Virus record (IMG/VR): IMGVR_UViG_3300045988_094428 | Coordinates: 1 to 64,000 of that record | Source of the DNA: a virus | Direction: 5' to 3' (one strand) | Length of the DNA: 64,000 nucleotides | Shown here: positions 1 to 64,000 of the stretch, piece after piece | How the letters are laid out: every line of letters starts with the position of its first letter | How positions within the stretch are numbered: the first letter of the stretch is position 1 | Position numbers and translations under genes: made by a program | Notes under the pieces: model-generated | What the model was told of the DNA's origin: nothing | Database searches by the model: none | What the model saw: the letters and a program-made list of their open reading frames with translations, nothing else

Positions 1-8775: not shown

Positions 8776-9883
8776 GAAATGGTTGCCTGACCTTAAACAT
8801 ATCGTGAATTGCTGGAATATCCTTAGAGATTAACGTACCAACTATATGCGGTGACGTAATATAGGGCAGACAGGTTCTCTGATATGGTGAAAATCGTTAA
8901 TATTGGACAATCAGCAACCAAGCATCTAGCTTTGCTAGATGAAGGCTCAACGACTAAGTGCGATATAATATAAGTTAGATTAGAATTTATATAGAATGGA
9001 GGTGAAAATATGAGACATAAAAGTACATTAACAGAAAATGATAGCAATTTAGTAATTGAAATGTATAATAGTGGTATGTACCTAAAAGATATAGCCAGTT
9101 CTTTTCATTGCAGAGTGACTAAGATTACTGATATTTTACATGACGCTGGTATTAGAACAAACAATGAAGGGAAATATCTAAATCGGCTTGCAAATACAGC
9201 ATACTTTGACGTAATTGATAGCGAAGTAAAAGCGTATCTCCTTGGTTTTATAACCGCAGATGGTTCGGTTGGAGCAAGGACAGGGAGGAATTTTGGTAAA
9301 ACACTAAGGCTTGAACTTCAAGAGTCTGACGAGTCTATTTTGGATTTGCTCTCAAGCGAATTGAATATTAAAAGCAAGAAATATTATCACAATAAGAATG
9401 GGAAAATTACTGTTTCTGTTGGTATCAGTTCTACAGAGATAGTTGATTCTCTTGAAAAATACGGCGTGGTTGCTAATAAGACATACGTTCTCGAATCTTT
9501 ATTCATGGACTTACCAGATGATTTGTTGAGGGCATATTTACGTGGCCTTTTCGACGGTGATGGTAGTTTATATATTTCTAGCGGCATTGTTCATGGGAAC
9601 TTCACGGAAGGATTAGAGCATATCGTTGTGCAGTTCAGAGATATAATAAACTCCAAAATTGGCATCGAGAATACCACAAAGATTCAGTGCAATAATGGTG
9701 CATATCATGCTGTGTGGAATGGCTCTAATTGCGTAAAGCTATGTGAATATCTTTATAAGGACGCAAAATATTTCTTGCCGAGAAAATATGAATTTGCAAC
9801 TACAGCTATAAAGTCTAACTAATTCTAACTTATATTAAAGATATAGTCTGACCTTATTGGAAACAGTAAGATTAACAAAAATG
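8776..9883 (+). mobile_element. Putative group I intron (1108 nt) interrupting the phoH Walker A codon; carries a LAGLIDADG homing endonuclease ORF
   Basis: Exon 1 ends in U (8775), the element ends in G (9883). Joining 8775 to 9884 restores GTYGSG-KSFLSMQMGL, a canonical Walker A. The downstream ORF continues with PhoH motifs (ARGEGSAVGYLPGEFEQKV, VVDEAEDLTESQLRLVGTRLGQNSRIFFSGDYKQ). Confidence 0.5.
9010..9822 (+). CDS. LAGLIDADG homing endonuclease (intron-encoded)
   Basis: Two LAGLIDADG motifs (YLLGFITADGSV, LRGLFDGDGSL); own RBS GGAGGTGAAAAT-ATG. Confidence 0.7.
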   Translation: MRHKSTLTENDSNLVIEMYNSGMYLKDIASSFHCRVTKITDILHDAGIRTNNEGKYLNRLANTAYFDVIDSEVKAYLLGFITADGSVGARTGRNFGKTLRLELQESDESILDLLSSELNIKSKKYYHNKNGKITVSVGISSTEIVDSLEKYGVVANKTYVLESLFMDLPDDLLRAYLRGLFDGDGSLYISSGIVHGNFTEGLEHIVVQFRDIINSKIGIENTTKIQCNNGAYHAVWNGSNCVKLCEYLYKDAKYFLPRKYEFATTAIKSN

Positions 9884-10402
9884 AAATCATTTCTAAGTAT
9901 GCAGATGGGATTATATGGTGTAAATGAGAAAGGCTATCAGTCCAAGATTCTTGGTGTACGTGAAGCGCGTGGCGAAGGTAGCGCAGTTGGTTACTTGCCC
10001 GGAGAGTTTGAGCAAAAAGTTGGTGATTTCTTTAAGCCTTTGGAGCAACAGCTAAAAGGCGGTGAGTTTGAGTTGCAGAGTCTAAAGCAGCGTGGTGTAC
10101 TTGATGTTCAGATTCCTTATTATCTAAAAGGAACTACTTACGATAGCACCATTATGGTTGTTGACGAAGCAGAGGATTTGACGGAATCGCAGTTGCGTTT
10201 GGTTGGCACACGGCTTGGTCAGAACTCAAGAATTTTCTTTTCTGGTGACTATAAGCAGTCACTAATCAATAAGACTATTAGCAATCCGCTTGTTAAGATG
10301 TGTGACGAATTTAAGGGTAGCCCTAATTTTGCTTGCGTATTTCTTGACACCGATGTTCGTAGTGAAGCATCTAAGATGTTTGCTACTTTGTTTAAACAGT
10401 AA
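9884..10402 (+). CDS. phoH: PhoH-like ATPase exon 2 (remainder of Walker A and the PhoH core)
   Basis: KSFLSMQMGL... then PhoH-family DEAQ-like box VVDEAEDLT and GDYKQ motif. Confidence 0.55.
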   Translation, partial: KSFLSMQMGLYGVNEKGYQSKILGVREARGEGSAVGYLPGEFEQKVGDFFKPLEQQLKGGEFELQSLKQRGVLDVQIPYYLKGTTYDSTIMVVDEAEDLTESQLRLVGTRLGQNSRIFFSGDYKQSLINKTISNPLVKMCDEFKGSPNFACVFLDTDVRSEASKMFATLFKQ

Positions 10403-10768
10403 TTGAATTATGTATTTGCCTAATCATTTTGAAGCTATCGACAAGAGTGTTTTGAATGATAAGGCCAGATATAAAGAAGACTTTGGTGATATGTATAGTC
10501 TATTGCTGGGTCTTCTTTCTACATCTGGCATTTATCCGAAGCATTCTTTAGATTATAATAAGATAACACTGGAGTTTGACGTAGATAACCGTATGTTACA
10601 GATTATGATTTCTGACTTGTATGGTGTGTATACATACGTAAATTATAATTCCGTAAGTAACGTAGTTACGTTAAATTTAGCTAGTTGGACTACTTATGGT
10701 AAAATTTACCAGTTAGCCAATGCTATCTACGAATCATACTTTAGATTGAAGAAAAATTCAAAAACCCC

Positions 10769-10797
10769 TTGACTTTTCTGTGAAAGTATGGTATTAT
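10769..10797 (+). promoter_or_regulatory. sigma70-like promoter (family member)
   Basis: aaaaaccccTTGACTtttctgtgaaagtaTGgTATTAT. Confidence 0.55.
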
Positions 10798-11180
10798 ATA
10801 GGTGTTCCAAGAAATCTTGAATAAAAGGAGGGTTAAGAATGGTCGTTAAAGTTGATGAAGCAAAGAAAGCAAACGGAGTCGCGTATACTGAAACATGGTA
10901 TCTCGACAACATTTCATCTGTGAAATTTTATACGCTTCCGACTGATGGTGAAGTTAATATGCCCATTATGGAAGTATACAAGCGTAGCAATAACACTATT
11001 GATGGAGTTGAGCCACTCAAGTATGCTATGGGCCAGAATCAGCAGAATGTTACTCTTATGACCGACACTGGGTATATTATCGAGAAATTTGGGTACGAAG
11101 CTGTTTCTGAAGGCTGTGTTGTTCAGGATGTAAACGAAAGCCCGATTATGAAATCTAAGTAAAAATATTTTCTAAACCTC

Positions 11181-11209
11181 TTGACAAATTTACATTTTTA
11201 TGGTAAAAT
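11181..11209 (+). promoter_or_regulatory. sigma70-like promoter
   Basis: TTGACAaatttacatttttaTGgTAAAAT. Confidence 0.5.
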
Positions 11210-11467
11210 ATTAGTGTTCAAGGAGGTGCGAGAACCATAAGGAAAAGCGGCTTTTTGACCACTTTGATGAATTTTGGAGTTAGTGAAAAAGATGCAACCG
11301 ATTTTGCTAACGAGGTTATCAACAGAGGTGGCAAGATGAGTTATGAGGGTGCTTATCATATTTGGGAAACCGAAATGATTAAGGCCGGAATCGCATCTAC
11401 AAAAGATAAGATGGTTGCAAAAGATACAATCAGCAATAAATTATTTGGATAAAAGGAGTATCTAATT

Positions 11468-12967
11468 ATGGCAAATTTTGCAAATGCAGTTCGTGAATCT
11501 GCACGAATGACCACTACCGCAAATGGAGCAAAGTGCTACAATACCACTGGTAGCAAGATGCTTGACCTGTTCTCTACCGCTGGCGGTATGCGCACTCGAA
11601 TCAATGATGTTCGTGATGCGTTCTCTGCGGCATGGAACGAGAATCCTGAGCTGGCAATTAAGCTGGCTTTCTATTGTCGTGACGTGAGAGGTGGACAGGG
11701 TGAACGTGACGTTGCACGTGAGATGCTTCGCTGGGTCGCAGAATATCATCCTTCCACTATGCGTAAGAATTTGAAGTTCTTGCCTGAGTATGGTCGTTGG
11801 GACGATATTTACGTCTTTGTTGGCACTAAGGTCGAGAATGACGTATGGCAGATGGTTCGTGAGCAGTTCACCGAGGACATCAAGAACGTCAATTCCGGTA
11901 AGTCCTGTTCTCTGATGGCTAAGTGGCTGAAGTCAGTCAATACTTCCTCTAAGAAGTCTGTCGAGTTTGGTCGGTTGACCGCTCGTAAGTTGGGACTGTC
12001 TTATATGCAGTACCAGAAGACTCTGGCAAAACTGCGTAAGTACATTAACGTGACCGAGGTTAATATGTCTGCAAACAAGTGGACTGATATTAACTACGAA
12101 GCTGTCCCTTCTAAGGCTATGACTAACTATCGTAGCGCATTCGCCCGTCACGACCACGAAGGATTTACCGACTATATCAACGCTGTTAAGGCCGGAGAAA
12201 AGACTATTAAATCTAACACTTTGTATCCTTATGACCTTGTACATCAGTACATGGGCGGCGGTGGAATGGTTTCTTATCGCTCCGGTTACTACAACTGCGG
12301 TGGTTTGGCAGATAAGGAAGATGCTGTTGTTGAAGCACAGTGGAAGGCATTGCCCAACTACATTGACGGAAACCATAACGTGATGGTTATGGCAGATACG
12401 TCTGGTTCTATGCGTGGTCAGCCCATCGAATCCGCTCTTGGCCTTGCAATGTATTTTGCAGAGCGTAATAGTGGCCCTTATAAGAATCTGTTTATGACCT
12501 TTAGCTCTCATCCTTGCTATGTCACTCTGGATGAACAGAGTATGCTCGGCAACTTGAAGAAGGCCGCAAAAGCTGACTGGATGGGTTCTACCAACCTTGA
12601 AGCTGCCTTTGCTAAGATTCTCAAGACTGCGACTGACAACCACCTGACTGATGACGAGTTGCCCAAGGCACTTGTTATCATCTCGGATATGCAGTTTAAT
12701 AAGGCGTTGATTCAGGGCGACAACTACTTCGACTCTATGAAGAATATGTATGCCGCACACGGTTATACCCTTCCTCATGTTGTGTTCTGGTGCGTAAATG
12801 CTTGGGCTGGTTCTACTCACCATAATAACTACAACGACTACGTTACTACGTTTAGCGGTAATGCCGCAAGCACTTTCCGTGATGTTCTCGGAACTATCGG
12901 TTATAATGCTTACGAGGCTATGTTGAAGGTTCTGAATGGTGAGCGTTACGCGCAGATTCATGCCTAA
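11468..12967 (+). CDS. vWA-domain protein with a ~300-aa N-terminal region that may be TROVE/DUF2828-like
   Basis: MIDAS motif VMVMADTSGSMRG in the C-terminal half. The N-terminal similarity to the TROVE module of Ro60-like proteins is tentative and recalled, not computed. Confidence 0.4.
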   Translation: MANFANAVRESARMTTTANGAKCYNTTGSKMLDLFSTAGGMRTRINDVRDAFSAAWNENPELAIKLAFYCRDVRGGQGERDVAREMLRWVAEYHPSTMRKNLKFLPEYGRWDDIYVFVGTKVENDVWQMVREQFTEDIKNVNSGKSCSLMAKWLKSVNTSSKKSVEFGRLTARKLGLSYMQYQKTLAKLRKYINVTEVNMSANKWTDINYEAVPSKAMTNYRSAFARHDHEGFTDYINAVKAGEKTIKSNTLYPYDLVHQYMGGGGMVSYRSGYYNCGGLADKEDAVVEAQWKALPNYIDGNHNVMVMADTSGSMRGQPIESALGLAMYFAERNSGPYKNLFMTFSSHPCYVTLDEQSMLGNLKKAAKADWMGSTNLEAAFAKILKTATDNHLTDDELPKALVIISDMQFNKALIQGDNYFDSMKNMYAAHGYTLPHVVFWCVNAWAGSTHHNNYNDYVTTFSGNAASTFRDVLGTIGYNAYEAMLKVLNGERYAQIHA

Positions 12968-13025
12968 TGTTTGACTAAACGATGGCAACACCGCCACCGT
13001 TAATTTTTAATCTAAAGGAGAAAAT

Positions 13026-14558
13026 ATGGTTAATCTTTTCGCATTTATTCCTGTCGTCGCAATTATCGCTGTAATTGCATTGATTGTTATTGTTTTCAAG
13101 TCTTGTTATAAGAAAGCACCGCCCAATAAAGCGATGGTCATTACTGGGCCGTCTGGTAGCAAGACTGTTCACGGTAAGGCTTGCTTTGTCATTCCGCTGA
13201 TTCAGCGTGTTGATTATATGTCTTTGGAGAACATTCAGGTAGACTTTACGTCTCGTGATGAGATTCCTACCAAGGACGCTATCAATATCAATGTTGATGC
13301 GGTTGCTAATATGGCTATTGACACCGAACCGGAGCGCATGGCGGTTGCCGCATCTAAGTTTCTTGGATATTCTATCGCAGACATCCAGACGATTGTCCAG
13401 CCTATTTTGGAAGGTAACATCCGCGAAATTATCTCTCAGACTACTCTGAAGGAGTTGATTCAGGGAGACAAGAAACAGTTTGCTGAAAAGGTTATGGAGA
13501 ATGTTGCCCCTAACCTTGCAGACCTCGGTTTGAAGCTAACTACGTTTAACATCCAGAACTTCAAGGATAGAAATGGCGTGATTGAGAATCTGGGTATTGA
13601 GAATACTGTCCAGATTTCTAAGGACGCCAAGAAAGCACAGGCACAGGCAAAGGCAGAAATTGCTATTGCAGAAGCAGAAAGCGCACGTGCCGCAAATGAA
13701 GCACAGGTCGTAGCTGATGCTGAGATTGCTCAGAAGCAGAACGAACTGGCTATCAAGAAAGCACAGCTGAAGAAGGTTGCGGAAGTCGAACAGGCTCGTG
13801 CCGATGCCGCACGTGGAATTGAGGCTGAGGAACAGCGTAAGGCGCAGGAAATTGCGACCGCAAACGCAAACCTTGCTCGTCAGGAAAAGGAAATTGAACT
13901 GAAGGAGCGCGAGGTTTCCATCAAGGAAAAGTCTCTGGAAGCAGAGGTCAAAAAGACAGCAGAAGCAAAGCGCTACGCTGACCAGCAGGCCGCAGACGCA
14001 CATCTGTATACCGTCCAGCGTCAGTCTGAGGCTTCACTGTTCGACCGTCAGAAGAAGGCAGAAGCAGAGAAGGTTGAAGCTACCCAGAGGGCAGAAGCTG
14101 AAAAGATTACCTCTGAGGCAAAGCGTATTGCCGCAGAAAACGAAGCTGCTGGTATCAAGGCAAAGGGCGTTGCAGAAGCAGAAGCTATTCGTGCAAAGGC
14201 ATTGGCAGAGGCAGAGGGCACTCTGAAAAAGGCAGAAGCTATGCGTGAGTACGGTGATGCTGCAACTATGGACATGAAGTTGGCTGTTGCCAAGGCTTAT
14301 ATTGACAAGTTGCCTGAGATTGCCGCCGCAGTTGCCGCACCTATGGCAAATATTGGCAATATCACCATGTATGGCGAGGGCAACACCGCAAAGCTGACTG
14401 GTGACGTTACCAAGACCATGAAGCAGATTACCGATGGCTTTACTGATGCCACTGGTTTCAATCCTATGATGCTGTTGTCTGGTGTTCTGGGTGGTAAGCT
14501 GGCCGCGTCCAACAACGGTTCTACTGTAAACGTCCATGTTGACGGTGACAATCAGTAA
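13026..14558 (+). CDS. Flotillin-like SPFH/band-7 membrane protein
   Basis: N-terminal TM helix, SPFH-like core, long AEAEAxRA coiled-coil repeats typical of the flotillin/YqiK family. Confidence 0.55.
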   Translation: MVNLFAFIPVVAIIAVIALIVIVFKSCYKKAPPNKAMVITGPSGSKTVHGKACFVIPLIQRVDYMSLENIQVDFTSRDEIPTKDAININVDAVANMAIDTEPERMAVAASKFLGYSIADIQTIVQPILEGNIREIISQTTLKELIQGDKKQFAEKVMENVAPNLADLGLKLTTFNIQNFKDRNGVIENLGIENTVQISKDAKKAQAQAKAEIAIAEAESARAANEAQVVADAEIAQKQNELAIKKAQLKKVAEVEQARADAARGIEAEEQRKAQEIATANANLARQEKEIELKEREVSIKEKSLEAEVKKTAEAKRYADQQAADAHLYTVQRQSEASLFDRQKKAEAEKVEATQRAEAEKITSEAKRIAAENEAAGIKAKGVAEAEAIRAKALAEAEGTLKKAEAMREYGDAATMDMKLAVAKAYIDKLPEIAAAVAAPMANIGNITMYGEGNTAKLTGDVTKTMKQITDGFTDATGFNPMMLLSGVLGGKLAASNNGSTVNVHVDGDNQ

Positions 14559-14578
14559 TCATTCTCTTTTAGATTCTT

Positions 14579-14600
14579 GCAGGGCATACGCCCTGCTTTT
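14579..14600 (+). terminator. Rho-independent terminator
   Basis: GCAGGGC-atac-GCCCTGC followed by TTTTATAT. Confidence 0.8.
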
Positions 14601-14699
14601 ATATGGGGTATTAGTCTAACTGGACAAAACATCACTCTCCTAAAGTGAATTTCTCCGTTCGAGTCGGGGATGCCCCACCAAAATTTTTCTCAAAACCAC

Positions 14700-14728
14700 T
14701 TGACAAATCGCAAAAAGTATGATAGAAT
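14700..14728 (+). promoter_or_regulatory. sigma70-like promoter
   Basis: aaaaccacTTGACAaatcgcaaaaagtaTGaTAGAAT. Confidence 0.55.
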
Positions 14729-15213
14729 ATAGGTGTTCCAAGGGGAATAGAAAGAAAGGTATATTGCATGAAATATGAGACTGTAAAAATGCACGAGTCT
14801 ATTCCTATGACACCGAAACGTCTTTATGAGTGGGCTGTTGCAAACGGTGTTGAAGATTGTCAGATGTATTTTCCGGCAGACGAGCTTGAATGAGATGTTT
14901 ATTTGACTATGGATGATATGTGTAAAGAACATCGTGATTTTGATAAGAACAAGGAAATGGTAGTCAATATTCGTAGGTAATTGTATGATGGTTTTTGTCT
15001 ATGAACTGAAATATGTTGATAAACGCAAATTAGTCCCAGTCACAGAGAGTCCAAAGACGAGGACAATCGCTACGGTGATTAACAAAGTTACTGGAAACGA
15101 TGTTAAGCGTTTGTATAATCGCTTGAAGCGAAGTGGCAATATGCCACAGATGGAATATCTAAAAGATGGAAATTATCGTATTATGTATATGGCACTGCCT
15201 AATGGGTTGAAGT

Positions 15214-16056
15214 TTGACCCATTCTATAAGGACGGGATATATTACAGAGGAAGGAGCGTATTTGACCGTGATGACACTTGATGACAGAATGAAAACTTAT
15301 TATGAGGGTGCATATCGTGTTTATCTGACACGGCGTATGCCTGTCATTATCCGAATCGACTCTCGTGCTGGGCACACCTTTACAAAGAATCTGAAAAAGC
15401 CCTTTGATGTAGTTTTCACTGCAACGATGCAGGATACAATGAAGTATCTGTGTGAAAACATTCAGGGTTGTGTAATTGGTTATACGCAGTCTGACGAGAT
15501 TACTTTGTGCCTTGTTGATTATGACAAGCTGGAAACCGATGCTTGGTTTGGTTATAATCTAAACAAACTGGTAAGCCTCAGTGCATCAATGGCTACGTTG
15601 GCATTTAATAAGTGCTTTGAACGTAATGCCAATAGAACCCTCACTAAGATGGCATTGTCCTCTGGCGTGAATAAGTTTGAAATTGACGCTTACTCTGCTA
15701 CATTGGCAAAGTGTAAAGAAAAGGGTTTGTGTTTCGATTCTCGCGCCTTTAATATCCCGAAGGAAGAGGTGTGCAACTGCTTCTTATGGAGACAGCTTGA
15801 CGCTTCTCGAAACAGTATTCAGGCGGTTGGTCAGGCTAATTTTTCGCATACCGTTCTGAATGGTAAGAATACTTCCGAGATTCAGGATATGTTGATGAAC
15901 GAGAAGGGTATCAACTGGAATAATCTTGCTACAGAATTGAAGCGTGGCTCTTGTTGTGTGCGAGATGAAGGTGGCTGGACTATCGACCATGAGATTCCTA
16001 AGTTCTCTGGCGATGGTCGTGATTACATCGACAAGCTGATTTATATCGGTGAATAA
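15214..16056 (+). CDS. Thg1-like protein (tRNA-His guanylyltransferase / 3'-5' polymerase family). True start probably ATG ~15274.
   Basis: VIIRIDSRAGHTFTK matches the Thg1 RIDGRxFhkF motif; GYTQSDEITLCL matches the Thg1 GQSDE motif. Confidence 0.6.
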   Translation: MTHSIRTGYITEEGAYLTVMTLDDRMKTYYEGAYRVYLTRRMPVIIRIDSRAGHTFTKNLKKPFDVVFTATMQDTMKYLCENIQGCVIGYTQSDEITLCLVDYDKLETDAWFGYNLNKLVSLSASMATLAFNKCFERNANRTLTKMALSSGVNKFEIDAYSATLAKCKEKGLCFDSRAFNIPKEEVCNCFLWRQLDASRNSIQAVGQANFSHTVLNGKNTSEIQDMLMNEKGINWNNLATELKRGSCCVRDEGGWTIDHEIPKFSGDGRDYIDKLIYIGE

Positions 16057-16083
16057 ATTTTAAAAAATATTTTCCAAACCCCT

Positions 16084-16111
16084 TGACAAATGACAAAAAA
16101 TTTGATATAAT
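16084..16111 (+). promoter_or_regulatory. sigma70-like promoter
   Basis: ccaaaccccTTGACAaatgacaaaaaatttgaTATAAT. Confidence 0.55.
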
Positions 16112-16136
16112 AAGGGTGTCAAGAGGAGGTGGTTGA

Positions 16137-16703
16137 ATGGCTACACGATGGTATGATTAGGTCTATCTTCCAAATCATCCGAGGGCAGGAACGAACGGAA
16201 ATGTATTTGTCCATGTAATTGTTGCTGAACAAAAGATTGGAAGATACCTGAAGCCGGAAGAAGTTGTTCATCATATCAACATGGATAAGCATGATAATCG
16301 ACCAGAAAATTTATTGGTTGTCGCTACAAATAGTGACCATGCGGCAATTCATAATGGATGTAACTATGAATTGGATAGTGATGGTGTGGCACATTCAATA
16401 AAGAAAGCGTGCTTTTGTAAGGTATGTGGAAAGATTATTTCTTATGGTTCTGAAATGTGTATTGATTGCTGGCATGAATTTTTGAACAAAAATAGTGCTC
16501 CACATAAAATAGTCGATGGACATTGCATAATTATAACACGTGATGAATTAAAATATAAGATACGCCATAAGTCGTTTGTCGGTATCGGCAAAGAATTTGG
16601 TGTCTGTGACAATACGATAAGAAAATGGTGTAAAAAGTACAACCTCCCTTTTAGAACAAAAGATATAAAGAAATATACAGATGAAGAGTGGGTGAGTGTT
16701 TAA
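16137..16703 (+). CDS. HNH homing endonuclease with an in-frame TAG at codon 8 (16158-16160)
   Basis: MATRWYD-TAG-VYLPNHPRAGTNG...VHHINMDKHDNRPENL is the classic HNH N-terminus and HNH motif, continuous across the TAG. Strong RBS AAGAGGAGG. The C-terminal ~60 aa is shared with the 17348-18100 ORF. Confidence 0.6.
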
Positions 16704-16898
16704 CACCCACTAATATACGTCCTTAGTGTAACGAATAGCACGAAAATCTCCAAAATTTTTAGTAACAGTTTGACTCTGTTAGGACGCGCCAGTTAGACTT
16801 TGTTTGGTTAAGTTAAACATCAATAGCTAGTCTATGTTGGTGAGTTAAAAACCAAGTTCGTGCGCACGAATTTCTTGCGGGAGCAAGGTCGTTTATAT

Positions 16899-16973
16899 GC
16901 GCTTATCGTTCAATGGATAGGACAAAACTCTTCTAAAGTTTTTATGTGGGTTCAATTCCTACTAGGCGTACCA
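16899..16973 (+). tRNA. tRNA-Arg (anticodon TCT), CCA encoded
   Basis: Acceptor GCGCTTA/TAGGCGT, D arm GTTC/GGAC, anticodon arm AAACT-CTTCTAA-AGTTT, T arm GTGGG-TTCAATT-CCTAC. Confidence 0.7.
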
Positions 16974-16974
16974 C

Positions 16975-17060
16975 AGACGCATACAGCAATCCATAAATTT
17001 TGATGGTTTAAAAAGAATGCTTAAAACAATCTTTTACGGTTCGATTCCGTTCTGCGTCTA
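16975..17060 (+). ncRNA. tRNA-like element, identity unresolved
   Basis: Acceptor-like pairing AGACGCA/TGCGTCT; T8A9; T arm ACGG-TTCGATT-CCGT. No convincing D/anticodon arm by hand; 85 nt. Confidence 0.3.
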
Positions 17061-17137
17061 ATTTTTAGTTATTCTTTATCTTTTTCTGAATCTGATAGAT
17101 ACGAACAGCAACACTTTCTTTGTTCGCGCCACTAATT

Positions 17138-17212
17138 GCGGATATAGTTTAGATGGTTAGAACGCCACACCGAAATGTGGAGACGTGGGTTCGAGTCCCA
17201 CTTATAGTCGTG
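17138..17212 (+). ncRNA. tRNA-like element, probably a pseudo-tRNA
   Basis: Canonical D arm (GTTT-agatggtta-GAAC) and T arm (GTGGG-TTCGAGT-CCCAC). The anticodon stem CCACA/TGTGG encloses only 6 nt. The acceptor stem does not pair. Confidence 0.3.
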
Positions 17213-17220
17213 TCTAATAT

Positions 17221-17293
17221 GCCCGGTTAGTCAAGTTGGCTAAGACGAGTGATTCTCAATCACTAGGCGGCAGTTCAATCCTGCCACCGGGTA
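17221..17293 (+). tRNA. tRNA-Glu (anticodon CTC), no encoded CCA
   Basis: Acceptor GCCCGGT/ACCGGGT, anticodon arm AGTGA-TTCTCAA-TCACT, T arm GGCAG-TTCAATC-CTGCC. Confidence 0.6.
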
Positions 17294-17298
17294 CTTTA

Positions 17299-17330
17299 TG
17301 GTCGAGTAGCTCAGTTGGTTAGAGCAGTAG
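17299..17330 (+). ncRNA. Truncated tRNA 5' fragment (acceptor + D arm), directly upstream of the PD-(D/E)XK endonuclease gene
   Basis: GGTCGAG-TA-GCTC-AGTTGGTTA-GAGC-A-GTAGA... but no matching 3' half (no CTCGACC) within 1 kb. Confidence 0.4.
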
Positions 17331-17347
17331 ATAAATGGGGTATGAAT

Positions 17348-18100
17348 ATGGTAAATTCAAAGATGAAAGGCAATATTGCAGAGTCGCGTATTTTATATGA
17401 ATTTGTTTAGAGAGGAATACCAGTTTCAATACCTTACGGCGATAATGAACGCTATGATATGATAGCGGAATTTAATGGAAAGCTGAATAAGATACAGATA
17501 AAGTTCTGCAATCAACAAATAGTTGATGGTTCGATAAGCTGTCCATGTTCTAATATAGTAAATCCATTAACAAAAAGTAAGCATAGAGAATTATATGTTA
17601 ATGATGTTGATTATATGGCATTTTACATATATGTATGGGATGTTGCTGTTATAATTCCAACAAGTTACATAGGGAATAGGATTCAGATAAAGATTAGAAA
17701 AGAACGTGCAAAGAACAATCAAACTACAGCTTCTACATTTGTTGATGACTTTACTTTTGATAAAATTGTTGGAGCAGATGTTCGTAATGTGATAGAAGAA
17801 CAACAAAATGTATATGAAAAAGCATATAATAGATGTGTTGATTGCGGATGTGCCATATCGGATAGGGCTGTGAGATGTTTAAGGTGTAGAAACTTGAAGC
17901 AATATGAAGAAACGGCAAATCCGAATATGATAGATAGAGACACGCTTAAATCCATGATTAGAAATATGCCATTTAAGCATATCGCATCTATATGTGGAGT
18001 TTCAGATAACTGTATTAGAAATTGGTGTAAAAGATATAATCTTCCATATCGTACATCTGACATTAAGAAATATACAGATGACGAGTGGAGTGATGTATAA
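17348..18100 (+). CDS. PD-(D/E)XK (Hjc/archaeal-resolvase-like) endonuclease with C-terminal domain shared with the HNH protein; in-frame TAG at 17408-17410
   Basis: GNIAESRILYEFV-TAG-RGIPVSIPYGDNERYDMIAEFNGKLNKIQIK matches the E..V...L...G..V..P..D...YD.I.E..GK...IQ.K nuclease core across the TAG. C-terminus ...NCIRNWCKRYNLPYRTSDIKKYTDDEW matches the 16137-16703 ORF. Confidence 0.5.
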
Positions 18101-18239
18101 TTTTTAGCTAATTACCAAAACAATATCCCACTGACATAATAATACCCATTTTTTCGGTTTGGCTAACAGCGCATAGCTATAAAAGTCTAGGATTATTGGA
18201 TAGGCTAACAATGACTGCTGGAAAGACAGCAATTTATAT

Positions 18240-18316
18240 GCGGCAGTAGTTCAACTGGATAGAACAATCGGCTACGAACCGATAGGTTGCGAGTTCAAGT
18301 CTTGTCTGCCGTACCA
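18240..18316 (+). tRNA. tRNA-Arg (anticodon ACG), CCA encoded
   Basis: Acceptor GCGGCAG/CTGCCGT, anticodon arm ATCGG-CTACGAA-CCGAT. Confidence 0.7.
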
Positions 18317-18438
18317 GATAAATGAGTCTCAAATTACGCTGGACAAAGGGGAGCCTTTTATGGGTGACTGTTATGACAGTGACCCTGATTATCGGTGACG
18401 ATACTAACTCATGAGAGTGCGTAAGCCGACATTTATAT

Positions 18439-18524
18439 GTGCGTGTATCCGAATTGGCATAGGAGCTGCTTTGAGATGGCAGTGTCGAAAGACATTGTGG
18501 GTTCAAGTCCCACCATGCACACCA
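18439..18524 (+). tRNA. tRNA-Leu (anticodon GAG), class II with GAAA-capped variable arm, CCA encoded
   Basis: Acceptor GTGCGTG/CATGCAC, anticodon arm CTGCT-TTGAGAT-GGCAG, variable arm TGTC-GAAA-GACA, T arm GTGGG-TTCAAGT-CCCAC. Confidence 0.65.
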
Positions 18525-18527
18525 AAA

Positions 18528-18649
18528 TACAGGATGGTTTCAATGGTAAAACATCGCCAAAATAAGAATGTGTCTATGTAGACATAAGCCGCAATTATTT
18601 TTTCTTAAAAGCCAAGACGAAGATGTTGGTTCGACCCCAACTCCTGTAT
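18528..18649 (+). ncRNA. 122-nt tRNA-like RNA 'A'. Perfect acceptor, D and T arms, but ~50 extra nt (with a TGTCTA-TG-TAGACA hairpin) in place of a normal anticodon arm.
   Basis: Acceptor TACAGGA/TCCTGTA (7/7), D arm GTTT-caatggta-AAAC, T arm GTTGG-TTCGACC-CCAAC. Internal segment cannot be folded into a 5-7-5 anticodon arm by hand. Confidence 0.4.
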
Positions 18650-18656
18650 TTATTAT

Positions 18657-18732
18657 GCGAGATTAACTCAACTGGAAGAGTGCTACCCTTACAAGGTAGA
18701 AGTTACAAGTTCGAGTCTTGTATTTCGCACCA
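18657..18732 (+). tRNA. tRNA-Val (anticodon TAC), CCA encoded
   Basis: Acceptor GCGAGAT/ATTTCGC, anticodon arm CTACC-CTTACAA-GGTAG, T arm ACAAG-TTCGAGT-CTTGT. Confidence 0.7.
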
Positions 18733-18818
18733 TACGACAGTTTATAAGCTAAACAAGTCCTGCCGTGGACAAAACAAAAACTTAATTTGCGGTTGAGTGA
18801 CCTTAAACTCACCATTAT

Positions 18819-18935
18819 GGCTGTGTAGCTCAATAGGCTAGAGCGCGTAAAACCTATCTATTTTAGATAGTAACAGCTACACATTTTTCCATTATAAGGA
18901 CGAGGTTTATGGTTCGAGTCCATACGCAGCCACCA
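18819..18935 (+). ncRNA. 117-nt tRNA-like RNA 'B'. Same architecture as A, with a ~50-nt insert containing a CTATCTA-tttt-AGATAG hairpin.
   Basis: Acceptor GGCTGTG/CGCAGCC, D arm GCTC-aataggcta-GAGC, T arm TATGG-TTCGAGT-CCATA, CCA encoded. Confidence 0.4.
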
Positions 18936-19327
18936 AAAATCTAAAAAAGAAGGGAAATGAATCCGATGCAGTAGATTGATAATAATAATCCTATGGTTTT
19001 CTTTCAAATGTTGGGTGAAGTTGCCGGTGATAACATCATGAGCAAGATTTCCCGACTAAAGATTAGTGAAGAAAATGGAATTGTTACTTTATATCTAAGA
19101 GATGAACGTGAACCGTTTAACGATAGTGAACTTAGACAGCTAAGATACATCTTAGAAAGATGGTATGATATAATTTCTTTTAGGCGTGAAGATAGGCTTA
19201 CTATGTTAGATATGAAGGTAAGAAAATAACCCTCCTTTATTTTTATATATAAAAAGACACATCCAGCAAACTTTTATTAAATTTTGAGTAGCCTTATGAT
19301 TCAATTTTTAATGTGTCTTTTAGATTT

Positions 19328-19415
19328 GCCAGTGTAGTTCAGTTGGTAGAACGCGGGTTTTGTAATCCCGATGCCGAAAGGGTTCTCGCAGGTTCGAGTC
19401 CTGTCACTGGCTCCA
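19328..19415 (+). tRNA. Class II (long variable arm) tRNA with atypical anticodon region CGGGT-TTTGTAA-TCCCG (anticodon TGT by canonical numbering; contains GTA)
   Basis: Acceptor GCCAGTG/CACTGGC perfect, D arm GTTC/GAAC, 17-nt variable arm, T arm GCAGG-TTCGAGT-CCTGT, CCA. Anticodon stem has a U-U at its base, so the loop is effectively 9 nt. Confidence 0.45.
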
Positions 19416-19416
19416 T

Positions 19417-19492
19417 GCCACTTTAATTCAGTAGATAGAATGATGCGTTCGTATCGCATACGTCGTAGGTTTGATTCCTACAGGTGGCTCCA
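19417..19492 (+). tRNA. tRNA-Thr (anticodon CGT), CCA encoded
   Basis: Acceptor GCCACTT/AGGTGGC, D arm ATTC/GAAT, anticodon arm ATGCG-TTCGTAT-CGCAT, T arm GTAGG-TTTGATT-CCTAC. Confidence 0.7.
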
Positions 19493-19630
19493 ATCGCACC
19501 TATGCTGTGGTAGAATAGGTATAGGCAAGTATTTTAACTACCGTGTCCATAGAGTTAATGGACTTGGGAGGTACTGACAAGACAGAAGAGCAAGTACCAT
19601 GCACGTGGGCGGGTATTCGTGCTTTCATTT

Positions 19631-19718
19631 GCGCTCGTAGCTAAGTTGGTATAGCACCGGACTTTTAATCCGGGGTGGATTATTCCTATCGTGGGTTCAA
19701 GTCCCACCGGGCGCACCA
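19631..19718 (+). tRNA. Class II-architecture tRNA with anticodon TTT (Lys-reading anticodon on a long-variable-arm scaffold), CCA encoded
   Basis: Acceptor GCGCTCG/CGGGCGC, D arm GCTA/TAGC, anticodon arm CCGGA-CTTTTAA-TCCGG (perfect), 17-nt variable arm with GGA/TCC stem, T arm GTGGG-TTCAAGT-CCCAC. Confidence 0.5.
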
Positions 19719-19866
19719 CGCGGTAAGTAGTTTTCGAGTTGCGACTATTGTAGCTGGTATTCGTAAAAAATATAGTAAATGCGTGATATGACAGTATGCC
19801 GCGTTTGTGTCAAGGAACAAGCACATTGCGGATAAACCGATGACTGCTGGAAAGACAGCGTTTTAT

Positions 19867-19943
19867 GTTTCCATAGCTCAGTTGGTTAGAGCGCAATCCT
19901 GATAAGATTGAGGTCGAATGTTCAATTCATTCTGGAAACACCA
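19867..19943 (+). tRNA. tRNA-Ile (anticodon GAT), CCA encoded
   Basis: Acceptor GTTTCCA/TGGAAAC, D arm GCTC/GAGC, anticodon arm CAATC-CTGATAA-GATTG, T arm GAATG-TTCAATT-CATTC. Confidence 0.75.
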
Positions 19944-19955
19944 CTTATTTATTAT

Positions 19956-20046
19956 GTGGTAGTACCCAAGAGGTTGAAGGGGCTTGCTTGGAAAGCAAGT
20001 AGGCGGCGTAAGCCGTGCAGGGGTTCAAATCCCTTCTACCACGCCA
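19956..20046 (+). tRNA. tRNA-Ser (anticodon GGA), class II, CCA encoded
   Basis: Acceptor GTGGTAG/CTACCAC, anticodon arm CTTGC-TTGGAAA-GCAAG, 19-nt variable arm GGCGGC-gtaa-GCCG, T arm AGGGG-TTCAAAT-CCCTT. Confidence 0.7.
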
Positions 20047-20173
20047 CGACCGTAAAGATGAACAAAATGGAGCATACGGTGTTACAAAACCGTCTCGGAG
20101 TGATTGTATCACAAGGGGATTTAACGGAATATATGCTCGATGCGTGGTTCGCAAAACCTAAATTGCAAATATG

Positions 20174-20247
20174 CGTCATGTGCCAGACGGCTAGGCGAGA
20201 GACTGCAAATCTCTTTTAGATTGGTTCGACTCCAATATGACGCTCCA
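20174..20247 (+). tRNA. tRNA-Cys (anticodon GCA), CCA encoded
   Basis: Acceptor GCGTCAT/ATGACGC perfect, anticodon arm AGAGA-CTGCAAA-TCTCT, T arm ATTGG-TTCGACT-CCAAT. Confidence 0.7.
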
Positions 20248-20249
20248 GT

Positions 20250-20540
20250 AAATGAGAATCAAAGCGGACTGGTAAAGGGATGCCTTTAGGAGCAGACCGA
20301 ACTGTTGTAATAGAGGTACACTATTACACTTTGCGGTGCTCTGATTAGTGGTTTTGATGCCAACAATGGTGTTCGCGCCACCCCATCATTTATCCTCAAG
20401 CTGGCTTGAGAAACGATACTCGGAAGGGTATCACGCCCCACCGTGGGAGAAAGCGGCAGTCCGGGTCGGGACTAGAGAATACGACCACGCGATATTTGGT
20501 GGATGGGAACGAGTGAGTACGATTCGTTCCCAATTTTTAT
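20250..20540 (+). ncRNA. Candidate structured non-coding RNA (~290 nt) ending in an intrinsic terminator
   Basis: Dense local hairpins (GTAATAG/CTATTAC, CAAGC/GCTTG, CCCAC/GTGGG, CCGGG/CCCGG), no credible ORF. Terminator GGGAACGA-...-TCGTTCCC + AATTTTTATT at 20505-20540. Confidence 0.3.
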
Positions 20541-20564
20541 TATTTATGAATAGGAGATGGTTGC

Positions 20565-21095
20565 ATGAAGAAACTGCTAGGAGCTATCATTGCTTTGCTT
20601 ACAACATTTGTGATAATTTGCGCTGTGGCAGTTCCGTCAAAAGCGGCAGATTTTAGTGACAAGTTTGAATTATATGAATCGTGGAATAACAATCTAAAAG
20701 TATATACAAGAGAAGTGAGTGAGGAACTTGATGTTCCGTATTCTGCGTTAGTTGCTATTATCTATCACGAGTCAAGATTTAAGAACGATGTTGGCACAAG
20801 CTATATTGGCCTAATGCAAGTTGGATGTACGTCAGATATTTTGAATTTTCTTTCAAATAATGGACTAAAAACATCTAAGAAAGGTTTGTATAACCCAGAG
20901 ACAAACATTAGAGCTGGTGCATTGATTCTTAGATACGCAATGGATAAAGCCACAAATATGGAAGATGCGTTCTATATTTATACTTGCGGCGAGGGTGCTG
21001 TAAAAAAGCGAAAGGCGAACGGTCAGAAGAAAAATAAAGCTACTATTGAAATTACAGAGCTTTATTACGAATATTCTGAATACTTTGCTGAATAG
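20565..21095 (+). CDS. Lytic transglycosylase (SLT domain) with signal peptide. The TAG at 21093-21095 is followed by 60 stop-free, protein-like codons to TGA 21276-21278, so a read-through product 20565-21278 is possible.
   Basis: IIYHESRFKNDVGTSYIGLMQV (catalytic E-S, GLMQ motif); N-terminal hydrophobic leader. Extension GKSDYRQFLLDELNGVQSELDETNGLLQ... is coiled-coil-like. Confidence 0.55.
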   Translation: MKKLLGAIIALLTTFVIICAVAVPSKAADFSDKFELYESWNNNLKVYTREVSEELDVPYSALVAIIYHESRFKNDVGTSYIGLMQVGCTSDILNFLSNNGLKTSKKGLYNPETNIRAGALILRYAMDKATNMEDAFYIYTCGEGAVKKRKANGQKKNKATIEITELYYEYSEYFAE

Positions 21096-21293
21096 GGTAA
21101 ATCTGATTATCGACAGTTCCTATTAGATGAACTAAATGGGGTTCAGTCAGAACTCGACGAGACGAACGGTTTGCTTCAGTCTTGTGAAGTGTATCAGTCC
21201 GACTATTACAACCAGCAGTTGTTGTTTATAGAGCAAAAGATAGACTTCATAAATTCTGAATTAAAAAATTTAGAATGACCTCTTGACTTCTTG

Positions 21294-21347
21294 AATCCGG
21301 GATGGTATACTACTACTAGGTAGTAATCATCCCGGATTTTTCTTTAA
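21294..21347 (+). terminator. Hairpin terminator overlapping a promoter-like TTGACT/TATACT pair
   Basis: ATCCGGGATG...CATCCCGGAT followed by TTTTTC. Confidence 0.5.
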
Positions 21348-21365
21348 GAAATTTTCCAAAACCCC

Positions 21366-21394
21366 TTGACTTTGGCCGGTTTCTATGCTATAAT
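21366..21394 (+). promoter_or_regulatory. sigma70-like promoter
   Basis: ccaaaaccccTTGACTttggccggtttctaTGcTATAAT. Confidence 0.6.
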
Positions 21395-21816
21395 ATAGAC
21401 AGTCGAAAGGCAATAAAACAAAAACAAAAGAACTAAAGGAGAAAAAATTATGAAGCTGAAGGTTTATGAGAATCACAATCGCGTTATCGCTCTGGGTCAC
21501 GAGTTTGGCAAGCGTATCAAGGTGATGGCCGTGTGTCACGCAGAGGATACCTTTGACGCGGACTTCGGTAAGAAGCTGGCAGAGTTCAAGTACAAGATTG
21601 CCAAGAAGGATGCTAAGATTGCAGAGCACAAGCGTTACATTAAGGCACTGAAGGCCGCCATTGCCGAATGTGAGCATGAGATTGCGGCACAGGAGGCCGC
21701 AATCGTTCTCGTGACCGAGAACCGCGATAAGGTTGTTGCAGATAAGGACGCATTTATTGCGACCAAGTATGTACACAACGAGGGGTAATTACCCCTTATA
21801 CATAACAGGTGTTTAG

Positions 21817-22506
21817 ATGAGATATTTAGGTGGCAAGAGCAGAATCGCAAAAGATATTTCTGATTATATCAATTCAGTGATAGGAAATCGTGATTTTATC
21901 CGGTAACTGCCTTCCGGCCTGAACATCTCGCCACATGGCGATTAGATATGGATGCGCGTCATTAAGAATTTTGCGATTCGCATTGACACGCGACTCAATA
22001 GAACAGCTCCCGCAAAACAAAGATATAAAATCACGAAGTCAACATACGATTACGTGAAAGCGCACAAAGATGAAGACCCCGGATTGACTGGATATGTTGG
22101 TTTTGCGTGTAGTTATTCTGGTAAGTGGTTTGGCGGTCTTGCAAGAAATAAGCGCGGCGAAGATTTTTGTGCTGGTGCAAGTCACAGTATTTATCGTGAC
22201 CTAAACGGTTTAAAGAATGCAGAGTTCTTGTGTGGTGATTATCGAGATGTATCAATCCCGAATGGTTCGGTCGTGTATTTAGACCCACCATATAAAGGAA
22301 CTACTGGATATTCTACTGGTGATTTTGACCATGAAGCGTTTTGGGAGTATGTCAGAGAGCTTTCAAAAAGGTGCACTGTCCTTGTAAGCGAAGAGACTGC
22401 TCCTAATGATTTTGCTTGTGTTTGGTCTAAGCAGATTGCAAGACAGGTAGATGTGCGGCAAGGTCGAGTCTACAAAACTGAAAAATTATTTTCAAAAACC
22501 ACTTGA
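21817..22506 (+). pseudogene. Dam-like N6-adenine DNA methyltransferase, disrupted: N-terminal MRYLGGKSRIAKDI... stops at TAA 21904, motif-I region replaced by a short segment with TAA and TAG; C-terminal DPPY core intact
   Basis: Paralogous to the intact MTase at 38648-39403 (MKYMGSKARIAKDI..., FDIPY). VYLDPPYKG present. FxGG motif I cannot be found in any frame between 21904 and 21952. Confidence 0.4.
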
Positions 22507-22530
22507 CAAATTTCAAAAAATTTGATATAA
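22503..22530 (+). promoter_or_regulatory. sigma70-like promoter
   Basis: aaaaaccacTTGACAaatttcaaaaaatttgaTATAAT. Confidence 0.55.
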
Positions 22531-22573
22531 TATAGTTGTTCGATTTATTCTATATACATAAGAGGTAATTTAC

Positions 22574-23581
22574 ATGGCATTTAATTTTAATGTACAAGAA
22601 GCTGTACGTGAGAAGATTGCTGTCAAGATTGCGCTGATGGGGCCTAGTGGATGCGGCAAGAGTTATTCCGCATTGCGTTTGGCAACTGGTATGATTGACG
22701 AAATGCGGAAGCGTGATGTTCTTGAGGGAACTAACGGTAAAATTCTTTTTGCGAATACAGAAGGCCCTCGTGGTCGGTATTATGCCAAGGAGTTTAAGTT
22801 CGATATTGTTGACTTGAATCCCCCTTACAATCCTGAGCTGTTTATCGACCTTATCAACTTTGCTGTTCAGCAGAAGTATTCAATTCTTGTGATTGATAGT
22901 TCGTCCGCTGAATGGGAAGGACGTGGTGGTTGTCTTGATTTGCAACAGCAGTTTGGTGGAAACTATCAGGCATGGGCGAAGGTTACTCCTCGTCATGATA
23001 AGTTCATTGATACCATGGCATATTCGCCCATCCACATTATTAGTACGATGAAGGGTAAAGACCAGTATGAGGTCGATAAGGATGACCGTGGTAAGGTTAC
23101 TGTCAAGAAGCTCGGTGTTGGCGCAAAACAGCGCGAGGGCTTTGAATACTACTTTACTACGACTTTTATGATTGACCGCGATAGTCACATGGCAAAGTGC
23201 GAAAAGGATAATACCCACATTTTTGAAAATGAAGGTATTACTCGATTGGATGAAAGTCATGGTGCTAAGATTATCGACTGGGCAAACGATGGCGCTGACG
23301 ACAATTCCTACGCAAACAATTATAATCCTGTAAAGGCAGATATTTCTACCGGTAATCCTGCGGCAGTCGGCAAAGCATCTGATTCGGAAGTTGCATCCAG
23401 TATTGAATCTATTGCAAGTCTGATTGAAGCCCTCAAGACCAAGGGCGTTGACCGTATGGATATTGCAAAGGCTATTTCTAAGCATCATATCGTAAATGGC
23501 AAGCCTGTTGCAAACTATAATACGATTACAGATGGTGATGTAGCAAAGGCTGTTCTTGCAGAATTGGAGAGTTTAGCATAA
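22574..23581 (+). CDS. RecA-fold P-loop ATPase, Sak4-like recombination/annealing protein
   Basis: Walker A GPSGCGKS near the N-terminus, Walker B-like ILVIDS; located immediately upstream of SSB. Confidence 0.4.
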   Translation: MAFNFNVQEAVREKIAVKIALMGPSGCGKSYSALRLATGMIDEMRKRDVLEGTNGKILFANTEGPRGRYYAKEFKFDIVDLNPPYNPELFIDLINFAVQQKYSILVIDSSSAEWEGRGGCLDLQQQFGGNYQAWAKVTPRHDKFIDTMAYSPIHIISTMKGKDQYEVDKDDRGKVTVKKLGVGAKQREGFEYYFTTTFMIDRDSHMAKCEKDNTHIFENEGITRLDESHGAKIIDWANDGADDNSYANNYNPVKADISTGNPAAVGKASDSEVASSIESIASLIEALKTKGVDRMDIAKAISKHHIVNGKPVANYNTITDGDVAKAVLAELESLA

Positions 23582-23807
23582 TGAAAAGTGCTTATCTTTC
23601 CGGTAGACAGATTGCAAAGATTATTTTGATGGAGGCCGTAAATGGCAACATCAAGTATAGTCGTTATATCTATAGACTTAGCTCTTCTGCTGACGCAACA
23701 CAGAAAGCTATGGAGGAACTTGCAACGCACAAGTTTACCAATGCTGGTCAGTTGAAGAAATATCTTGAAACGTATGTTATTTTCTAATCTAAAGGAGAAT
23801 TTGAAAT

Positions 23808-24224
23808 ATGCTGAATCATGTTGTTATTATGGGTCGTATGGTTCGTGACCCGGAACTGCGTCAGCTTGATAACGGCACTAGCGTGACTAGCTTTAGTGTC
23901 GCAGTTGAACGCAATTATGTTGACAAGACCACCAATGAGCGTCAGGCAGATTTCCTGAATGTCGTTGCTTGGCGGCAGACCGCAGATTTTGTCTGCAAGT
24001 ATTTCCATCAGGGCGATATGATTGCCCTTGAAGGTTCTTTGCAGTCTCGGAAGTACACCGATAAGGACGGTAATAACCGTATCGCAATCGAGATTGTTGC
24101 AAGCAACATTTCTTTCTGCGGCGGTAAGAATGGCGGCAATGCAAATACCGCAACTACCAATGATGCTCCGGCAACTATGGTAGCAAATGCACCATCTGAG
24201 GACAATGACGAACTGCCATTCTAA
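23808..24224 (+). CDS. ssb: Single-stranded DNA-binding protein
   Basis: OB-fold SSB consensus (MLNHVVIMGRMVRDPELRQ..., NVVAWRQTA...) and acidic tail DNDELPF. Confidence 0.8.
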   Translation: MLNHVVIMGRMVRDPELRQLDNGTSVTSFSVAVERNYVDKTTNERQADFLNVVAWRQTADFVCKYFHQGDMIALEGSLQSRKYTDKDGNNRIAIEIVASNISFCGGKNGGNANTATTNDAPATMVANAPSEDNDELPF

Positions 24225-24242
24225 TAACTAAAGTATGATTTA

Positions 24243-24276
24243 TGGGGCGAGCGGTTGCGCTCCGCCCCATTTTTTA
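24243..24276 (+). terminator. Rho-independent terminator
   Basis: GGGGCGAGCG-gttg-CGCTCCGCCCC followed by ATTTTTTATT. Confidence 0.8.
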
Positions 24277-24395
24277 TTATAGGGATGATTGACATGGATA
24301 TGAATAAGAATGTGTAGGTAAATACCTACTCTTTTTCAAAACTAAAAAGTTTCTTTAATTGTAAATATTACTATTATCTTCATTATTTTGATGAT

Positions 24396-25085
24396 ATGAA
24401 GATGATTCCAGAGTCACACGGTACAAGCGAATTTGGGTCATATATGCACAAGATATTGGAGATGTATGGAAAAGGTGAACTTGATATATATGATATGCTT
24501 TCGTATTATGAGAAGCATTATGCAGAGAATGTAACATCTACTTTCACTTTGCAGATGGAAAAGAACTTTTCAAGGGATATGGGGTATAAATATTACAAGG
24601 ACGGCTATGATTTTCTAAGTAATTTTACAGGTTTTGATTTTAAGATTTTAGAAACTGAAAAACATTTTGAACTACCTTTCAAAGACAAATTTAGATTGCA
24701 AGGTCAAATAGACGTTATTGCAGAAAACGATGATGGCCTACTGATTATTGATTATAAATCTAAAGGAAATTGGAAGAGCAAAGCGGAACGCATCGAATAC
24801 GAGAAGCAGTTATATTCCTATGCTTGGGCAATGAAACAAATGTATGGCGAATATCCGAAAAAGATGGCGTTCTTTATGTTTAGATTAAATAAATGGACAT
24901 GGGTTGATTTCGACGAGAATAGGCTAAACGAAGTCTTAAACTGGATAGAATCAACCGTTAATGAGATAGAGGGCGAATTTGAGTTCAAACCTATCACTCA
25001 AGAGAACAATGGAAAGTTCGACTTCTATTGTAACAATTTCTGTGATTTTCGTCATCAATGTCCTTACGGACAATTAACTAACTAA
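24396..25085 (+). CDS. PD-(D/E)XK nuclease of the Cas4/RecB family with C-terminal four-cysteine cluster
   Basis: QGQIDVIAENDDGLLIIDYKSKG (D...D/ExK core) and C-terminal CNNFCDFRHQCPYG. Confidence 0.55.
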   Translation: MKMIPESHGTSEFGSYMHKILEMYGKGELDIYDMLSYYEKHYAENVTSTFTLQMEKNFSRDMGYKYYKDGYDFLSNFTGFDFKILETEKHFELPFKDKFRLQGQIDVIAENDDGLLIIDYKSKGNWKSKAERIEYEKQLYSYAWAMKQMYGEYPKKMAFFMFRLNKWTWVDFDENRLNEVLNWIESTVNEIEGEFEFKPITQENNGKFDFYCNNFCDFRHQCPYGQLTN

Positions 25086-25099
25086 GGAGAAAGATTTGC

Positions 25100-28063
25100 A
25101 TGAGTGAACTTCTGGATAAAATCATTGAAGCAAAAGGAGTTCTTGGTGATAGACAAGCAGAGATTATCGCAGAGGGTTATCCGCTTGAAGAGTGGAATCC
25201 AGAGAAAGGCTCTGCAAAATCTATCTTCAATGCTAACGACAATAATCCTTCAATGATGTGGATGAAAAAGGACTACTACTTTAAGGACTTCTCCACTGGT
25301 AAGGTGTTCGGTATCTTGGACTATTATATGTACAAGTTTGGTGAACCTTACATGAAGGCAGTTAAGCGTTTGTTAGATGAAACAAAGGTAAAATACGACC
25401 CATCTCTGTTTAGTTTTACAGCGCCAACTGAACAGAAGGATTATTTCAAGAACTTTAGATATCCTAAAATCGAAGATGATATTTCCGGTGTTGCGTTGGA
25501 GTATATGGCAAAGCGCGGTATTTCCGAAGAGACGTGTCGTTATGTCGGCCTTGGTTCTGATATGCATGGGAACGTTGCATATCAGTTTAGGGATTTGACC
25601 GGACGTGTTGTTACAGTCAAATATCGTCCTAGTCATGCAATTAAGAGTGGCGAACCAAAATATTTCTATCAGAAAAATGCTGATACTTGCCCTATTCTTT
25701 ATAACATTAACAAGATTGATATAACACAGCCGCTTTTGTTGACAGAGGGTATGAACGATACTATGGCCTGTATTGAGGCTGGCTTCAAAAACGTCGTAAG
25801 TATTCCATCTGGCGCAAATGATGATAACTGGATTAACTTTAACTATGAGTTCTTAGACCAGTTTGAAGATATTATCCTTTGGTTTGATAACGATGATGCT
25901 GGAGAAAGTGGTATGAAGAAAGCCATTCCTCGCCTTGGTGAATATCGTATTAAGATTGTCAAACCTACGGAGGATGATGAAGAAGCGGTTTATAATTACT
26001 ATCATAGCTTTAATGAGAATGTAGATATTCGTAAAACTGATGCGAATAATGTTTTGTTGGCTTGTGGTAGCGCAAGAATCCTCGCGTTGATTAACTCTGC
26101 CGAAGAAATTCCTATGGAAAGCGTTATCGACCTGATGGACGTTGAGGAATTTGATATTGAACAGACTGAATATATTCCGAGCGGTATCAATTCGCTTGAT
26201 AGACAGATTTACGGTTTCATTGACGGAACATTGAACATCTGGACTGCCTACTCGGGTTGTGTTGACTGTGACACAGAGTTCTTTGATGGTACTAAGTGGA
26301 AGCGAATTGCTGATTTCCAGAATGGCGATAAGGTGTTACAGTATAACGATGATGGAACAACGTCACTTGTTACTCCTTGGATTTATCATAAATACAAGGC
26401 AGATACGCTATGGCATTTTTCTGCCAGAGGAATTGACCAGTGCTTATCTGATGAACACAATGTATGTTATTGGGATTCTAATGGCAAAAGACGTGAGAAG
26501 ACGTTTGATGAAATTCATAAAATTCATGAGAAGAATGTAAATGGATTTAGCGGAAAATTTAAACGGTCTTTTGAGTATTCTGGCGTTGGCATTGATTTAA
26601 GTGATGCGGAAATTAAATTGATGTGCGCAGTTATTTGTGATGGTACTTTTACTCACAATAAAACTAACCTATGTAGATTCCATCTGAAGAAGGATAGAAA
26701 AAAAGTTGAGGTTCGTAAGATTTTTGACGAGTGTGGCATTAAATACACCGAGCGTGAATCCTCGGCAAATGGTTATACCGACTTTTATTTCTATGCCCCT
26801 CGCAGAGAAAAGGAATTTACAGATTATTGGTATGATTGCTCTTATGAACAACTGATGGTCATTTGTGACAACATCCTTTTTTGGGATGGCAGTATTGACA
26901 AAAAAGGTAGGCGTGTATTTTCAACGACAATCAAAAAAACGGCAGACTTTGTGCAGTTTGCCTTTAGTGCCACTGGTCGCGGTGCATCTATTGGCGTTGA
27001 TGACAGACGTGGGCAAAAATACATTACTTGTGGAAAGATATACACTAGAAAATCCGTCACATACCGTGTTGTTATTTCTGATAGGATTTTCTGTTCGATG
27101 ATTGCAAGAGAAGAATCGTCAAAAACAAAAATTGAGGAGTATAAAACTAAGGATGGATTTAAATATTGCTTTACTGTTCCGAGTCATACATGGATAATGC
27201 GCAGAAACAACTGTATTTGTGTCACAAATAACTGCGGTAAAACTACTATGATTTCTCAAACTGTAGTTCTTGAGGCGATTGATAAGGGAAATACGGTATT
27301 CTGGTTTAACGCCGAATCGACAACAAGCCAAATGTTGAACTGGGTTTTGGCTCAGGCGGCTGGTAGACAGCACTCTGTTGAGTATACTGGCGCTAACGGA
27401 TTCCAGTTCTATAAGCCGACTCCACAAGCGACGCAAGCTATTAAGCAGTATTATGCAAAGAAAATTTTCGTCTATGATAACTTGCTTTTGTCGAATCCAG
27501 ATATGGTTTTCAACAAGATGAAAGAAGTTTATAAGCGGTTTGGTACAAAAGTTTTTGTTCTTGATAACTGGCTGTGTCTGAATTTCCGTGGTATTTCTGA
27601 TACAGAGGTGACTGGTATTCAGGTTGATTTCATGAATAAATTGATTCATTTCACAAAGCAGAATGGGTTGGAAATTCATCTTGTTTGCCATCCTCGTAAA
27701 CAACAGGCCGGTATTCCTCTTTCCGAGTATGAGATTCTTGGTACATCTAACATTGTTAATATGGCTGATAGAATCTATGGACTCGAAAAGGTTTGGGACA
27801 ATGACTTGAAGGCGCTAGGTTACGACAGACAGTTTACGGTTTTTAAGGATAGAACGCTTGGAATCCATGGTGAAAGAATTGGACTCAGATATGACCGTGT
27901 AACCAGACGTTTGTATGGAGACGGTGATGATAAGTTCAAGCAGTATTCTTGGGATAAAGGTTTAATTAGATACAATACTCCTATTTTTGGTAAGAATGGC
28001 TTGCTTGTTGGCGATAGAGTTCTCGATTACGAGCAAGCCGCCGCCAACAATACTCCGTATTGA
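25100..28063 (+). CDS. DNA primase-helicase (TOPRIM primase + DnaB-like helicase) with an intein inserted in the helicase Walker A motif
   Basis: TOPRIM LLLTEGMNDTMACIE...WFDNDDAGE. Splicing 26257/27233 gives AYSG-CGKTT, i.e. GxxGxGKT. Helicase motifs downstream (IHLVCHPRKQ). Confidence 0.7.
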   Translation: MSELLDKIIEAKGVLGDRQAEIIAEGYPLEEWNPEKGSAKSIFNANDNNPSMMWMKKDYYFKDFSTGKVFGILDYYMYKFGEPYMKAVKRLLDETKVKYDPSLFSFTAPTEQKDYFKNFRYPKIEDDISGVALEYMAKRGISEETCRYVGLGSDMHGNVAYQFRDLTGRVVTVKYRPSHAIKSGEPKYFYQKNADTCPILYNINKIDITQPLLLTEGMNDTMACIEAGFKNVVSIPSGANDDNWINFNYEFLDQFEDIILWFDNDDAGESGMKKAIPRLGEYRIKIVKPTEDDEEAVYNYYHSFNENVDIRKTDANNVLLACGSARILALINSAEEIPMESVIDLMDVEEFDIEQTEYIPSGINSLDRQIYGFIDGTLNIWTAYSGCVDCDTEFFDGTKWKRIADFQNGDKVLQYNDDGTTSLVTPWIYHKYKADTLWHFSARGIDQCLSDEHNVCYWDSNGKRREKTFDEIHKIHEKNVNGFSGKFKRSFEYSGVGIDLSDAEIKLMCAVICDGTFTHNKTNLCRFHLKKDRKKVEVRKIFDECGIKYTERESSANGYTDFYFYAPRREKEFTDYWYDCSYEQLMVICDNILFWDGSIDKKGRRVFSTTIKKTADFVQFAFSATGRGASIGVDDRRGQKYITCGKIYTRKSVTYRVVISDRIFCSMIAREESSKTKIEEYKTKDGFKYCFTVPSHTWIMRRNNCICVTNNCGKTTMISQTVVLEAIDKGNTVFWFNAESTTSQMLNWVLAQAAGRQHSVEYTGANGFQFYKPTPQATQAIKQYYAKKIFVYDNLLLSNPDMVFNKMKEVYKRFGTKVFVLDNWLCLNFRGISDTEVTGIQVDFMNKLIHFTKQNGLEIHLVCHPRKQQAGIPLSEYEILGTSNIVNMADRIYGLEKVWDNDLKALGYDRQFTVFKDRTLGIHGERIGLRYDRVTRRLYGDGDDKFKQYSWDKGLIRYNTPIFGKNGLLVGDRVLDYEQAAANNTPY
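26258..27232 (+). mobile_element. Intein (~325 aa) with LAGLIDADG-type endonuclease region in the primase-helicase P-loop
   Basis: Begins CVDCDTEFFDG (Cys1), ends ...VTNN followed by Cys+1 (CGKTT); internal AVICDGT and LFWDGSI DG motifs. Confidence 0.55.
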
Positions 28064-28075
28064 TGAGGTGACGTA

Positions 28076-29734
28076 ATGGCAAATTATACAATTTACCATC
28101 TTCATACCATGCTAAGTAATGCAGTAACAAATATCGACTCAGTTACTACGTTTAAGCAATACATAAAAAGAGCACAAGAGTGCGGTATGACCGCACTTGC
28201 TTTTTCAGAGCATGGTAATATTTTTGAATGGGTTCACAAGAAAGACGCTGTTGAAGCCGCTGGTTTGAAATATATTCATGCAATGGAGGCATATCTTACA
28301 GAGCGCATTCCAGATGAGGGCGAAGAAAAAATTCGTGATAACTACCACTGTGTTTTGATTGCCAAAAACTGGGAGGGTGTTAAGGAACTTAACCGTTTAC
28401 AAGGAAAGGCATTCAATAGAACAGACGGTCATTACTACTACGCACCGAGAATTACATTTGCTGAATTATTTGCTACAAGTAATAATATCATTATTACCAC
28501 AGCTTGTGTTGCATCTGCATTATGCAAAGGAACAGAAAGCGCGAAGGCGTCATATCTTAGATTTCTGACGAGACATAAAGATAGATGCTTCTTGGAAGTT
28601 CAGCATCATAATACGCAAAAGCAGTTTGAGTATAATAGATATTTGGCAAATCTGTCTAAGGAAACTGGTCTTAGATTGATTGCTGGTACTGATACGCATT
28701 GTTTAAACGCAGAGCATGAACTTGGTCGTAGCGCACTACAGCGTGGCAAGGGCGTTTTTTTCGATGATGAAGTCGGTTGGGATTTGACATGGAAAACCTA
28801 CGATGAACTTGTCGAGGCATATAGAACGCAAGATGCTCTCAGTGAAGAAGAATATATGTCTGCAATCAATAACACAAATGTTATGGCAGATATGATTGAA
28901 ACCTTTGAACTTGATAGAAGTTTCAAGTACGCAAAGATTTACGATGATGGTGAAAAAGTCCTCCGTGAAAAGTTGTTTGCGCCAGAAACTATCGAGCCGA
29001 TTATCAAGGAGGGATTTTCAAGAGAAGAAGTAACTGCGCGTTTGGAGCAGGAAATTGACACTTTTAAGGCTTTGAACGCAACTGACTTTATTCTTCTCGA
29101 AGACCATATTGTGCGTTGGGAGCATTCGCATGATATGTGGCAAGGCCCTGCGCGTGGAAGCGCCGCTAGTTCCTTGGCTTTGTACGCTTTGGGCGTGACA
29201 GAAGTGAACCCATTGAAATATGGATTTTATTTCTGGCGATTCATGGATAAATCTAAGTACAGCTTGGCTGATGTTGATATGGATAACTCGGCAAAAGACC
29301 GTGATAAACTGAAGTTCTGGATGTTGAACGACCACCTAGACCTTCCGAATGTCAAGACTTGTGAAATTATTACGTTCAACACAATCGCATTAAAGGGCGC
29401 AATTCGTGATATTGGACGTGGATTGGATATGCCTCTCGATGAGGTTGATACGATTGCAAAAGCTGTTCATGAAGTAGCAGTCGATGAAGAAAAGATTGTT
29501 ACTATTGATGATAGCTGGCGTAAGAAATATCCAGAGTTGTTCAAGTACGTTGATATTGTTATTGGCACTATCGTTAGCATCGGTTCTCATCCGTCTGGTG
29601 TTGTTGTTTCCGACCATGACATTGAATCGGAATTTGGCCTGTGCTATCTAAAAGATGACCCCTATCCTGTCTCCTGCATCAATATGAAGGAACTTGATTC
29701 CCTTAATTTTACCAAACAGGATGCCCTTGGGTAA
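28076..29734 (+). CDS. dnaE: DNA polymerase III alpha (DnaE-like), N-terminal portion (PHP domain through the finger region); reading frame leaves the polymerase around 29711-29734
   Basis: PHP-domain start YHLHTMLSNAV...ALAFSEHGNIFEW. C-terminal end ...CINMKELDSLNF aligns to the DnaE LLKMDF box. Confidence 0.6.
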   Translation: MANYTIYHLHTMLSNAVTNIDSVTTFKQYIKRAQECGMTALAFSEHGNIFEWVHKKDAVEAAGLKYIHAMEAYLTERIPDEGEEKIRDNYHCVLIAKNWEGVKELNRLQGKAFNRTDGHYYYAPRITFAELFATSNNIIITTACVASALCKGTESAKASYLRFLTRHKDRCFLEVQHHNTQKQFEYNRYLANLSKETGLRLIAGTDTHCLNAEHELGRSALQRGKGVFFDDEVGWDLTWKTYDELVEAYRTQDALSEEEYMSAINNTNVMADMIETFELDRSFKYAKIYDDGEKVLREKLFAPETIEPIIKEGFSREEVTARLEQEIDTFKALNATDFILLEDHIVRWEHSHDMWQGPARGSAASSLALYALGVTEVNPLKYGFYFWRFMDKSKYSLADVDMDNSAKDRDKLKFWMLNDHLDLPNVKTCEIITFNTIALKGAIRDIGRGLDMPLDEVDTIAKAVHEVAVDEEKIVTIDDSWRKKYPELFKYVDIVIGTIVSIGSHPSGVVVSDHDIESEFGLCYLKDDPYPVSCINMKELDSLNFTKQDALG

Positions 29735-31088
29735 ACAATCCTGCCCAAGTAAAAGCGAGTTATATGCTGGGAAGTGCTTAGAGCCTCAGTTACCAAAGTG
29801 TGACAATACTGAGGATTGCACAATCAGCAGGCACGATAAGTTCTGCCTCAACGACTATGGGAATATCCCAACTGTCATAGAGTGATTTATGACAGTAACC
29901 TCGCTGAAATGATATAGTCTGGTCTGCATTTAATAGTGCAGAGTCAAGCAGAAATGACTTGACATTTTGTTTGCTTTCTGATATAATATATGTAAAGGTG
30001 GTGATTGTATGGCGAAAGCAAGATATACGAAAGTGTAGTTCTATAATGAAATACTCCGGTTGTATAAAGAGTATGGCGAGATAAACCAAAATATCTACGC
30101 AAAACACACAAGTCTTGATGTTAGCTTTAGACAGTATTGTAATAAGTACGGTGGATTAAAGCAGATATGTAAAGACCTTGGAATAGAGTATAGCTATTAT
30201 AATGAAGTTTCCAAAGAGCAAGCGCTTGAACGTGGGCGAATGTTGCTAGAGCAATATGGATTCTTGCGAAAGGAACTTTGTCAAAAGAACGGAATATCAT
30301 CTAGTACAGTTGCGAAACTGTTTGGAAGTTATCAAAACTTTTATAAGGAAGTTGGATATAACACAGACTTTCGTAGAGATGTTCCAGTTGAAGCTGTAAG
30401 AAAAGATATACTCGAATTTATAACCGAAACTGGTTCTAAGTCAATTACAGACTACAAGAAAGCGCATCGGTATTCACAATCTATAATTGATAGATGTGGT
30501 GGGTGGCATACAATTCTTGTTGATATTGGAGTAGAACCAAAGAAATGGCGTAATGGTAAAGACAATATAATCAAACAGACACGTGAATTGATAAACAAAT
30601 ATGGTTATCTGTCAAGTAAACTAATAGAAGATAATTGCGATTTTACTTTGCAAGCGTTGGAGTATTACTTAGGAAACGCTGATAGTATTTGCAAATATTT
30701 CGGTAATGAGCATTTATTTGACTACGGCAGAAGTAGTCAAGAACTCAGAATAGCAGAGTTACTCGAAGATATTCTAGGTGTCGGGAATTTTTCACGTGAA
30801 GTTGCATGGGATTGGTTGTTGTCAGACAGCGGCAATCATCTGTATGTGGACTTTTATATTGATTCTTTAAAAGTTGCGATAGAATATGACGGTGAGCAAC
30901 ACTACAAATACGTTGAAAGGTTTCATAGAAATTATGATGGGTTTCTTGAATATCAGCGTAGAGATAATATAAAGAGTTCGTTGCTTGCAGAACATAACAT
31001 CAAACTTATTAGAATATCATATACGCAAGAAATATCAGAAAAATATCTAAGAGATATATTAAGCAAACAAAATTAACAAAATTACGTG
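29711..31088 (+). mobile_element. ~1.35-kb intervening sequence splitting dnaE (putative group I intron, boundaries approximate), carrying an endonuclease ORF and an internal promoter
   Basis: The DnaE alignment resumes in the next ORF (xDNVGIINE... vs TLTIINW...; AIMQEPQMAFVQEFCGYDFLRADKLRKIIGKK vs the DnaE YQEQVMQIA...GADLLRRAMGKK). Internal promoter gactTGACAttttgtttgctttctgaTATAAT at 29959-29988. Confidence 0.4.
30060..31076 (+). CDS. Endonuclease with C-terminal DUF559/Vsr-like PD-(D/E)XK domain, encoded inside the dnaE intervening sequence
   Basis: VDFYIDSLKVAIEYDGEQHY...RDNIKSSLLAEHNIKLIRI matches the Vsr-like restriction-endonuclease fold common in free-standing and intron-encoded HEGs. 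Confidence 0.5.
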   Translation: MYKEYGEINQNIYAKHTSLDVSFRQYCNKYGGLKQICKDLGIEYSYYNEVSKEQALERGRMLLEQYGFLRKELCQKNGISSSTVAKLFGSYQNFYKEVGYNTDFRRDVPVEAVRKDILEFITETGSKSITDYKKAHRYSQSIIDRCGGWHTILVDIGVEPKKWRNGKDNIIKQTRELINKYGYLSSKLIEDNCDFTLQALEYYLGNADSICKYFGNEHLFDYGRSSQELRIAELLEDILGVGNFSREVAWDWLLSDSGNHLYVDFYIDSLKVAIEYDGEQHYKYVERFHRNYDGFLEYQRRDNIKSSLLAEHNIKLIRISYTQEISEKYLRDILSKQN

Positions 31089-32621
31089 GATAACGTGGGT
31101 ATTATCAATGAAACTTGTAAATTAGCTGGCATCGAGAGATTGTCACCTAAGACGATTGACTTTGAGGATGATGCAGTTTGGAATAGTATCAAGGAAGATA
31201 CATCTTTGATTTTTCAGATGAACTCCAACTATGGTCAGCGCACAGTTGATAAGATGTTGTCACCAGAGGTTTACAGCAAGATTAAGAAGCAGATTCCTAA
31301 TATGACACGTTTGGATTTGCTGACGTTCATCAATGCTCTTATTCGTCCTTGCGGCAAGGGAGTTTATGATGATGCGACGAACGGCATCGTATCTAAAACA
31401 GGAATCAGAGAGATTGATGATTTGCTTGGTTCTTCTATGGGCTATGCAATTATGCAGGAACCTCAGATGGCTTTTGTTCAGGAGTTCTGTGGTTATGATT
31501 TCTTGAGAGCTGATAAACTTCGTAAGATTATCGGCAAGAAACTTGGTACACGTGACCAGCTTCCTATTATTAAGGAAGGTTGGGAAAAGAACGCAAAGGT
31601 CAAATATCATTTAACCGATGAGCAGTCTGACAAGATTATCAATCCGTTCTTACAGTGTATTCTCGATGCTACACGATATTCATTCTCGCTGGTTCATAGT
31701 TTGAGCTATTCTTGCATCAGCTATGAATGTGCATATCTGCGTTATCATTATCCGTTACAGTATTTGACTTCTTGCCTTAACGCATGGAACGGTGACGATA
31801 ACAAGACAGCAGAAGCTATTGAATACGCAAATAGTCGCAAGGTAAAGATTCTTGCGCCTAAGTTCAGACACGCAAAGGCAGAATATTTCTATGACCTTTC
31901 TACAAACAGTATTTATAAAGGTACGAGTAGTATCAAGGGATTAAATGCAGGGTATTCTGATTTCTTGTATTCTTTGAAGGATAATTCTTACAAGACATTT
32001 ACAGACCTACTGTACGATATTCAGGCATCTGGTATGCCTCGTGACCAAGTTGAAACTTTGATTAAACTTGACTACTTTGAGGAGTTTGGCACTTGCAGAG
32101 AGTTGGCAACAATCTTTAAGCAGTTCCAGTTCTTTAAGAAGGGCGAAGCGAAAACGATTGCTAAGAGCAAGATTCCAGACGAGATTACAATGAGCATTAT
32201 TAAACGCAATGCTAACGAAACCGAAAAGCAGTTTAATAAGCTGAATTGCCATAATATCTTAAATGAGATTGAACAGTACATTATGACAATGAATCTTGGT
32301 GATGTTGACATTAAAACCAAGATTGCTAATCAGCTTGAGTATATGGGTTACATTGGCATTAAGACTGACAAACCCGAAGATAGACCTAAAATTGTCATTC
32401 TTGAAATGAAGGTTATGAAACAGCGTGAATCTGTTGAGCCTTGGGGCGTTATCATTGATGCGCAGTCTATCGGTTCTGGTAAGCGCAGTTCTTATACAGT
32501 TCCTTATAAACTGTATAAACAGTGTAAGTTCAACAAGAATGATGTAATTAAGATTCGTGATTGGTATAAGAACAAACGTGGTTATTTCTATATTACTGAT
32601 TACGAGTTCGTGTTTATGTAA
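31086..32621 (+). CDS. dnaE: DnaE-like polymerase, C-terminal portion (palm/fingers to C-terminus)
   Basis: MQEPQMAFVQEFCGYDFLRADKLRKIIGKK and downstream segments align to Pol III alpha. Confidence 0.6.
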   Translation: MDNVGIINETCKLAGIERLSPKTIDFEDDAVWNSIKEDTSLIFQMNSNYGQRTVDKMLSPEVYSKIKKQIPNMTRLDLLTFINALIRPCGKGVYDDATNGIVSKTGIREIDDLLGSSMGYAIMQEPQMAFVQEFCGYDFLRADKLRKIIGKKLGTRDQLPIIKEGWEKNAKVKYHLTDEQSDKIINPFLQCILDATRYSFSLVHSLSYSCISYECAYLRYHYPLQYLTSCLNAWNGDDNKTAEAIEYANSRKVKILAPKFRHAKAEYFYDLSTNSIYKGTSSIKGLNAGYSDFLYSLKDNSYKTFTDLLYDIQASGMPRDQVETLIKLDYFEEFGTCRELATIFKQFQFFKKGEAKTIAKSKIPDEITMSIIKRNANETEKQFNKLNCHNILNEIEQYIMTMNLGDVDIKTKIANQLEYMGYIGIKTDKPEDRPKIVILEMKVMKQRESVEPWGVIIDAQSIGSGKRSSYTVPYKLYKQCKFNKNDVIKIRDWYKNKRGYFYITDYEFVFM

Positions 32622-33130
32622 GGAGGCATTCTATGTGGCTACTTTGTAGCGTATCAGATAACGAGCTTCTTGCTCCAAGTATTTGCAGTTCGAAGGAACT
32701 CGCGTTAAGGAAAATGGATAGCAGTATCAATTTTATCCTTAATGACTTAGATAGTGATGGTATCGACTATGATACACACGTTGGCTCTGATGGATTGAGC
32801 TATCAGATTGTATGTGACGATAATATTTGGACTTGGAAGATTTTCCATTTGGAAATGAAGGTGGCGTAAAATGAAGGTAGAAATTTCTTACGATAAGATT
32901 GAGACGCTTGATGGAAAAAAGGTAAAACTTGACGTTGACAATATTTTGTCACGTAAACTATCTGTCGCAGATAGATTCAGAAAATTCTTGCTAAAGAATA
33001 AGGATGTTGTGTTTACTGCGATTGATACAAAAAAAGGCACTAAGTTCACTGGTATCGCTTATGAGTTAGCAGAGGATAATTCTCCTGTTAAGTGGTTATT
33101 TTACGCGGATGATTTAATTGCTGTTGAGGG

Positions 33131-33637
33131 GTGATTGTTATACATAAGGTTATTGTTATCAATGGTATGCCGAGAAGCGGCAAAGACACCTTCGTATCTT
33201 TCGCCAGTAAATATGCTACAACTACTAATTTCTCAAGCGTTGATTTCGTAAAAGATGTAGCGCATTTTGCTGGATGGAATGGCGAAAAAGACCTAAAGTC
33301 TCGTTTATTCCTTAGCAAGCTCAAAGAATTACTTACTGAATATGATGATATTCCATATAAGAAAATTGCTGAAGAGATTCATTGGTTTAAGAGTCAGCCA
33401 GAACAGGAACTCTTGTTTATACATATTAGAGAGCCGGGTGAAATCGCACGTATTGTAAGAGATTTCGGTGCAATAACTGTTTTGGTTAAACGTGCAAACA
33501 ATCAGCAAATTGTATCTAACGATTCTGATAAATATACGGAGTCTTATAATTATGATTTCGTTTTGAACAATGATAGTGACCTTGACGCTTTAGATGCGAA
33601 AGCGCGAGGTTTCGTAAATTATTTAAAAAGAGGTTAA
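33131..33637 (+). CDS. Deoxynucleoside monophosphate kinase-like P-loop protein
   Basis: VIVINGMPRSGKDTF Walker A of the T4 gp1-like dNMP kinase type. Confidence 0.4.
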   Translation: MIVIHKVIVINGMPRSGKDTFVSFASKYATTTNFSSVDFVKDVAHFAGWNGEKDLKSRLFLSKLKELLTEYDDIPYKKIAEEIHWFKSQPEQELLFIHIREPGEIARIVRDFGAITVLVKRANNQQIVSNDSDKYTESYNYDFVLNNDSDLDALDAKARGFVNYLKRG

Positions 33638-33648
33638 GGAGTATAACG

Positions 33649-34161
33649 ATGGTTAAGTTTGAAAAGATTAGTTATGAGCAGTTTGAAAAAGATTATGTCG
33701 CAATTTTTGGTGACGAAATTGAAAAGGGCTGTATTAAGAACATCTATGACAGTTTGAGACTTCCGAGACGTAGCACTACAGGCTCTTGCGGTTATGATTT
33801 CTTTAGTCCATTCGAGTTCATTCTTGAAGAGCCTAACGCAGAGCTTATTATTCCAACTGGTATTCGTGCGATTATGGACGATGATAAGTTTTTGATGATT
33901 GCACCTCGTAGTGGTCTTGGCACTAGGCACTATATGCGTCTTGCCAATACTATCGGTATCGTAGATAGTGATTATTCTAAGTCTGATAATGAAGGTCATA
34001 TCTTCATTAAGTATCGTCTTGAAAATCACAACTCTGATAGTGTAAATGTGAAAACTGGAATGGCTATTGCACAGGGTATCTTTATGAATTATCTAAAGAC
34101 GAATGACGATGATGCGGACGGGCTTCGTAATGGTGGATTCGGTAGCACTGACAAAAAGTGA
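33649..34161 (+). CDS. dut: dUTP diphosphatase (dUTPase)
   Basis: Motifs PRSGLG, GIVDSDY, and C-terminal RNGGFGSTD (motif V). Confidence 0.7.
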   Translation: MVKFEKISYEQFEKDYVAIFGDEIEKGCIKNIYDSLRLPRRSTTGSCGYDFFSPFEFILEEPNAELIIPTGIRAIMDDDKFLMIAPRSGLGTRHYMRLANTIGIVDSDYSKSDNEGHIFIKYRLENHNSDSVNVKTGMAIAQGIFMNYLKTNDDDADGLRNGGFGSTDKK

Positions 34162-35226
34162 GGTGTCTAAATGCAGGATGAGTTAAAAAGCATCGAGAAA
34201 CTTAAACCTTGGGAGTTTCTCAAGAAATATTGTTATCCTTGGCTTGGCGCAGAGGTAGATTATCCAGATTTATTCGGCAAGTATGGGATGACATATTGCG
34301 GAATTGGGGATAAATGGTGCTGGTATTCAGAAAAAGATGTGCGTGTTTTGAACGATACAAACTGGGATAAAGGCCGGACATACTGTAAAGTAACTGACGT
34401 TACATTCGAAGAAGCGTATAAGATGGTAGCACTTACTACTGCTTATTGGCAACCTATGCACGATAAAGAGTTCGAGGAATATAACGAATATAAGCGACTT
34501 GACATGATTCGTAGACTCTTTATGAATCATCCAAAAGAGCGCGCGAAGTATTTCAAAGATTGCCCAGACGAGAAAGATGTATATTATGAGAGATTCCCAG
34601 AGGAGAAGGCACTATATGAAACTGAGTAATTTCTTTTTGCACTTAAAGAAGATTATCGTTCATAGGTATTGGGTATTTTACTTTTGTTGCAAAGCTGGTA
34701 TCCCTTGGCAAGGGATTACCCACGACCTTAGCAAGTTTTCGCCGGTTGAGTTTTGGGAGGGTGTGAAATATTATCAAGGCAACAGAAGCCCCATTGATGC
34801 TTGCAAAGAAGAGAATGGTTACTCTATGGCGTGGCAACACCATAAAGGACGTAACCCACATCACTATGAATATTGGCAAGATAATTTTGATAATGGTGGA
34901 ATACCGCTAAAAATGCCATATAAATACGCGCTTGAAATGGTGTGTGATTATCTTGGTGCAGGACGAGCATATATGGGCAAAGCCTTCACATTAGATAAAG
35001 AATGGCAATGGTGGCTTGGCAAGTGTTCCAAGCCTATTGCAATGCACCCACAAACTAAGAAGTTTGTAAATTGTATGCTTTGGGAGATTAAAGAGGATAA
35101 TTCTTATAACGCACTGAAAGACTATTCACGTGCGATTTATGATAATGCAAATATTGATACGGGGGTGGTTTTTTGATTGATGTCAAATCTTATGTTTAGA
35201 AGCGAAAGACGGATATACAAGATTAT

Positions 35227-35961
35227 TTGTCTAAAATAAAGCCGTCGAGGGATACGCTCGTAATAATTCAGTTTGGTGACAATCCGGCAAGCAATGCTTA
35301 TGTAAATGGAAAGATGCGTGATTGCGAAGAGGTTGGATTGCGCACGATAAGATATAAACTTTCAGTAGATACTGAATATGCAGAAGCGTTGAGAGTTTTA
35401 ATAATGTCGCAAGAAAATCCAAAAGTCGCTGGTGTTATAGTTCAGTTGCCTGTTCCAGAGCATCTAAAAGGAATTGCGACACATATTAAACCAGAATTTG
35501 ACGTTGATGGATTTTTACCTGATACTAAGTTTGTCCCTGCAACTCCTAAAGGGGTAATTGAGTTATTGGATAACGAACTCAATTATAATTTTGTTGGGAA
35601 AGTTTGTACAGTAATTGGCAAAAGCCATATAGTCGGTGAACCGTGTGCAAATTTAATTAAAGGACGTGGGGCAACAGTAATTTGGTGTGATAGTCATACA
35701 GTTGATTTAAAAAAATGGTGTTTACAATCAGATTTAATTGTGACAGCCACTGGTAGACCGGGACTAATTACACCAGATATGATTAGGCCAGAAACTGTAG
35801 TGATTGATGTCGGGATTACTCGTGGTGATGATGGTAAGTTGTGCGGTGATGTTGATAAGTCTTGTTACTCTGATGATGCACTAATTACACCAGTGCCCGG
35901 TGGCGTAGGACTTCTTACACGAGTTGCACTACTTGAAAATCTAGTATATGAGGTGAAATAA
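35227..35961 (+). CDS. folD: FolD-like methylenetetrahydrofolate dehydrogenase/cyclohydrolase
   Basis: VIGKSHIVGEPCANLI...ATVIWCDSHT...VVIDVGI...PVPGGVGLLT matches the FolD NAD(P)-binding half nearly motif for motif. Confidence 0.7.
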   Translation: MSKIKPSRDTLVIIQFGDNPASNAYVNGKMRDCEEVGLRTIRYKLSVDTEYAEALRVLIMSQENPKVAGVIVQLPVPEHLKGIATHIKPEFDVDGFLPDTKFVPATPKGVIELLDNELNYNFVGKVCTVIGKSHIVGEPCANLIKGRGATVIWCDSHTVDLKKWCLQSDLIVTATGRPGLITPDMIRPETVVIDVGITRGDDGKLCGDVDKSCYSDDALITPVPGGVGLLTRVALLENLVYEVK

Positions 35962-36337
35962 TGACAGTAACACAGGAATATATAAATGAACTTTTAGATA
36001 CAGCAGAAGTAAAAGAAATTGTTGTATTTGAAAAATGCCTAATCTGTGCTTATAAGTTTACAAATGGTTTTGTGATTGTTGAATCAAGTGCATGTGTTGA
36101 CCCAAAGAATTTTGACTTAGATGTTGGTCGAAAGATTTGCCGTGAACACGCTGAGAACAAACTTTGGGAACTTGAAGGCTATGTGCTTCAGCAAAAGGCC
36201 ACTAAAGCCACCCAGAGACGCTCCCCGGAGGCTGTAAAGAAATCCATCGAGGAATTGTCCCCGGAGGCCAGAGCTGTCTATGAGACGCTATTAGGTCAGC
36301 TCAAGGAAAAGTACCCTGTGAATATCTAAAAATTTTC

Positions 36338-36374
36338 TGAAACCCCTTGACAAATCAAGGGGTTTCTGTTATAA
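36338..36374 (+). promoter_or_regulatory. Promoter whose -35 box sits in the loop of a terminator-like hairpin
   Basis: GAAACCCCTT-gacaaatc-AAGGGGTTTC hairpin with TTGACA 36346-36351 and TATAAT 36369-36374. Confidence 0.55.
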
Positions 36375-37974
36375 TATAGGTAGTAAATTTTAGGAGGTTT
36401 GACATGAAACTAACAGAGTGTCAGGCCAGCACAGACTATACGAAATACTGGCTATCACCATACACCAATTCACAATATCCAGATTTTAAGACACCTTATC
36501 TAAAGATAAAAGAGGATTCAGCGAAGGATGTAAAAGTCGATGATATTGTTTATTGGGTAGAAAGAAGTCCTAGCGCAGCGATTGAGAGAAAAATATCTGT
36601 GCAGTGTGGGATTATCGTAGACGTATATCCAGACTGTTATGTTGCTAATCATCTTGCAGTTGCCGAATATATCACGTTCAGACTATATGACGAAAAGACG
36701 GAAAAGTTGTTTACAGATACCGCATCTTGGCGTGAGTATTTTCAGAATGTATCTTGGAGAAAATATCCGTCTAAAAAGGAACTGTCCGACAGTAGACATC
36801 TGTTTACTTTCAATCGGAAACCGCTGTATGAACTTATTGGTGGTAAACCTCCGAATTTGAAAGATATTGATGCTATCAAGGCGGCGTACAAATCTGGTAT
36901 TATTTGTAAGAGAAATGATGTAGTCGGATATGCGTCTTGCCCATATAGTGAGATTGATAAGGGCAGTTGGAAGCCGATTTTGAAGAGTGATTACGAGTCT
37001 GACAACACAACTCTTTCTAAGAGTCTTACATTCGCAACGTATGACGATGCAGTAAGATTAAAAGACTGTATTGAGCATGAATATGACTGGGTTTCTGGTT
37101 TAACCGATGAACAGTACACGCTTCTTGAAATGGACAAGGCTTTAAATAAACTTGTCCGTGACGGTATGTTGGAATCTGATGCGCGTAGAATTGCCTACTT
37201 TATGTTAAAGCAAAAGAAGTTAGTAGATATTGAGTTTCGCACTCTTCACGGCAAATTCCAATGGAGGAGCTACGACAATAAAAAGTGGAACAATGTAAAT
37301 CCTGAGAATATCCCACTTATCGAAGATGAGGTGTAGTTATGACCCATGTAACCGATGCTGAACGCTATCTGGCAGAATTAAAAAGTGCAATGGATTACTA
37401 CGGTAATATGCTCGATAAGCAGCATGGCAGTAACCATGACGCATACGTTAAGTATGATGTTGCACGATGTCAGTATAACGCCGCAAAAAGAATGATGGAA
37501 CTTATGAAGAGGTAAAATATGATTGTAGAGAAGAGTTTTATTGATGCTATCAAGTATGCGAAGAAGAACAGCGTTATGATTCGGCCAGAATATTGGAGTC
37601 TTTGGATTCAGTATGTTAAGTCCAATGGTGGGTTTTTCTGGTGCGACAAGAGTGGTAGAATTACTGAAGACCATGGCCTCGATAAGAGCGTAGTGGTCTG
37701 TGATAAGATTCTCGATGTTACCAGATGGGAATTTATGTGTGATGAGCTTGTTGACGATGCGGAGGGCAGCAATGACGGAAACCGAGTATAATCAGCTTGT
37801 TTTAGATTTGGCAAACGAATCGGAAGATACGCTGTATTTTATGTTTAGAAATTCTATTCGTCAGGTTAGATTCACAAGCCCTTACGAAAATGATTATCGG
37901 TACGTTGTTGCGCGACACAACGCAATTTGTGAGGCGTTTAAGAAAAAGACTGGACATAACATTTTGGAGGACTT

Positions 37975-38643
37975 TTGCTAATGATTAACGTAGGGAATGA
38001 TTGGCAACCGTTCTTTGATATAGAACAGCAAAAACCATTTTATAAGAATCTAAAGAGATTTCTTGCACAGGAATATGCAACAAAGACGGTATATCCACCG
38101 ATGCAAGACATCTTTAAGGCGTTTGAATTAACGCCTATACATAATACAAAGGTGGTAATAATTGGACAAGACTGTTACCATGGCGATGGGCAAGCAATGG
38201 GACTGTCGTTTTCTGTTAGGAACGGCGTATATCCAACCCCGCCATCTTTAAAAAATATTCAAAAGGAACTTAATTCTGAAGCAGTTGAGCGTAGTGAGTG
38301 GTCACAGGATTTGACAAGATGGGCAGAACAGGGTGTCTTATTGTTGAACACAATTTTAACAGTAAGACAGCACGAACCACTATCACACGCAAATCAGGGT
38401 TGGGAAACATTGACCGATGACGCAATTAAAGAGTTAGAGAAATACGACCAGCCCATTATTTACTTATTATGGGGTAAGAATGCCGGGTCTAAAAAGAATC
38501 TAATTACAAATCAAAATCATAAATTCCTAGAATCTGCGCATCCGTCACCGCTAAGTGCGAATCGTGGCTTCTTTGGGAATGGTCACTTCGCAAAAGCGAA
38601 TGAGTTTTTGATTGAGAATGGCTTAGAGCCAGTGAGGTGGTAA
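37975..38643 (+). CDS. ung: Uracil-DNA glycosylase (family 1)
   Basis: GQDCYHGDGQAMGLSFSV and HPSPLSA motifs. Confidence 0.8.
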   Translation: MLMINVGNDWQPFFDIEQQKPFYKNLKRFLAQEYATKTVYPPMQDIFKAFELTPIHNTKVVIIGQDCYHGDGQAMGLSFSVRNGVYPTPPSLKNIQKELNSEAVERSEWSQDLTRWAEQGVLLLNTILTVRQHEPLSHANQGWETLTDDAIKELEKYDQPIIYLLWGKNAGSKKNLITNQNHKFLESAHPSPLSANRGFFGNGHFAKANEFLIENGLEPVRW

Positions 38644-38647
38644 TTTT

Positions 38648-39403
38648 ATGAAGTATATGGGAAGCAAGGCAAGAATCGCAAAAGACATTTGCCCGATTAT
38701 CCAGTCGTTTATTGATAAAAGTGGTGCGTATATATATGTTGAGGGTTTTGTCGGCGGTGCAAACGTAATTGATAAAATTAGTTGTGATATACGTCATGGA
38801 ATTGATAAGAACAAATACCTTATTGCGCTTTTGAAGTATGCTGCCAATGGTGGGGAGTTACTTGGTAGAGTATCTAAAGATACATATACAGATGTAAAAC
38901 TAAATAAAGATAATTACCCGGATTGGCTTGTTGGAAATGTTGGATTTCTTGCATCTTATAATGGTAAGTTCTTTGATGGTGGTTATGCGAAGACTGTAAT
39001 CGAGCATACTAAATATGGAGATAAAGTCCGTGACTATTATCAAGAAGGAAAGAGAAATCTCGAACAGCAAGCACCGAATCTAAAGGATATTATCTTTACG
39101 TCAGGTGATTTTCTCGAATTATGGAAGAGTTTTAGCGGTCAGAAGGAAGTAGTTTTTTATTTTGATATTCCTTACTTAAATACTACAAAGTATGATGTAT
39201 CAAAGGGGTTTGATTACGATAAATTCTATGATATTTGTAGGGAACTTAGCAAGGATAATATTGTCATCGTTAGCGAGCAATGGATGCCAGATGATTTTAC
39301 TTGTATTTGGGAAAAGAAAGTTGCAAGAACAATCAGTGCAACTGGCCGTGAATATCCTACCGAAAAGCTGTTTGTAGTTGGCAAGGCTTTGGAGTATATT
39401 TAA
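38648..39403 (+). CDS. Dam-like N6-adenine DNA methyltransferase
   Basis: MKYMGSKARIAKDI N-terminus, motif I FVGGANV, catalytic FDIPY. Confidence 0.7.
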   Translation: MKYMGSKARIAKDICPIIQSFIDKSGAYIYVEGFVGGANVIDKISCDIRHGIDKNKYLIALLKYAANGGELLGRVSKDTYTDVKLNKDNYPDWLVGNVGFLASYNGKFFDGGYAKTVIEHTKYGDKVRDYYQEGKRNLEQQAPNLKDIIFTSGDFLELWKSFSGQKEVVFYFDIPYLNTTKYDVSKGFDYDKFYDICRELSKDNIVIVSEQWMPDDFTCIWEKKVARTISATGREYPTEKLFVVGKALEYI

Positions 39404-40653
39404 TAAAAAACTACTATTATTAAAGGAATAAAAATGGACGATTTTGAAAAGAAAATGCTATCTAAGATTGATAGCGGCGAATCACTTACAAGTTGTGAAT
39501 TAAGTAAACTCGTGTATAATTATGATATTGATACACAGGAAGGTGACGATGGACGATGGGTTAGAGGCATGTATACGGTCGTTGAACTCGGTGGGCGATA
39601 CTTTGGAATTGATTGGTTTAAGGGATTAACAGAGTGTCAGGAGAGCGAATTTGATTTTCAGCCAGAAGAGGTTGAGAGACACGAAAAGGTGATTACCGTT
39701 ACAGAGTGGTTGCCTATTAAGAGAGGTAATTGATAATGGTAGACTTTATAAAAAAGGTAAATCTGGGTTCGGTTCAACCCGGACAGTTGTTTATTTTAAA
39801 GGGTAAATTTTATCTACGCATTACTACGCATGAATATGTCTGTAACTGTGTAGAGATGGGGACTTTTGATATTTGCGAGTTTGCTCCCGGCTTGATAGTA
39901 AGGACATCTGATATATGGCTTCTTTGTCCGAACCGCGCTTTTGCACTATGCAATGGAAATCTTGATGAACTGGAAAAAGTGTGGACAAAATATGCCGATG
40001 ACTTAGCATCAGAAGGCAAATATCATAAATTTGACTTGATTGAGACGGAGGGTTAATATGGTAAGAGTATTTATTAGCCAGCCGATGCAAGGTAAAACAA
40101 GCGAACAGATTCGCACTGAACGCAATGAATGGGCAGATAGGTTAGGCAAGCTATCTAACGAAGAAATTGAGGTAATGGATACAATCTTCGATGATTTAGA
40201 TAATGAAGACCCAGCAACACCTTTAAAATGTCTTGGAATGTCACTCTACATGATGGCAGATGCAGATATTGTAGTATTCTTGCCCGGATGGTCTGATGCT
40301 CGTTGTTGTAAAATTGAGTACGAGTGTGCAGAAAAGTACGGAAAGAAAATTATAGACTACGATAATTGGTATGATTTGGAGGCATAAATATGACGACAGA
40401 GGTAAATGTTGTTTTAGATTCAAGTGCAAAAAAAGTAAAGTTTGAAGATGTGGCAGTCGGTAGCATCTTTGAACATGAAGGCGCTTACTATATGCGAATT
40501 AAACCGCAGTTTGGCGTTAATTCTTTAAAGGTATACTCGCCAAAGTCTGAAACAGATGAAGCCACGGATAGCGATGTATTCACTACGGTTTTGTTTCCTT
40601 TTAGTAGTGAAGTTATTCCACATGATTCTACTTTAAATATTGAGGTATAATAA

Positions 40654-41412
40654 ATGGAAGTAAAACTTTTAACGTATACGCAAAATCCAGAAAAAATTGT
40701 AGCGGCGGCTGCTAAGTTGTGTTATGCAAAATCTAATATAGCAACCTTGATGGACGGTTTAACAGATGAAAAAGTTTGCTCATTCTTAAATAGGCTTTCT
40801 GATTTGGGGCATCAAAGTCCAACAGAACACGCATCTTTTACGTTTGGCATTGAGGGTGTGTCTCGTAGCTTTTTGGCACAGATTTCACGTCATCGTCTTG
40901 CATCTCTTTCAGTTCAGTCACAACGCTATGTTGACATGACGAACGCAGGGTTTGTTATGCCTGAAGAGTTTGTAGATGACGAACCGGCATCAAAAACATT
41001 TGAAGATGCTGTTGGTTATGCGCTTGAATCTTATGAGGAACTCCGCAAATATTTGACGGTAAGGTATATTCAGTCTGGGATGGATACTAAATCGGCAGAA
41101 AAGAAAGCGCAGGAAGATGCACGTTATGTATTGCCAGAGGCTTGTTGTACCAAAATGATTATCACGATGAATGCTCGTGAACTTAACCACTTTTTTAATA
41201 TGCGTTGTTGCAATCGTGCGCAGTGGGAGATTCGTGAGTGCGCTGAACAGATGTTAAGACTGGTATATCCTATCGCGCCCCATTTGTTTAAGAATGCTGG
41301 CCCATCTTGTGCTTGTGGTGCTTGTCCAGAGGGCGCTATGAGCTGTGGAAAGGCGGCAGAGATGCGGCAGAGATATACGGAGATTAAGACGCTTCATTCT
41401 ACTGAAGTGTAA
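40654..41412 (+). CDS. thyX: Flavin-dependent thymidylate synthase ThyX
   Basis: ThyX signature SRHRLASLSVQSQRY (RHRxxSxxxxSxR). Confidence 0.8.
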   Translation: MEVKLLTYTQNPEKIVAAAAKLCYAKSNIATLMDGLTDEKVCSFLNRLSDLGHQSPTEHASFTFGIEGVSRSFLAQISRHRLASLSVQSQRYVDMTNAGFVMPEEFVDDEPASKTFEDAVGYALESYEELRKYLTVRYIQSGMDTKSAEKKAQEDARYVLPEACCTKMIITMNARELNHFFNMRCCNRAQWEIRECAEQMLRLVYPIAPHLFKNAGPSCACGACPEGAMSCGKAAEMRQRYTEIKTLHSTEV

Positions 41413-41424
41413 TTAAAAATTTTA

Positions 41425-41465
41425 CCCGGAAAGCCCTTGACTTTTCCGGGTATTTTTGCTATAAT
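41425..41465 (+). promoter_or_regulatory. Terminator-like hairpin carrying a promoter -35 box in its loop, followed by TATAAT
   Basis: CCCGGAAA-gcccTTGACT-TTTCCGGG then tatttttgcTATAAT. Confidence 0.55.
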
Positions 41466-42203
41466 ATAGTTACGGAATGGAGGTTAGATTGATATGTTCG
41501 GGTTAGTGCCGTTATTACTTATACTATATCTTGGAGTTGGTTCAATGTACTTTCTCGAATGCTTTCCAGATATTTATACCGAATACGGACTATGGCAATA
41601 TGATGGGATAAAAGAGGCTGTAGTCGTTTCCTTTTTTGTTATCTTTTGGTTGCCATACCTTATTATTTCAACAGTGATTGGCTGGACTATTGATGCGACA
41701 TATAATATGATTAAGTGGTTTATATTAAGCGGTCAAGTAGACAAAGATGGTTTTGAAAAGGAAGACTTTGAATGAAATATATAATTATGTTCTTCATTAT
41801 GTTCTATCTACATCTGATTGACGACTTTCATTTGCAAGGATTTCTCGGAGACTTAAAGCAGAAGTCTTGGTGGAAGAAGAATTATCCAGACAAGTTATAT
41901 GAGCATGATTGGGTGTTCGCACTTTTTGAACATTCCTTTTCTTGGTCTTTTACAACGCATATACCGTTGTTAATAACTTCATTATATTCTTATTACGCAA
42001 ATGGATATTTTGATGCTTTATGGGTATATGTATTGTGTATAGTATTTAATACAGTGACCCACATGATTATTGATAACAGCAAAGCCAACAAACTGGAAAT
42101 TAGTTTATCAACAGACCAAATGGCCCATATAGCACAGATTGTGTTTTCACTTTCGATGTATAGTTTTTTAGACCTTGGTAATTTAATCTAAAGGAGATAA
42201 CAA

Positions 42204-42677
42204 ATGGAGAATGTAATTAACCGCTTTGATGGTGAGTATTTCTTTTTGAGCAATTTTTATCAGTGTCCGGTAACTTATGATGGAATTGCTTATGGCAGTT
42301 CTGAGGCGGCTTTTCAGGCCCAGAAAACTTTGGATATTGAAAAGCGTAAGTATTTTGCGACACTTGACCCGTCTAAATCTAAGCGCGAGGGTCGCCGTCT
42401 TGTCGATTTGCGCTCCGATTGGGACGACGTAAAAGACAAAGTGATGTACGAGATTGTTATGGCGAAGTTTATCCAGAATCCAAAGCTGGCCGATAAGCTG
42501 TTGGCAACTAATGGAATGACTTTGGTTGAGGGCAACAGTTGGAATGACCGTTATTGGGGTATGGATTACGAATGTACTGTTGGACGTAATCAGCTTGGCA
42601 AAACTCTTATGCTTGTTCGTGAGAATATTTATATGATTCGTATGATGCACGACAGCGGAAGCGAATCTATTTTGTGA
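42204..42677 (+). CDS. NADAR (YbiA/DUF1768) family protein
   Basis: GEYFFLSNFYQCPVTYDGIAYGSSEAAFQAQK matches the NADAR/YbiA N-terminal signature. Confidence 0.65.
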   Translation: MENVINRFDGEYFFLSNFYQCPVTYDGIAYGSSEAAFQAQKTLDIEKRKYFATLDPSKSKREGRRLVDLRSDWDDVKDKVMYEIVMAKFIQNPKLADKLLATNGMTLVEGNSWNDRYWGMDYECTVGRNQLGKTLMLVRENIYMIRMMHDSGSESIL

Positions 42678-42687
42678 GGAGGAAAAT

Positions 42688-43227
42688 ATGAGTTATCCTG
42701 ATTTCAAGGTAATGAGCCGTTATGTGCTAGAAGATTACCTTATGAACCCGGACAATGTTGAAACACTCGTAGTTTCTATCACTGATATTGGCGCACCTCT
42801 TGCTGGTGATGACTGCACAGCAGACAACATCCACTTTCTTAGATTACAATTCAACGATTGCGAAGTCAGTACGAAGTGGGAAACTGCAATGTCTGACGAA
42901 CAGGGTGAAGAAGTGGCGAAGTTTATCAAGGGCTGGATAAACAAGACTTACGTTGAAAAAATTATCGTTCAGTGCGAGGCTGGTTGTAGTCGTTCTGCTG
43001 GTGTATGTGCGGCAATTATGAAGTATCTTACTGGAGACGATATGCCAATTTTTCGTAGTCCTAAGTATAGTCCGAATATGAACTGTTATCGTATGGTTTA
43101 TAATGCTCTTTTTAATTCAAAACCTGATGAAATTGAGTTAAAGAAGAAAGCTAAAATTAGTGATGCAATTTATTTTGCGGATGGTTCTGAGTGGGATTAC
43201 TTTGGTGGAAAGGTTGTAAAAGAATGA
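42688..43227 (+). CDS. Cys-based (CX5R) protein phosphatase-like protein
   Basis: VQCEAGCSRSAGV matches the HCxxGxxRS P-loop of dual-specificity/tyrosine phosphatases. Confidence 0.45.
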   Translation: MSYPDFKVMSRYVLEDYLMNPDNVETLVVSITDIGAPLAGDDCTADNIHFLRLQFNDCEVSTKWETAMSDEQGEEVAKFIKGWINKTYVEKIIVQCEAGCSRSAGVCAAIMKYLTGDDMPIFRSPKYSPNMNCYRMVYNALFNSKPDEIELKKKAKISDAIYFADGSEWDYFGGKVVKE

Positions 43228-45185
43228 TTAGTTCTTGCGTATTTTGGGTCTACACAATTTTTGGTTTTTCACCGGCTGTTATCGCGTTCCTCGCGTCAAA
43301 ACCTTCGAAGTGGTACGGAGTCGCATTTATTGTCTGGTTTATTCTATTGCTGATTAGAGTATCGCCTACCGGGTCACAGATTCCTCAGTATAGAGCCTTT
43401 TGTAAATATAGATTGCATTGCCCTAATGAACTTCTCCCTAAGATGAAGTATGCACAGATTAAACAGTTGTTATCTGTCAAAGAACTTCGTGCAGATTTTG
43501 ACTATGTTAGCTGTAATTACTATGAAGATAGATTTGTGTACGATGATTATTATGACTGGTCTTGTAAAGATATGAGACATAATTTTGTAATTTGTCATAT
43601 TGCTAGTAAAAACAATAACTATGTCGTTTTAAACCCAGCGACATATTTTGATTACTTCGCAATGTGCTTGACTGTTAGTAAGGGTTTGAAAAGTCTGTGT
43701 GCAACAGAAACGGTCGATGCACAGTTAAAAAATCTAAGAGATATTAGGGAAGTTGTACGCGAAGTGCAGGATAGAGAAGTAGCAAAGATGCAAAATATTG
43801 CATCAGAAAATCTTGAAATCGAGAATCGTATTATTGGCGATAGAAAGGTTAAGATAAAACAAAAATGAGTTACGATATTGTTGTCACAAAGGTAAATGAG
43901 CTTTTGGAAAAGTTTGTTGGTGGCGAGATTTTCTTTGACCAGCTTGACGATTCTATCAGAGCGAGTAAAGAGATTCTTGCAATGCTTGACCACGATGTTA
44001 AGATAATGTATCCGCACGACAAATATAAGTATGTTGTTACCGGTAAAACCGGAATTGCATATTTCAATTATGGTTTTACTACAGACCTGATTGTTCCGGG
44101 CGGCTTGCGTAAATCTAACACAAAGTTAGACCTTTCCGAATATGTAAAGTCCGGTGAGAATTACGTACTTATTGATGATTCTTACTTTATGGGGCGCACA
44201 GAGGCAGTTATTCGGAAAGCACTCAATGAGTGCAGTGCTAATTTAGCCGGAACACTCGTTTTCTATGATGGTTGTATCGAGAAGCGTTCTTGGGTCACTT
44301 CTATGTATCGTTACTACGATAATTATGACGTTCTTGGGAACAGATTGGAGAAATAGTTATGAAGATTAAGGTTGAATTTACTGTCGAAAATAGCATGGAC
44401 GCGGCGCAGATTGACGAGAATCTGCAAAAGGCTATTGCCGCTGGGGTTACTGAAACGACTGTCGCAGGACAGATTCGTGATGAGTTTAAGCAAATGCTCA
44501 TGGGACAGATGTGGGGCAACGATATTAACGGTAAACCTGTTGTTGCAGATATTGTCGGTGTTGAGGTATTTGCAAATTCTAATGATACTTCCGTATTTTC
44601 TGAATGGCACAAGGAGGATTAAATGGGCGAGTGGTATATTGTTCGTGGTAATATGGATGATGGCTGTCGTAAGTACACCACAAAAGTTATCGTGTATGCC
44701 GAGACTGTAAACGAAGCAAAGTCTAAGGCAAAAAAGCATTTGGAGACTGATGCAGATTGCCTGTTTACTCCTGCTGACGTAAGCCGCCTTGATAAGAATA
44801 AGGTATACTAATTATGGAAGATTTTGATATTAGCAAAATCACTATGAGTAAGGTGCATCTTGATGAATATAAGGTAAATCCATATTCAGAAGAACTTACT
44901 TATACGCTCGTCAATGGTGATGGTGATGATATGGGCGGCAGTAGAGTATTGCGCTTTACCGATGATGGCACATGGTCATTATGTAATAAGGACGCGGCTA
45001 TCGTCCGTAACCATGTCTTTTTAGAGCCTTGGAATGGTGATAGGATTCTTAGTGCTATTTTTTACGATGAGCATATCGCCGCAGTAAAGATTCACGATGG
45101 CTGGATTCCTCTTAGTGAATGGGGCAATTCGTGCGTCTGCTTCAGAATGGGTGTTGAATACGCCAAAAACAACTAATAGTTGTAA

Positions 45186-45214
45186 GACTGGAGGAAATTT
45201 CCAGTCTTTTTCTT
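45186..45214 (+). terminator. Rho-independent terminator
   Basis: GACTGGA-ggaaatt-TCCAGTC followed by TTTTTCTTT. Confidence 0.8.
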
Positions 45215-45224
45215 TAGATTTCCC

Positions 45225-45253
45225 TTGACTTTCATTGTTTTCTATGGTATAAT
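45225..45253 (+). promoter_or_regulatory. sigma70-like promoter
   Basis: tcccTTGACTttcattgttttctaTGgTATAAT. Confidence 0.6.
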
Positions 45254-48078
45254 ATAGGTGTAAGAAGGATGCACGATAGCGGAGGTATTTATGGTCGGTT
45301 TAAAATTTATGATATGTGGATTTGCAATAATTCTCATTGTAGTAATGTTAGCTTGTGTACTCATTGTTGATTTATGCGAAAATACTTGGTATGACGATGC
45401 GCACGAGGACGAAGCAGAAGAAAGGTACTCGCTATATGTTACCAAAGTTGAACGCGAGATGAGCGCTAACGCAAAAGAACGCGCCAAACGAGAATCGTAT
45501 AACAAATGCGTAAATCATAGCGTCATTGTCAATAGTATCGTCAGTAGATATATGTCAAAAATTAACGACTATCTTACAAAATACGAATTAAAACAGTTTG
45601 AACGCTTCTATACGGTATACTGCAAAGAACTCGCAAATACTCTCGACTCGATTGATAAATGTGTATCAACTTCTTTATATAGCGACCTTGTATGTAAAAC
45701 CAGAGACACATACGGTAGTATCTTTTCTAAAATGCTTGCAGATATAGAGACGTTTATTAAGAATAATTCCGTTTCTGTTACAGATATTGAAGGTATTAAG
45801 AATTTTGCTAAAATCAATGGTGACTTCGACGAGAACTACAAGGCGGAAACGGCGAGTAAGTCGGTAAGTGACACAGATATAACACTTACACCTACCACTT
45901 CGGCAGTAAAGTACAAAGTAAATTATGCGGACGCTTTAAATCGTGCTTACGAGAAGGTAAGTCAGTACAAAAAAGAAAACGCACAACTTGCAAAAGAATT
46001 GGAGAACTGTAGAGCGGAAGCCAAAAAGCATATTGATACAACTAATTCAGCGGATAAGTTAAAATCTGACTTAGCGAGGATTGATGATGTTATTTCATGT
46101 CAAGAACGCGCTGGTCGTAATGACAGCACGCTTGAGTTAATGCGTAAGGTGCGGTGTCAAATTGCCGAAACCGGTATACTTCATGGCAAAGACCACTATA
46201 CGGATTATAAACTTTACTACTGGGGCATCCCCATTGATGACTATTTAAATGATTGGGAAGCAGAGTTTGATTATACGCACGACTATACGTACTATACTAA
46301 CGAATGGAGTATATAAATAATATGGACGTTTGGAAAGTTATTAAAAAGCTAGAGAAACTCGCAAAAGAGAATCCAGAACAGGAAATTACGATTGAGACTG
46401 GTAAACATCATTATTATGAATGTCCTTGTTGTGGGAAGAAATCTGTTCGAGTGCAAGAACTTGCAACGTGTAAACTTAGTGACGCAAATATCTACGAAGG
46501 ATTTGACGGAACGATTGTAATTGATTCTGAGTGAGGTTGTGTTATGCTAAGTATTTCAGACATCGCCATTATTGTATTTATTATTAGTGTTATAGCGATT
46601 GGCGTACTGTTAGAGATTTATGGTTTTATAGTGTGGGCAATCCCTAGAGGTTTATTCGCCTCTGTCTTATACTTATTGGGGTGTTTAGCGACAGACTCTT
46701 TTATCGTCGGGGTTGTAACCGCTAGAGCGGCGAGAGATGAAAATGATTAAAAAACGTATTACATTATCTGATTGGACATATATTGGTAAATATAATGTAT
46801 GCTATGATTGGGCTAGAGGTCTTTGCGACTATTATCTTCTTTTAGATGAAGATAAAGCGATGTATAGGAAACAGGATATTAAAACATGGTTCTATGTTCT
46901 TATGTTTGTTCCAATTTGTTTAGTCAATATCATTCTTTGTATTATAGATGGTGGATTAGTCGAGTTCGAGATTCCGTATAAGACACTTGACAAAACCTTT
47001 CTTGGTATGCAGAAAGATGGGGCCACAATAAGCTGTGCTATTGGTAGCGTGTCTTACGATAAAGCAAAAGAGATTTGGAATAAGTACGATAAAGGTTCAA
47101 GATGGAGATTTATAGAGAAGTAATTGATGCCGCTGTTAATATCTTTATTCTTGGTGGGCTTTTAGGAATTGGCTATATCGGTTTTAATATTGTAGTCGAT
47201 ATTTTTGAATGGATATGGCCGTTTTGAGGTAGTAATGTAAATGGAAACATACGAAAAGATGAGACAGCTTCTTTGGAGAAGAATAGATGAAATGCTCCTG
47301 AACGGTGTTTCTCTGTCCGATACCGTGAATGCGATTATCGGTGATATGACAGAAGGTATTTACCATGACCTTTATTTTGAAAAAGATATGAAAGAAATTT
47401 CACATCCGTATAAGCGAGATTACGGTCACTACTTTTTAGATAAAATTTGACTTTTGTGTAATAAAAAATAACGTAGGTACGTTAAATTTTAAGGAGAAAT
47501 TATGGAATATCGTGAAAAATCTGAACTTGTTGGTGTACACAGAGGAAAATTTGTGTGTCCGGGCTGTGGAAGTTGTGAAATGCTATTTAATAAAGATGGC
47601 GTACCGAACAACTTCTGTGGGAGATGTGGGCAGAAACTGAACTGGTTCGACAAGAACAATAAACCACTTTACGATTTAAAGCTGTAAAACTGGAATAGTT
47701 TACGCATACAAATATATTAAAGTTACTTTTACATTTGGAGGAAAAAATGTCAGTTTCTACTATAGAAAAGAAAATCTCGAAAACAATTAAACTTGATGGG
47801 CGTAGTGTCGAAGCAAAGATGTATTATGAATACGGATACGCTGATGACTACAGAGGGTACGTAAACGATGTGTACGTCTTTGTTAAGATTCATAAATATA
47901 ATACTCTCGGATATGAAGCAAGCGCATACGGTTGCAATCATAACGATGTGTATAACCGTGTAAAGAAAGATATATACGACAAGATGGATAATATAACAAC
48001 CGAATGGCTTAAAATGAAAGGATTTACCGACCCAAACAGCTGGGGATGTTAAAACTTTGTGTATGAGGTATACGTAAA

Positions 48079-49257
48079 ATGGGATATACTGCAATTATTG
48101 TAGCCGGAGATTTTGGTAATGACGGTAAAAAATCCGGTTTAGCAAACAAATGTTATAACATTTTAAAAAATGATAGTCGTATAGAAAGCGTACTGTTATT
48201 CAACGGCGGCGATTATGATGAGATTCAAAATATTTTGAATTTAATTAACAAAAAGCATTATGATTTTGTTTTTTGGTGGCCCAATATTGATAACAGCTTC
48301 GTAAAAAATAGGAGCGTAAAAGATTACGACCCATTTACAATGCTCATCACATCTAAGAGAGACGATGTTGACAAATATTCATTCCAAGAACTTTTGCAAA
48401 GAACTATTTCTGTAAAGGCAAACCTATCATTCAAGTTCAAGAGAACAGATATTGAGCTTTTTAATATTACGATATTTGACCCACTTGGTTCTGTATGGTA
48501 TGATGGAACAGATATTAAACTTGCAATGCAAACCTGTATAAATAGGTTGATTTTTCTTAAATCTATGACTCGGCAGAACACGACACAATCCGTCACAGAT
48601 AAAGGTCTTGTTTTGTCGTGGTATTTTGACCAGTTCAAACAAAATGAGTATAAATCGGATAAAGTTATTGATATTCCAGATGAGAACGATTTTGTTGATA
48701 CAGTAAAAAGATACGCTACAAAATTTCAGGAGTTTATGCCGACAGATTGCGTAACAACACGTTTTGTTGGTAATGCCAGTATACGAAAGTTACCACCACA
48801 AGTTGGACGATGCGGAAAGGGTATGCCGAGTTTTAGAAGAAATGGGTATATTTTCGTGTCTAAACGCAATATTGATAAACGATTTATCACGCTTGAGAAT
48901 TTCGTCCCGGTATATATGAATAAAGATAAACTTATGTATTGTGGCACAGACAAGCCGTCAGTTGATACGCCTGTGCAGATGCTGCTTTATAATAAGTATA
49001 GTAATATAAACTACATCCTTCATAGTCATTGCTATATTAAGAATGCGCCGTTTACGAAATTAGCAATTCCGTGCGGTGCTATAGAAGAGGCCAGAGAAGT
49101 TGAAGACATTTTAACTGATAGAACAAAGAAGTTTTATACAGTCAATCTTATTGGACACGGCTCCATTGTAATGTGGAACAATATGTCAGATTTCCACTCT
49201 ATTTATGAGAAGAATTTGGTATACTATAAACGTACATTGCCAGAGGTTATGTTTTAA
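48079..49257 (+). CDS. Hypothetical protein with C-terminal class II aldolase/adducin-like fold
   Basis: HSHCYIKNAPFTKLAIPCGAIEEA...NLIGHGSIVMWNN resembles the metal-binding His cluster of class II aldolase-type enzymes; weak. Confidence 0.3.
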   Translation: MGYTAIIVAGDFGNDGKKSGLANKCYNILKNDSRIESVLLFNGGDYDEIQNILNLINKKHYDFVFWWPNIDNSFVKNRSVKDYDPFTMLITSKRDDVDKYSFQELLQRTISVKANLSFKFKRTDIELFNITIFDPLGSVWYDGTDIKLAMQTCINRLIFLKSMTRQNTTQSVTDKGLVLSWYFDQFKQNEYKSDKVIDIPDENDFVDTVKRYATKFQEFMPTDCVTTRFVGNASIRKLPPQVGRCGKGMPSFRRNGYIFVSKRNIDKRFITLENFVPVYMNKDKLMYCGTDKPSVDTPVQMLLYNKYSNINYILHSHCYIKNAPFTKLAIPCGAIEEAREVEDILTDRTKKFYTVNLIGHGSIVMWNNMSDFHSIYEKNLVYYKRTLPEVMF

Positions 49258-51271
49258 GAGGTATCATTAAGATATGAAAAAGAGTCCTTGTGCCCTTTTA
49301 TACTATGTAGACAGAACAAAAAAGTTTACGCTTGATAGATGCTATGCAATCCACTTGCTAAAACTTGGTTATACAATTAGTGTTTATCGTCAAGCTATTC
49401 GTGGAGACAGTCTTATCGAATGGTGGAGCGAATATTTGCCAAGACGGACAAGACTATATAGAGGTCGGCAATACGAAGCAATGGATGCGAACACGATTAT
49501 CGGTTCATACTGGGATAAACACCAAAATCACTATATTCAGGGTCATATGCCAGCTACAAAAGAAGTGAAATATCTAAAGAATTATAGAGTGGAGTAATTA
49601 TGCAATACTATATTAACACAGTTCCTCTTAACACGGACGTCTGGTGTGTCGGGTTCAAATTTGGCAGAAACAAAATTACAGTAAACAGGCCACCCGTTCT
49701 TGGCAAAGTAAACAATCGCAATTGGAACGCTCGCTTTGTTCCGAATGATAAAAAGGGAAGTTTTTCTGCTAGTAATTATCTGTATTATGATAATTACAAT
49801 GAGGCTGTGACAAACTACAACTGGCTTATTAACAAATATGTACGGATGTTTAGTGGATTCATTGAAGATGTAAGTGCGCACTTTATTAAAAATGAAGATG
49901 GGGAGGTAATTTTTGGATGAATACGCCTATTATTAGCCCTTGGTTTTTCTATTTTGCTGGAATTGCAGATGGACTCGGAATTACTTTAATGGTTTTTGGG
50001 TGTATAGCAATTCTCTTTTCAGCCATTATCCTATCTGCTTCATTTAATGACGACGAGATAGATTTTGCAAAGAAATCTATCAAGGGTATCATTATCGGTG
50101 TTGTTATTGTTATACTCGGTGTTTTCTGTCCGTCAGAAGATACTTGTTATAAGATGGCACTTGCTAAATTTGCAACTCCGCAAAATATTCAAGCAGTTAC
50201 TAAGTATGCTGGTGATACCGCATCAAACGTCAGCGATAGCGTAAGCGATGCCATTAAGGATATTATGGATTATAGTGTTGACCGCATCTATGATATTCGT
50301 AATAATCAGAAGGTCGGTGACGCTAAATGAGTTATGAATTTCTTATGCACAATGTAATTCCGTTTTGTATGGGAGTATATATTGGTAACAAACTGCTTGA
50401 TGCGAAATTCATAGATGCTATATTTTGCGGTTGCGTACTTCTAGTTACTGCTGCACTTGCAGGAAAGGGAGCTATCTAATGAATATTTACACAATCTTGT
50501 GTGTAATTCTTGCATCATACAGTGGATATTTCTATTATCATAAGAAGTATGATGGTTTTGCGTTATCTTGGATTCTTGTTACGCTGATTATTTGGTTACA
50601 GGGAATTGGAGTAATCTAAATGGAAAATAATTCAGTTTGTGATTACCTTGTAAGACCCACTCAAAAACAACTTGCATTTATTGCTGACATTCAAGAATTT
50701 GTCGGTAAACAGTTTACCGGAGTAACAAAAGAGGATGCAAGAGCATATATTTCACAAAACATTGAGATGTATGAATTATTATCAATGGATAGCTGGGCAC
50801 TAGAAAATGGATACTTTTAAGGTGGTAATTTAAATGAAGTATAACTTTACAGTAAAAAGATGTAAATTGGATTTCAAATCACCATACGAAACCAAAAAGT
50901 TTTCTTCTGTTGTCAACAACTACGTGTGGACTTTTAGAGAATTTTGCGAATATGTTACATCGAATAATCTCTCGATGTATATTGTTAAAAGTTATTTTCA
51001 TCCATTCCACAAAGTTCCTTATCACGATTATCAGATTGGATTTACGGAAAAAGTTGGCGATAAGCGTTATTTCGTGCATGATATAACCGTTAATAAAATC
51101 ATTGGTGGCAAGATAGTTGACTTTAATTGGCGTAAGTTTGAAGATAAACTAATAAGTACGGAGTTCTTTAAATTATATAAGATTAAACGACAGAAACGTG
51201 GCAAAGAGGTAATCACCCACAACGTTGTCGGAATCTAAAAAATTAAAATAGAAATACATCGTTGTATACAA

Positions 51272-51305
51272 CACTATGGTAAAATTTACCATAGTGTTTT
51301 TTCGT
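51272..51305 (+). terminator. Rho-independent terminator
   Basis: CACTATGGTAAA-a-TTTACCATAGTG followed by TTTTTTCG. Confidence 0.7.
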
Positions 51306-51312
51306 AAAGTGC

Positions 51313-51341
51313 TTGACAAATCGCGGTATTTTTGGTATAAT
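51313..51341 (+). promoter_or_regulatory. sigma70-like promoter
   Basis: gtgcTTGACAaatcgcggtatttttgGTATAAT. Confidence 0.6.
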
Positions 51342-51568
51342 ATAAGCACAAAGAAACGAAAGTAGTTTAGACTTGCCCAACAGGAGGGTTTTAAGATGAA
51401 ATTTGGAATTGGTGATATTGTTGCAATCATTGTGATTGTGCTGAAAGTGTTTGGTTTGGTCACTGTGTCGTGGACAGCAATTATCAGTTGGTGGCTTGTC
51501 TATTGCCTCGCAAGCTTTGTTTTGCTTTTTGTTACGCATCAATCTAAGTAAGTAGGAGGTAATACACG

Positions 51569-53035
51569 ATGAGTTTTAAAACGCAACAACTGCCCGGTAC
51601 AATACCTGTGGGTGGCTTTACTACACAAAAGTTGAGCGATGTTAAACATGGCATACCAGAGAAGTTTGAAGAGCGTTGTCTTGCAAGAGCTGTAAAAGAT
51701 GGCCGTTTCAACACGGCTATTGGCTTGGTCGAAGCGTTGTCTAATGCAGGATACGAGGCATACCTTGTCGGAGGCTGTGTTCGTGATATGCTTCGTTGTA
51801 AGACTCCAAAAGATTACGACATCACTACATCTGCAACACCAGAGCAGATTGAATCTGTATTCAATAATGAGCAGATTATCGAAACTGGCATCAAACACGG
51901 TACTGTTACGGTTATGATTGATGGCGTAGGTTATGAAATTACCACGTTCCGCATTGATGGTGACTACTCTGATGGTCGGCATCCAGACAGTGTAAAGTTT
52001 GCTAAAACCATTGAGGAAGATTTAGGCAGACGTGATTTTACTATTAACGCTATGGCGTATAATAAAGAACGCGGCTTTGTTGACCCTTATAATGGATTTT
52101 GGCATTTGCACTGCGAGACGATTCGTTGTGTCGGCAATCCTGTTCTTAGATTTCAAGAAGATGGTTTGCGTATTCTTCGTGCTATGCGTTTCGCTTGCGT
52201 ATTTGGTTATAATATTGACGAAGATACGGCTTATGGTATGCGCGTCTGTAAAAAGAAGTTGGAATGTGTATCTAAAGAGAGAATCCGCGCTGAACTTGAT
52301 AAGATGATTTCAACATATAAGTTCGGTGATATTATGATGAAGTTCAGCGATATCCTTGTAGAAATTATCCCAGAACTTGATAATCTAACAGGAAATATCT
52401 CATATACAGAGAAGCCGAGTCGCTTTGACCTTTATACAGACATTGCTCATGAATTTATCGAGGGTGAAAATCACCGCGATAATGTTACTTCCTATGCGTT
52501 ACTGTTCCGCAATCTCACAATGTTTGAAAGCGAAATTCGCAAGCATTTGACTTTGGAAGAAATTGCAACTGCGGCGAGTGCTGTTGCACACAACGTCATG
52601 AAAGACCTGAAGTTCGATAACACTACTATGGAGTCTGTATGTCGTATTATCAAACAGTCTTTTGAACCAGTTCCGATGAACAAGTATAAGATGCGTGTTC
52701 TTATCAATAAACTTGGTAAAGAAGATGCCGAGCGTATGCTCGACTTGATGTTGATGCAGAGCAATATTCCTGCTTGCTACTCATATAGTTGGGAGCAGTG
52801 TTATGATTCCATGAGTATTTTCTATGATGTTAAAGATGAAAACACGTTCACTGTTAAAGACCTTGACATTAACGGATATGACCTTATGGAAATTGGCTTT
52901 AGAGGTATTTACATCCGCAAGACTTTAAATCACCTTTTGCATCTATATTTCTTAGATTCAATCGAGAATAAACATGATGCCTTGTATGCAAAAGCATCCG
53001 AGTTATTTAATTTAAGTGGTGGCAGTATTTTATGA
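51569..53035 (+). CDS. cca: CCA-adding enzyme / tRNA nucleotidyltransferase
   Basis: Head-domain motif EAYLVGGCVRDMLRCKTPKDYDITT (GGxVRD...DxD) of class II CCA/poly(A) polymerases. Confidence 0.7.
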   Translation: MSFKTQQLPGTIPVGGFTTQKLSDVKHGIPEKFEERCLARAVKDGRFNTAIGLVEALSNAGYEAYLVGGCVRDMLRCKTPKDYDITTSATPEQIESVFNNEQIIETGIKHGTVTVMIDGVGYEITTFRIDGDYSDGRHPDSVKFAKTIEEDLGRRDFTINAMAYNKERGFVDPYNGFWHLHCETIRCVGNPVLRFQEDGLRILRAMRFACVFGYNIDEDTAYGMRVCKKKLECVSKERIRAELDKMISTYKFGDIMMKFSDILVEIIPELDNLTGNISYTEKPSRFDLYTDIAHEFIEGENHRDNVTSYALLFRNLTMFESEIRKHLTLEEIATAASAVAHNVMKDLKFDNTTMESVCRIIKQSFEPVPMNKYKMRVLINKLGKEDAERMLDLMLMQSNIPACYSYSWEQCYDSMSIFYDVKDENTFTVKDLDINGYDLMEIGFRGIYIRKTLNHLLHLYFLDSIENKHDALYAKASELFNLSGGSIL

Positions 53036-54112
53036 ATAATATCGTAAGAGAAGTTCTTCGTTATACAGTTCCAATGGATAGTGTGATTATCGAAAATTAC
53101 TTCGACAACGAAGTATATGATGCTAATAAAGGATTCAGAAAAGGTTGGCTCCCATTTTGCGAATACGATAGCAGAGCACCCAAACACGGTAATATGTATA
53201 CAATTATTGATAAAAAAGCAATTCGTATATGTATAACCGATTCCGATGGTGACTTGTCCAAGTACGGTTTTAAAGAGCGCGAGTCTTGTTTTGGCCCAAT
53301 GTCTAATAAACGCATTTGGGTAAATACGGAGGTATAATTGTGCCTAGAAGCTCCTTTGAATACGCTGTCACTGGATATATATTTGGCGACTATCTTGTGC
53401 ATGAAATGACGCTAACTGGCGCACCAATGGGGATGAAAGATATAGCTAAATTGCTAAATAGTAAAAAAGTAACTATTAGTAGGATAACATACCGGGATGC
53501 TAATTTCCCTAGCACGAAGTATCTAACAATTGACTATGACAGAACTCTTAAATGTGATAACACGCATTATAGTACAATGAATTTCTCGCTAACGGTTAGA
53601 AATCACAATGAGTTGTCGCTTAGAACGATAGTCAACCAAATGAGTCATCATGAAGTATTTATGCGATACTTCATGACAAGACTAAAACGCAACAAGACAG
53701 AGATTGTCGTATATCATGGTATATAATCTTTTAACGGAGGTAATAATGCCAATTCCTAACGAGTTTAATAAATTTGGAATACATCTATATGAATACACGA
53801 ACGATAAACATTACAAAAATCGCAGAACATTTACGTCTAAATTTAGTGATGTATGCGATATAATCAACCATGAAAAGGGCGATATTTTAGAGATTAAGTA
53901 CGATTTCGATTACATTTATGGCACATCATTATACATCAATTACTTGGCAAGTTCTGTGGATAAGTATAATAAACCATATATTGCAAATCGGAAGATAATT
54001 GTAGAAACCGCAGACTATATCCGTGAGTGCGACTTTATTCACGAAATGTATGTAAATGAAAGATTTTTGAAGTACTTCAAAGTATGCTTAAAACATAATG
54101 AACCAGAGATAA

Positions 54113-55171
54113 TTGTGTCACGTGAGGTGCTATGATATGGGATATTATGTATATAGATATATTCATCCTCTTTATCCGTGGTTGTACGTAGGAAAATGCA
54201 ACACAAATCTAAGAGAGCGGCTGAATAAGCATGAATCTGATTCAAGCGATAACATTGATAGAGCACATCTAAAAGAACTAAAGGAATCATCTGTGTACTT
54301 TATTGAACTCGATTCGGAAGAAGAGTCCGCATTGGTCGAACGCTATTTGATTAGCGAACATTCACCTACATTAAATATAAGATATGAGAATATTACTGAG
54401 TCTCAGAAACGCAGGGCAAAAGAATTGATTCAGAGAAGGAACCAATATAAGCCCGGATGGGTCAGATTTGAACGTGCGCGAGTTTACGAAAAGAGAATTA
54501 CACTTGGCAAACGATTTGTCAGAATGTCAGAGTATAGCCTTACGACCATCGAACAACGTGCATTTATGTATATTCTGATGAAAGCAAATGAGTTCAGGTA
54601 TAACGGTGATGCTGGTATGCTGACGATTCACTTTACTTTAGATGACTATTTTGCGCACGTTATTACGTCACGCGGGGGTCAATCTAACAGAAGCGCAATT
54701 AACGCACTGTTATCACTTTGTTGCAAAAATATTCCGATTGCTACGTATGCCGATAAAATATGCGTGTTGCACGGATTTATTGATAAGCCAGTGATAGGAG
54801 CAAACCGTCTTGTCGGTGTGCAGTTGAATCCGTTGTTTGCTAGCTATTGTAATATGAATAACAACATTGAATACGATGCTAATGTCGTTATGAAGTTCAC
54901 GCATAAATACTCCGCAAGACTGTACGAAATTATGTTGGCACACAAAAAGGATGGTATGCAAAAGTGGACGTATACCGAGTACGATGGTAATGAACTTGCC
55001 AGAATGATGGATACAACTAAACGCAGTGCAAATAAATCTATCAACGAAGCAATTAAGGAAATCAATGATGTTTCTGACATCAATATTGAACTCTCGCAGA
55101 ATATCATTCCTGCAACATTTGTATGCACTATGAAAAATCGGTTTGTTTTAGATAACTCGGAGGTTAAGTGA
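54113..55171 (+). CDS. GIY-YIG domain protein with long C-terminal extension
   Basis: YVYRYIHPLYPWLYVGKCNTNLRERLNKH matches GIY...YIG with the conserved Arg. Confidence 0.4.
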   Translation: MCHVRCYDMGYYVYRYIHPLYPWLYVGKCNTNLRERLNKHESDSSDNIDRAHLKELKESSVYFIELDSEEESALVERYLISEHSPTLNIRYENITESQKRRAKELIQRRNQYKPGWVRFERARVYEKRITLGKRFVRMSEYSLTTIEQRAFMYILMKANEFRYNGDAGMLTIHFTLDDYFAHVITSRGGQSNRSAINALLSLCCKNIPIATYADKICVLHGFIDKPVIGANRLVGVQLNPLFASYCNMNNNIEYDANVVMKFTHKYSARLYEIMLAHKKDGMQKWTYTEYDGNELARMMDTTKRSANKSINEAIKEINDVSDINIELSQNIIPATFVCTMKNRFVLDNSEVK

Positions 55172-55387
55172 GAATGGGTATCAGTTTTGAGGATTTGTGT
55201 GTTGATTTGCAGGAAAAGGCGGCTGATTATGGCGATACTCTGCCGCTTGAGGATTGGCCTATTGTATTCAATTTGAGTGGTGCACGATACCATCTAAGCC
55301 GTTATAGCGGTCGTGTATACTTCGACAAGGATGCAAAGGAGGTTGTTGTTAATATTGATAATTAACAAATTGTTCATAAACAACCCC

Positions 55388-55416
55388 TTGCTTTTCTGTT
55401 TCAAATATGGTATAAT
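55388..55416 (+). promoter_or_regulatory. sigma70-like promoter (weak -35 TTGCTT)
   Basis: caaccccTTGCTTttctgtttcaaataTGgTATAAT. Confidence 0.45.
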
Positions 55417-55767
55417 ATAAGTGTTCCAAGGGAATAGAAAGAGGTAGTTTAGATGGGTGAATGGTATATTGTGTACGGTGATATGATTCGGTTTTATATG
55501 ATTAAACCCAGCACATCAACTCCGACATCTATATGTGTTTTTGCATCTAATGAAGATGAGGCAATGGAAAAATCCAAACCGCTTGTTGGTACGGAAACAT
55601 TCGTCCCTAGAGTTGTTAAAAAATTAGATAAATCTAGGAGGTATGTAGTTCGTGTTATTTATTAAACAATGGTTATTCTTATTTTTGGTAATTGCAGTAG
55701 TTGTTTACTACTTTATCGAAAATAAGTTTTGAATAGATAAATCTAAAACAACATTAAAGGAGATTGT

Positions 55768-56622
55768 ATGAAGAAAATTATTTCTGGCGTTGTTGCCGCA
55801 GTTATCGCTCTGATTATTGTGGTGACTTGTGTTGTTCGTGTTCCTGTTGGCTATGTTGGAGTTGTTTATTCAGCAAAAGGTGTTGAGCAGACTACGATTT
55901 CTCAGGGTTGGCACTTTATGAGTCCTATGAAACACGTTGCCGACTTCCCAATCAGTCAGCAGCGAATCGTGTTTTCTAATCGTGCCGAAGATTATGGCAC
56001 AAAGGAACACGCAGACTGGCATATTGACGCACCGGCAAATGGCGGCACTATTGCCATTAACCTGACTGTTAATTATAGCTTCGATGCAAACCGTGTCGTT
56101 GAACTTTACACTAAGTTTAACGGAATGAACGGCGAGAGCCTGATGGAAAGCAAGATTCAGAACGATATTATTGCTTATGTCAAGGAAGTTACTCCTAAGT
56201 TTAGCGTAATGCAGATTTATTCCGATGACCGAGCTGGCGTTAATACTGCAATCACCGAATACCTGAACGAAAAGCTGTCTAATGAATATGGCATCAATGT
56301 TGCCTCTGCTCTGATTGTTGATGCACAGCCTGACGAGACTTTGATGCAGAAGATTCGTGCAAAGGAACAGGCAAAACAGGATGCAGAAATCGCTGAACTG
56401 AATAAGCAGACTGCACTTGCACAGGCTGAAACCGATAAGGTTAAAGCACAGGCTGAGGCCGATGTCAAGGTAATTGAAGCACAAGCTGAAGCAGAATCTA
56501 ACCGAATTATTTCTGAATCTATCACTGATAATCTGATTAAGATGAAGGAAGCTGAAGCACGTCTGAAGCACGGTTGGATTACCGTACAGGGTGCCGATAC
56601 AGTCGTTACCAAGGGTGAGTAA
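55768..56622 (+). CDS. SPFH/band-7 (prohibitin/stomatin-like) membrane protein
   Basis: N-terminal TM helix, SPFH-like core, C-terminal Ala/Glu/Gln-rich coiled coil; second SPFH protein in the window. Confidence 0.55.
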   Translation: MKKIISGVVAAVIALIIVVTCVVRVPVGYVGVVYSAKGVEQTTISQGWHFMSPMKHVADFPISQQRIVFSNRAEDYGTKEHADWHIDAPANGGTIAINLTVNYSFDANRVVELYTKFNGMNGESLMESKIQNDIIAYVKEVTPKFSVMQIYSDDRAGVNTAITEYLNEKLSNEYGINVASALIVDAQPDETLMQKIRAKEQAKQDAEIAELNKQTALAQAETDKVKAQAEADVKVIEAQAEAESNRIISESITDNLIKMKEAEARLKHGWITVQGADTVVTKGE

Positions 56623-56943
56623 ATAAGAATTACGACAAAGATTGGAGCCTATAAAATGAAACGAATGTTTGGCATGATGCCCAGTAGTGAAGTTGAATTG
56701 CGTGAAAGTTACAAAGATAATTTTGGACTGACCGTAAGAATTGAAGCTGGCAAGCGTGGATGGACTATCATGTGAGCAGATGGTGGTTCTGATTATAAGG
56801 ATGTCGATGCAGAATCCGCCATTGAAAATTTTAATGAAGCATTTGAGACTGCGCAGAATAGGATTGGAAAACTCGTAAAAGTGCGTTGTTGCGGTGAATG
56901 CTAATAGGTCTTATAAAATTCTTAATAACCTAAAGCAAAAAAG

Positions 56944-56975
56944 ATAGGGATAGTAACATTGGTTACTATCCCTAT
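56944..56975. terminator. Bidirectional terminator between convergent + and - strand transcription units
   Basis: Perfect 14-bp stem ATAGGGATAGTAAC-attg-GTTACTATCCCTAT flanked by A-rich/T-rich tracts. Confidence 0.7.
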
Positions 56976-56979
56976 TATA

Positions 56980-57297
56980 TTATGCTTGTTTATTAGCAGT
57001 TATTTGTTTAATTATTGCCACAATCTTATCGTAGCCTAACTGTGAACCCATAATGACACAGATACCTTCAAAAATAATCCACATGATACTCTGTGGAGTA
57101 AATGCGATATTTGCCATTACAAAATACGCACAAGTACCAACTACACCAACAAGTCCACCAGTGCCAAGAGCAACAGCGGATGTGTTGTAGTTAATCTTTA
57201 GACCAGTAAGAATCTTCTTTAGGAACTCAACAACGATTGTAGTCAGAGTACCAAAAGCAAGAAGCAAAGTACAAAACAGTTCAATAGTCATATTCAT
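56980..57297 (-). CDS. Holin
   Basis: 105 aa, two to three TM segments, immediately upstream (in transcription order) of the endolysin. Confidence 0.55.
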   Translation of the reverse strand: MNMTIELFCTLLLAFGTLTTIVVEFLKKILTGLKINYNTSAVALGTGGLVGVVGTCAYFVMANIAFTPQSIMWIIFEGICVIMGSQLGYDKIVAIIKQITANKQA

Positions 57298-57308
57298 TTC
57301 TCCTTAGA

Positions 57309-57944
57309 TTATCTAACAAACATTGCTTTCCAAGTGTTCATACCGACGATTCCATCAGCAGTTAAACCGTGTGCTTTCTGGAACTCTTTTACCTTGTTTT
57401 CAGTATTCTTTCCGAATTGACCGTCAATAGGTAAACCGAGTTTCTTTTGAACAAACTTTACAGCAGACGTCTTGCCTACATTTGTTCCACGTTTAATTAT
57501 TGGCATTAAATCAGTTCTATAATATTCGTAACGTCCAGCTTGCGCACATAGCCAGAAAGTTCTATTCTGTCTAGTGTCTACATGAACAAAGTTGGTGTTA
57601 CCATAGTAGTAAACACCAACACCGTTAATAATAGTCTGAGCAAAATAAGCAATCTCAACTGCTGATACACCAGAAATCTGAATATCAGCGGCCATACCTT
57701 TTACGTGATATGAGCCGGAAGTACCGCCGACCCTACGATTATGCTCTGGTGTACGATATGCAGAATTTATTATAACTGGTTTGCCAAAATGGTCACGAAT
57801 TTTTTGTAAAACTTCAACAAGAGTCAAATCAATAAGAACGGAATCAGAGCCATCCTTACAAGCGAACTCTTTTACAGTAAAGTTTGTAGACAATTTGACA
57901 TTACCTTGATTTTTTACACTATAAGTTTTAACCATAATTATCAC
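57309..57944 (-). CDS. Endolysin: peptidase M15 (L-Ala-D-Glu/D-Ala-D-Ala peptidase-like) with C-terminal PG_binding_1 domain
   Basis: SAYRTPEHNRRVGGTSGSYHVKGMAADIQ (zinc peptidase M15 H..D/H motif) and C-terminal VKFVQKKLGLPIDGQFGKNTENKVKEFQKAHGLTADGIVG peptidoglycan-binding repeat. Confidence 0.75.
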   Translation of the reverse strand: MIIMVKTYSVKNQGNVKLSTNFTVKEFACKDGSDSVLIDLTLVEVLQKIRDHFGKPVIINSAYRTPEHNRRVGGTSGSYHVKGMAADIQISGVSAVEIAYFAQTIINGVGVYYYGNTNFVHVDTRQNRTFWLCAQAGRYEYYRTDLMPIIKRGTNVGKTSAVKFVQKKLGLPIDGQFGKNTENKVKEFQKAHGLTADGIVGMNTWKAMFVR

Positions 57945-58052
57945 CTTGTATTCTATTCCATTTACCTCGATAAATTGTGGTATTCACAACTTTTGCTAAA
58001 TTGTAGTATTCACTAAATTTTTGAGACCCTATCACCCAAGGCTTCCTATTGT

Positions 58053-60512
58053 TTAATAATTAAATTCTCTGTCTAAGCCTGCACCAAAACGAATGATATT
58101 TATTTTTTTTGATATTGGTCTTATTACAACAACATCCCACGCTTGTTCTGTTGCATCACCTTCTGTTCTTGACGGAGAAACAAGTCCATAAGTTGTATCA
58201 TAACCAGTAATAGCTCTGATTGAATCAGAATTAACATCTGTTTGTTCAAATTTTCCACACGTTGAAGCAATAGATAACCATGGTTCTGTAAAAGCATAGT
58301 CGCAATGACTATGACCGAATAACTGAATAAATTTACCACCACTTGAAATGAACGTAGAAATAGCATTGTTAATTGCTTCAGACCTTGCTTCTGACGGAAT
58401 CTTGTTGCTAAAATTCTGATTCTTTTGTGTAGACATATGCTCACAAAGAACCACAGTCTTATCTGTGTTCAGCGCTGTATCTATAAACCATGTCTTTGTA
58501 TCTTCTGAGATTACATAAGCATTCAAATAATTTGTATTGATAAATACTACCCTTATGTTCAACTCTTTATAATCAACATAGAAATCAGTTCCATTAGTGG
58601 CTTTGTTTACGATTGCATTTTTAGGGGTCGCAGACATAAATGCTCTGTAAGTCTGCCCTATATCGAATTTAGGACTTGGGTCATAATTCGTATCATGGTT
58701 CCCAACAGCAAACAAGTACGGGATTCCGATACTGTTGAAAGCTGATAACATATAGTCTGCTTGTGATAAAGATGTTTCAATATTACTACTTCCATTTATG
58801 TTATCACCAAGATTTGCAATGAAATCGCAATGAATTTTCTTAGCAAAATACTTTATATTTTTAATGGTTTCGTCAAAATTCTGAAATACTATTGAAGTAG
58901 GTGCATAATGAATATCTGTGATTTTCGGAAACACAAGACAAGGCTCTGTCATGCAATTTCTAACAGAAGCGATAGTTTCGTTCATTTCCGAAACAAATTT
59001 TTCTGATAAATCGTTTTCCAGCTTAGTTATTCTTTTTTCGTGGTCTGACAGCACGGAATCATATACCTTAACTGTTATGCCAAGTTCTTCAAGTGTGATA
59101 GTCGAAGATGTATCTGTTTTTGAGCAAGCGATGCAAATATAAGAATCTACAGATGGAATCCAATCCATAGGTTCTGTTTCCCATCCACCCCGCAAAACAT
59201 TCGTGTACTTTCCATCAGCAAGTGTCCATGCACTTCTTGCAAACTGTTGCCCTAAAATAGTTTCAATATGAACCTTTGTATTTGCTTTTATGAATAGCAA
59301 TTCTGAAAAAGATATTCTTGTCGTTGAACTAACTTTAATTGGTTTTGCTCCACCGGTTTGTCTTGACCATGATACTCTTGCCCAATCTGTAAAAAGCCTC
59401 GACCCATCTTCAAGAAGCATTTTTAACACATCTACATCGTTTCTTAGCGCAGATGTTTTTTCTACAGTGTCAGCAACAGTACCTTGTAAATGCGCATCCT
59501 TTGCCCAATTTGCTGAAATCTTTCTGTTACTATTTACATTAAGTGCAACATAATAACAATCTCTCTTGTTGTTAGTAACTGTTCTTTTATTACCATATGT
59601 TGAATCAAGTGCAAAGTAGTCGATGTATTTTTTGTCTGCATCATATAGTTGGTATTGGTTAGTCGGAAGTGCTTCGCCATCATCTGAATAGATAGTAAAT
59701 ATAGTTCCTTTTGGAATCTCAAATGGTACAAGCTCCGTGCTATTAATTGTACTTTTGTAAAATCCAACAATACCAGAAATTTTAGTTATATCTTCTTTTA
59801 GCTGACTTTCCGCATCGGTAGCTCTATCAATTTCACCCTACAAGTCCTTTCTAATAGAAGTAACTTTAGACGATTCTGCTTTACCAGCCAATTTATCTCC
59901 GACAGTTTTTGCATCAGCGGCATAACCAGAAATTGTAAGTGTTGTGTCTGTCTTTAACGATGCGGCACTTTTAGCGGCAGCATCAGCAGCCGCTTGAGCC
60001 GCTTTTGATGCTGCAAGTGTATCATTATAATATTTGGCAGCGATAGCATTAAAACTATCAATAGCTGCTTGAAGTGCATTTTCATCTTCGATAGGTTCGC
60101 CAGTATCAAGTAATCCTTCCTCAACCTAAAAAGTAGCTGGTTTTGTATGAAGAATATATTGTGATACGTTAGTCATATCATTTGTATCATATATTGATAC
60201 GTCATAAGTTACAGTGCCTTTAGCACTTGTGACATTAGAATCAAGAACCCAGTCGAACAGAACGAATTGCTCGTTACCTTCTGTAATAACCTCTCTGCTA
60301 TTACAGAAAAACTGGTCATAACGATTCAGAGAATTGACATATCTGACAGTAAGAATCTTATCGGTAATATCAATACCATCAATCACTGATGGAATCTTAA
60401 AGGTAATATATCTTGAATCATTATCATTTACAACAGCCAATTCTTCTGTCGCGCTTGGAACGATTGTTCTATTTACAATTTCAAAAATATAAGTTCCGTT
60501 CAAGCTATTCAA
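58053..60512 (-). CDS. Tail-fibre-like protein (~819 codons) with a C-terminal metallophosphoesterase domain, containing two in-frame TAG codons (plus 60126-60128 and 59838-59840)
   Basis: A single continuous frame. ...HTKPATF-TAG-VEEGLLDTGEPIEDENALQAAIDSFNAIAAKYYNDTLAASKAAQAAADAAAK... and ...SIRKDL-TAG-GEIDRATDAESQLKEDI... The downstream segments have no start codon of their own. C-terminal calcineurin-like motifs GDNINGSS and FAVGNHDTNYD. RBS AGGAGG + TTG start at 60512. Confidence 0.6.
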
Positions 60513-61002
60513 CCTCCTAAATTAAAAATAAGGGTGTAGCATTAAGCTACACCCAACTTATTAAATGTACTTATCGTCAGTAATATACTCGTACTCTTCT
60601 GGAGTAATCCAGCCCTTTTTGGTTACATTATAGACCATCTTTTTAGTCCAGAAACCAGAATCGTAGTAATACTCAGCTTTCTTTCCGTGTGCGGACAGTT
60701 CCATATCGTCCATATATTGTACTTCCATATCTTCCATATCTTCCATACCGCCCATACTAGCGGTTTTCTCTTCTTCGACAGGTAGTTCAATATCACTCAT
60801 AACAGCAATATACTCAATCAAAGATTGTTGATTGCTAATCTGAGCATTGCGATGTTCGACCATCTTCTCCTCGTGAGGATTCATAATCGCCTTTTGAAAA
60901 ATCATAATTCTACCTCCATAAATCATTGTAGAATTTATTCATTCGCTATATCAATCTATATGAGTTGCCATGCTCCGCATGAGCAACCCAACAGCTATAG
61001 CA

Positions 61003-61956
61003 CTAATCTATTTTTTCTTTGGTTCTACGACCTTTTACAACAAGTTTAACCATTTTACGTAATTTACGCTTTTCATTCTTAACATTATCTCCAAGGATTG
61101 ACATAACGACCTTGCCGGTTTCGGTAAGTCTGAACTTAAATCCCAAGAATGGAATACCCTTACCAACTCTATAGAGTTTAGTTTTCTTAGGATGCAATTC
61201 AAGACCAATTTTAGCTAGTTCTTCTTGAATCTCGTGCATACACTTGATTAAGTAATTTCTATCGTGATGAATAAGAATAAAGTCATCCATATAACGAATA
61301 TAATACTTAATGTGCATACGTTCTTTAATCTTATGGTCAAGTTTATCCAGAACAGAAATGCCAGCAATCTGAACAACTTGGCTACCGGGATTATACCCGG
61401 TATCACCAAGATATTGTTCATTTAATATTCTACAGACTCTATCTGCATATTCTACTGGTAATTTCTCTCTGAACAAGGCATTTGTTGTATCATGCCGCAT
61501 ATTATCATAATAGTGCTTAATGTCGCATTGCAGAACCCAAGCATCAAGACCGTTCTTTCTGTAGCATCTTTGCAGATGACATTTTAAACGGCCTCTAGCG
61601 AAATCAGTTCCTTTACCCTTTTGACAAGCACAATTATCATAAATAAAACTTCGAGTCATTAACGGATACACTAAATTATCATTAAGACTGCGTTGATATA
61701 CCCTGTCTCTGAAAGCTATGCTCACAGCAATTCTTTCTTTCGGATGAGTGATATGAACAGTCTTAGTTGGACGTGGTTGGTATGTTCCGTTTGCAAGTTG
61801 TTCTTCTAGTTTAAGAACCTATTCAATTCCATGAATATAGAAATTAGCGACAGATTCTTTCCAGCTAACATTTTTCTTGCACTTATATAAAGAATCAAGT
61901 AGGTGCTCGAAGTCTAGGACATTTACTACTTGATTCGATTCCTAATTATTATTCAT
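61003..61956 (-). CDS. Diversity-generating-retroelement reverse transcriptase with two in-frame TAG codons (plus 61942-61944 and 61819-61821)
   Basis: MNNN-TAG-ESNQVVNVLDFEHLLDSLYKCKKN...YIHGIE-TAG-VLKLEEQLANGTYQPRPTKTVHITHPKERIAVSIAFRDRVYQRSL...CACQKGKGTDFA...VLQCDIKHYYDNMRHD...GSQVVQIAGISVL...YIRYMDDFILI. All RT motifs 1-7 present, including YMDD and the DGR-type SQ motif. Frame verified across both TAGs. Confidence 0.8.
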
Positions 61957-62150
61957 TAAACTTTGACACAACAACTAAACTAAGCCGTATATAGGCGTAC
62001 TGGCTCGAAAACCAACGCCATCGGCATAGAGTGGTTTAGTTATCTTTTATAATCTTCCAAGCAAGATAACAGGGTTATAACCTCCTTGTGTTTGAAGTCG
62101 AGAACCTAGCTTGCGCTATACGTAAGATTTTTTATTAGGGACTTTCAAAT

Positions 62151-62270
62151 ACAATCGGGCGAGAACCTATTCGAGTTGCTCGCGTTGTTGTTGTTGACGT
62201 TACCGCTAGAGTTGACATTCCACGTATTATTAGCATTGCCACGATTAGCAGACCGCAAGCGCACATTCTG
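62151..62270 (-). repeat. DGR template repeat (TR)
   Basis: 120-nt near-identical copy of the 3' end of the target gene; differs from VR at 15 positions, all adenines in TR on the coding (minus) strand. Confidence 0.85.
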
Positions 62271-62301
62271 AATCAGGTTATAACCCAAATATATATAAAA
62301 A

Positions 62302-62745
62302 TTAAGTTTCGTCTTTTTCTTTAGATTCTTTAAGGAGATGTCCATACCGAGTACAATCGCTGTGATTCCACTTACGAATTAAACCTCTGACTGAAATAAC
62401 AGATTCAGACCAATACTTAATACGGCTGGCTCTTAGATGATATAACGTCTATGCCAAGTATATAAGGTTTAATAGTGTATTACACGCTTTTGCCGCATCT
62501 CTTTGGAGCTTATCGCGCTCCTGCCATCTTCCAACATTATCGTCAACTCTAATGTTGTTTGCATCCATAAGATTATTAAAGATGGTCAATGCGGAATCTT
62601 GGATTTTTAGTTTGACCGATTCATCATAATCAGGAATAAATACATTCTTGTTAGATGTGATTCTTAAAGTGTAGACTGCAAGCTCTCTGGCTTGCATAAC
62701 GACTTCTAGTCTATTTTCTTTTCTTTGACCAGCCGGAACAGACAT
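62302..62745 (-). CDS. avd: DGR accessory variability determinant (Avd-like four-helix-bundle protein), 98 codons + in-frame TAG (plus 62449-62451) + 49 codons to TAA
   Basis: Position between VR and TR typical of avd. Small basic helical protein. The annotated 98-aa ORF is short for Avd and the frame stays open for 49 more codons after the TAG. Confidence 0.5.
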
Positions 62746-62885
62746 TGTGCGGCCTCCTTAATTTAATTTTTATATATTTGCTTTTATTGTTAATATTCGG
62801 ACAACAGTATTTCTCTAAGGAAATTACTGCTTTTAATCTAAATAGAAAATCTTGCACGAAAAGTATTCGTGCAAGATTACTAGGA

Positions 62886-64000
62886 TTAGCAGATGACACA
62901 AGCGGGCGAGAACCTATGCGAGTAGCTCGCGTTGTAGCTGCCGACGTTACCGCTAGAGTAGACAATCCACGCATTACTAGCATAGCCACGAAAAGCAGAC
63001 CGCAAGCGCACATACTGTGCGCTAGAAGTGTTCTCAACAGCATAGGTAATCATCTGAGGATAAGTACCCCACTGAGCCAACGGAGTAGTAGTACCAGCAA
63101 CACGCTTCCAGTATTCCCAAGCGTCTCCCTCGCCAGATTTCTGAGGATTCACATAAATCTGCTCAAGTGCTGGCAAGAATACCTTATCGTAGGTAACGTC
63201 AGAAGTATTACCAGCAATATCGTCATTTACGGTATTTGGGTAGGTAACAATCTTAACAGGCTTGATAGCATCTAAAAGGTCGGCTGGCATACCAGTCAAG
63301 AAACCGTCATGGGATGCCAACTCGTCAGGTGCAATATCCCACTCATCCTGTGCTACCCACCAGTTACCCTTAGTAGCAGAGCTATTTAGGTACTGACGTA
63401 GCGCGGATGTTTTCCACCTGTTCCATCCATAAGCCATTTCCTGACAGGAGTTCAGGTTGCCGTTACGCTTATCATGCTTCATAGTACCAAGATTCGTACC
63501 AGATGCGGTAAATGTCGGAGTAATGTTGTCTTCAACCTTAGTCTTACCGTCTGCCGCCCAAGTATAGACACGCCAGTTAGCTTTTGGTTTGTCAGGTGCT
63601 CCATAGCAACCGGAAATACGTCCACCAGCAGGAACTGGCTTAGTAAGAGTGAAGCTGACAATATCACCAGCCGCAACATTGTTACCCCACTTAGTTTCTA
63701 TCGTAAAATAGTAAGTACCAGCGGCTAATTCGGTATCACACTTCAAAAATGCTCTCTGGTGACTAAACTGTACACCAAACGGATGCGCATAGTGTGCCTG
63801 AATAGTCATACCCGGTACGGTTTCGCCATCCTGAAGTGAGTAATTGCCGAAATGAGCAACGTGCCAATTATAGTTCGCATATTCCTTATTTGAACTAGCG
63901 GTATCAATCCACTTATCCTTAAACTGGTCGCCAAAATCATAAACATATTCTGCATAACCAGCACGAACTAGAGTAGCAACTTCTGCCCAGTTACCAGACA
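62886..64000 (-). CDS. DGR target protein (tail fibre / receptor-binding protein), partial at window edge, with C-terminal variable region
   Basis: Open frame runs from the window edge to 62886. C-terminal ...GYASNAWIVYSSGNVGSYNASYSHRFSPACVIC encoded by the VR. Confidence 0.7.
   Translation of the reverse strand, partial: SGNWAEVATLVRAGYAEYVYDFGDQFKDKWIDTASSNKEYANYNWHVAHFGNYSLQDGETVPGMTIQAHYAHPFGVQFSHQRAFLKCDTELAAGTYYFTIETKWGNNVAAGDIVSFTLTKPVPAGGRISGCYGAPDKPKANWRVYTWAADGKTKVEDNITPTFTASGTNLGTMKHDKRNGNLNSCQEMAYGWNRWKTSALRQYLNSSATKGNWWVAQDEWDIAPDELASHDGFLTGMPADLLDAIKPVKIVTYPNTVNDDIAGNTSDVTYDKVFLPALEQIYVNPQKSGEGDAWEYWKRVAGTTTPLAQWGTYPQMITYAVENTSSAQYVRLRSAFRGYASNAWIVYSSGNVGSYNASYSHRFSPACVIC
62898..63017 (-). 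repeat. DGR variable repeat (VR) at the 3' end of the target gene
   Basis: Aligns to TR 62151-62270 with 15 mismatches, every one at a TR adenine (coding strand). Confidence 0.85.

Follow-up and report, generated by a model that had tools for sequence, protein, structure and literature searches.

A phage gene for a lytic transglycosylase (SLT), which under the standard code ends at a TAG after 176 codons, is best read as one 237-codon gene whose codon 177, a TAG predicted to lie in the middle of a helix, would be decoded as glutamine. This reading extends beyond a single gene. Comparison with relatives indicates that TAG encodes Gln (genetic code 15) throughout the lineage, with recoded codons almost all in the late structural and lysis module, an interpretation to which we assign a probability of roughly 0.85. 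The window, that is, the whole stretch of 64,000 nucleotides analysed here, belongs to a lineage of gut phages of ~100–115 kb; the content of its late module past 64 kb is deduced from these relatives.

The SLT gene and its 60-codon extension

The standard-code SLT open reading frame (20565–21095) starts at ATG 20565 and is closed by TAG 21093–21095 after 176 codons. Past this TAG the frame reads GKSDYRQFLLDELNGVQSELDETNGLLQSCEVYQSDYYNQQLLFIEQKIDFINSELKNLE, 60 codons, up to TGA 21276–21278 (Table 1), an arrangement that the initial annotation had described correctly. The full-length product of 237 aa would comprise a signal peptide, the SLT domain and a C-terminal helical hairpin. The N-terminus resembles a Sec-type signal peptide with cleavage between MKKLLGAIIALLTTFVIICAVAVPSKA and AD, which suggests that the protein is exported. 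The Pfam SLT profile (PF01464) matched residues 50–160 with an E-value of 1.3e-13 and 51 bits (cutoff 21.3), spanning profile positions 5–115 of 117. This domain carries a catalytic E69-S70 motif, with H68-E69-S70 unchanged in 18 homologues, and lies entirely upstream of TAG177.

Table 1. Positions in the window of the SLT gene, its flanking elements and two late-module genes with in-frame TAGs
Feature	Position (strand)	Basis or remark
Intrinsic terminator	20504..20532 (+)	11-bp stem and T run; closes the upstream tRNA/non-coding RNA unit
Shine-Dalgarno AGGAGA of SLT gene	20552..20557 (+)	read in the sequence, 8 nt before the ATG; kept in all relatives
SLT gene, codons 1–176	20565..21092 (+)	predicted signal peptide, SLT domain, start of long helix
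In-frame TAG, codon 177, putatively read as glutamine	21093..21095 (+)	invariant in 10 assemblies; Gln in standard-code homologue P0011
C-terminal helical hairpin (the extension), codons 178–237	21096..21275 (+)	homologues, dN/dS, codon usage
Predicted true SLT stop	21276..21278 (+)	TGA in the window, TAA in most relatives
Strong sigma-70-like promoter, TTGACT-17-TATACT, extended -10	21283..21311 (+)	begins 5 nt past the true SLT stop
Second sigma-70-like promoter	21366–21394 (+)	
Tail-fibre-like gene, metallophosphatase C-terminal domain	58053..60512 (-)	~820 aa only with TAGs 60126–60128 and 59838–59840 decoded
Reverse-transcriptase gene region	60817..62046 (-), approximate bounds	240-aa standard-code ORF 61003–61725, extended on both sides via TAGs

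The neighbours of the SLT gene are a tRNA array and replication genes; the tail genes and the canonical endolysin lie far away. The canonical endolysin (57309–57944; Peptidase_M15 plus PG_binding) contains zero TAG codons. Only ~30 nt separate the upstream terminator, whose stem is preserved by a compensatory change in L007 and L008, from the SLT start, and no sigma-70-like promoter was found between the two. Downstream, the promoter sequence CTTGACTTC is kept in all relatives and delimits the SLT unit at its 3' end. A GC-rich non-coding stretch of ~290 nt (20248–20540) separates tRNA-Cys from the SLT gene and shows 94% identity among relatives, exceeding that of synonymous sites in adjacent genes. 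It adopts a multi-helix fold with four covarying pairs and the intrinsic terminator at its end, has no Rfam family match, and is probably an undescribed phage small RNA.

The initial annotation had considered an open run of 60 codons unlikely by chance in DNA of ~37% GC. Measured GC is 38.9% for the window and ~42% locally. At the composition of the window the probability of a stop is 0.071 per codon, which gives a probability of 0.012 per stop for at least 60 open codons, and shuffled sequence yielded the same value. With ~84 ORFs in the window, about one such run would arise by chance; the open run is therefore not significant by itself, and a few other post-stop open runs of 41–95 codons are present. 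Codon usage was more informative: the log-likelihood ratio of 21096–21275 in frame was +0.21 per codon, which fits a coding frame, since true coding windows scored 0.36 +/- 0.14 and out-of-frame ones -0.58. The sole in-frame start that the window offers before the last 19 codons of the extension is TTG 21171 (35-aa ORF). All relatives have TTA at that codon, so the extension lacks a separate start.

Three kinds of relatives were recovered when the fused protein of 237 aa served as query. Proteins of 176 aa were 94–97% identical, one cluster of them holding 243 member sequences; two proteins of 237 aa (P0001 and P0002) were 91% identical to the SLT protein of the window; and P0006–P0011, of 236–244 aa and 54–65% identity, carried the extension inside one uninterrupted polypeptide. 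For P0011 (54% identity) we checked the DNA, which contains an uninterrupted 243-codon ORF under the standard code with a true Gln codon at the position of TAG177, in the same neighbourhood as in the window (113-aa ORF, D12 methyltransferase, AAA_24 and SSB). P0001 and P0002 are the database proteins of L007 and L008. They show Q at codons 205 and 218, whereas their own DNA, with TAG at 177, 205 and 218, fails to translate into them under the standard code.

At the DNA level we compared ten independent assemblies (the window, L001–L008 and L035) that represent three deep lineages. TAG177, frame, length and end point were retained in all ten with zero indels in the extension, and the end point abuts the conserved promoter. 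Conservation in related phages, which the initial annotation had proposed as a check, was seen in 10/10 assemblies. Relative to L001, L002 and L004, the extension of the window displayed 20–24 synonymous and 11–12 non-synonymous differences, with dS of 1.0–1.7 (near saturation), dN of 0.08–0.09 and dN/dS of 0.05–0.08, similar to the 0.04–0.05 of the SLT domain; between L001 and L004 there were 8 synonymous differences and 0 non-synonymous ones. These substitution patterns indicate that the extension is under strong purifying selection. On the grounds of conservation and codon usage, rather than open-run length, we conclude that the 60 codons are genuine coding sequence, reached only through decoding of TAG177.

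Within the extension, codons 205 and 218 are CAG in eight genomes, the window among them, and additional TAGs in L007 and L008. No TAA or TGA was present inside the extension in any of the ten genomes. TAG177 itself is invariant, but so are 2 of the 8 other Gln codons; invariance is on that account uninformative, and we rejected it as a sign of a regulatory role. The next codon is GGT in the window, not GGG as first annotated, and GGG, GGA or AAC in relatives. We found no conserved stimulatory RNA structure 3' of TAG177, the consensus fold reaching only -10 kcal/mol over 106 nt with no adjoining hairpin.

An AlphaFold model of P0001 (mean pLDDT 85) places position 177 within an uninterrupted helix (158–206, pLDDT >90), onto which a second helix (209–236) packs back as an antiparallel hairpin. 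The best PDB matches of the modelled catalytic part were MltE, MltC, Slt and MltF, with weak E-values (>=0.009) that were nonetheless consistent. A goose-lysozyme-like fold in the model and the catalytic E-S motif are both present, in agreement with assignment to the SLT family.

Among GenBank phages, blastn with the SLT region returned zero matches, and the best tblastn match, MT835481, was 36% identical in the SLT protein. Exact look-ups with the first and last proteins of the window returned no record. The single match among genome contigs, a 3.9-kb contig binned in a Bacteroidales MAG, was too short to be trusted for host assignment.

TAG and glutamine in the late module

The effect of reading TAG as sense differed between regions of the genome. 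In the late-module portion of the window (56.9–64 kb), coverage by long ORFs rose from 0.64 under the standard code to 0.89, and in the late module of a relative (L012) from 0.69 to 0.90. Coverage of the early and middle genes (1–56.9 kb) went from 0.70 to 0.75, a gain no greater than those obtained there with TGA or TAA as sense. Of the plus-strand genes in the first 57 kb, only the SLT gene has good support as recoded.

Late ORFs of relatives carry 1–12 in-frame TAGs each. Of 118 informative TAG sites in these ORFs, 82 (69.5%) align to Gln, versus a background of 4.4%; the remaining ~30% align to non-Gln residues, none of which exceeds 6% (Y, 2/118). In one relative, an ORF of 2061 codons contains 12 TAGs, while its orthologues have two each, elsewhere in the sequence. 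Twelve TAGs in one ORF rule out low-efficiency leakage as a general mechanism. Recoding is light, with TAG making up ~6% of Gln codons in late ORFs. At the level of these alignments TAG is interchangeable with CAG and CAA in the lineage, and from the alignment statistics we infer that the residue at TAG is Gln. Because in-frame TAGs in many genes align to Gln, the pattern points to a lineage-wide reassignment rather than gene-specific read-through.

Two late genes in the window illustrate this pattern. At both TAG sites of the tail-fibre-like gene, 28 homologues (637–1016 aa) are continuous; the first site holds Q, E, Y or K, the second Q, and homologues P0030 and P0034 translate under the standard code. 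The reverse-transcriptase gene contains in-frame TAGs at 61819–61821 on the N-terminal side and at 61003–61005 and 60946–60948 on the C-terminal side. Its RVT_1 match starts at profile position 17, the TAGs of the region align to Q in relatives, and the reverse transcriptase of one relative is an intact protein of 355 aa. Code 15 predicts the peptides ...KPATFQVEEGLLDTGEPIEDENALQ... and ...DLQGEIDR across the tail-fibre TAG sites, and the junction peptide ATIEITELYYEYSEYFAEQGK across TAG177 of the SLT gene.

As a terminator, TAG is the rarest of the three codons in the window (TAA 55, TGA 22 and TAG 7 among 84 ORF ends), and ends at TAGs that are not internal are followed closely by TAA, TGA or a short extension. 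The plus-strand genes at 36404–37336 and 43865–44356 both finish TAG-TTA-TGA, with a back-up stop two codons on. Nowhere in the window is TAG needed as a terminator.

Several other features of the window were recorded. The N-terminal ~245 aa of the tail fibre (58053–60512, compared with P0026–P0053) show 84–94% identity across relatives, and the C-terminal domain is swapped, being a metallophosphatase in the window and a sialidase-like BNR, SGNH lipase or pectinesterase domain elsewhere. Judged from these sequences, receptor-binding or enzymatic domains are exchanged at the C-terminus as a modular cassette. On the minus strand, immediately 5' of the tail fibre, the reverse transcriptase (RVT_1) adjoins a DUF6273 protein (60817–63998), and the arrangement looks like a candidate diversity-generating retroelement. 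A D12/Dam-like methyltransferase gene (21817–22506) contains a 125-bp segment (~21900–22024) that is inverted relative to L001, L002 and L007 and bordered by a perfect 12-bp inverted repeat (TCGTGATTTTAT / ATAAAATCACGA). Those three relatives encode an intact methyltransferase of 229 aa, and the window, L003 and L005 have the disrupting orientation (29 aa + 184 aa); the segment looks like an intragenic invertible, phase-variable switch. DNA polymerase III alpha is a single gene of 1052–1063 aa in relatives; in the window (28076–32621) it is divided among three ORFs (552, 338 and 511 aa). That the first of them ends in TAA, not TAG, suggests an inserted element such as an intron, intein or homing endonuclease. 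Sub-threshold matches to group I introns (43 and 42 bits; gathering score 50) at 8730–9001 and 9702–9870 flank an ORF at 9010–9822.

tRNA genes and the search for a TAG decoder

We searched the window and 35 loci for a tRNA with a CUA anticodon using ARAGORN, the Rfam tRNA model (also at permissive thresholds) and a custom scan for CUA anticodon stem-loops. The window's 15 tRNA or tRNA-like genes included none, and none was present in the second array, of nine tRNAs, with which the late module of relatives opens (Met, Asn, Gln-UUG, Pro, Asp, Ala, Leu, Ser, Ser), or in the other sampled stretches of relatives' contigs. For IMGVR 088999, the search covered ~1–56 kb and 102–113 kb, the middle being represented only by the window and by the SLT and tail-fibre loci of other relatives. 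Suppressor tRNAs were detected in just 40% of the genomes with TAG recoding, and not in 60%, in a published survey (Borges et al., bioRxiv 10.1101/2021.08.26.457843), so the missing CUA tRNA does not disqualify recoding.

Four candidates were rejected. Relaxed thresholds gave a tRNA-Pyl(cta) call inside the endolysin gene, which was sub-threshold with a poor stem, and a tRNA-Stop(tta) call with poor structure. At 17138–17209 the tRNA-like gene combines a mismatched acceptor stem with an anticodon loop of 6 nt (CCGAAA), and the loops of its orthologues are Tyr-like or degenerate, namely CTGAAA, TTGTAGA (GUA, Tyr), CTACAAA or CTATAAA. The last, at 18819–18935, scores 44.6 bits against the Rfam tRNA model; its acceptor, D and T arms are canonical and its CCA end is encoded. 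An insertion of 40 nt that does not vary among relatives breaks the 5' strand of its anticodon stem; without the insert the arm is perfect (CGUCC-AUUAUAA-GGACG), with an anticodon of UAU (Ile), not CUA, in a loop that varies among relatives.

Other components of the tRNA complement are also unusual. The tRNA-Thr(UGU) (19328–19415) and tRNA-Lys(UUU) (19631–19718) genes are 88 nt each, with insertions of 13–15 nt in the variable region; tRNA-Lys(UUU) orthologues in relatives are of normal length. The phage encodes a Thg1-like 3'-5' nucleotidyltransferase (15214–16056) and a CCA-adding enzyme (51569–53035), and with these two enzymes 5'-end repair or editing of tRNAs is conceivable. It also encodes a Ro60-like RNA-binding protein (11468–12967; DUF2828/DUF7788, phrog_850). 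The second tRNA array of relatives includes a candidate YrlA-like Y RNA (L021, 7861–7961) with a permuted tRNA-like module, at 41.7 bits, below the gathering score of 69.

Alternative readings, decoding model and known systems

The initial annotation had proposed a suppression-dependent long form of the SLT protein and had likened it to programmed read-through. The first proposal holds in that the extension is coding and reached only via decoding of TAG; the dependence is not specific to this gene, since TAG-to-Gln reassignment appears to be lineage-wide. The second fits poorly, as the context of the TAG is not conserved, no conserved 3' structure was found and many genes have in-frame TAGs. 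We accordingly hold it improbable that host near-cognate tRNAs leak through TAG177 alone to yield a 176-aa SLT as the main product and a 237-aa isoform as a minor one, despite the invariance of TAG177 in ten genomes, the complete catalytic domain ahead of it, the failure to find a suppressor tRNA in the window and sampled relatives, and a possible near-cognate reader, tRNA-Gln(UUG), that relatives encode at the head of the late module. A variable next codon (GGT, GGG, GGA or AAC) and the lack of a conserved stimulatory hairpin are at odds with such leakage. L007 and L008 would require three successive events within 42 codons, and essential late genes with 2–12 TAGs would be inexpressible at a few percent per site. 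Furthermore, TAG positions drift among close relatives, as expected of a synonymous Gln codon, and the model sets position 177 in a helix, not a linker. A residue other than glutamine, such as pyrrolysine or tyrosine, is very improbable. Some anaerobes use UAG for pyrrolysine, the tRNA array contains a degenerate tRNA-Tyr-like gene, and an unfiltered tally placed Y at 11/266 sites; yet Gln accounts for 69.5% of informative late TAG sites over a 4.4% background and Y for 2/118, CAG/TAG exchange is seen directly within the SLT gene, the sole tRNA-Pyl call is the poor one inside the endolysin gene, and no pyl genes occur among the Pfam matches examined.

Two further readings would deny the extension its place in the SLT protein. 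That an ancestral protein of 237 aa lost its end to a nonsense mutation, with 180 nt left as an untranslated, decaying relic, needs one C-to-T change (CAG to TAG), and an open run of 60 codons (P ~0.012, ~1 expected per window) could survive by chance. We consider it barely credible given a dS of 1.0–1.7 against a dN of 0.08–0.09, zero indels and a fixed end point across ten genomes in three deep lineages, and TAGs at Gln positions as the sole new 'stops'. Equally hard to sustain is a separate small gene, in which re-initiation after the TAG would translate all or part of the 60 codons. The in-frame TTG 21171 of the window could open such a gene; it is TTA in all relatives and has no Shine-Dalgarno sequence ahead of it, whereas other genes of the window have strong ribosome-binding sites. 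Homologues encode the segment fused to the SLT domain, and a single modelled helix spans the junction.

Decoding of TAG as Gln throughout the lineage suggests the following model. With host standard decoding only, ribosomes would stop at TAG177 and release a 176-aa product with the whole catalytic domain; with efficient decoding of TAG as Gln, presumably late in infection, the full 237-aa protein would be made. Two isoforms, of 176 aa under the host code and 237 aa once TAG is decoded, are thus a possibility. Efficient decoding must occur, because without it neither the tail fibre nor the other late genes with several TAGs would be made. The decoder may be a phage tRNA of a non-canonical kind, or a host factor, or else some element that the sampling missed. 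A more elaborate scheme, which we regard as improbable, would dispense with a canonical CUA suppressor: efficient decoding of TAG would depend on interference with RF1, on a modified tRNA-Gln or on a tRNA-like RNA from the unusual arrays, processed or edited, and TAG177 would act as a timer, with truncated exported SLT early and the full-length, hairpin-bearing enzyme only late. That a cell-wall hydrolase is the single recoded gene outside the late module would fit the published proposal that recoding delays lysis-related functions.

Under standard-code annotation most late genes of this phage group, as well as the SLT, tail-fibre and reverse-transcriptase genes, are truncated or split; the genomes should be called with table 15. 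Many 176-aa 'SLT' entries in databases would be the first three-quarters of a 237-aa protein. A tRNA-rich gut phage lineage of ~100–115 kb with no close GenBank relative would join the TAG-recoded phages, in keeping with the published proposal that late and lysis functions are gated by recoding.

The Q-beta coat/A1 and retroviral gag-pol systems employ low-efficiency read-through of a single gene, based on local context or structure and host near-cognate tRNAs. As in those systems, the C-terminal extension of the SLT protein is reached solely via stop decoding, and a short and a long product are possible in principle. Unlike in those systems, recoding reaches many genes, the context of the SLT TAG lacks conservation, and genes with several TAGs call for efficient decoding. 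As an enzyme, the SLT protein resembles family 1 lytic transglycosylases (E. coli MltE, MltC and Slt70) in its SLT domain with a Glu-Ser motif and matching fold, and signal-peptide-bearing phage lysins in its predicted N-terminal signal peptide. Its C-terminal helical hairpin of ~80 residues is without counterpart in the PDB matches.

TAG-to-Gln recoding (code 15) has been described in gut phages (bioRxiv 10.1101/2021.08.26.457843; PMC9523058) and validated in phages via metaproteomics (Peters et al. 2022, PMC9523058). Recoding in the published phages is concentrated in late and lysis genes, and the Borges preprint compared TAG with CAG/CAA for the Garnet and Topaz protein families (10.1101/2021.08.26.457843). 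phAss-1 has three suppressor tRNAs (PMC10607447), unlike the window and sampled relatives, where no CUA tRNA was found. In common with code-15 gut phages (the crAss-like, Lak, Garnet, Amethyst, Jade and Sapphire clades), the lineage of the window has in-frame TAGs at Gln-aligned positions, a recoded late structural and lysis module beside replication genes in the standard code, low GC with TAG as the rarest stop, and a cell-wall-degrading gene among its recoded genes; in both, code 11 callers split genes. Unlike those clades, it forms a separate lineage of ~100–115 kb, syntenic with contigs from human-gut and other metagenomes, that combines DNA polymerase III alpha, ~24 tRNAs, a Ro-like protein and a reverse transcriptase with light recoding, at ~6% of late Gln codons.

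Follow-up and report, generated by a model that had tools for sequence, protein, structure and literature searches.

The DNA analysed here, hereafter the window, comprises 64,000 nucleotides of a viral record. Its plus strand carries an open reading frame of 987 aa in which a Toprim primase is joined to a DnaB/gp4-like helicase and which is interrupted within the helicase part. A Pfam scan places Toprim_2 in this precursor (E 1.1e-9), and the precursor matches the DNA primase/helicase family phrog_239 (E 1.7e-66). Judged from its sequence, the host protein is an SF4 (DnaB/T7 gp4-like) primase-helicase, with a Toprim domain and a RecA-type helicase domain containing the Walker A motif. The gene is the sole primase-helicase of an otherwise intact replication module. 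A megablast search of the reading frame against 50,697 phage records gave no match, and the nearest protein relative in deposited phages, 37.5% identical, comes from an uncultured human-faecal phage. An Rfam scan of 29000–38000, run for a neighbouring insertion, returned no match. The features of the interrupted gene are as follows.

25100–28063, plus strand: precursor reading frame, Toprim primase and DnaB/gp4-like helicase, intein-interrupted, 987 aa
25100–26257, plus strand: N-extein, 386 aa, ending in WTAYSG; collinear with the intein-less sibling contig L007 up to 26256
26246–26257, plus strand: N-terminal half of Walker A, A383 to G386
26258–27232, plus strand: very probable intein, 325 aa, Cys1 to Asn325; missing in L007
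26258–26569, plus strand: N-terminal HINT half, residues 1–104 (family alignment; modelled as all-beta by AF2)
Within the N-terminal HINT half, plus strand: block A, CVDCDTEFF
26429–26470, plus strand: block B, GIDQCLSDEHNVCY, residues 58–71, aligned by profile to the AceL NrdHF intein (6zgq, E 1.2e-6)
26570–27112, plus strand: LAGLIDADG homing-endonuclease domain, about residues 105–285 (Foldseek; sub-threshold Pfam LAGLIDADG_3)
26603–26647, plus strand: LAGLIDADG motif 1, with Asp128
26843–26893, plus strand: LAGLIDADG motif 2, with Asp210-Gly211
27113–27232, plus strand: C-terminal HINT half, residues 286–325 (family alignment, residue conservation)
27158–27205, plus strand: block F, FKYCFTVPSHTWIMRR, with Cys304 at F:4
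27212–27232, plus strand: block G, CICVTNN, with Thr323 at G:5, Asn324 at G:6 and Asn325 at G:7
27233–28063, plus strand: C-extein, 276 aa and stop, beginning at Cys+1 with CGKTTMISQ; collinear with L007 from 27236
27233–27244, plus strand: C-terminal half of Walker A

The insert lies in frame, is free of stops over its 975 nt (325 codons), and enters the Walker A loop between Gly386 and residue 387. Its codons bear out the original prediction that it starts with Cys and ends with Asn before a Cys: Cys1 is TGT (26258–26260), Asn324-Asn325 is AAT AAC (27227–27232), and Cys+1 is TGC (27233–27235). The GC content (37.4% in the intein, 39.8% in the exteins) is uninformative. The replicative primase-helicase looks broken, without a Walker A motif or a DnaB_C match, because the intein interrupts the loop. 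The motif [AG]x4GK[ST] is absent from the whole 987-aa precursor, so that the intact P-loop elsewhere which had been named as contrary evidence is not found there. DnaB_C scores 15.2 bits before in-silico splicing and 34.4 bits after it (cutoff 27 bits), with an alignment that crosses the splice junction, and AAA_25 reaches its cutoff only in the spliced protein; loss of both matches is shared by intein-bearing host alleles. The in-silico spliced protein has a single Walker A motif, AYSGCGKT, at residues 383–390. Excision thus rebuilds Walker A as had been claimed, but as AxxGxGKT and not literally as GxxGxGKT. The mature protein is predicted to have 662 aa with the junction WTAYSG-CGKTTM, embedded in the peptide ...WTAYSGCGKTTM....

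The region 26258–27232 is very probably an intein, composed of a HINT splicing domain and a nested double-motif LAGLIDADG homing endonuclease. The insert matches PHROG 32482 (E 1.5e-45) and has homologues over its full length (best E 6e-107), and its ends coincide with the break against the sibling allele described below; chance resemblance is excluded on these three grounds. The AF2 model of the intein (pLDDT 95.3, pTM 0.92) retrieves inteins as its top Foldseek matches, namely TliVMA, PI-SceI, PhoVMA and PI-PfuI (E 5e-13 to 1e-10). These share its architecture, with a LAGLIDADG domain between blocks B and F of HINT. On the other hand, PI-SceI, TliVMA and PI-PfuI are only about 10% identical to it, carry the class 1 combination of F:4 Asp and penultimate His, possess extra DNA-recognition regions, and reside in other host genes. 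The middle domain resembles I-DmoI (Foldseek E about 4e-5, TM relative to target 0.53–0.58). For the splicing domain, a natural 158-aa mini-intein at the same site of a homologous helicase (P0115) was used for fold comparison, and the 50 best of its 57 Foldseek matches at E<=1e-3 are all HINT domains. The LAGLIDADG-like motifs noticed earlier are indeed two, KLMCAVICDGTF (residues 119–130) and LMVICDNILFWDGS (residues 199–212), and their Asp residues are kept in 198/203 and 197/203 relatives.

The curated libraries are blind to this element. Pfam and NCBIfam scans of the precursor and of the insert, covering Intein_splicing, Hint and Hint_2 of Pfam and TIGR01443 and TIGR01445 of NCBIfam, gave no significant intein or Hint match, and the same holds for 21 family members. 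Pfam LAGLIDADG_3 stays below threshold at 17.7 bits against a 22.5-bit cutoff, and single-sequence phmmer against PDB yields a marginal match only (E 0.077), so that a family profile is needed. In view of the other intein hallmarks present, we judge the Pfam and NCBIfam misses to be false negatives of the libraries. The intein profile search proposed in the original prediction would therefore have wrongly spoken against an intein. As predicted from its sequence, the intein is full-length and probably active; it would excise itself after translation and ligate the exteins, thereby activating the helicase.

Intein-free alleles of the same gene (P0056-58) have 662 aa, exactly the predicted spliced length, are 98% identical, and read YSG-T-GKTT in the loop; intein-free alleles have Thr or Val at the position of Cys+1 here. 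The sibling phage contig L007, collinear with the window at 90–96% nucleotide identity, is likewise intein-less, and the insertion is the only break between the two alleles within the primase-helicase gene. Collinearity breaks at 26256/27236, and these positions match the intein ends except for the substituted +1 codon, where 4 nt stay unaligned. The location originally proposed in the helicase P-loop is thus exact, and spliced-length alleles, fold and conserved splice residues agree with it. The intein is a presence/absence polymorphism among sibling phages. Mismatches against L007 number 11/30 nt just downstream of the junction and 4/30 nt just upstream, compared with 6.5% gene-wide, and such raised divergence at the junction is expected from co-conversion in homing. 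Furthermore, homologous helicases carry at this same site a 325-aa full form, a 257-aa form with a decayed endonuclease and the 158-aa mini form, which represent stages of a homing cycle. In that cycle, the endonuclease would cleave the G|xGK[ST] coding sequence of alleles that lack the intein, and repair would copy the intein in. Nothing specific speaks against a presumed endonuclease activity of the present copy.

There is nothing exceptional about the intein within its family, a very large and poorly annotated group of phage inteins directed at the P-loop of many unrelated ATPases. Close homologues number 55, and a search at E<=1e-3 reaches 13,963 representative clusters, 1,541 of them at E<=1e-30. 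Residue conservation was counted over 203 relatives, about 190 of which have G|xGK[S/T] of unrelated P-loop ATPases as their insertion site, and all of 63 distinct viral loci (63/63) have a same-family intein at G|[CST]GK[ST]. A nucleotide-level target signal beyond the amino-acid motif was sought in these 63 loci, where the wobble positions vary freely. The family would have spread among so many unrelated ATPase genes because its target is a short motif common to P-loop NTPases. The P-loop had been called a classic hot spot for inteins. Insertion into the P-loop stands, but the site lies three residues upstream of GK|T, the "classic" P-loop intein site (PMC5050341), which in homologous helicases is held by a different intein of canonical class 3 type.

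Two readings would deny that the element splices, one of them treating it as a domain, for instance a nuclease module, that is there to stay and persists in the mature helicase. The missing Pfam and NCBIfam intein matches would suit this. It is effectively refuted by an insertion that divides Walker A, by the HINT and LAGLIDADG folds, by a Cys...Asn|Cys terminal signature kept over thousands of relatives in unrelated hosts, and by orthologues that precisely lack the insert. It is also very improbable that the intein is dead or decaying, in which case the phage would depend on a helicase of the host or of a co-infection, or else the contig would come from a defective genome. The scarcity of a penultimate Asn (3/203) points in this direction, and the class-3-like pseudo-intein Arth_1007, which does not splice, provides a precedent (PMC3196547). 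Yet every family-conserved residue is intact here (C1, S64, H67, C304, T323, N325, C+1 and both LAGLIDADG Asp). The same N-N end recurs in P0059, an independently assembled precursor with 98.6% identity, as well as in a third allele (P0142), and the phage has no other primase-helicase in its replication module. The Asn-Asn end had been flagged as unusual. It is real and rare, but no special anomaly, since among the 203 relatives G:6 is Gly in 183, His in 7 and Asn in 3. A penultimate His would play no part in this lineage, with Gly as the norm and Asn as a rare variant.

Phage inteins without a penultimate His have been documented before (PMC5050341, PMC7891396). Inteins of this kind, among them the RDF intein of mycobacteriophage Bethlehem, have a LAGLIDADG domain and Gly, Lys or Ser at G:6; they splice efficiently, and more slowly with the His restored (Kelley et al., 2016, PMC5050341). 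The His-less inteins of that study are phage-borne LAGLIDADG inteins like the present one, but they occupy other host genes and sites, are treated as class 1, and do not include Asn at G:6; mycobacteriophage relatives of the present family at a TOPRIM site combine Cys F:4 with a TGN end. The invariant block-F Cys304 and Thr323 are more telling than the Asn-Asn end, and the original prediction had passed over them.

The candidate reactive set, as read from the sequence, consists of Cys1, Ser64 and His67 of block B, Cys304 at F:4, Thr323 at G:5, Asn325 and Cys+1. In block B, S64 takes B:7, H67 B:10 and V69 B:12, giving the S/T-x-x-H pattern as S64-D-E-H67. Among the 203 relatives, Cys1 is kept in 200, His at B:10 in 202, Cys at F:4 in 201 and Asn at G:7 in 201, while G:5 is Thr in 191 and Ser in 10, and the +1 residue is C in 117, S in 73 and T in 11. 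The B:12 residue is V, I, F, C, L or M, and W in none. Standard inteins have Asp at F:4, and Cys at this position marks class 3 (PMC2807308); a strongly conserved Thr at G:5 has been reported for class 3 only (PMC7891396), and the two form the class 3 catalytic pair (PMC2807308, PMC7664689). Of the signature residues of class 3, three in number, the intein has Cys304 and Thr323 beside an invariant Cys1, and Cys304 and Asn324 stand where class 1 has F:4 Asp and G:6 His. The third signature residue is missing, as B:12 is Val69 rather than Trp, and residue 1 is the nucleophile Cys1. The assignment of Cys304 as the class 3 F:4 Cys was made by residue spacing, whole-domain Foldseek superposition and motif pattern, not by residue-level alignment: the mini-profile alignment to 6zgq ends before block F, and a search with a 41-aa C-terminal consensus peptide found chance matches to glycosidases only. 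The spacing from Cys304 to the terminal Asn is 21 residues, as in the class 3 prototype MP-Be DnaB (C320 to N341; PMC2807308).

The closest solved relative is the AceL NrdHF split intein (PDB 6zgq), which alone in PDB gives a significant sequence-profile match (E 1.2e-6 and 2.2e-6) and is the best structural match of the family HINT domain as represented by P0115 (E 4.7e-9, TM 0.74–0.77, about 20% identity). It is biochemically class 3, with Met at B:12 and a T-G-N end (Hoffmann et al., 2020, PMC7891396); it lacks both C-terminal His residues, and G145H kills its activity (PMC7891396). The two inteins have in common Ser B:7, His B:10, Cys F:4, Thr G:5 and a Pro four residues past the F:4 Cys. 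At B:12 both have a hydrophobic residue other than Trp (Met in AceL NrdHF, Val in the present intein), and neither has His in the penultimate position: T-G-N ends AceL NrdHF and 90% of the family, with T-N-N here. AceL NrdHF is probably phage-derived too. On the other hand, it begins with Ala1 whereas Cys1 is invariant in this family, and it is naturally split, lies in an RNR beta subunit and is accompanied by a free-standing GIY-YIG gene, whereas the present intein is contiguous, lies at a P-loop and contains its LAGLIDADG endonuclease in frame. The class 3 mechanism is proven for AceL NrdHF, whereas here it is suggested by sequence and fold.

The canonical class 3 (WCT) P-loop inteins, MP-Be DnaB, Msm DnaBi1 and MchDnaB1 (PMC2807308, PMC6195587, PMC7664689), are likewise phage-associated, sit in the helicase ATP-binding loop, have Cys F:4 and Thr G:5 with the 21-residue distance between F:4 Cys and final Asn seen here, and in many cases contain a LAGLIDADG endonuclease. 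They differ in Trp B:12, a non-nucleophilic residue 1, a T-H-N end and a +1 residue that is mostly Ser or Thr, and in the same primase-helicase family they lie at GK|T, three residues downstream of the present site. Close kinship with them was considered and finds no support in hhalign: the 89% probability between the family and the WCT inteins of the GK|T site comes mainly from the endonuclease domain, not from blocks F and G, and similarity outside the endonuclease is weak.

Against this background, the chances are about equal, in our judgement, that Cys304 does or does not bear the N-extein as a block-F thioester, in a class-3-type step that would replace the Cys1 thioester or relay from it. 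Much of what speaks against such a step also recommends a purely class 1 route, in which Cys1 would undergo the N-S acyl shift, Cys+1 would take the N-extein directly, Asn325 would cyclise, and Cys304 would serve as an active-site organiser in place of the F:4 Asp, at no point bearing the N-extein. This route we consider a serious contender, falling a little short of an even prospect. The invariance of Cys1 (200/203) argues for its use; by contrast, position 1 is A, S or C in the canonical class 3 inteins that this helicase family carries three residues further downstream. B:12 is never Trp; 58% of relatives share the Cys at +1, in contrast to the typical Ser or Thr of class 3 (PMC2807308); and the profile-profile alignment with WCT inteins, mainly confined to the endonuclease, likewise speaks against a class-3-type step. 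For the class 1 route in particular, block B retains the class 1 S/T-x-x-H pattern, and phage inteins with a penultimate Gly that are treated as class 1 splice fast (RDF intein, PMC5050341). Against a class 1 route stand the invariant F:4 Cys and near-invariant G:5 Thr, the class 3 pair (PMC2807308, PMC7664689), and a closest solved relative which has the T-G-N end of the family and has been proven to be class 3 (PMC7891396). Nor is a nucleophilic residue 1 foreign to class 3, as three of the 37 catalogued WCT-triplet inteins begin with Ser or Cys (PMC2807308), and MP-Catera Gp206 is cited as a class 3 intein in PMC2807308 and PMC3196547.

The cysteines around the active site (C1, C4, C62, C70, C304, C319, C321 and C+1) suggest a further, unlikely role, in which a disulfide among Cys1, Cys304, Cys+1, Cys319 and Cys321 would hold the primase-helicase inactive until conditions become reducing; the element would then be a post-translational switch on phage replication and not a parasite alone. 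In M. smegmatis, a disulfide involving the F:4 Cys of the P-loop class 3 intein DnaBi1 blocks this intein reversibly (PMC6195587), and the present intein is Cys-rich near the active site. However, cysteines other than C1 and C304 are unconserved in the family, and sibling phages often have alleles without the intein, which implies that such a switch is dispensable. A broader reading starts from a large and essentially unannotated phage lineage that keeps Cys1 together with the class 3 block-F Cys and the class 3 His-Thr pair, without the class 3 Trp or a penultimate His; that this lineage uses both nucleophiles we put forward as a tentative and rather doubtful proposal.

Within deposited phages, the DNA primase/helicase intein of Pseudomonas phages vB_PsyM_KIL1-5 (e.g., KU130129.1) belongs to the same family, being 36% identical over the full 325 aa. 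It lies in the same kind of host protein at the same loop position (GSASG|CVDK...ITGN|TGKST), but ends in Gly-Asn and has Thr at +1, and its host protein is only distantly related. In GenBank, its CDS is annotated as a two-piece join and not as an intein. Hopping between P-loops has a parallel in the "cluster 1" class 3 inteins of Anaeramoeba, which occupy Walker A of non-homologous proteins, have phage relatives, and have been read as non-allelic homing to a short motif (Gallot-Lavallee et al., 2023, PMC10710043). The likeness concerns the site pattern, and the Anaeramoeba inteins differ in their eukaryotic hosts and atypical N-terminal residues. In kind, none of these features is unexpected, as the literature already has P-loop inteins, phage inteins that lack the penultimate His, class 3 variants and hopping between P-loops.

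The Pfam and NCBIfam intein models overlook a family that comprises at least 1,541 representative clusters at E<=1e-30, and a dedicated profile of it would mend many phage ATPase annotations. Inteins that unite Cys1 with F:4 Cys and G:5 Thr but have neither B:12 Trp nor, as a rule, a penultimate His lend themselves to a simple mutational test of the relation between class 1 and class 3 chemistry. It has been claimed that class 3 inteins cannot derive stepwise from class 1 (PMC7664689), and a lineage using both nucleophiles, if true, would bear on this claim against stepwise evolution. Furthermore, the family constitutes a large natural data set for non-allelic homing to a short protein motif and, if the proposed targeting is true, would provide a natural scaffold with an endonuclease that recognises little beyond the G-x-G-K-[S/T] coding motif.

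The insert at window 26258-27232 lies in frame within ORF 25100..28063 (+), which encodes a 987-aa protein. It opens at codon 387 (TGT, Cys), closes with codons 710-711 (AAT AAC, Asn-Asn; last nucleotide 27232) and is followed by codon 712 (TGC, Cys), and its 975 nt hold no stop codon. A scan of the unspliced precursor for [AG]x4GK[ST] returned no occurrence, which leaves the helicase without any intact P-loop elsewhere, and removal of the 325 residues in silico yields a single motif, AYSGCGKT, within the predicted junction peptide ...WTAYSGCGKTTM.... The original prediction of an intein with these coordinates, a Cys start and an Asn end before Cys is correct in its details, except for the wording of the Walker A motif: one does arise only after splicing, but as AxxGxGKT and not literally GxxGxGKT.

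Together the exteins make up a Toprim primase joined to a DnaB/T7-gp4-like helicase, as supported by matches to Pfam Toprim_2 (E 1e-9), NCBIfam dnaG (E 4e-13) and PHROG 239 'DNA primase/helicase' (E 1.7e-66). The DnaB_C model scores 15.2 bits on the precursor, below its cutoff of 27 bits, and 34.4 bits on the protein spliced in silico, where the alignment runs uninterrupted through the junction. The gene belongs to a phage replication module comprising an AAA_24 ATPase, SSB, a PD-(D/E)XK nuclease, the primase-helicase and DNA polymerase III alpha. The phage is uncultured, and its closest deposited relative, from human faeces, is 37.5% identical in the primase-helicase.

Searching with the spliced sequence recovered three alleles (P0056-58) of 662 aa, the exact predicted spliced length, at 98% identity, together with further intein-free proteins at 84-90%; the loop in intein-free proteins reads YSG-T-GKTT or YSG-V-GKTT. 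The sibling phage contig L007, which encodes P0056, shares 90-96% nucleotide identity with window 18840-40345 in a collinear alignment, which breaks within the primase-helicase gene at window 26256/27236, bracketing 26258-27232 to within the substituted codon of the first C-extein residue (+1). The empty site reads TAC TCA GGA ↓ ACT GGC AAG ACC ACA (arrows mark insertion points), and the occupied site TAC TCG GGT ↓ intein ↓ TGC GGT AAA ACT ACT. Mismatches affect 11 of the 30 nt directly downstream of the junction and 4 of the 30 nt upstream, compared with 6.5% over the whole gene, a pattern expected if the donor allele co-converted flanking extein DNA during homing. The +1 residue is Cys or Ser in every intein-bearing allele, and Thr, Val or occasionally Cys in empty ones. 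An independent precursor (P0059), 98.6% identical, has the same ...VTNN↓C end.

The sibling phages also differ at other places. Window 36404-37336 holds a free-standing 310-aa ORF, with no match in a Pfam scan, which is a strain-specific accessory gene; L007 lacks window 36408-37338. Several more indels lie upstream of the replication module (window 19494-19950 vs L007 654-1886), where L007 segments of about 150-460 nt are absent from the window. A second insertion interrupts the gene for DNA polymerase III alpha (28076 to about 32600), whose ORF ends at ...KQDALG-stop (29734); the L007 polymerase is one unbroken 1063-aa protein (...KQDALGLDNVGIINE...), and window 29731-31088 is absent there. 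Deleting window 29733-31086 restores GCC CTT GGG T↓TG GAT AAC (ALGLDN), with U at the 5' exon end and G at the insert end, like a group I intron, and an Rfam scan of window 29000-38000 returned no intron model. Inside it, ORF 30060-31076 (338 aa) has a sub-threshold match to 'homing endonuclease associated repeat' (24 bits, cutoff 26 bits).

The profile search proposed with the original prediction gave no intein or Hint match in Pfam and NCBIfam scans of the insert and 21 relatives, the sole match being a sub-threshold LAGLIDADG_3. The prediction had named such an outcome as refuting; we regard it as a false negative because several other lines of evidence identify an intein. With PHROG 32482, a 'PhoH-like' family that contains inteins, the insert gives a match at E 1.5e-45, and its 55 close homologues reach up to 56% identity across all 325 residues. 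A profile built from 21 homologues retrieves the AceL NrdHF intein from the PDB (E 1.2e-6), and AlphaFold2 gives a high-confidence model (pLDDT 95.3, pTM 0.92), with the homing-endonuclease inteins TliVMA, PI-SceI, PhoVMA and PI-PfuI as best Foldseek matches (E 5e-13 to 1e-10) and a central domain matching I-DmoI-type LAGLIDADG enzymes. The DG motifs noticed earlier belong to two LAGLIDADG helices, with Asp128 and Asp210-Gly211 kept in 198 and 197, respectively, of the 203 distinct full-length relatives; given this conservation, most family members probably have a working endonuclease. The analysis shows a mobile in-frame element whose presence destroys Walker A, precise empty alleles, a HINT and LAGLIDADG fold and conserved splice residues. 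The predicted Walker A intein is supported, as a further intein of an already known type.

Splice residues of the window intein and their occurrence in the 203 relatives
Residue 1: Cys1, 200/203
Block B:7: Ser64, with S in 165, C in 20 and T in 18
Block B:10: His67, 202/203
Block B:12: Val69, with V, I, F, C, L or M; Trp in 0/203
Block F:4: Cys304, 201/203
Block G:5: Thr323, with T in 191 and S in 10
Block G:7: Asn325, 201/203

Standard inteins carry Asp at F:4. Cys at this position, combined with Trp at B:12 and Thr at G:5, constitutes the 'WCT' signature of class 3 inteins, in which the N-terminal junction is attacked by the F:4 Cys and not by residue 1 (PMC2807308; PMC4031507). The 21 residues from Cys304 to the terminal Asn equal the spacing of MP-Be DnaB C320/N341 by published numbering (PMC2807308), as well as that implied by Msm DnaBi1 C118/T137 (PMC6195587) and MchDnaB1 C124/T143 (PMC7664689). 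By sequence profile and by structure, the closest solved relative of the family is the AceL NrdHF intein (6zgq), which the natural mini form matches structurally at E 4.7e-9 and TM 0.74-0.77, with an E-value about 300-fold better than the runner-up. This intein is biochemically class 3, with Met instead of Trp at B:12, Cys124, Thr144 and no C-terminal His residues (PMC7891396).

Like it, the window intein has a class 3 Cys-His-Thr triad (Cys304, His67, Thr323), here in an AceL-like context. We see an even chance that Cys304 takes part in the first chemical step as a thioester carrier, either in class 3 fashion or as a relay from Cys1. Full class 3 membership is opposed by several features: Cys1 is invariant, whereas canonical WCT inteins at GK↓T in the same helicase family start with A, S or C; +1 is Cys; B:12 lacks Trp; and profile-profile likeness to the GK↓T WCT inteins is mainly confined to the endonuclease domain. 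A purely class 1 route for the first step is only somewhat less likely. WCT inteins starting with Ser or Cys were reportedly shown by Tori and Perler in 2011 to use the class 3 splicing route. Large surveys have defined class 3 by 'no Cys at the N-end plus Cys at C2:4' (PMC7891396), and the present Cys1-bearing lineage would therefore have been left out by construction.

The Asn-Asn end had been singled out as unusual. Asn at G:6 is indeed a rare variant (3/203), but of a position already non-canonical and hence no special anomaly, as His itself occurs in just 7 relatives, beside Gly in 183 and Lys in 3. The dominance of Gly indicates a lineage independent of the penultimate His, in agreement with phage inteins, where this His is often swapped for Gly, Lys or Ser and where the RDF intein with Gly splices faster than its own G-to-H mutant (PMC5050341), and with the AceL NrdHF intein, which ends in T-G-N and is inactivated by G145H (PMC7891396). 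The Asn-Asn end itself is not where the interest lies.

When 1.84 billion representative proteins were searched with the family profile, 13,963 clusters emerged at E<=1e-3, the weaker of which are expected to take in other LAGLIDADG inteins, and 1,541 at E<=1e-30. The P-loop position G↓[C/S/T]GK[S/T/D] is used in about 190 of the 203 relatives and in 63/63 distinct viral-contig loci examined, and the host proteins, which share no homology beyond the P-loop fold, include:
RecD2/SF1, PIF1-like and SNF2 helicases
DnaB-like and KaiC/RecA-like ATPases
TraG/VirD4 coupling proteins and T2SSE ATPases
AAA_5, PhoH, DnaC/IstB and terminase
guanylate kinases and dNMP kinases

Wobble bases near the insertion site vary freely, so the shared target is roughly only the codons for G-x-G-K-[S/T]. 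A smaller number of relatives occupy TEG[E/M]↓CD of Toprim domains, among them some in alleles of the same primase-helicase, and others are found in RtcB and metallophosphoesterases. P-loops are well known as places where inteins cluster (PMC4760082), and for class 3 inteins of Anaeramoeba, which have phage relatives, homing of related copies to P-loops of unrelated proteins has been published (PMC10710043). The phenomenon is thus not new, though the extent that it reaches in phages is striking. At the identical site in homologous helicases, full-length (322-333 aa), endonuclease-decayed (257 aa) and mini (158 aa) forms occur, the series that a homing cycle is expected to produce.

The primase-helicase family is a hot spot for inteins, and its homologues (P0061, P0066, P0069, P0072-76, P0139, P0143, P0163, P0164) show 4 or more insertion sites:
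G↓xGK, the site of the window intein
GK↓T, 3 residues downstream, with canonical WCT class 3 inteins (DHLW...CQCIMV...THN↓T) whose residue 1 is A, S or C
Toprim motif TEG[M/F]↓CD, with same-family inteins
a site near residue 64

The neighbouring AAA_24 ATPase (window 22574-23581) has an empty P-loop, GPSG-C-GKS, at 22640-22663. In the homologues P0002 and P0005 of this ATPase, an intein of the same family occupies exactly this spot (MGPSG↓CVDADTEF...TGN↓SGKSYSALRL); in the window gene, the Cys standing where +1 would be could be the footprint of a lost intein or the mark of a potential target. P0177, a clamp-loader-like protein of 975 aa that came up in the search of representatives, bears two inteins of this type: the first lies in the P-loop (AGASG↓C...SN↓CGKTT), and the second follows VDE↓C in the region of Walker B and ends ...ITGN↓CHS, so a Walker B site is also used by the family. 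In Pseudomonas phage vB_PsyM_KIL4 (KU130129.1, 54590-57391), the primase/helicase CDS was deposited as a two-piece join, and its span takes in a same-family intein; should the join leave that intein out, the annotators will have seen the interruption and encoded a split CDS instead of an intein. The adjoining DNA polymerase CDS is likewise a two-piece join.

In the working that we propose, the precursor would be ATPase-dead until the intein excises itself, cyclisation of Asn325 would be helped by something other than a G:6 His, and the endonuclease would cut empty G↓xGK[S/T] sites, spreading the element and now and then carrying it to other P-loop genes. The interest of the finding lies in the unnoticed block-F Cys occurring together with Cys1, in the size and promiscuity of the family, and in its being unseen by standard domain libraries. 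In alleles that bear the intein, the precomputed Pfam matches to DnaB_C and AAA_25 disappear and the intein itself goes unannotated; for phage ATPases, the family thus makes automatic annotation systematically worse.

Follow-up and report, generated by a model that had tools for sequence, protein, structure and literature searches.

The gene of a DnaE-type replicative polymerase is interrupted in the viral DNA analyzed here (a stretch of 64,000 nucleotides from the IMG/VR record IMGVR_UViG_3300045988_094428, hereafter the window). Two ORFs at 28076–29734 and 31086–32621, on the plus strand like all features of this locus described below, correspond to consecutive parts of one polymerase. The upstream one contains PHP and PF07733, the latter matched up to profile position 260/260, and the downstream one matches PF17657 from profile position 4 and contains HHH_6. 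Between them lies an insert of 1354 nt with an endonuclease gene, as the initial annotation had recognized from the letters of the DNA. Its estimate that polymerase homology stops at ..KELDSLNF (~29711) was too short, as homology reaches the final codon before the stop (..TKQDALG, 29731) and the exon extends to 29732. Alignment with uninterrupted homologs fixes the ends at U29732 and 31087. Exon 1 (28076–29732) codes for the PHP and Pol III α palm/NTPase domain, and exon 2 (31087–32621) for the fingers, HhH, and C-terminal domains.

U29732 is both the final base of exon 1 and the T of an in-frame TAA stop (29732–29734), and the opening UG of exon 2 completes a Leu codon split as U and UG. Joining U29732 to 31087 yields GGG-UUG-GAU, i.e., ..DALG-L-DNVGIIN, and restores the conserved frame (DALGLDNVGIIN). 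The predicted spliced junction sequence is ..CCCUUGGGUUGGAUAACG.., and reads of spliced RNA would contain CCCUUGGGUUGGAUAACGUGGG. Four related phages have an intron-less dnaE (L001, L002, L003, and L008). Their polymerases are 97–98% identical and encode exactly the restored junction protein sequence, reading ..GAT GCA CTT GGC CTC GAT AAC.. across the junction (GGC CTC/CTT GAT AAC; the intron-less site of the L001 type is ..GATGCACTTGGCCTCGATAACGTGGG..). From these comparisons, the predicted polymerase is a single protein of 1063 aa, not two.

An endonuclease gene between two parts of a replication gene is also what is found in fractured genes, where it stands between two split-intein halves and trans-splicing restores the protein (cf. 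Dassa et al. 2009). Such loci do include this endonuclease family and this type of host protein (PMC2677866). Here, however, the exon ends are adjacent in the uninterrupted homologs and there are no extra residues, and the Pfam matches reach the very ends of the ORFs, leaving no room for intein halves. The alignment excludes this arrangement, which we regard as vanishingly improbable.

Predicted splice sites and core of the intron

Judging from sequence comparison, the region 29733–31086 is very probably a mobile phage group I intron of IA2-like type, devoid of P2 and P8 and carrying a homing endonuclease gene. It closes with a terminal G (ωG) at 31086, and a G precedes exon 2 at the same position in all relatives. 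The 5′ strand of P1 is the exon end CUUGGGU (29726–29732), which pairs with GCCCAAG (29743–29749) and places the splice-site U in a U.G wobble. The internal guide sequence (29738–29749), as read from the DNA, includes this P1 strand and the P10 strand AUCC (29738–29741), which pairs with GGAU of exon 2 at 31088–31091; the corresponding P10 pair in L145 is GUCU/AGAU. Exon and guide change together, with 8 different combinations among 13 of the 15 family members, each forming 7 bp that end in U.G.

The core helices P3, P4, P5, P6, P7, and P9 are all present, including the P3/P7 pseudoknot, and so is P9.1. The 5′ strand of P3 (AGCGAG, 29754–29759) pairs with CUCGCU at 29900–29905, and 3/6 of its pairs change on both sides among relatives. 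The P4–P6 domain (29765–29847) comprises P4 (29765–70/29824–29), P5 (29774–77/29818–21), P5a (29784–90/29808–14), and P6 (29830–33/29844–47). P5, P5a, and P6 covary, and P4 is invariant among relatives, with P and Q elements UAUGCUGG and AAUCAGCAGG. The 5′ strand of P7 (GACUA, 29853–29857), inside the R element CUCAACGACUAU, pairs with UAGUC at 29915–29919 and is invariant in 15/15 relatives. Between P7 and the 3′ strand of P3 there are two covarying helices, a trait of subgroup IA2: P7.1 (29858–61/29867–70; conserved loop AAUAU, 3/4 pairs changing on both sides) and P7.2 (29871–79/29888–96; 9/9). Downstream lie P9 (29923–28/29937–42; 4/6 pairs) and P9.1 (29943–48/29958–63; 5/6 pairs), the latter with the conserved loop CAGAAAUGA. 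Two long-range helices close the loop containing the ORF. Their 5′ arms (29964–29984) pair with 3′ arms located within the final codons of the endonuclease ORF (31032–31073), 29964–76 with 31061–73 (13/13) and 29975–84 with 31032–41 (10/10). The long-range helix covaries in L147, L152, and L155, and persists in L216 as a simple hairpin.

Covariation was evaluated on 15 distinct related introns, with slid partners and 500 shuffles as controls. In the relatives 93% of the cells are paired, against 34–43% in the slid controls, and both-sided changes affect 36 of the 57 pairs. The covariation score is 0.52 versus 0.07, and none of the 500 shuffles reached it. L216 is a twin of the window intron, some 306 nt long, that contains neither an endonuclease gene nor an internal promoter; the rest of its dnaE is intact. 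Its thermodynamic fold recovers P1, P3, P4, P5, P5a, P7.1, P7.2, P9, P9.1, and P9.2 (z = −5.5). A genome-wide pattern scan gave mostly chance matches, the only family members being L216, L248, and L251.

The Rfam group I model (RF00028) has no match in the window, either at the gathering score or at E ≤ 10, and it also fails on L216. It recognizes two family members, L164 (56.5 bits) and L155 (54.2 bits), and gives 74 bits to the canonical intron of L016 used as control. Because the model finds L016, L164, and L155 but misses L216, its negative result reflects a lack of sensitivity and is not counter-evidence. As most of the family is missed, the number of such introns in gut phage genomes is probably underestimated.

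The R and S elements (CAACGACUAU and GAUAUAGUC), identical to those of the L016 intron, are similar to those of the T4 td, nrdB, and nrdD/sunY introns (IA2) and resemble the td type. In the T4 IA2 introns, P7.1 and P7.2 also lie between P7 and P3′, and the endonuclease ORF is looped out from a peripheral helix, which in nrdD is P9.1, near the 3′ end. T4 introns further have the ORF promoter inside the intron and a stop just after the 5′ splice site, and their homing involves co-conversion of the flanks. The window intron differs from them in several ways: the 3′ arms of its closing helices are embedded in the final ORF codons, P2 and P8 are lacking, the enzyme is EDxHD/Vsr-like instead of GIY-YIG or HNH, and the host gene codes for a Pol III α-type polymerase. 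Closer at hand, the dnaE intron of L016/L017 interrupts the same K-x-D-x-LGL motif and also has its ORF downstream of P9, but its insertion point lies 4 codons upstream, its IA2 core is canonical, P2 and P8 included, and its endonuclease is of the GIY-YIG family.

Translation of the second exon

Besides a group I intron that carries a homing endonuclease gene, the initial annotation had considered a genuine two-piece polymerase created by invasion of such a gene. In this account dnaE would have been split by a free-standing endonuclease gene or by a dead intron, with no RNA splicing. The N-half would then end at TAA 29732–34 and the C-half start from GTG 31086, perhaps coupled to the endonuclease stop 9 nt upstream. 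There is a precedent in some T4-like Aeromonas phages, where the halves of a split gp43 assemble without RNA splicing. At the locus, GTG falls exactly at the junction, a stop closes exon 1, and the endonuclease ORF and the C-half are in the same frame and 9 nt apart; separate translation is formally possible in this phage. The Rfam negative points the same way, and without P8 the ribozyme might be dead.

The start signals contradict this account. No Shine-Dalgarno sequence precedes GTG 31086, whereas every neighboring gene has GGAG or GGTGG. Five related loci (L145, L146, L147, L152, and Thomasclavelia phage TR-TP1) have GTA as their junction codon and offer no in-frame start there; hence the C-half of these relatives cannot begin at the junction. 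The next start in the GTA loci is ~43 codons in, and its use would remove the conserved LDNxGIIN segment. The GTG of the window is the terminal G followed by the UG that completes the Leu codon. Moreover, P1 and P10 follow the changes in the exons, the remaining helices covary, the P8-less subset included, and the RNA structure is kept in the ORF-less L216. Like the Aeromonas gp43 A/B genes and the split-intein fractured genes, the locus has two replication-gene ORFs around an endonuclease gene. In those systems, however, the pieces are joined as protein or not at all, whereas here there are a ribozyme structure, splice-site pairing, and no downstream start signals. Two separately translated halves are very unlikely. 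The intron alternative is supported by the splice logic, the P1/P10 pairing, the covarying core, the intron-less alleles, and the homing footprint described below.

As a group I intron, the element would work as follows. In the pre-mRNA, the exon end CUUGGGU and the guide GCCCAAG would form P1, with the splice-site U in U.G, and free guanosine would attack after U29732. In the second step G31086 would enter the G-site, with P10 (AUCC with GGAU) aligning exon 2 and the two long-range helices returning the distant 3′ splice site to the core. Ligation would produce ..GGG-UUG-GAU.. and one polymerase of 1063 aa.

The same intron family is found in an isolated gut phage, Thomasclavelia phage TR-TP1/TP2 (PQ571309, PQ571310), at the same site, between LG and LDNIG. 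The endonucleases belong to one family, with 51% identity in the nuclease domain. The TR-TP1/TP2 introns differ in having a P8 hairpin, and their annotation names no intron, giving instead two CDSs called 'DNA polymerase' and one 'HNH endonuclease'. Deposited genomes such as that of TR-TP1 need the same correction, namely one spliced polymerase and an intron.

The endonuclease and a probable homing footprint

The homing endonuclease gene occupies 30009–31076 (355 codons, including a TAG at 30036–30038). The initial annotation had correctly seen a nuclease here, but its 338-aa protein (30060–31076) was probably given too late a start. TTG 30060 has no Shine-Dalgarno sequence in front, and the ORF probably begins at ATG 30009, downstream of the Shine-Dalgarno sequence AAAGGTGGTGA (29994–30004). 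The in-frame TAG is then codon 10, and this phage appears to decode TAG as sense. In L147, the beginning of the gene is degenerate. A hairpin that would sequester the ribosome-binding site at the endonuclease start (UUGCUUUC/GAAAGCAA) was considered and dropped, as it is not conserved in L145. The proposed promoter was confirmed: TTGACA, a spacer of 17 nt, and TG-TATAAT at 29959–29987 make a σ70-type promoter with a 12/12 consensus match and the TG of an extended −10. Similar elements are present in L145 and L155.

The N-terminal part of the protein consists of helical repeats (residues 50–215; PF18780, E = 5e-5), and the C-terminal part is the nuclease domain (residues 225–338). E275, D277, H281, and D302, the E, D, H, D set, are invariant in 28 homologs, as are D264 and K305. 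The best domain-level match of the predicted structure in Foldseek is E. coli Vsr (1vsr; probability 1.0, target TM 0.53, E = 0.035). The protein matches PHROG families of homing and intron nucleases, the Pfam match to DUF559 is weak (E = 0.018, below the cut-off), and PDB searches with the single protein and with a profile gave no relevant match, 3R3P included. By its invariant residues, modeled fold, and domain order the enzyme is of the EDxHD/Vsr-like type, in line with the Vsr/DUF559-like call made initially.

The EDxHD family includes I-Bth0305I, from the recA intron of Bacillus phage 0305phi8-36 (PMC3239194, PMC2677866), in which a DNA-binding region at the N-terminus is followed by a C-terminal Vsr-like nuclease carrying E, D, H, and D residues (PMC3239194). 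Both introns interrupt a phage gene of DNA metabolism and their endonucleases have the same domain order. They differ in the host gene and in the place of the ORF, which in the recA intron is in the P1 loop (PMC2677866) or in P5 (PMC3239194). Unlike I-Bth0305I, the window enzyme has PF18780-type helical repeats in its N-terminal region, and it shows no direct sequence match to PDB 3R3P.

The enzyme, expressed from its own promoter and Shine-Dalgarno sequence, would cut the intron-less dnaE of relatives infecting the same cell, close to the insertion site, and repair would then copy the intron and a few tens of flanking bases. The intron of L009 is 99.6% identical to that of the window, with exons only about 92–93% identical. 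The L009 exons match the intron-less backbone of L003/L008 except at 7 sites, from −41 to +1, where they match the window. The intron and these co-converted flanks fit a homing footprint and suggest a recent transfer into the L009 backbone, which would need an active endonuclease. Set against L003/L008, the pair of window and L009 probably records a natural case of homing, and a clean one, in which the co-conversion tract has been mapped. No intron-less allele with the donor flank GCCCTTGGGTTGGATAACGT was found in viral contigs, and a megablast of the whole region against phages gave no match.

Absence of P2 and P8

Except for the missing P8, the element is an ordinary kind of selfish intron. 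In the segment 29900–29919, the 3′ strand of P3 (29900–05), J8/7 (AAUGAUA, 29908–14), and the 3′ strand of P7 (29915–19) leave just 2 nt (GA, 29906–07) between P3 and J8/7. Other relatives have a P8 hairpin of 3–7 bp at this same position, in a graded series of 7 bp (as in L156 and L157), then 3–4 bp, then none; the P8 of L147 and TR-TP1 is small. Taking the long hairpin for P8, with P3′ placed before it, was rejected, as such a P3′ has no complementary partner between P1 and P4. Because relatives show the canonical order P7.1–P7.2–P3′–P8, the long hairpin is P7.2. P2 is lacking in every family member, with UAAA alone between the guide sequence and P3.

Seven distinct sequences are devoid of P8: that of the window (with L009 and L187), L216, L145, L152, L164, L180, and L155. 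Different dnaE lineages carry them, and two insertion sites are represented. P8 may have been lost more than once, as its absence does not group members in a crude neighbor-joining tree of ~200 aligned bases, which is too weak to separate single from multiple losses.

With P8 and P2 both missing, self-splicing cannot be assumed. The window copy could thus be a decaying member of a true group I family, splicing poorly or needing a protein helper, and with an endonuclease perhaps inactivated by its TAG. The absence of P8 would agree with this, as would the TAG at codon 10, which under the standard code leaves the enzyme truncated or dead, and the degenerate endonuclease start of L147. Yet the seven P8-less sequences keep 95.6% pairing, with both-sided changes in 23/45 of their pairs, the interrupted gene codes for the replicative polymerase, the move into the L009 backbone seems recent and would require an active endonuclease, and TAG is apparently sense in this phage. 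We find decay highly improbable.

In the Azoarcus structure, P8 is mainly the docking site for the L2 loop. The need for P8 may possibly vanish in an intron without P2, which has no L2 to dock. On balance, these natural introns with neither P8 nor P2 are probably still active ribozymes in an essential gene. P8 is normally counted within the catalytic domain of group I introns (PMC3984707), and no relevant report of introns devoid of it was found in the limited literature covered. If the P8-less introns are active, a helix treated as a conserved part of that domain would be dispensable in nature. The family offers matched natural ribozymes with full, minimal, and absent P8, as well as the ORF-less L216, and this series could be used to probe the role of P8 in folding and catalysis.

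The window contains a second candidate of this kind. At 8946 and 9837 there are R and S core elements, with a LAGLIDADG ORF between them, in agreement with the intron that had been proposed in phoH.

The split polymerase gene and its intron-less alleles

The insert at 29733-31086 (1354 nt) is a group I intron, and a mobile one: it encodes an EDxHD-type homing endonuclease and interrupts the gene for the replicative polymerase of an uncultured phage. Elements of this kind are well known. What goes beyond the known is the loss of helices P2 and P8 from a family that is conserved in structure, evidently mobile, and missed by standard models, a natural homing event that can be cleanly mapped, and a TAG codon within the endonuclease gene.

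The initial annotation had described a DnaE-type polymerase split by an insert that carries an endonuclease gene and its own promoter, and this description holds. By their Pfam domains, the ORFs at 28076-29734 and 31086-32621 are successive parts of one polymerase. The upstream ORF has a PHP domain and a Pol III alpha NTPase domain, with the Pfam profile matched to position 260 of 260 at the last residue of the ORF, and the downstream ORF has the finger domain from profile position 4, followed by HHH_6. The C-terminus of the middle ORF resembles DUF559/DUF2726 nucleases, and a perfect sigma-70 consensus (TTGACA, 17 nt, TG-TATAAT) lies at 29959-29987. Aligned with VKFDFLGLRTLTIIN, the corresponding motif of Escherichia coli DnaE, the final TKQDALG of the upstream ORF follows the motif up to the stop codon, and the downstream ORF starts one residue past the missing L. 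In the predicted join, the exon ends with the first base of the TAA stop (T29732) and the intron with the first base of the apparent GTG (G31086), giving GGG-TTG-GAT, which codes for ..KQDALG-L-DNVGIIN... These boundaries fit the group I rule that U precedes the 5′ splice site and G is the final intron base. The guide sequence expected of such an intron lies near its 5′ end: P1 is formed by GCCCAAG (29743-49) with the exon CUUGGGU, leaving a U.G wobble at the splice site, and P10 by AUCC (29738-41) with GGAU of exon 2.

Scanning viral contigs with the spliced polymerase protein as query uncovered the uninterrupted dnaE that the initial annotation had proposed looking for. Four contigs (L001, L002, L003, and L008) have polymerases 97-98% identical to that of the window and without the insert. 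They read ..GAT GCA CTT GGC CTC/CTT GAT AAC GTG.. (DALG-L-DNVG), exactly the predicted spliced product. Homologs of the inserted ORF at 73%, 54%, and 52% identity occupy the same dnaE position in L145, L146, and L147-149, and so does a homologous insert of the same family in the isolated Thomasclavelia phage TR-TP1 (PQ571309, 1947-3300), annotated there as two "DNA polymerase" CDSs and an "HNH endonuclease." Among deposited sequences, the closest relatives are a phage contig from human faeces and phages of Clostridia and Bacilli.

The initial annotation had also allowed for a genuine two-piece polymerase, which requires that the C-terminal half be translated by itself. No Shine-Dalgarno sequence precedes the apparent GTG at 31086; the neighboring genes all have GGAG or GGTGG, correctly spaced. 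In L145, L146, L147-149, and TR-TP1, the codon at the junction is GTA, which cannot serve as a start, because exon 2 opens with UAGAU or UAGAC, and gene callers begin the downstream piece about 43 codons later, dropping the conserved LDNxGIIN segment. The C-terminal half is therefore unlikely to be translated by itself in the window, and in these relatives it cannot be.

The same scan found one contig with the insert, L009, which differs from the window at 6 of the 1354 intron positions, all within the ORF, while the exons are just 92-93% identical. The L009 exons are instead 98-100% identical to those of the intron-less L003 and L008, save near the junction. Site by site, L009 follows the L003/L008 backbone except at seven positions, from −41 to +1, that match the window. 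On either side, the closest sites of the backbone type are −95 and +10, and at −89 there is a difference found in L009 alone. Homing is expected to leave such a footprint, in which the intron and a short asymmetric co-conversion tract would have been copied into a genome that lacked the intron. The synonymous changes within the co-converted tract (GGC CTC to GGG TTG) provide the splice-site U and the complementarity of P1 and P10.

A group I fold without P2 and P8

Further relatives were gathered by pattern scans for the conserved core elements R (which includes the 5′ strand of P7) and S, and 15 distinct sequences were aligned. The structure derived from the window comprises P3, P4, P5, P5a, P6, P7 (pseudoknotted with P3), P7.1, P7.2, P9, and P9.1. 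Paired cells amount to 93%, against 34-43% when partners are slid by 1-3 columns, a comparison that favors the unslid register because the structure itself derives from a sequence in the alignment. Double-sided changes are unaffected by this: they occur in 36 of 57 pairs, against 10-17 in the slid control. The covariation score is 0.52 (about 0.07 in the control), and none of 500 shuffles reached the observed values. P4 and P7 are invariant. P1 tracks the exon in 13 of the 15 members, with eight exon/guide combinations, every one ending in U.G. The loop that holds the ORF is closed by two long-range helices, one of 29964-76 with 31061-73 (complementary in 13 of 13), which covaries in L147, L152, and L155, and one of 29975-84 with 31032-41 (10 of 10). 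On contig L216, a copy of the window's intron without the ORF interrupts a dnaE that is intact in other respects. This copy keeps the first long-range helix as a plain hairpin, and the same helices reappear in both its minimum-energy and its centroid fold (−98 kcal/mol, against −72 for shuffles; z = −5.5).

Eight distinct relatives in the alignment share the order of canonical IA2 introns, in which P7 is followed by P7.1, P7.2, the 3′ strand of P3, P8, J8/7, and the 3′ strand of P7. Their P8 measures 7 bp at its longest (L156, L157, L168) and 3-4 bp at its shortest (L151, L153, L147). In the window, the 3′ strand of P3 (29900-05) is followed only by GA and then by the invariant J8/7-P7 sequence AAUGAUAUAGUC, and P8 is absent. 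P2 is found in no member of the dnaE intron family. Seven distinct sequences lack P8, namely that of the window (common to L009 and L187) and those of L216, L145, L152, L164, L180, and L155. They come from different dnaE lineages and two insertion sites, and are not grouped together in a crude tree. This subset alone has 95.6% of cells paired and double-sided changes in 23 of 45 pairs, which argues that the structure has been maintained after the loss of P8. Literature searches returned no account of group I introns that naturally lack P8, which is weak negative evidence; reviews count P8 within the catalytic domain (PMC3984707).

The Rfam group I scan suggested by the initial annotation gave no match in the window at gathering score, nor any at E ≤ 10 over 29500-31300. 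The canonical intron in the dnaE of L016, a positive control, was recognized with 74 bits. L164 and L155, which belong to the present family, are recognized just over threshold, and in the Rfam alignment of L164 the P3′/P8 columns are filled by P7.2 and P3′, a forced fit with many non-pairs. The failure of Rfam is probably explained by the missing P2 and P8.

The endonuclease and its TAG codon

Nine residues of the endonuclease are invariant in 28 homologs (D264, E275, Y276, D277, G278, Q280, H281, D302, and K305), including the E-D-H-D signature of the EDxHD family, which is typified by I-Bth0305I (PMC3239194; PMC2677866). The AlphaFold model (mean pLDDT 82.5) has helical repeats and then an alpha/beta domain, for which E. 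coli Vsr is the best domain-level PDB match (probability 1.0, target TM-score 0.53, E = 0.035). Searching the PDB by sequence gave no match, and the putative link to I-Bth0305I is therefore one of motif and fold. The protein matches PHROG families of homing and intron-encoded nucleases, and the nuclease domain is found in many phages, e.g., in "intron-encoded protein B" of Staphylococcus phage Twort.

Endonuclease homologs of 352-354 aa start with MAIAKYTKEDFYNEIKRLYN. The counterpart in the window, MAKARYTKV-TAG-FYNEILRLYKEYG, runs from an ATG at 30009 with a strong Shine-Dalgarno sequence upstream. With this N-terminal match, the true ORF is probably 30009-31076, with one in-frame TAG at 30036-30038 (+). 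Other, apparently genuine genes of the window also contain TAG in frame. A reverse transcriptase at 60814-61974 (−), which has YMDD and looks DGR-type, contains six, in seemingly conserved regions, and a metallophosphatase-domain protein of 819 aa at 58053-60512 (−) contains two. TAG terminates at most 3 of the 59 long ORFs, and the database protein of the L145 endonuclease has Q at the TAG of its DNA. This suggests that TAG is read as glutamine (code 15) in this phage. The 13 tRNA genes of the window, clustered at 14605-20247 (+), are for Arg (three), Thr (two), Trp, Glu, Leu, Val, Lys, Ile, Ser, and Cys, and include no suppressor with a CUA anticodon.

Other insertions in the window and in relatives

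The intron in phoH named by the initial annotation is supported as well. This second group I intron, undetected by Rfam, lies at 8790-9880 (+) in the PIN-PhoH gene, which has its PIN domain ORF at 8089-8790 (+) and its PhoH ORF at 9857-10402 (+). Its R element, CTCAACGACTA, is at 8946 and its S element, AAAGATATAGTCTG, at 9837 (both +). Between them, at 9010-9822 (+), is a LAGLIDADG endonuclease ORF, apparently placed in the P8 loop (AAGTTAGA/TCTAACTT). The primase-helicase ORF (25100-28063, +; 987 aa, Toprim) appears to contain an intein in its Walker A loop (..AYSG / CVDCDTEF...CVTNN / CGKTT...), which has no Pfam match at E < 0.001.

Within dnaE, the K-x-D-x-LGL motif is a hot spot at which introns have inserted independently. 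L016 (4650-5810) and L017 have a different, canonical IA2 intron with a GIY-YIG endonuclease, at VKL/DILGL, four codons upstream of the window's site, and L180 has a family member at another nearby site, AGGV/KCKFDMLGL. A further deposited isolate genome, TR-TP2 (PQ571310, H16), has the same intron family at the same site as the window, with the two-polymerase and "HNH endonuclease" annotation of TR-TP1. L216 (CALUYR010000298.1) is a 7.3-kb contig binned as Candidatus Gastranaerophilales; its dnaE is of the phage type and the neighboring genes resemble those of the window, so that it probably stems from a phage and was assigned to a bacterial MAG in error. In the isolate Lysinibacillus phage LC76P1 (OP172811, 1725-2937), dnaE is likewise split, though elsewhere in the gene, and the record lists it as three hypothetical proteins, with a group I-like core (AACGACTA ... 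AGAGATAGTC) ahead of the downstream piece. A dnaE homolog in L020 has about 310 extra nt (4179-4492) between query residues 399 and 400, which may represent either a small intron without an ORF or an insertion in the protein. Two contigs with family members carry further Rfam-recognized group I introns, L155 at 3338-3611 (−) with 69.8 bits and L151 at 26-353 (+) with 69.4 bits, these phages having several introns apiece. The related phage contig L152 has a RAGATH-18 RNA motif match (60 bits) at 7503-7565 (−).

Follow-up and report, generated by a model that had tools for sequence, protein, structure and literature searches.

This work describes a putative tail-fibre gene in a 64,000-nucleotide stretch of viral DNA (positions 1 to 64,000 of IMG/VR record IMGVR_UViG_3300045988_094428, referred to here as the window). 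The source is an uncultured gut phage of about 105 to 115 kb, probably with a host among the Clostridia; its primase-helicase is closest to those of Enterocloster phages and its endolysin to those of Faecalibacterium phages. Minus-strand translation of positions 58053-60512, the span given to the gene in a first-pass annotation, yields one frame of 820 codons that ends on a TAA (58053-58055) and has two internal stops, both TAG. The frame and the strand were retained, and the start was moved to the second TTG (60503), the likelier site, giving a protein of 816 aa. This assignment is based on spacing, as AGGAGG lies 9 nt upstream of the second TTG and directly abuts the first (60512), and on the gene calls of four related contigs (L001, L002, L055, and L056), all of which start at 60503. 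The order of tail genes, diversity-generating retroelement (DGR), XkdX, fibre gene, endolysin, and holin is common to the window and four relatives, and fibre-family homologues in IMG/VR contigs likewise adjoin endolysins and tail proteins. Because neither megablast of positions 50000-64000 nor tblastn with the full protein gave a useful match among GenBank phages, it appears that no cultured relative carries the fibre. The features of the locus are collected in Table 1.

Table 1. Features of the fibre gene and its surroundings (window positions; residues numbered from the start at 60503; A1, A3, A7, and A8 are homologue alignments)
Feature	Positions	Strand	Basis or remark
Terminator-like hairpin closing the lysis unit	56944-56975		
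Small gene, in a lysis cassette with the endolysin after the fibre gene	56980-57297		
Endolysin, downstream of the fibre gene	57309-57944	minus	Peptidase_M15 and PG_binding_1 in relatives' orthologues
Complete fibre gene	58053-60503	minus	816 codons and TAA stop with TAG read as Gln; single frame, only 2 internal TAGs
Predicted calcineurin-type binuclear metallophosphoesterase domain (aa 521-816)	58056-58943	minus	Pfam PF00149; GpdQ profile match; fold matches
Motif V, GHSHC (His731, His733; GHSH at aa 730-733)	58302-58316	minus	Gly-His-x-His invariant in A3, A7, A8; first His nearly invariant in A1
Motif IV, LCEHM (His689)	58434-58448	minus	His invariant in A1, A3, A7, A8
Motif III, GNHDT (Asn602, His603, Asp604; aa 601-605)	58689-58703	minus	Gly-Asn-His invariant in A1, A3, A7, A8
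Motif II, NLGDN (Asp567; aa 564-568)	58800-58814	minus	Gly-Asp invariant in A3, A7, A8, nearly so in A1 (one distant member departs)
Motif I, TDIHY (Asp530, His532; aa 529-533)	58905-58919	minus	Asp and His invariant in A1, A3, A7, A8
Helical linker (aa 483-520)	58944-59057	minus	Helices at model residues 124-133 and 140-156
Short helix (aa 346-362) and beta-sandwich (aa 363-482)	59058-59468	minus	Model residues 1-120, mostly pLDDT 77-92
First variable beta-rich domain (aa 241-345)	59469-59783	minus	Allele-specific part starts here; homologues diverge after LKEDL/I
Ala-rich helical or coiled-coil shaft (aa 127-240), end of the module common to relatives	59784-60125	minus	Alignments
In-frame TAG, codon 222, read as Gln	59838-59840	minus	CAG in L001 and L002
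In-frame TAG, codon 126, read as Gln	60126-60128	minus	CAG in L001, L055, L056; GAA in L002
N-terminal beta-sandwich, BppU-N-like, putative baseplate attachment (aa 1-125)	60129-60503	minus	
Shine-Dalgarno AGGAGG	60513-60518	minus	Sequence read; identical in four relatives
Terminator-like hairpin with T-run, between the XkdX-like gene and the fibre gene	60532-60554	minus	9 pairs, 6 GC
ORF upstream of the fibre gene	60561-60926	minus	In relatives, a 59-aa gene, then an XkdX-family gene (aligned to 60564-60713)

The C-terminal part of the protein had been annotated at first pass as a calcineurin-type metallophosphoesterase, and three lines of evidence bear this out: residues 531-737, as numbered in the 819-residue translation from 60512, match Pfam PF00149 (Metallophos; E=6.4e-11, 43.5 bits, the curated threshold being 21.5), the active site is complete and conserved, and the predicted fold agrees. 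The motifs quoted at that stage (NLGDN, GNHDT, and GHSH) were all located, and two that had been missed, TDIHY (motif I) and the one centered on His689 (motif IV), complete the catalytic set. Structure prediction, the check then proposed for this region, gave a model (pLDDT 75) with the beta-alpha-beta-alpha-beta sandwich of the metallophosphoesterase fold, which Foldseek matched to PDB entries 2xmo, 1qfc, 2zo9, 3d03, and 1ute, a set covering Lmo2642, purple acid phosphatase, and GpdQ (E=2.5e-8 to 1.9e-7). A search of PDB sequences with the single sequence returned only noise; a profile built from 21 family sequences was required, and its best solved match was the glycerophosphodiesterase GpdQ (E=1.5e-7). 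No NCBIfam family matched.

The domain thus shares its superfamily fold and five motifs with GpdQ of Enterobacter aerogenes (2dxl, 2zo9, and 3d03), Lmo2642 (2xmo), Rv0805, and the purple acid phosphatases. It differs from GpdQ in that identity is only about 11-14% and in that the phage domain is fused to a fibre, while GpdQ is a soluble hexamer. Features of the phage subfamily's own are an N-terminal helix and beta-sandwich, a conserved insertion of ∼35 residues (aa 751-785; residues 390-424 of the enzyme-domain model, where the AlphaFold model has no coordinates), and a C-terminal RFGAGxDREF motif, represented here by RFGAGLDREFNY (58056-58091). Homologues of the phosphoesterase domain form 1169 clusters (50% identity); most of the best 150 matches are long proteins with the domain at the C terminus or close to it. 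The helix and beta-sandwich travel with this domain, preceding the phosphoesterase in P0036-P0040. Foldseek matched the beta-sandwich to the CBM32 structure 4a3z (probability 0.95), so that this domain is possibly carbohydrate binding and CBM32-like, to judge from the model. A sequence pattern similar to the beta-sandwich was also seen by eye in cellular homologues. The beta-rich domain that comes before the helix is common to P0035.

The cellular homologues offer the closest view of a possible substrate. The phosphoesterase domain aligns end to end with proteins from Roseburia and Paenibacillus at 25-27% identity (E=1e-29 and 2e-20). All but one of 22 cellular Bacillota loci encode a GDPD domain, fused to the homologue or immediately downstream in about 17; most also encode a TagD-like cytidylyltransferase, and a LicD phosphotransferase lies close by in 12. 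Since signal peptides and membrane anchors were not found in the cellular metallophosphoesterase-GDPD homologues, the substrates of these proteins may be cytoplasmic (e.g., CDP-alcohols or glycerophosphodiesters) rather than wall polymers. In profile and fold searches, GpdQ scores only slightly better than Mre11/SbcD nucleases, acid phosphatases, and enzymes of sphingomyelinase-like type; given these near-equal scores and the remoteness of the similarity to GpdQ (identity about 12%), the substrate class cannot be read from homology. Cleavage of teichoic-acid or capsule phosphodiesters by the fibre tip, as first proposed, is nevertheless plausible by analogy, because in TagD/LicD glycopolymer clusters the cellular homologues occur next to GDPD or as fusions with it and because the best solved matches, GpdQ included, are phosphodiesterases.

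Two narrower class assignments were considered and rejected. Mre11/SbcD nucleases are characterized by a nuclease capping domain and a partner Rad50/SbcC ATPase. In the fibre protein only the core motifs align (profile positions 30-129), and the gene's neighbors are XkdX and the endolysin, with no SbcC-like gene. Nor does the protein belong to the GDPD-type teichoicases (PF03009), as it has no GDPD match and GDPD occurs only as the partner domain of its cellular relatives. By analogy, the fibre enzyme may work like the GDPD teichoicases without being one of them.

An active fibre phosphoesterase could instead be directed at something other than wall teichoic acid, such as extracellular nucleic acid (DNA or RNA) of biofilm or mucus, lipoteichoic acid, the head groups of membrane phospholipids, or decorations attached by phosphodiester links to glycans of flagellin or S-layers. 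This would accord with the breadth of the matches, which include Mre11/SbcD nucleases, the cyclic-nucleotide phosphodiesterase Lmo2642, and the sphingomyelinase-like SMPDL3A, and with a sister allele (P0031) whose tip is an EEP (endonuclease/exonuclease/phosphatase) domain. We nonetheless regard a target of this kind as rather unlikely: the other swapped tips of the family (sialidase-like, SGNH, pectinesterase, and pectate lyase) are all directed at glycopolymers, and the recurrent cellular partners, namely, GDPD, TagD-like, and LicD proteins, handle alditol phosphates. The homologue cluster of Paenibacillus soyae stands beside fliD, a hint of a flagellin-glycosylation island, but FliD or flagellin was found in only this 1 cellular locus. 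A flagellin-glycan target of the cellular homologues was therefore retained only as a minor rival.

Whatever its substrate, the domain is predicted, from its intact conserved active site and its fold, to be a catalytically competent binuclear metallophosphoesterase. All five motifs (DxH, GD, GNH[D/E], H, and GHxH) are present and are invariant in alignments of 21, 60, and 100 diverse homologues, the last set including sequences with identities to the first aligned member as low as 24-55%. Phage receptor-binding proteins sometimes keep enzyme folds that have lost activity, and the fold could on this precedent serve as a receptor-binding module only. The invariance of metal-ligand and catalytic residues across 100 divergent homologues indicates selection for catalysis and makes a dead enzyme improbable.

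The N-terminal part of the protein has the makeup of a fibre. Across about 25 fibres that bear other tips, residues 1-125 are conserved at 90-99% identity; relatives also have a 135-aa paralogue of this domain in the tail module, to which the identity is 41%. An AlphaFold model limited to these residues (pLDDT 60, i.e., low confidence) matched BppU N-terminal, baseplate, and tailspike proteins in BFVD (baseplate/BppU probability 1.0, TM 0.5-0.6). Pfam BppU_N was not detected in the protein sequence; the domain resembles BppU-type baseplate anchors in modelled structure alone. The Ala-rich repeats and coiled coil noted at first pass were found in the segment that follows, with the string AAKYYNDTLAASKAAQAAADAAAK at aa 155-178 and a conserved motif, TLTISGYAADAKTVGDKL, at aa 188-205 (59889-59942).

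In about 30 proteins, residues 1-240 as a whole are 85-95% identical, and the C termini differ, with at least 6 types of C-terminal domain. The swapped tips comprise BNR/sialidase-like, SGNH/GDSL esterase, pectinesterase, pectate-lyase-3, and EEP domains and two other types of metallophosphoesterase. To judge from these sequences, such exchange is the cassette swapping typical of a receptor-binding or depolymerase fibre. Among 60 diverse family members, 43 match phrog_7158, and about 20 matches in total fall in PHROG families whose annotation is tail fibre, tail protein, or virion structural protein. In Gram-positive phages, XkdX genes are markers of where the tail module ends, and fibres usually follow them. 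The position of this gene, between an XkdX-like gene and the endolysin and holin at the end of the tail module, together with the conserved N terminus and the swapped enzymatic tips, upholds its original description as a tail-fibre-type protein. We infer its presence in the virion and its oligomeric state. The arrangement is like that of lactococcal-type BppU and of the modular fibres of Gram-positive siphophages and myophages, in which a conserved anchor and shaft carry an exchangeable C-terminal specificity module; as with modular receptor-binding or depolymerase fibres, the gene ends the tail operon ahead of the lysis genes. It departs from BppU in that the likeness is structural, drawn from the low-confidence model.

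A different role for the protein would be that of a soluble late enzyme outside the virion, freed at lysis, which strips wall polymers and so aids lysis or keeps progeny from re-adsorbing to debris. The location of the gene directly upstream of the endolysin and holin, the terminator-like hairpin that separates it from the tail genes, and the L042 homologue, flanked by an endolysin and an integrase, would all suit such an enzyme. We consider this role very unlikely in view of the long coiled coil, the modelled BppU-N-like domain and its paralogy to a tail-module protein, the matches of family N termini to tail-fibre or virion-structural PHROGs, and a position after XkdX that is usual for Gram-positive phage fibres.

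The first-pass annotation held that full-length synthesis needs two TAG read-throughs. This proved wrong: the Gln residues aligned in relatives and a CAG/TAG polymorphism point to TAG as a sense codon reassigned to Gln (code 15) and not a leaky stop. Every in-frame stop in the fibre gene, and in those neighbors to which relatives' proteins align, is TAG. Eight in-frame TAGs of the window could be aligned with relatives' proteins, and 6 lie opposite Gln; the neighboring RT and Avd genes contribute 4 of the 8, all opposite Gln. The tail genes of L001 repeat the pattern, with TAG opposite Gln in 6 of 8 cases. Stool samples ERZ27954701 and ERR11570411 contain the phage. The same allele was recovered from two other samples (L055 and L056; 97.5% nucleotide identity). 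Within it, codon 126 varies between CAG and TAG, and the TAG at codon 222 is kept in both of these independent samples, i.e., in three assemblies. A phrog_25888 match spans codon 126. Both N-terminal segments have dN/dS values of 0.02-0.13 (about 0.12 for the stretch between the TAGs), and the shaft frame lacks a start codon, yet its dN/dS is 0.12-0.13.

TAG is also rare as a terminator. Only 5 of 73 plus-strand ORFs of at least 80 aa end in TAG, with a TGA 0 to 6 codons away in 4 of the 5, and in the close relative L002 TAG terminates none of 34 called genes. The called genes of L002 have no in-frame TAG over the same 22 kb; this and the low TAG density of the window suggest that recoding is at an early or partial stage. 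In code-15 gut phages (bioRxiv 10.1101/2021.08.26.457843; PMC9523058; PMC10607447), in-frame TAGs cluster in late genes, where they replace the Gln of relatives, as in the tail, DGR, and fibre genes here. The present phage differs from these in its low TAG density and in that the suppressor tRNA that normally accompanies the code was not found within the 64-kb window. No tRNA(CUA) is among the 15 tRNA genes detected in the window (ARAGORN with default, intron, and low-threshold settings; Rfam with gathering and E-value cutoffs), and none was found in the flanks of relatives. Three kinds of candidate were discarded: low-threshold "tRNA-Pyl/Stop" calls, which fall within genes and were taken for noise; an Rfam tRNA at 17138-17209, which has a noncanonical anticodon loop and no CUA; and an interrupted tRNA at 18819-18932, which is Ile(UAU). 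Some 45 kb of the genome falls beyond the window; a suppressor tRNA could be encoded there or come from elsewhere. The 732-aa protein at positions 13-2211, taken as a lead to the rest of the genome, was not found on record.

With a suppressor tRNA, both TAGs would be ordinary Gln codons, and under the standard code of the host only fragments would be made. Translation with Gln gives diagnostic peptides such as PATFQVEEGLLDTGEPIEDENALQ and DLQGEIDR. That the gene is instead a pseudogene with two nonsense mutations, expressing under the standard code a free phosphoesterase from a 458-aa ORF (58053-59429, GTG start), would agree with standard-code gene callers, which report exactly this fragment (P0001), and with the negative tRNA search of the window, but is scarcely credible when all in-frame stops are TAG, 6 of 8 aligned TAGs replace Gln, codon 222 is conserved as TAG in three assemblies while codon 126 is CAG/TAG polymorphic, dN/dS is about 0.1 on either side of the TAGs, and the L001 tail genes show the same TAG-for-Gln pattern.

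Taken as a whole, the gene is best explained, in our view and with modest confidence, as encoding a code-15 tail-fibre or receptor-binding protein whose phosphoesterase tip hydrolyzes a phosphate glycopolymer of the host surface. The BppU-like beta-sandwich would dock the protein on the baseplate, with the Ala-rich coiled coil as its shaft; of the two beta domains that follow, the second, possibly carbohydrate binding, would position the tip. On contact with the cell, the C-terminal domain would hydrolyze phosphodiester bonds in a phosphate-containing surface glycopolymer, either a teichoic-acid-type poly(alditol phosphate) or a polysaccharide with phosphodiester-linked repeats or decorations, and the virion would thereby bind and then strip or tunnel through the polymer layer. 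We infer this substrate, as we do any part of the TAG codons in timing. A broader proposal, advanced tentatively as possible rather than probable, is that the beta-sandwich and metallophosphoesterase module (>1,100 clusters at 50% identity) represents a large, uncharacterized class of phage tail enzymes, metal-dependent "phosphodiester depolymerases" that would cleave receptors of teichoic-acid-like or phosphoglycan type on gut Clostridia; phages would have acquired the module from metallophosphoesterase-GDPD enzymes that cells encode in alditol-phosphate glycopolymer clusters, and in this lineage the change from CAG to TAG would tie fibre synthesis to the late expression of a suppressor tRNA.

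To our knowledge, phage tail enzymes that attack the phosphate-linked wall polymers of Gram-positive bacteria are of two kinds, the beta-helix of phi29 gp12 and GDPD domains. The pre-neck appendage gp12, a tailspike of beta-helix type, is described as degrading wall teichoic acid (Xiang 2009 and Myers 2015, as cited in PMC6116005). The fibre would resemble it as a tail appendage that binds and hydrolyzes a poly(glycerol phosphate)-type wall polymer, but the beta-helix of gp12 is right-handed and comes with a chaperone that is autocleaved, and the coiled-coil shaft, beta-sandwiches, and metallophosphoesterase found here have no similarity to gp12 in sequence or fold. Virion-associated glycerophosphodiesterases of the GDPD type (PF03009) are reported for a baseplate protein of Lactobacillus phage Ld17 and for enterococcal phage tail proteins (PMC10194240, citing Cornelissen 2016). 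These too are phosphodiester-cleaving tail or baseplate enzymes of Gram-positive phages with teichoic acid as the proposed target, a role predicted here from sequence, yet the calcineurin-type binuclear sandwich and the TIM barrel of GDPD are unrelated folds. In its account of tail lysins, the enterococcal survey names five types, with metallophosphoesterase not among them (PMC10194240). Our literature search for a tail fibre or depolymerase of metallophosphoesterase or calcineurin-like type turned up only phage phosphoesterases that are nonstructural and unrelated, and a metallophosphoesterase on a phage tail appears to be an enzyme type not yet described.

The gene provides a clean within-population case of CAG/TAG interchange. 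It also illustrates how annotation under the standard code cuts recoded fibres into meaningless fragments; of this allele, public databases hold only a C-terminal piece of 455 aa. If the domain does the same job as gp12 and the GDPD enzymes, it would be a third, unrelated catalytic fold acting against phosphate-linked wall polymers, and one that abounds among the uncultured gut phages of Clostridia, about whose receptors very little is known. Work on the wall glycopolymers of Lachnospiraceae and Oscillospiraceae could then use the domain as a probe or tool, and it could also be a marker in predicting host range.

Translation of the minus strand from 60512 to 58053 gave a single frame of 820 codons, broken by two TAGs only; the whole frame contains no internal TAA or TGA. 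Under the standard code, it falls into three pieces: a 128-aa open reading frame (ORF), a 95-codon stretch lacking a start, and, starting 136 codons past the second TAG, a 458-aa ORF. The gene probably starts with the TTG at 60503, which lies 9 nt downstream of AGGAGG and is the TTG chosen by every gene call in four related contigs. The TTG at 60512, where the first-pass annotation had begun the gene, abuts the ribosome-binding site. With the start at 60503, the product is 816 aa long, and its translation contains every sequence string quoted in that annotation.

Features of the tail-fibre gene, its product, and neighboring elements
Feature	Position	Strand	Remarks
First in-frame TAG	60126-60128	-	Codon 126
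Second in-frame TAG	59838-59840	-	Codon 222
Terminal TAA of fibre gene	58053-58055	-	
Ala-rich helical shaft	aa 127-240		Carries conserved TLTISGYAADAKTVGDKL motif
Beta-rich domain	aa 241-345		Allele-specific part
Short helix	Between aa 241-345 domain and beta-sandwich		Allele-specific part
Beta-sandwich	aa 363-482		Well modelled; CBM32-like match, probability 0.95
Helical linker	Between beta-sandwich and metallophosphoesterase domain		
Metallophosphoesterase domain	aa 521-816		
Complete diversity-generating retroelement (DGR)	60814-63998	-	Just upstream of fibre
DGR target gene	62886 to beyond 63998	-	DUF6273 family, C-terminal VR
Avd-like gene	62305-62745	-	
TR	62151-62270	-	120 nt
VR	62898-63017	-	
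tRNA array	14605-20247	+	13-15 genes; no tRNA(CUA), though late genes use TAG as Gln

Sequence comparison with relatives indicates that the fibre TAGs are glutamine codons, neither leaky stops nor lesions. In two related phage contigs reached via homologous proteins, codons 126 and 222 read CAG and CAG (L001, 106.6 kb) or GAA and CAG (L002, 114 kb). The metallophosphoesterase-tipped allele itself recurs in two other samples (L055 and L056) at 97.5% nucleotide identity, with CAG at codon 126 and TAG at codon 222; codon 126 is therefore a CAG/TAG polymorphism, and the TAG at codon 222 is maintained in three independent assemblies. Alignment of the relatives' proteins to the window under code 15 crossed eight in-frame TAGs, six of which lay opposite Gln (of these six, the DGR reverse transcriptase [RT] gene holds three and the Avd-like gene one). 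The tail and DGR genes of L001 also hold eight in-frame TAGs, with Gln opposite six of them in L002. Lesions are rejected on the retention of TAG at codon 222 and on the dN/dS of the startless segment between the TAGs (0.12 to 0.13 versus relatives; 0.02 to 0.10 for aa 1 to 125). The two TAG read-throughs initially proposed are thus replaced by recoding, given CAG in relatives and the predominance of Gln opposite aligned TAGs.

As a terminator, TAG is rare: it ends 5 of the 73 plus-strand ORFs in the window, with a TGA 0 to 6 codons later in 4 of the 5, and none of the 34 called genes of L002. Three early-region plus-strand ORFs (36404-37342, 43865-44362, and 20348-20659) have a terminal TAG with an in-frame TGA 0 to 1 codons later. 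These TGAs look like back-up stops, which would be expected if TAG terminators were being phased out or read through late in infection. In code-15 gut phages, recoded codons are concentrated in late genes (bioRxiv 10.1101/2021.08.26.457843; PMC9523058), and the fibre TAG pattern matches this known behavior.

The suppressor tRNA that such recoding calls for is the one element missing: a CUA anticodon was absent from all 15 tRNA genes of the 64-kb window, beyond which the genome extends for another ∼45 kb. A tRNA-like sequence at 17138-17209 (+; Rfam, 41.1 bits), uncalled by ARAGORN, has a noncanonical 6- or 8-nt anticodon loop and was rejected as a CUA suppressor. The tRNA gene at 18819-18932 (+; Rfam, 44.6 bits) carries a ∼40-nt insertion within the anticodon stem and is detected by ARAGORN in intron mode only, with the wrong label; removal of the insertion yields a perfect 5-bp stem and the loop AUUAUAA, i.e., tRNA-Ile(UAU). 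Two further genes of the array are unusually long at 88 nt (Thr-UGU, 19328-19415; Lys-UUU, 19631-19718). The phage also encodes a 488-aa PolyA_pol/CCA-adding-enzyme homologue (51569-53035, +), as would fit a phage that invests heavily in tRNAs of its own.

The assignment as a tail-fibre-like protein is well supported by a gene order that the window has in common with four relatives and by an N-terminus shared among phages with swapped tips. The order comprises tail genes, DGR target, Avd, RT, a small gene, XkdX, fibre, endolysin (Peptidase_M15/PG_binding_1), and a small holin-like gene followed by a terminator-like hairpin. Residues 1 to 125 form an all-beta domain that is 90 to 99% identical in ∼25 related fibres; the AlphaFold model of this domain is of low confidence (pLDDT 60), but its matches are consistently to viral proteins with the annotation BppU N-terminal domain, baseplate component, or tailspike. 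A separate 135-aa protein in the relatives' tail module shares 41% identity with the fibre's N-terminal domain (aa 1 to 130). This free-standing paralogue (L001, 5986-6393; L002, 5979-6386), whose window equivalent lies beyond the end at 64000, may be a second adaptor or docking-site paralogue. The shaft motif TLTISGYAADAKTVGDKL recurs in unrelated metallophosphoesterase-family members (P0034 and P0036-P0038). Alignments diverge completely after LKEDL/I (∼aa 240), and in sister phages the N-terminal 240 aa are joined to other C-termini: BNR/sialidase-like (PF13088, 8 clusters), SGNH/GDSL esterase (4 clusters), pectinesterase, pectate-lyase-3 beta-helix, EEP phosphoesterase, and two unrelated metallophosphoesterase alleles (P0010 and P0025). 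Judged from these alignments, the swapping is classic cassette exchange of receptor-destroying tips.

A HMMER search of 1.84 billion representatives retrieved 1,169 clusters with the enzyme domain (145 at E ≤ 1e-30); in the best 150 of the 1,169, the domain lies mostly at or near the C-terminus of 500- to 1,700-aa proteins. In a sample of 60 family members, Metallophos was present in 58 and Big_2 domains in 12, with ∼20 matches in all to PHROGs whose annotation is tail fibre, tail protein, or virion structural protein. On IMG/VR contigs, the neighbors of the homologues are endolysins, tail proteins, or, in prophages, the integrase end. BFVD returned similar multidomain proteins of uncultured Siphoviridae/Myoviridae, named only "Metallophosphatase domain protein," as well as Bacillus phage G gp352.

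Nucleotide and translated searches of GenBank phages found no close cultured relative. The host is likely a member of the Clostridia with a Gram-positive-type wall, because the primase-helicase is nearest to Enterocloster bolteae phages (genomes of ∼100 kb; 45 to 50% identity over 36 to 40% of the query) and the endolysin to Faecalibacterium phages (41%).

The calcineurin-type metallophosphoesterase annotated at the C-terminus is intact and well supported: the domain matches PF00149 (E = 6.4e-11) and retains all five signature motifs (TDIHY, NLGDN, GNHDT, CEHM, and GHSH). PHROGs assigns it to phrog_7158, a family without known function. A single-sequence search of solved structures gave no match; a family-profile search placed the glycerophosphodiesterase GpdQ first (E = 1.5e-7), followed by Mre11, ADPRibase-like 2nxf, SMPDL3A, purple acid phosphatases, and Lmo2642. 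Structure prediction, suggested at first pass as a check, yielded a model (pLDDT 75) matching Lmo2642, purple acid phosphatase, and GpdQ (E of ∼1e-8 to 1e-7). On these profile and fold matches, the chemistry would be binuclear-metal phosphoester hydrolysis, most like that of phosphodiesterases; homology points to this chemistry and does not settle the substrate. The best-supported hypothesis, toward which we lean slightly, is that the fibre tip is a phosphodiester depolymerase. Its main rival comprises substrate variants of the fibre phosphoesterase. Use of the fold as a catalytically dead binding module is unlikely, since the five motifs, besides being present, do not vary in any of three homologue alignments (21, 60, and 100 sequences).

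Cellular homologues bear on the substrate of the proposed depolymerase. A scan of one genome per species gave 34 loci. The closer ones (33 to 38% identity) lie mostly on short MAG contigs assigned to Eubacterium, Oscillospiraceae, Vescimonas, and, less reliably, Bacteroidales; 22 distant loci (21 to 27%) are chromosomal, from Roseburia, Butyrivibrio, Acetatifactor, other Lachnospiraceae, Oscillospiraceae, Erysipelotrichaceae, Paenibacillus soyae (an isolate), and others. For the two of these 22 compared residue by residue, the phage domain aligns over its entire length with the Roseburia (E = 1e-29) and Paenibacillus (2e-20) proteins, including the C-terminal RFGAGxDR motif, and by eye both proteins also seem to have the beta-rich region that precedes the domain in the phage. 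A GDPD domain occurs in 21 of the 22 distant loci (fused or immediately downstream in ∼17), a TagD-like cytidylyltransferase within a few kilobases in most, and a LicD-family phosphotransferase close by in 12; GT2 glycosyltransferases, sugar epimerases, and Glf are also nearby. By gene content, these clusters are predicted to make glycopolymers that contain alditol-phosphate or other phosphodiester-linked units, and this setting supports a subfamily that handles such phosphodiesters. An important caveat is that the cellular enzymes may act on cytoplasmic precursors, since the Roseburia and Paenibacillus proteins examined lack both a signal peptide and a membrane anchor.

A conserved cellular unit (bacterial loci L014, 7581-9674, and L026, 7491-9622, and ∼20 others among L015-L035) combines a beta-sandwich, a metallophosphoesterase, and GDPD, either fused or side by side, and spans Lachnospiraceae, Oscillospiraceae, Erysipelotrichaceae, and Paenibacillus. 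The TagD-like cytidylyltransferase beside it is fused to a GFO/IDH/MocA oxidoreductase, with LicD and GT2 in the cluster. The metallophosphoesterase and GDPD appear to work as a pair, so far uncharacterised, in the metabolism of alditol-phosphate glycopolymers.

Virion enzymes described as attacking teichoic acids are the phi29 gp12 beta-helix (as cited in PMC6116005) and GDPD-domain baseplate proteins, e.g., of Ld17 (as cited in PMC10194240). A survey of 506 enterococcal phages reported five tail-lysin types, including GDPD and pectinesterase and no metallophosphoesterase (PMC10194240), and our full-text literature search for tail fibres or depolymerases of the metallophosphoesterase or calcineurin-like type returned only nonstructural phage phosphoesterases. 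The fibre plausibly works like the GDPD-type tail teichoicases, yet it lies outside the GDPD family; its sequence places it in the calcineurin-like superfamily and the modular fibre class. In the neighboring DGR, each of the 15 mismatches between TR and VR is at a TR adenine, and in-frame TAGs of the RT and Avd genes lie opposite Gln when aligned to a relative. With this complete element beside the fibre, the phage therefore has both a tail protein that is hypervariable and a fibre whose enzymatic tip is exchanged as a cassette. What appears to be new is the catalytic fold of this putative virion-borne phosphodiesterase, which belongs to a large and uncharacterised family.

What the first reader, a model, noticed from the sequence alone, without database searches (positions are those of the whole stretch)
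61003..63017. Complete diversity-generating retroelement targeting the tail-fibre C-terminus, with an amber-containing RT
The VR (62898-63017, 3' end of the minus-strand target gene) and the TR (62151-62270) are 120-nt repeats. They differ at 15 positions, and every difference is an A in TR on the coding strand. This is the adenine-specific mutagenesis signature of DGRs.

The gene order is target-VR, avd, TR, RT. The RT carries all group-II/DGR RT motifs (FRDRV, QKGKG, CDIKHYY, GSQ..Q, YMDD), and its N-terminal 90 codons contain two in-frame TAGs. A DGR that looks functional, with a conserved RT and a clean A-only VR/TR pattern, and whose RT and avd require TAG decoding has not to my knowledge been described.
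Basis: seen in the sequence. Interest (0 to 1): 0.85.

Follow-up and report, generated by a model that had tools for sequence, protein, structure and literature searches.

The report
Phage tail-gene mutator needing stop-codon readthrough
A gut phage carries a complete and evidently active targeted-mutation cassette (a diversity-generating retroelement) whose enzyme genes contain TAG "stop" codons that the phage reads as glutamine; this is real, but the same combination has already been reported in other gut phages.

Summary
VR (62898-63017) and TR (62151-62270) are 120-nt repeats with 15 mismatches, and every mismatch is at a TR adenine (chance about 6e-9).

The cassette is a canonical BPP-1-type DGR in the order target/VR, avd, TR, spacer, RT:
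- The RT's best solved relative is Bordetella bRT.
- The Avd is a four-helix bundle that matches solved Avd structures.
- The target is a DUF6273 protein, a known DGR target in gut Firmicutes phages.

Four near-identical relatives share the TR, but each has a different VR, changed only at TR adenines. Sixteen close target homologues vary only at the TR AAY codons. The lineage is therefore diversifying.

The supposed stop at 61003 is one of them. Avd has one TAG.

TAG means glutamine here. TAGs alternate with CAG/CAA in close relatives, and all 14 full-length Avd homologues have Q at the TAG position. Late genes carry in-frame TAGs and early genes do not. Relatives encode a tRNA with a CUA anticodon and a Gln-like acceptor stem; it lies outside this window.

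The novelty claim fails. DGR RTs with in-frame TAGs are published for code-15 gut phages and for Zeta crAss-like phages. This is a new member of a known kind.

The parts
62886..64000 (-). DGR target gene. It is a DUF6273 protein, 403 codons in relatives, and its 5' end (about 32 codons) lies beyond the window. Stop codon TAA at 62886-62888. No in-frame TAG in the visible 370 codons.
   Evidence: Pfam DUF6273 6.9e-12. Full-length 402-404 aa homologues. L001 7861-9072 gives the full ORF.
62898..63017 (-). Variable repeat (VR), covering the last 40 codons of the target but three.
   Evidence: 120-nt repeat of TR with 15 mismatches, all at TR adenines. It differs between near-identical genomes only at TR-A sites. 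The protein is hypervariable at exactly these codons in 16 homologues.
62898..62914 (-). IMH-like GC-rich 3' end of VR (GGTTCTCGCCCGCTTGT). The TR counterpart (IMH*) is GGTTCTCGCCCGATTGT at 62151-62167.
   Evidence: The single C/A difference is fixed as C in all four VRs, while the rest co-varies between TR and VR in L002.
62848..62878 (-). 13-bp hairpin with a 5-nt loop, 8 nt downstream of the target stop codon. It is in the position of the cruciform/hairpin that supports retrohoming in BPP-1, and may also be the terminator.
   Evidence: DNA fold -17.2 kcal/mol for the 81-nt stretch, z = -7.0, 0 of 200 shuffles as good. Coordinates.
62302..62745 (-). avd, 147 codons plus TAA. In-frame TAG at codon 99 (62449-62451). 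AAGGAGG ribosome-binding site upstream.
62151..62270 (-). Template repeat (TR), non-coding, with 34 adenines.
   Evidence: Nearly invariant among WIN, L001, L002 and L004 while the VRs differ.
61957..62150 (-). TR-RT spacer, presumed part of the DGR RNA, with conserved hairpins.
   Evidence: RNAalifold on 5 relatives gives 45 pairs, 11 of them with compensatory changes. An example is the stem GGCGUUGGYU/AGCCAGUACGCC, kept as GUCGUUGACU/AGUUAGUACGGC in L005. Only 5 sequences were used, 4 of them close, so this is suggestive only.
60910..61956 (-). DGR reverse transcriptase, 348 codons (61956-60913). In-frame TAGs at codons 5 (61942-61944), 46 (61819-61821), 318 (61003-61005) and 337 (60946-60948). 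The last codon is also TAG (60910-60912), overlapping the GGAGG ribosome-binding site of the next gene.
   Evidence: Pfam RVT_1 2.4e-17. PHROG RT 5.6e-77 over residues 12-347. Best PDB hit Bordetella bRT 8ub7_A, 8.5e-20, residues 8-343. C-terminal 30 aa conserved in relatives of 70% identity. tblastn to RTs of known DGR phages covers up to residues 347-348. Codon positions verified.
58053..60512 (-). Neighbouring late gene, not part of the DGR: an 819-codon fibre-like protein with a C-terminal metallophosphoesterase domain and two in-frame TAGs (60126-60128, 59838-59840). It is independent evidence for TAG decoding.
   Evidence: Both TAGs are CAG in L001.

Best explanation
This is a complete, BPP-1-type diversity-generating retroelement in the late (tail/lysis) region of a roughly 150-kb gut phage. 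The host is probably a Clostridia/Firmicutes bacterium, and the phage reads TAG as glutamine in its late genes.

Proposed mechanism. Steps 1 to 3 are inferred from the established DGR mechanism. Step 4 and the sequence parts of step 5 are shown here.
1. The TR and its downstream spacer are transcribed.
2. The RT-Avd complex reverse-transcribes the TR RNA and misincorporates opposite adenines.
3. The cDNA replaces the VR at the 3' end of the DUF6273 target gene. It is guided by the GC-rich IMH and the downstream hairpin.
4. Up to 34 adenines in 14 AAY codons can be rewritten, without ever creating a stop codon.
5. RT (four internal TAGs) and Avd (one TAG, before its fourth helix) are made full-length only when TAG is decoded as Gln. 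The decoder is presumably a phage suppressor tRNA(CUA) with a tRNA-Gln-like acceptor stem. That tRNA is seen in close relatives but lies outside this window. DGR proteins, like the other late proteins, should therefore appear only once suppression is active.
For: DGR anatomy:
- A-only TR/VR pair with adenines confined to codon positions 1 and 2.
- RT closest to Bordetella bRT along its full length and to RTs of known DGR phages of Faecalibacterium and Roseburia and phages nd4/nd12.
- Avd supported by a PHROG profile and by fold.
- Hairpin downstream of VR, and an IMH that co-varies between TR and VR.
- The DUF6273 target is a published DGR target domain.

Activity in the lineage:
- WIN, L001, L002 and L004 have RTs 97-99% identical to the window's and almost the same TR, yet four different VRs.
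- 15/15, 15/15, 14/15 and 20/20 of the differences are at TR adenines. L006 has 20/21.
- 16 target homologues of at least 83% identity vary only at the AAY codons.

TAG = Gln:
- In 23 of the 28 pairwise comparisons where an in-frame TAG of one genome aligns to a different codon in a close relative, that codon is CAG (14) or CAA (9).
- RT codon 46 is CAG or CAA in all four relatives, and RT codon 318 is CAA in L003 and Q in bRT.
- Avd codon 99 is Q in 14/14 full-length homologues, and two database clusters are truncated exactly there.
- Sequence conservation continues past every TAG.
- In-frame TAGs number 7 in 2006 late codons against 0 in 9050 early codons.
- Relatives' tail genes, including a 2136-codon probable tape-measure ORF, carry TAGs at differing positions.

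Suppressor tRNA:
- Rfam tRNA hit at L041 7262-7358, 42.3 bits against a gathering score of 29. The anticodon loop is CUCUAAA; the acceptor is UGGGGUG/CACCCCA followed by G73 and CCA.
- The same sequence is identical in a second 149-kb relative and in four metagenome contigs.
Against: - No CUA tRNA is present in the 64-kb window. Its presence in this genome is inferred from relatives.
- The suppressor candidate is atypical: 97 nt with a 25-nt extra arm. ARAGORN does not call it, and its charging identity is untested.
- TAG is not purely a sense codon. The RT ORF itself ends in a TAG conserved in all 7 loci. Two or three early genes end in TAG with a back-up TGA one or two codons later. Decoding is therefore probably competitive suppression, not full reassignment.
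- The TAG at RT codon 46 is unique to this genome. I cannot show that this particular copy is active.
- RT motif 4 reads GSQVVQ, not the usual GxxxSQ.
- The RT start codon has no obvious Shine-Dalgarno sequence.
- No read-level VR heterogeneity could be examined.
Confidence: 0.88

Rival explanations
1. The DGR in this genome is a recently decayed relic. The TAGs in RT and avd are true nonsense mutations, so no functional RT or Avd is made, and the VR/TR pattern records past activity.
For: RT codon 46 TAG is unique to this genome, with CAG or CAA in the four closest relatives. No suppressor tRNA is in the window. The RT ORF ends in TAG, so TAG can terminate.
Against: - The TAG at RT codon 5 is conserved in four relatives whose VRs have all diversified independently.
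- Replacements are almost only Gln codons, including two-step CAA changes.
- Reading frames and residue conservation continue beyond every TAG, and no TAA, TGA or frameshift has accumulated.
- Other late genes, such as the fibre gene and the probable tape-measure and minor tail genes of relatives, also carry in-frame TAGs.
- A CUA tRNA exists in relatives.
Confidence: 0.05
2. TAG is decoded, but not as glutamine. The suppressor's long extra arm makes it a class II-like tRNA, charged with Ser, Leu or Tyr.
For: The CUA tRNA of the relatives has a 25-nt insertion in the variable region. In bacteria, long variable arms are typical of tRNA-Ser, tRNA-Leu and tRNA-Tyr (textbook knowledge).
Against: - TAG alternates with CAG or CAA in 23 of 28 cases, and with Q in 14/14 Avd homologues. 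bRT has Q at RT codon 318.
- The acceptor stem has U1-A72, G2-C71, G3-C70 and G73, which matches bacterial tRNA-Gln (my knowledge of GlnRS and GatCAB identity elements; sequence).
- This phage's own tRNA-Thr and tRNA-Lys also have long variable arms, so a long arm does not mark class II identity here.
Confidence: 0.05
3. The repeat pair is an ordinary duplication or recombination remnant rather than a DGR, and the RT belongs to another retroelement such as a group II intron, a retron or a defence RT.
For: NCBIfam's best-scoring model is the group II intron RT/maturase (90 bits), with weaker hits to Drt3a and retron RTs.
Against: - All those hits are far below their curated cut-offs (90 against 300 bits, and so on).
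- The best solved relative is the DGR RT bRT, aligned end to end.
- An Avd lies next to it.
- The 15/15 adenine-specific mismatches have P of about 6e-9.
- There is comparative hypervariation at the same sites.
Confidence: 0.01

Closest known systems
Bordetella phage BPP-1 DGR (mtd-avd-TR-brt), the prototype
   Same: - Identical gene order: target with a 3' VR, then avd, TR, spacer and RT.
- RT aligns with bRT along its whole length (8ub7_A, 8.5e-20).
- Adenine-only mutagenesis, AAY-rich TR, GC-rich IMH and a hairpin downstream of VR.
   Different: - The target is a DUF6273 protein, not Mtd. My model gave no C-type-lectin match, but the VR part was of low confidence.
- RT motif 4 is GSQVVQ instead of IGSLTSQ.
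- RT and Avd contain in-frame TAG codons.
- The host is probably a Firmicute, and the phage is a ~150-kb genome with a long probable tape-measure gene.
DGRs of gut Firmicutes phages with DUF6273 targets: Faecalibacterium phages Lelie, Roos, Pioen and CP11, and phages nd4/nd12 ('tentaclins') (PMC11792537, PMC10743442)
   Same: - The VR maps to the C-terminal end of a DUF6273 domain.
- The RT is 32-39% identical to the RTs of nd12, nd4, FP_Brigit, FP_Toutatis, Lelie and Roseburia phage Shimadzu.
- The habitat is the human gut.
   Different: - Those phages are small (30-60 kb). Nothing in the passages I read mentions stop-codon recoding in them.
- Here the target is a single 403-aa protein without the Ig-domain chain of tentaclins.
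- Here the DGR genes need TAG decoding.
DGRs in TAG-recoded (code 15) gut phages: I57_PsAC1, I79_PsAC1 and I123_PsAC1 (Lou et al., bioRxiv 10.1101/2023.08.07.552389) and Zeta crAss-like phages (PMC12386605)
   Same: The RT has several in-frame TAGs and lies next to a tail-associated target whose VR changes over time or between strains. TAG is read as Gln. Suppressor tRNAs are phage-encoded.
   Different: - One of the three PsAC1 phages was predicted to infect Bacteroides vulgatus and the hosts of the other two were unknown; the Zeta phages are crAss-like, a group that infects Bacteroidetes. All are about 100 kb.
- This phage has Firmicutes-type lysis and tail genes: XkdX, and an M15 peptidase with PG_binding_1.
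- Its Pol III alpha is closest to those of Clostridioides and Bacillus phages.
- Here Avd is also TAG-dependent.
- The target gene itself has no TAG.
TAG-recoded Clostridia siphophages such as phAss-1 (PMC10607447), and the late-gene recoding model of Borges et al. (bioRxiv 10.1101/2021.08.26.457843)
   Same: A 130-150 kb gut phage, probably with a Clostridia host. TAG is read as Gln in late and structural genes, while early genes are compatible with the standard code. The suppressor tRNA is phage-encoded.
   Different: - No DGR is mentioned for phAss-1.
- No close nucleotide or polymerase similarity to it was seen in the phage collection.
- The suppressor here is an atypical 97-nt tRNA that ARAGORN misses.

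Membership tests
Diversity-generating retroelement (DGR) | TR/VR repeat pair whose differences are confined to adenines of TR | tested here: met
   15/15 mismatches at TR adenines over 120 nt, P about 6e-9. The same holds in relatives: 15/15, 14/15, 20/20 and 20/21.
Diversity-generating retroelement (DGR) | Reverse transcriptase of the DGR clade encoded next to TR | tested here: met
   RVT_1 2.4e-17. Best PDB relative is Bordetella bRT 8ub7_A, 8.5e-20, residues 8-343 of 348. tblastn hits to RTs of known DGR phages. NCBIfam group II, retron and Drt models all fall far below their cut-offs.
Diversity-generating retroelement (DGR) | Motif 4 signature [LIV]GxxxSQ, the hallmark used by DGR finders | tested here: inconclusive
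   Aligned to bRT IGSLTSQ, the sequence is PGSQVVQ: G and Q are kept and S is replaced by V. L005 has GSQMIQ. Published DGR RTs also deviate, for example GxxxSP in Epsilon crAss-like phages (PMC12386605). I treat this as a variant of a hallmark, not a failed defining feature.
Diversity-generating retroelement (DGR) | VR at the 3' end of a protein-coding target, and a non-coding TR | tested here: met
   VR covers codons -43 to -4 of the target ORF. In the VR frame, TR reads into a stop codon. TR lies in the avd-RT intergenic region.
Diversity-generating retroelement (DGR) | Accessory variability determinant (Avd); typical of the BPP-1 class, not universal | tested here: met
Diversity-generating retroelement (DGR) | IMH / IMH* at the 3' ends of VR and TR, and a hairpin downstream of VR | tested here: met
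   A GC-rich 17-mer differs at one position between VR (C) and TR (A). That position is fixed in all VRs, and the rest co-varies in L002. A 13-bp hairpin lies 8 nt after the stop codon, z = -7. Their function in homing is not testable here.
Diversity-generating retroelement (DGR) | Variable residues displayed on a C-type-lectin (or Ig) fold | tested here: inconclusive
Diversity-generating retroelement (DGR) | Ongoing diversification of VR | tested here: met
   The test is comparative only. Four different VRs sit on almost one TR in genomes whose RTs are 97-99% identical to the window's. Sixteen homologues are hypervariable only at AAY codons. Read-level heterogeneity is not testable here.
TAG-to-Gln recoded phage (genetic code 15 type) | In-frame TAG inside conserved genes, with conservation continuing downstream | tested here: met
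   RT has 4, Avd has 1 and the fibre gene has 2. Residues downstream of the TAGs are conserved. Relatives' probable tape-measure and minor-tail genes carry TAGs at differing sites.
TAG-to-Gln recoded phage (genetic code 15 type) | TAG positions correspond to Gln in homologues | tested here: met
   23 of 28 non-TAG pairwise comparisons are CAG or CAA. Avd codon 99 is Q in 14/14 homologues. RT codon 318 is Q in bRT.
TAG-to-Gln recoded phage (genetic code 15 type) | Phage-encoded suppressor tRNA with anticodon CUA | tested here: inconclusive
   None is in the window. A 97-nt tRNA with anticodon loop CUCUAAA and a Gln-like acceptor stem is present in two ~149-kb relatives and four metagenome contigs. 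The corresponding part of this genome is outside the window.
TAG-to-Gln recoded phage (genetic code 15 type) | Recoding confined to late genes, with early genes compatible with the standard code | tested here: met
   0 in-frame TAG in 9050 codons of 22 early or replication genes, against 7 in 2006 late codons.
TAG-to-Gln recoded phage (genetic code 15 type) | TAG no longer used as a terminator | tested here: not met
   The RT ORF ends in a TAG conserved in 7 loci. Early ORFs 36380-37336 and 43853-44356 end in TAG with a TGA back-up 2 and 1 codons later. This fits competitive suppression rather than complete reassignment, as also noted for other recoded phages (PMC12386605).

The most novel reading that the evidence does not exclude
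Two linked ideas that my data do not exclude.

1. The unusually high TAG load of the RT works as a translational gate. Four of its 15 Gln codons are TAG, including codon 5, against roughly 1 in 10 across the late genes overall. Mutagenic retrohoming would then be possible only after the phage suppressor tRNA is expressed late in infection.

2. The suppressor is a new kind of tRNA. It has a canonical CUA anticodon arm plus a second arm in the variable region (CAGGA-CUCUGAC-UCCUG, preceded by UUAAGGCA). This second arm copies the anticodon arm of a tRNA-Gln(CUG). It could serve as a decoy that lets the host's anticodon-reading Gln-charging enzymes accept a tRNA that reads UAG.
Probability: 0.12. 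Interest if true: 0.75.

Novelty: new member of a known kind. Interest (0 to 1): 0.3.

Why it matters
For annotation: under the standard code this DGR is broken into fragments. The RT is called as 240 aa and the Avd as 98 aa. Truncated Avd clusters already sit in public protein databases. DGR finders run under the standard code are therefore likely to miss or mis-bound such cassettes in recoded phages.

For biology: it extends the published link between TAG recoding and DGRs to a large gut phage that is probably Clostridia-infecting. One of the three published PsAC1 phages was predicted to infect Bacteroides vulgatus, and the Zeta phages are crAss-like. It also gives a clean natural series: the same TR with at least four different VRs.

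The point that could matter more lies outside the finding itself. This is the atypical two-armed CUA tRNA in the relatives, which may explain how a standard-code host is made to charge an amber suppressor with glutamine.

Tried and rejected
- Suppressor tRNA in the window. ARAGORN with default settings, with introns allowed and with a relaxed threshold, plus Rfam, found 15-16 tRNAs or tRNA-like genes and none with CUA. I considered whether the insertion-bearing tRNA at 18819-18932 could expose a CUA anticodon and rejected it. The plausible anticodons are UAU or UUC.
- Walking the related 149.8-kb contig used 7 of the 8 viral scans. There were no tRNAs in L001-L039. The CUA tRNA turned up only in L041 and L042. 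About 26 kb at the start of that contig was never examined.
- A degenerate pattern for the two-armed tRNA found only the same two viral contigs.
- A looser metagenome pattern gave mostly chance matches. Four contigs carried an essentially identical tRNA, so there is no covariation to test its fold.
- Avd by Pfam, NCBIfam and PDB sequence search gave nothing. It was resolved only by PHROGs and fold comparison.
- The C-type-lectin fold of the target was not recovered because the VR region of the model is of low confidence.
- No close annotated phage relative exists in the GenBank phage collection, so no annotated full genome could be read.
- Simple counts of ORF length under alternative codes did not discriminate. 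Codon-by-codon comparison with relatives did.
Full report
**1. The observation**

VR 62898-63017 and TR 62151-62270, both read on the - strand, are 120 nt with 15 mismatches, and every mismatch is an A in TR. Similarity collapses immediately outside both ends. TR has 34 A in 120 nt, so the chance that 15 random mismatches all hit A is about 6e-9. No further VR-like copy exists in the window or in the flanking 20 kb of relatives. In the VR reading frame, all 34 TR adenines lie at codon positions 1 or 2. There are 14 AAY codons, and all 15 observed changes alter the amino acid.

**2. The components**

RT:
- It has RVT_1 (2.4e-17) and a strong PHROG RT hit over residues 12-347 (5.6e-77).
- Its best solved relative is the Bordetella phage DGR RT (8ub7_A, 8.5e-20). 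The alignment runs from residue 8 to 343 of 348.
- Group II intron, retron and Drt models of NCBIfam score far below their cut-offs.
- tblastn finds RTs of known DGR phages of Faecalibacterium and Roseburia, and of phages nd4 and nd12, at 32-39% identity.

Avd (62302-62745):
- It has no Pfam, NCBIfam or PDB sequence hit.
- It matches the PHROG 'Avd protein of DGR' (1.2e-8).
- It is predicted with confidence as a four-helix bundle (pLDDT 85.9).

Target:
- It is a DUF6273 protein (6.9e-12) of 403 codons in relatives. Its first 32 or so codons lie beyond the window.
- DUF6273 with a C-terminal VR is a published DGR target of gut Firmicutes phages (PMC11792537 and PMC10743442).
- 'Tail fibre' is an inference from position. 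The gene lies between a minor-tail-protein homologue and other large ORFs on one side, and the XkdX-like and lysis genes on the other.

Other elements:
- A 13-bp hairpin follows the target stop codon (z = -7).
- The GC-rich 3' end of VR differs from TR at one fixed position and otherwise co-varies with it in L002. This is what is expected of IMH and IMH*.
- The 194-nt TR-RT spacer has conserved hairpins with some compensatory changes. The evidence is thin, with only five sequences.

**3. Is the DGR active?**

A search of viral contigs found four relatives with RTs 97-99% identical and two at 70%. WIN, L001, L002 and L004 have an almost identical TR, but each has a different VR. The differences from TR are 15/15, 15/15, 14/15 and 20/20 at adenines. 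L006 has 20/21. Among 16 target homologues of at least 83% identity, the protein is nearly invariant except at the codons that are AAY in TR. This is comparative evidence for repeated mutagenic homing in the lineage. It does not prove activity of this particular copy.

**4. The TAG codons**

The TAG at 61003-61005 is followed in frame by CYSCWVAHAEHGNSYRLIqRMNKFYNDLWR. That stretch is conserved in the relatives of 70% identity, which have no TAG at that position. It also aligns with the C-terminus of bRT and with other DGR RTs. The RT is therefore 348 codons (61956-60913) with internal TAGs at codons 5, 46, 318 and 337. No ATG, GTG or TTG lies between codons 5 and 46, so an internal start cannot rescue it. 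Avd has a TAG at codon 99, at the end of helix 3. Without readthrough it would lose helix 4.

Evidence that TAG is read as glutamine:
- Codon by codon, I compared each in-frame TAG with the aligned codon in each of the four closest relatives. In the 28 pairwise comparisons where that codon was not TAG, it was CAG 14 times and CAA 9 times. A CAA change needs two substitutions.
- All 14 full-length Avd homologues have Q at codon 99. Two database clusters, one with 41 members, are truncated at residue 98.
- The neighbouring 819-codon fibre-like gene has two TAGs, both CAG in L001.
- In relatives, the 2136-codon probable tape-measure ORF and other tail genes carry TAGs at positions that differ between genomes.
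- 22 early genes contain none in 9050 codons, against 7 in 2006 late codons. These early genes include an RNA ligase, primase-helicase, a split Pol III alpha and a CCA-adding enzyme.

This is the pattern described for code-15 phages (Borges et al. preprint).

**5. How TAG is decoded**

The window has 15-16 tRNA genes, none with a CUA anticodon. I walked a 149.8-kb relative whose RT is 97% identical to the window's RT. A second tRNA cluster lies about 32 kb beyond the window's start. In it, Rfam detects a 97-nt tRNA that ARAGORN misses (42.3 bits; L041 7262-7358). Its features are as follows:
- The anticodon loop is CUCUAAA, giving anticodon CUA.
- The acceptor stem is UGGGGUG/CACCCCA, followed by G73 and CCA. 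To my knowledge the U1-A72, G2-C71, G3-C70 and G73 combination is characteristic of bacterial tRNA-Gln.
- A 25-nt extra arm sits in the variable region.

The same sequence is identical in a second 149-kb relative and in four metagenome contigs. In two of those four contigs position 73 is A rather than G. Its presence in the window's own genome is inferred.

TAG is not purely a sense codon. The RT ORF ends at a TAG conserved in all seven loci, inside the ribosome-binding region of the next gene. The readthrough tails differ in length and sequence. Two early genes end in TAG with a TGA back-up one or two codons later. Competitive suppression fits better than full reassignment.

**6. Comparison with what is known**

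- In architecture this is a BPP-1-class DGR.
- In target and RT lineage it belongs with the DUF6273-targeting DGRs of gut Firmicutes phages.
- The combination 'DGR whose RT needs TAG decoding' is already published. Three code-15 persisting gut phages were reported with an 'RT [with] multiple in-frame TAG codons' next to a recoded tail target whose VR changed over three years. Seven Zeta crAss-like DGR RTs were reported with amber suppression.
- What is new is modest: a different, probably Clostridia-infecting, ~150-kb phage lineage; a TAG-dependent Avd; and a GSQVVQ variant of motif 4.

**7. Verdict**

The coordinates and TAG count need correcting, and the novelty claim is refuted. I rate it a new member of a known kind, interest 0.3. 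The most unusual item is the two-armed CUA tRNA, which lies outside the window and outside the finding. It is recorded as a lead.

Noticed in passing
L041 7262-7358 (contig IMGVR_UViG_3300045988_127389); identical at L042 2398-2494, L062, L072, L074, L140: A 97-nt tRNA with a canonical CUA anticodon arm and a second hairpin in the variable region. That hairpin (CAGGA-CUCUGAC-UCCUG, preceded by UUAAGGCA) looks like the D-arm end plus anticodon arm of a tRNA-Gln(CUG). The acceptor stem is Gln-like. ARAGORN does not call it. In contig 122016 an ordinary tRNA-Gln(CUG) sits immediately upstream. It could be a decoy arm for Gln charging, or a relic of a partial duplication.
   Followed up: partly
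window 60910-60912 and the same site in L001-L006: The RT ORF ends in TAG in all seven loci, including the relatives of 70% identity, although TAG is sense elsewhere in the same gene. The codon lies within GGAGGTAGAATTATG, the ribosome-binding site and start of the XkdX-like gene. Readthrough tails are 5 to 31 aa long and not conserved.
   Followed up: partly
window 18819-18932 (+): A tRNA gene (Rfam 44.6 bits) with an insertion of about 40 nt in the anticodon arm. Removing 40 nt between positions 29 and 30 would give a perfect arm, CGUCC-AUUAUAA-GGACG (anticodon UAU). ARAGORN with introns allowed reads it instead as Glu(UUC) with a 34-nt intron. This is a non-canonical intervening sequence in a phage tRNA.
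   Followed up: partly
window 19328-19415 and 19631-19718 (+): tRNA-Thr(UGU) and tRNA-Lys(UUU) are 88 nt long with long variable arms, which is unusual for these identities. Together with the suppressor, this suggests that this phage lineage tolerates or uses insertions in the variable region.
   Followed up: no
window 17138-17209 (+): A tRNA-like sequence (Rfam 41.1 bits) with three mismatched acceptor pairs and a 6-nt anticodon loop. It is probably a decayed tRNA gene.
   Followed up: no
window 5751-7121 (+), neighbour 7122-8039: An adenylosuccinate-synthetase homologue matches the PHROG annotated as '2-aminooxy adenylosuccinate synthetase', which I read as PurZ-like (1.1e-46; Pfam Adenylsucc_synt 2.7e-27). 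Next to it is a kinase (AAA_33) plus HD-domain protein. The phage may replace adenine by 2-aminoadenine in its DNA. DatZ and MazZ were not looked for.
   Followed up: partly
window 7-2211, 2862-3668, 7122-8039, 11453-12967, 51563-53035 (+): A set of RNA-repair or tRNA-maintenance genes:
- an RNA ligase interrupted by a LAGLIDADG endonuclease domain (intein-like);
- an RlaP-type nucleotidyltransferase;
- a kinase/HD protein;
- a DUF2828/DUF7788 protein that PHROGs calls an RNA-binding protein;
- a CCA-adding enzyme.
These sit alongside about 20 tRNA genes in two clusters.
   Followed up: no
window 28067-29734 and 31077-32621 (+), with ORF 30039-31076 between: DNA polymerase III alpha is split into two ORFs, matching positions 41-600 and 603-1022 of one PHROG profile. 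They are separated by a 345-codon ORF, possibly a homing endonuclease or intron ORF.
   Followed up: no
L041 8614-9178 and L042 4258-4821: A ROOL RNA (Rfam RF03087, about 305 bits) lies inside the second tRNA cluster of the related phages.
   Followed up: no
window-wide: Gln codon usage is sharply split. Early genes and the DGR target use CAG (196 CAG against 58 CAA; the target uses 13 against 0), despite 39% GC. The RT, avd, fibre and XkdX genes prefer CAA (RT 10 CAA, 1 CAG, 4 TAG). This suggests the avd-TR-RT block has a different history from its target.
   Followed up: no
window 36380-37342 and 43853-44362 (+); also 20550-21278: Two early ORFs end in TAG with a TGA back-up two codons and one codon later. 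ORF 20550-21095 ends in TAG and could read on for 60 more codons with a coiled-coil-like sequence.
   Followed up: no
protein P0040: One target homologue has a VR that translates like an unmutated TR (…NVRLRSANRDNANNTWNVNSSGNVNNNNASNANRFSPDCI). This is either a freshly reset VR or an assembly chimera of VR and TR.
   Followed up: no
window 58053-60512 (-) and L001 7416-7835: The fibre-like protein downstream of the DGR has a C-terminal calcineurin-like phosphoesterase domain. Its N-terminal 130 or so residues are paralogous to the 139-aa protein encoded just upstream of the DGR target. This may be a shared baseplate-docking module.
   Followed up: no
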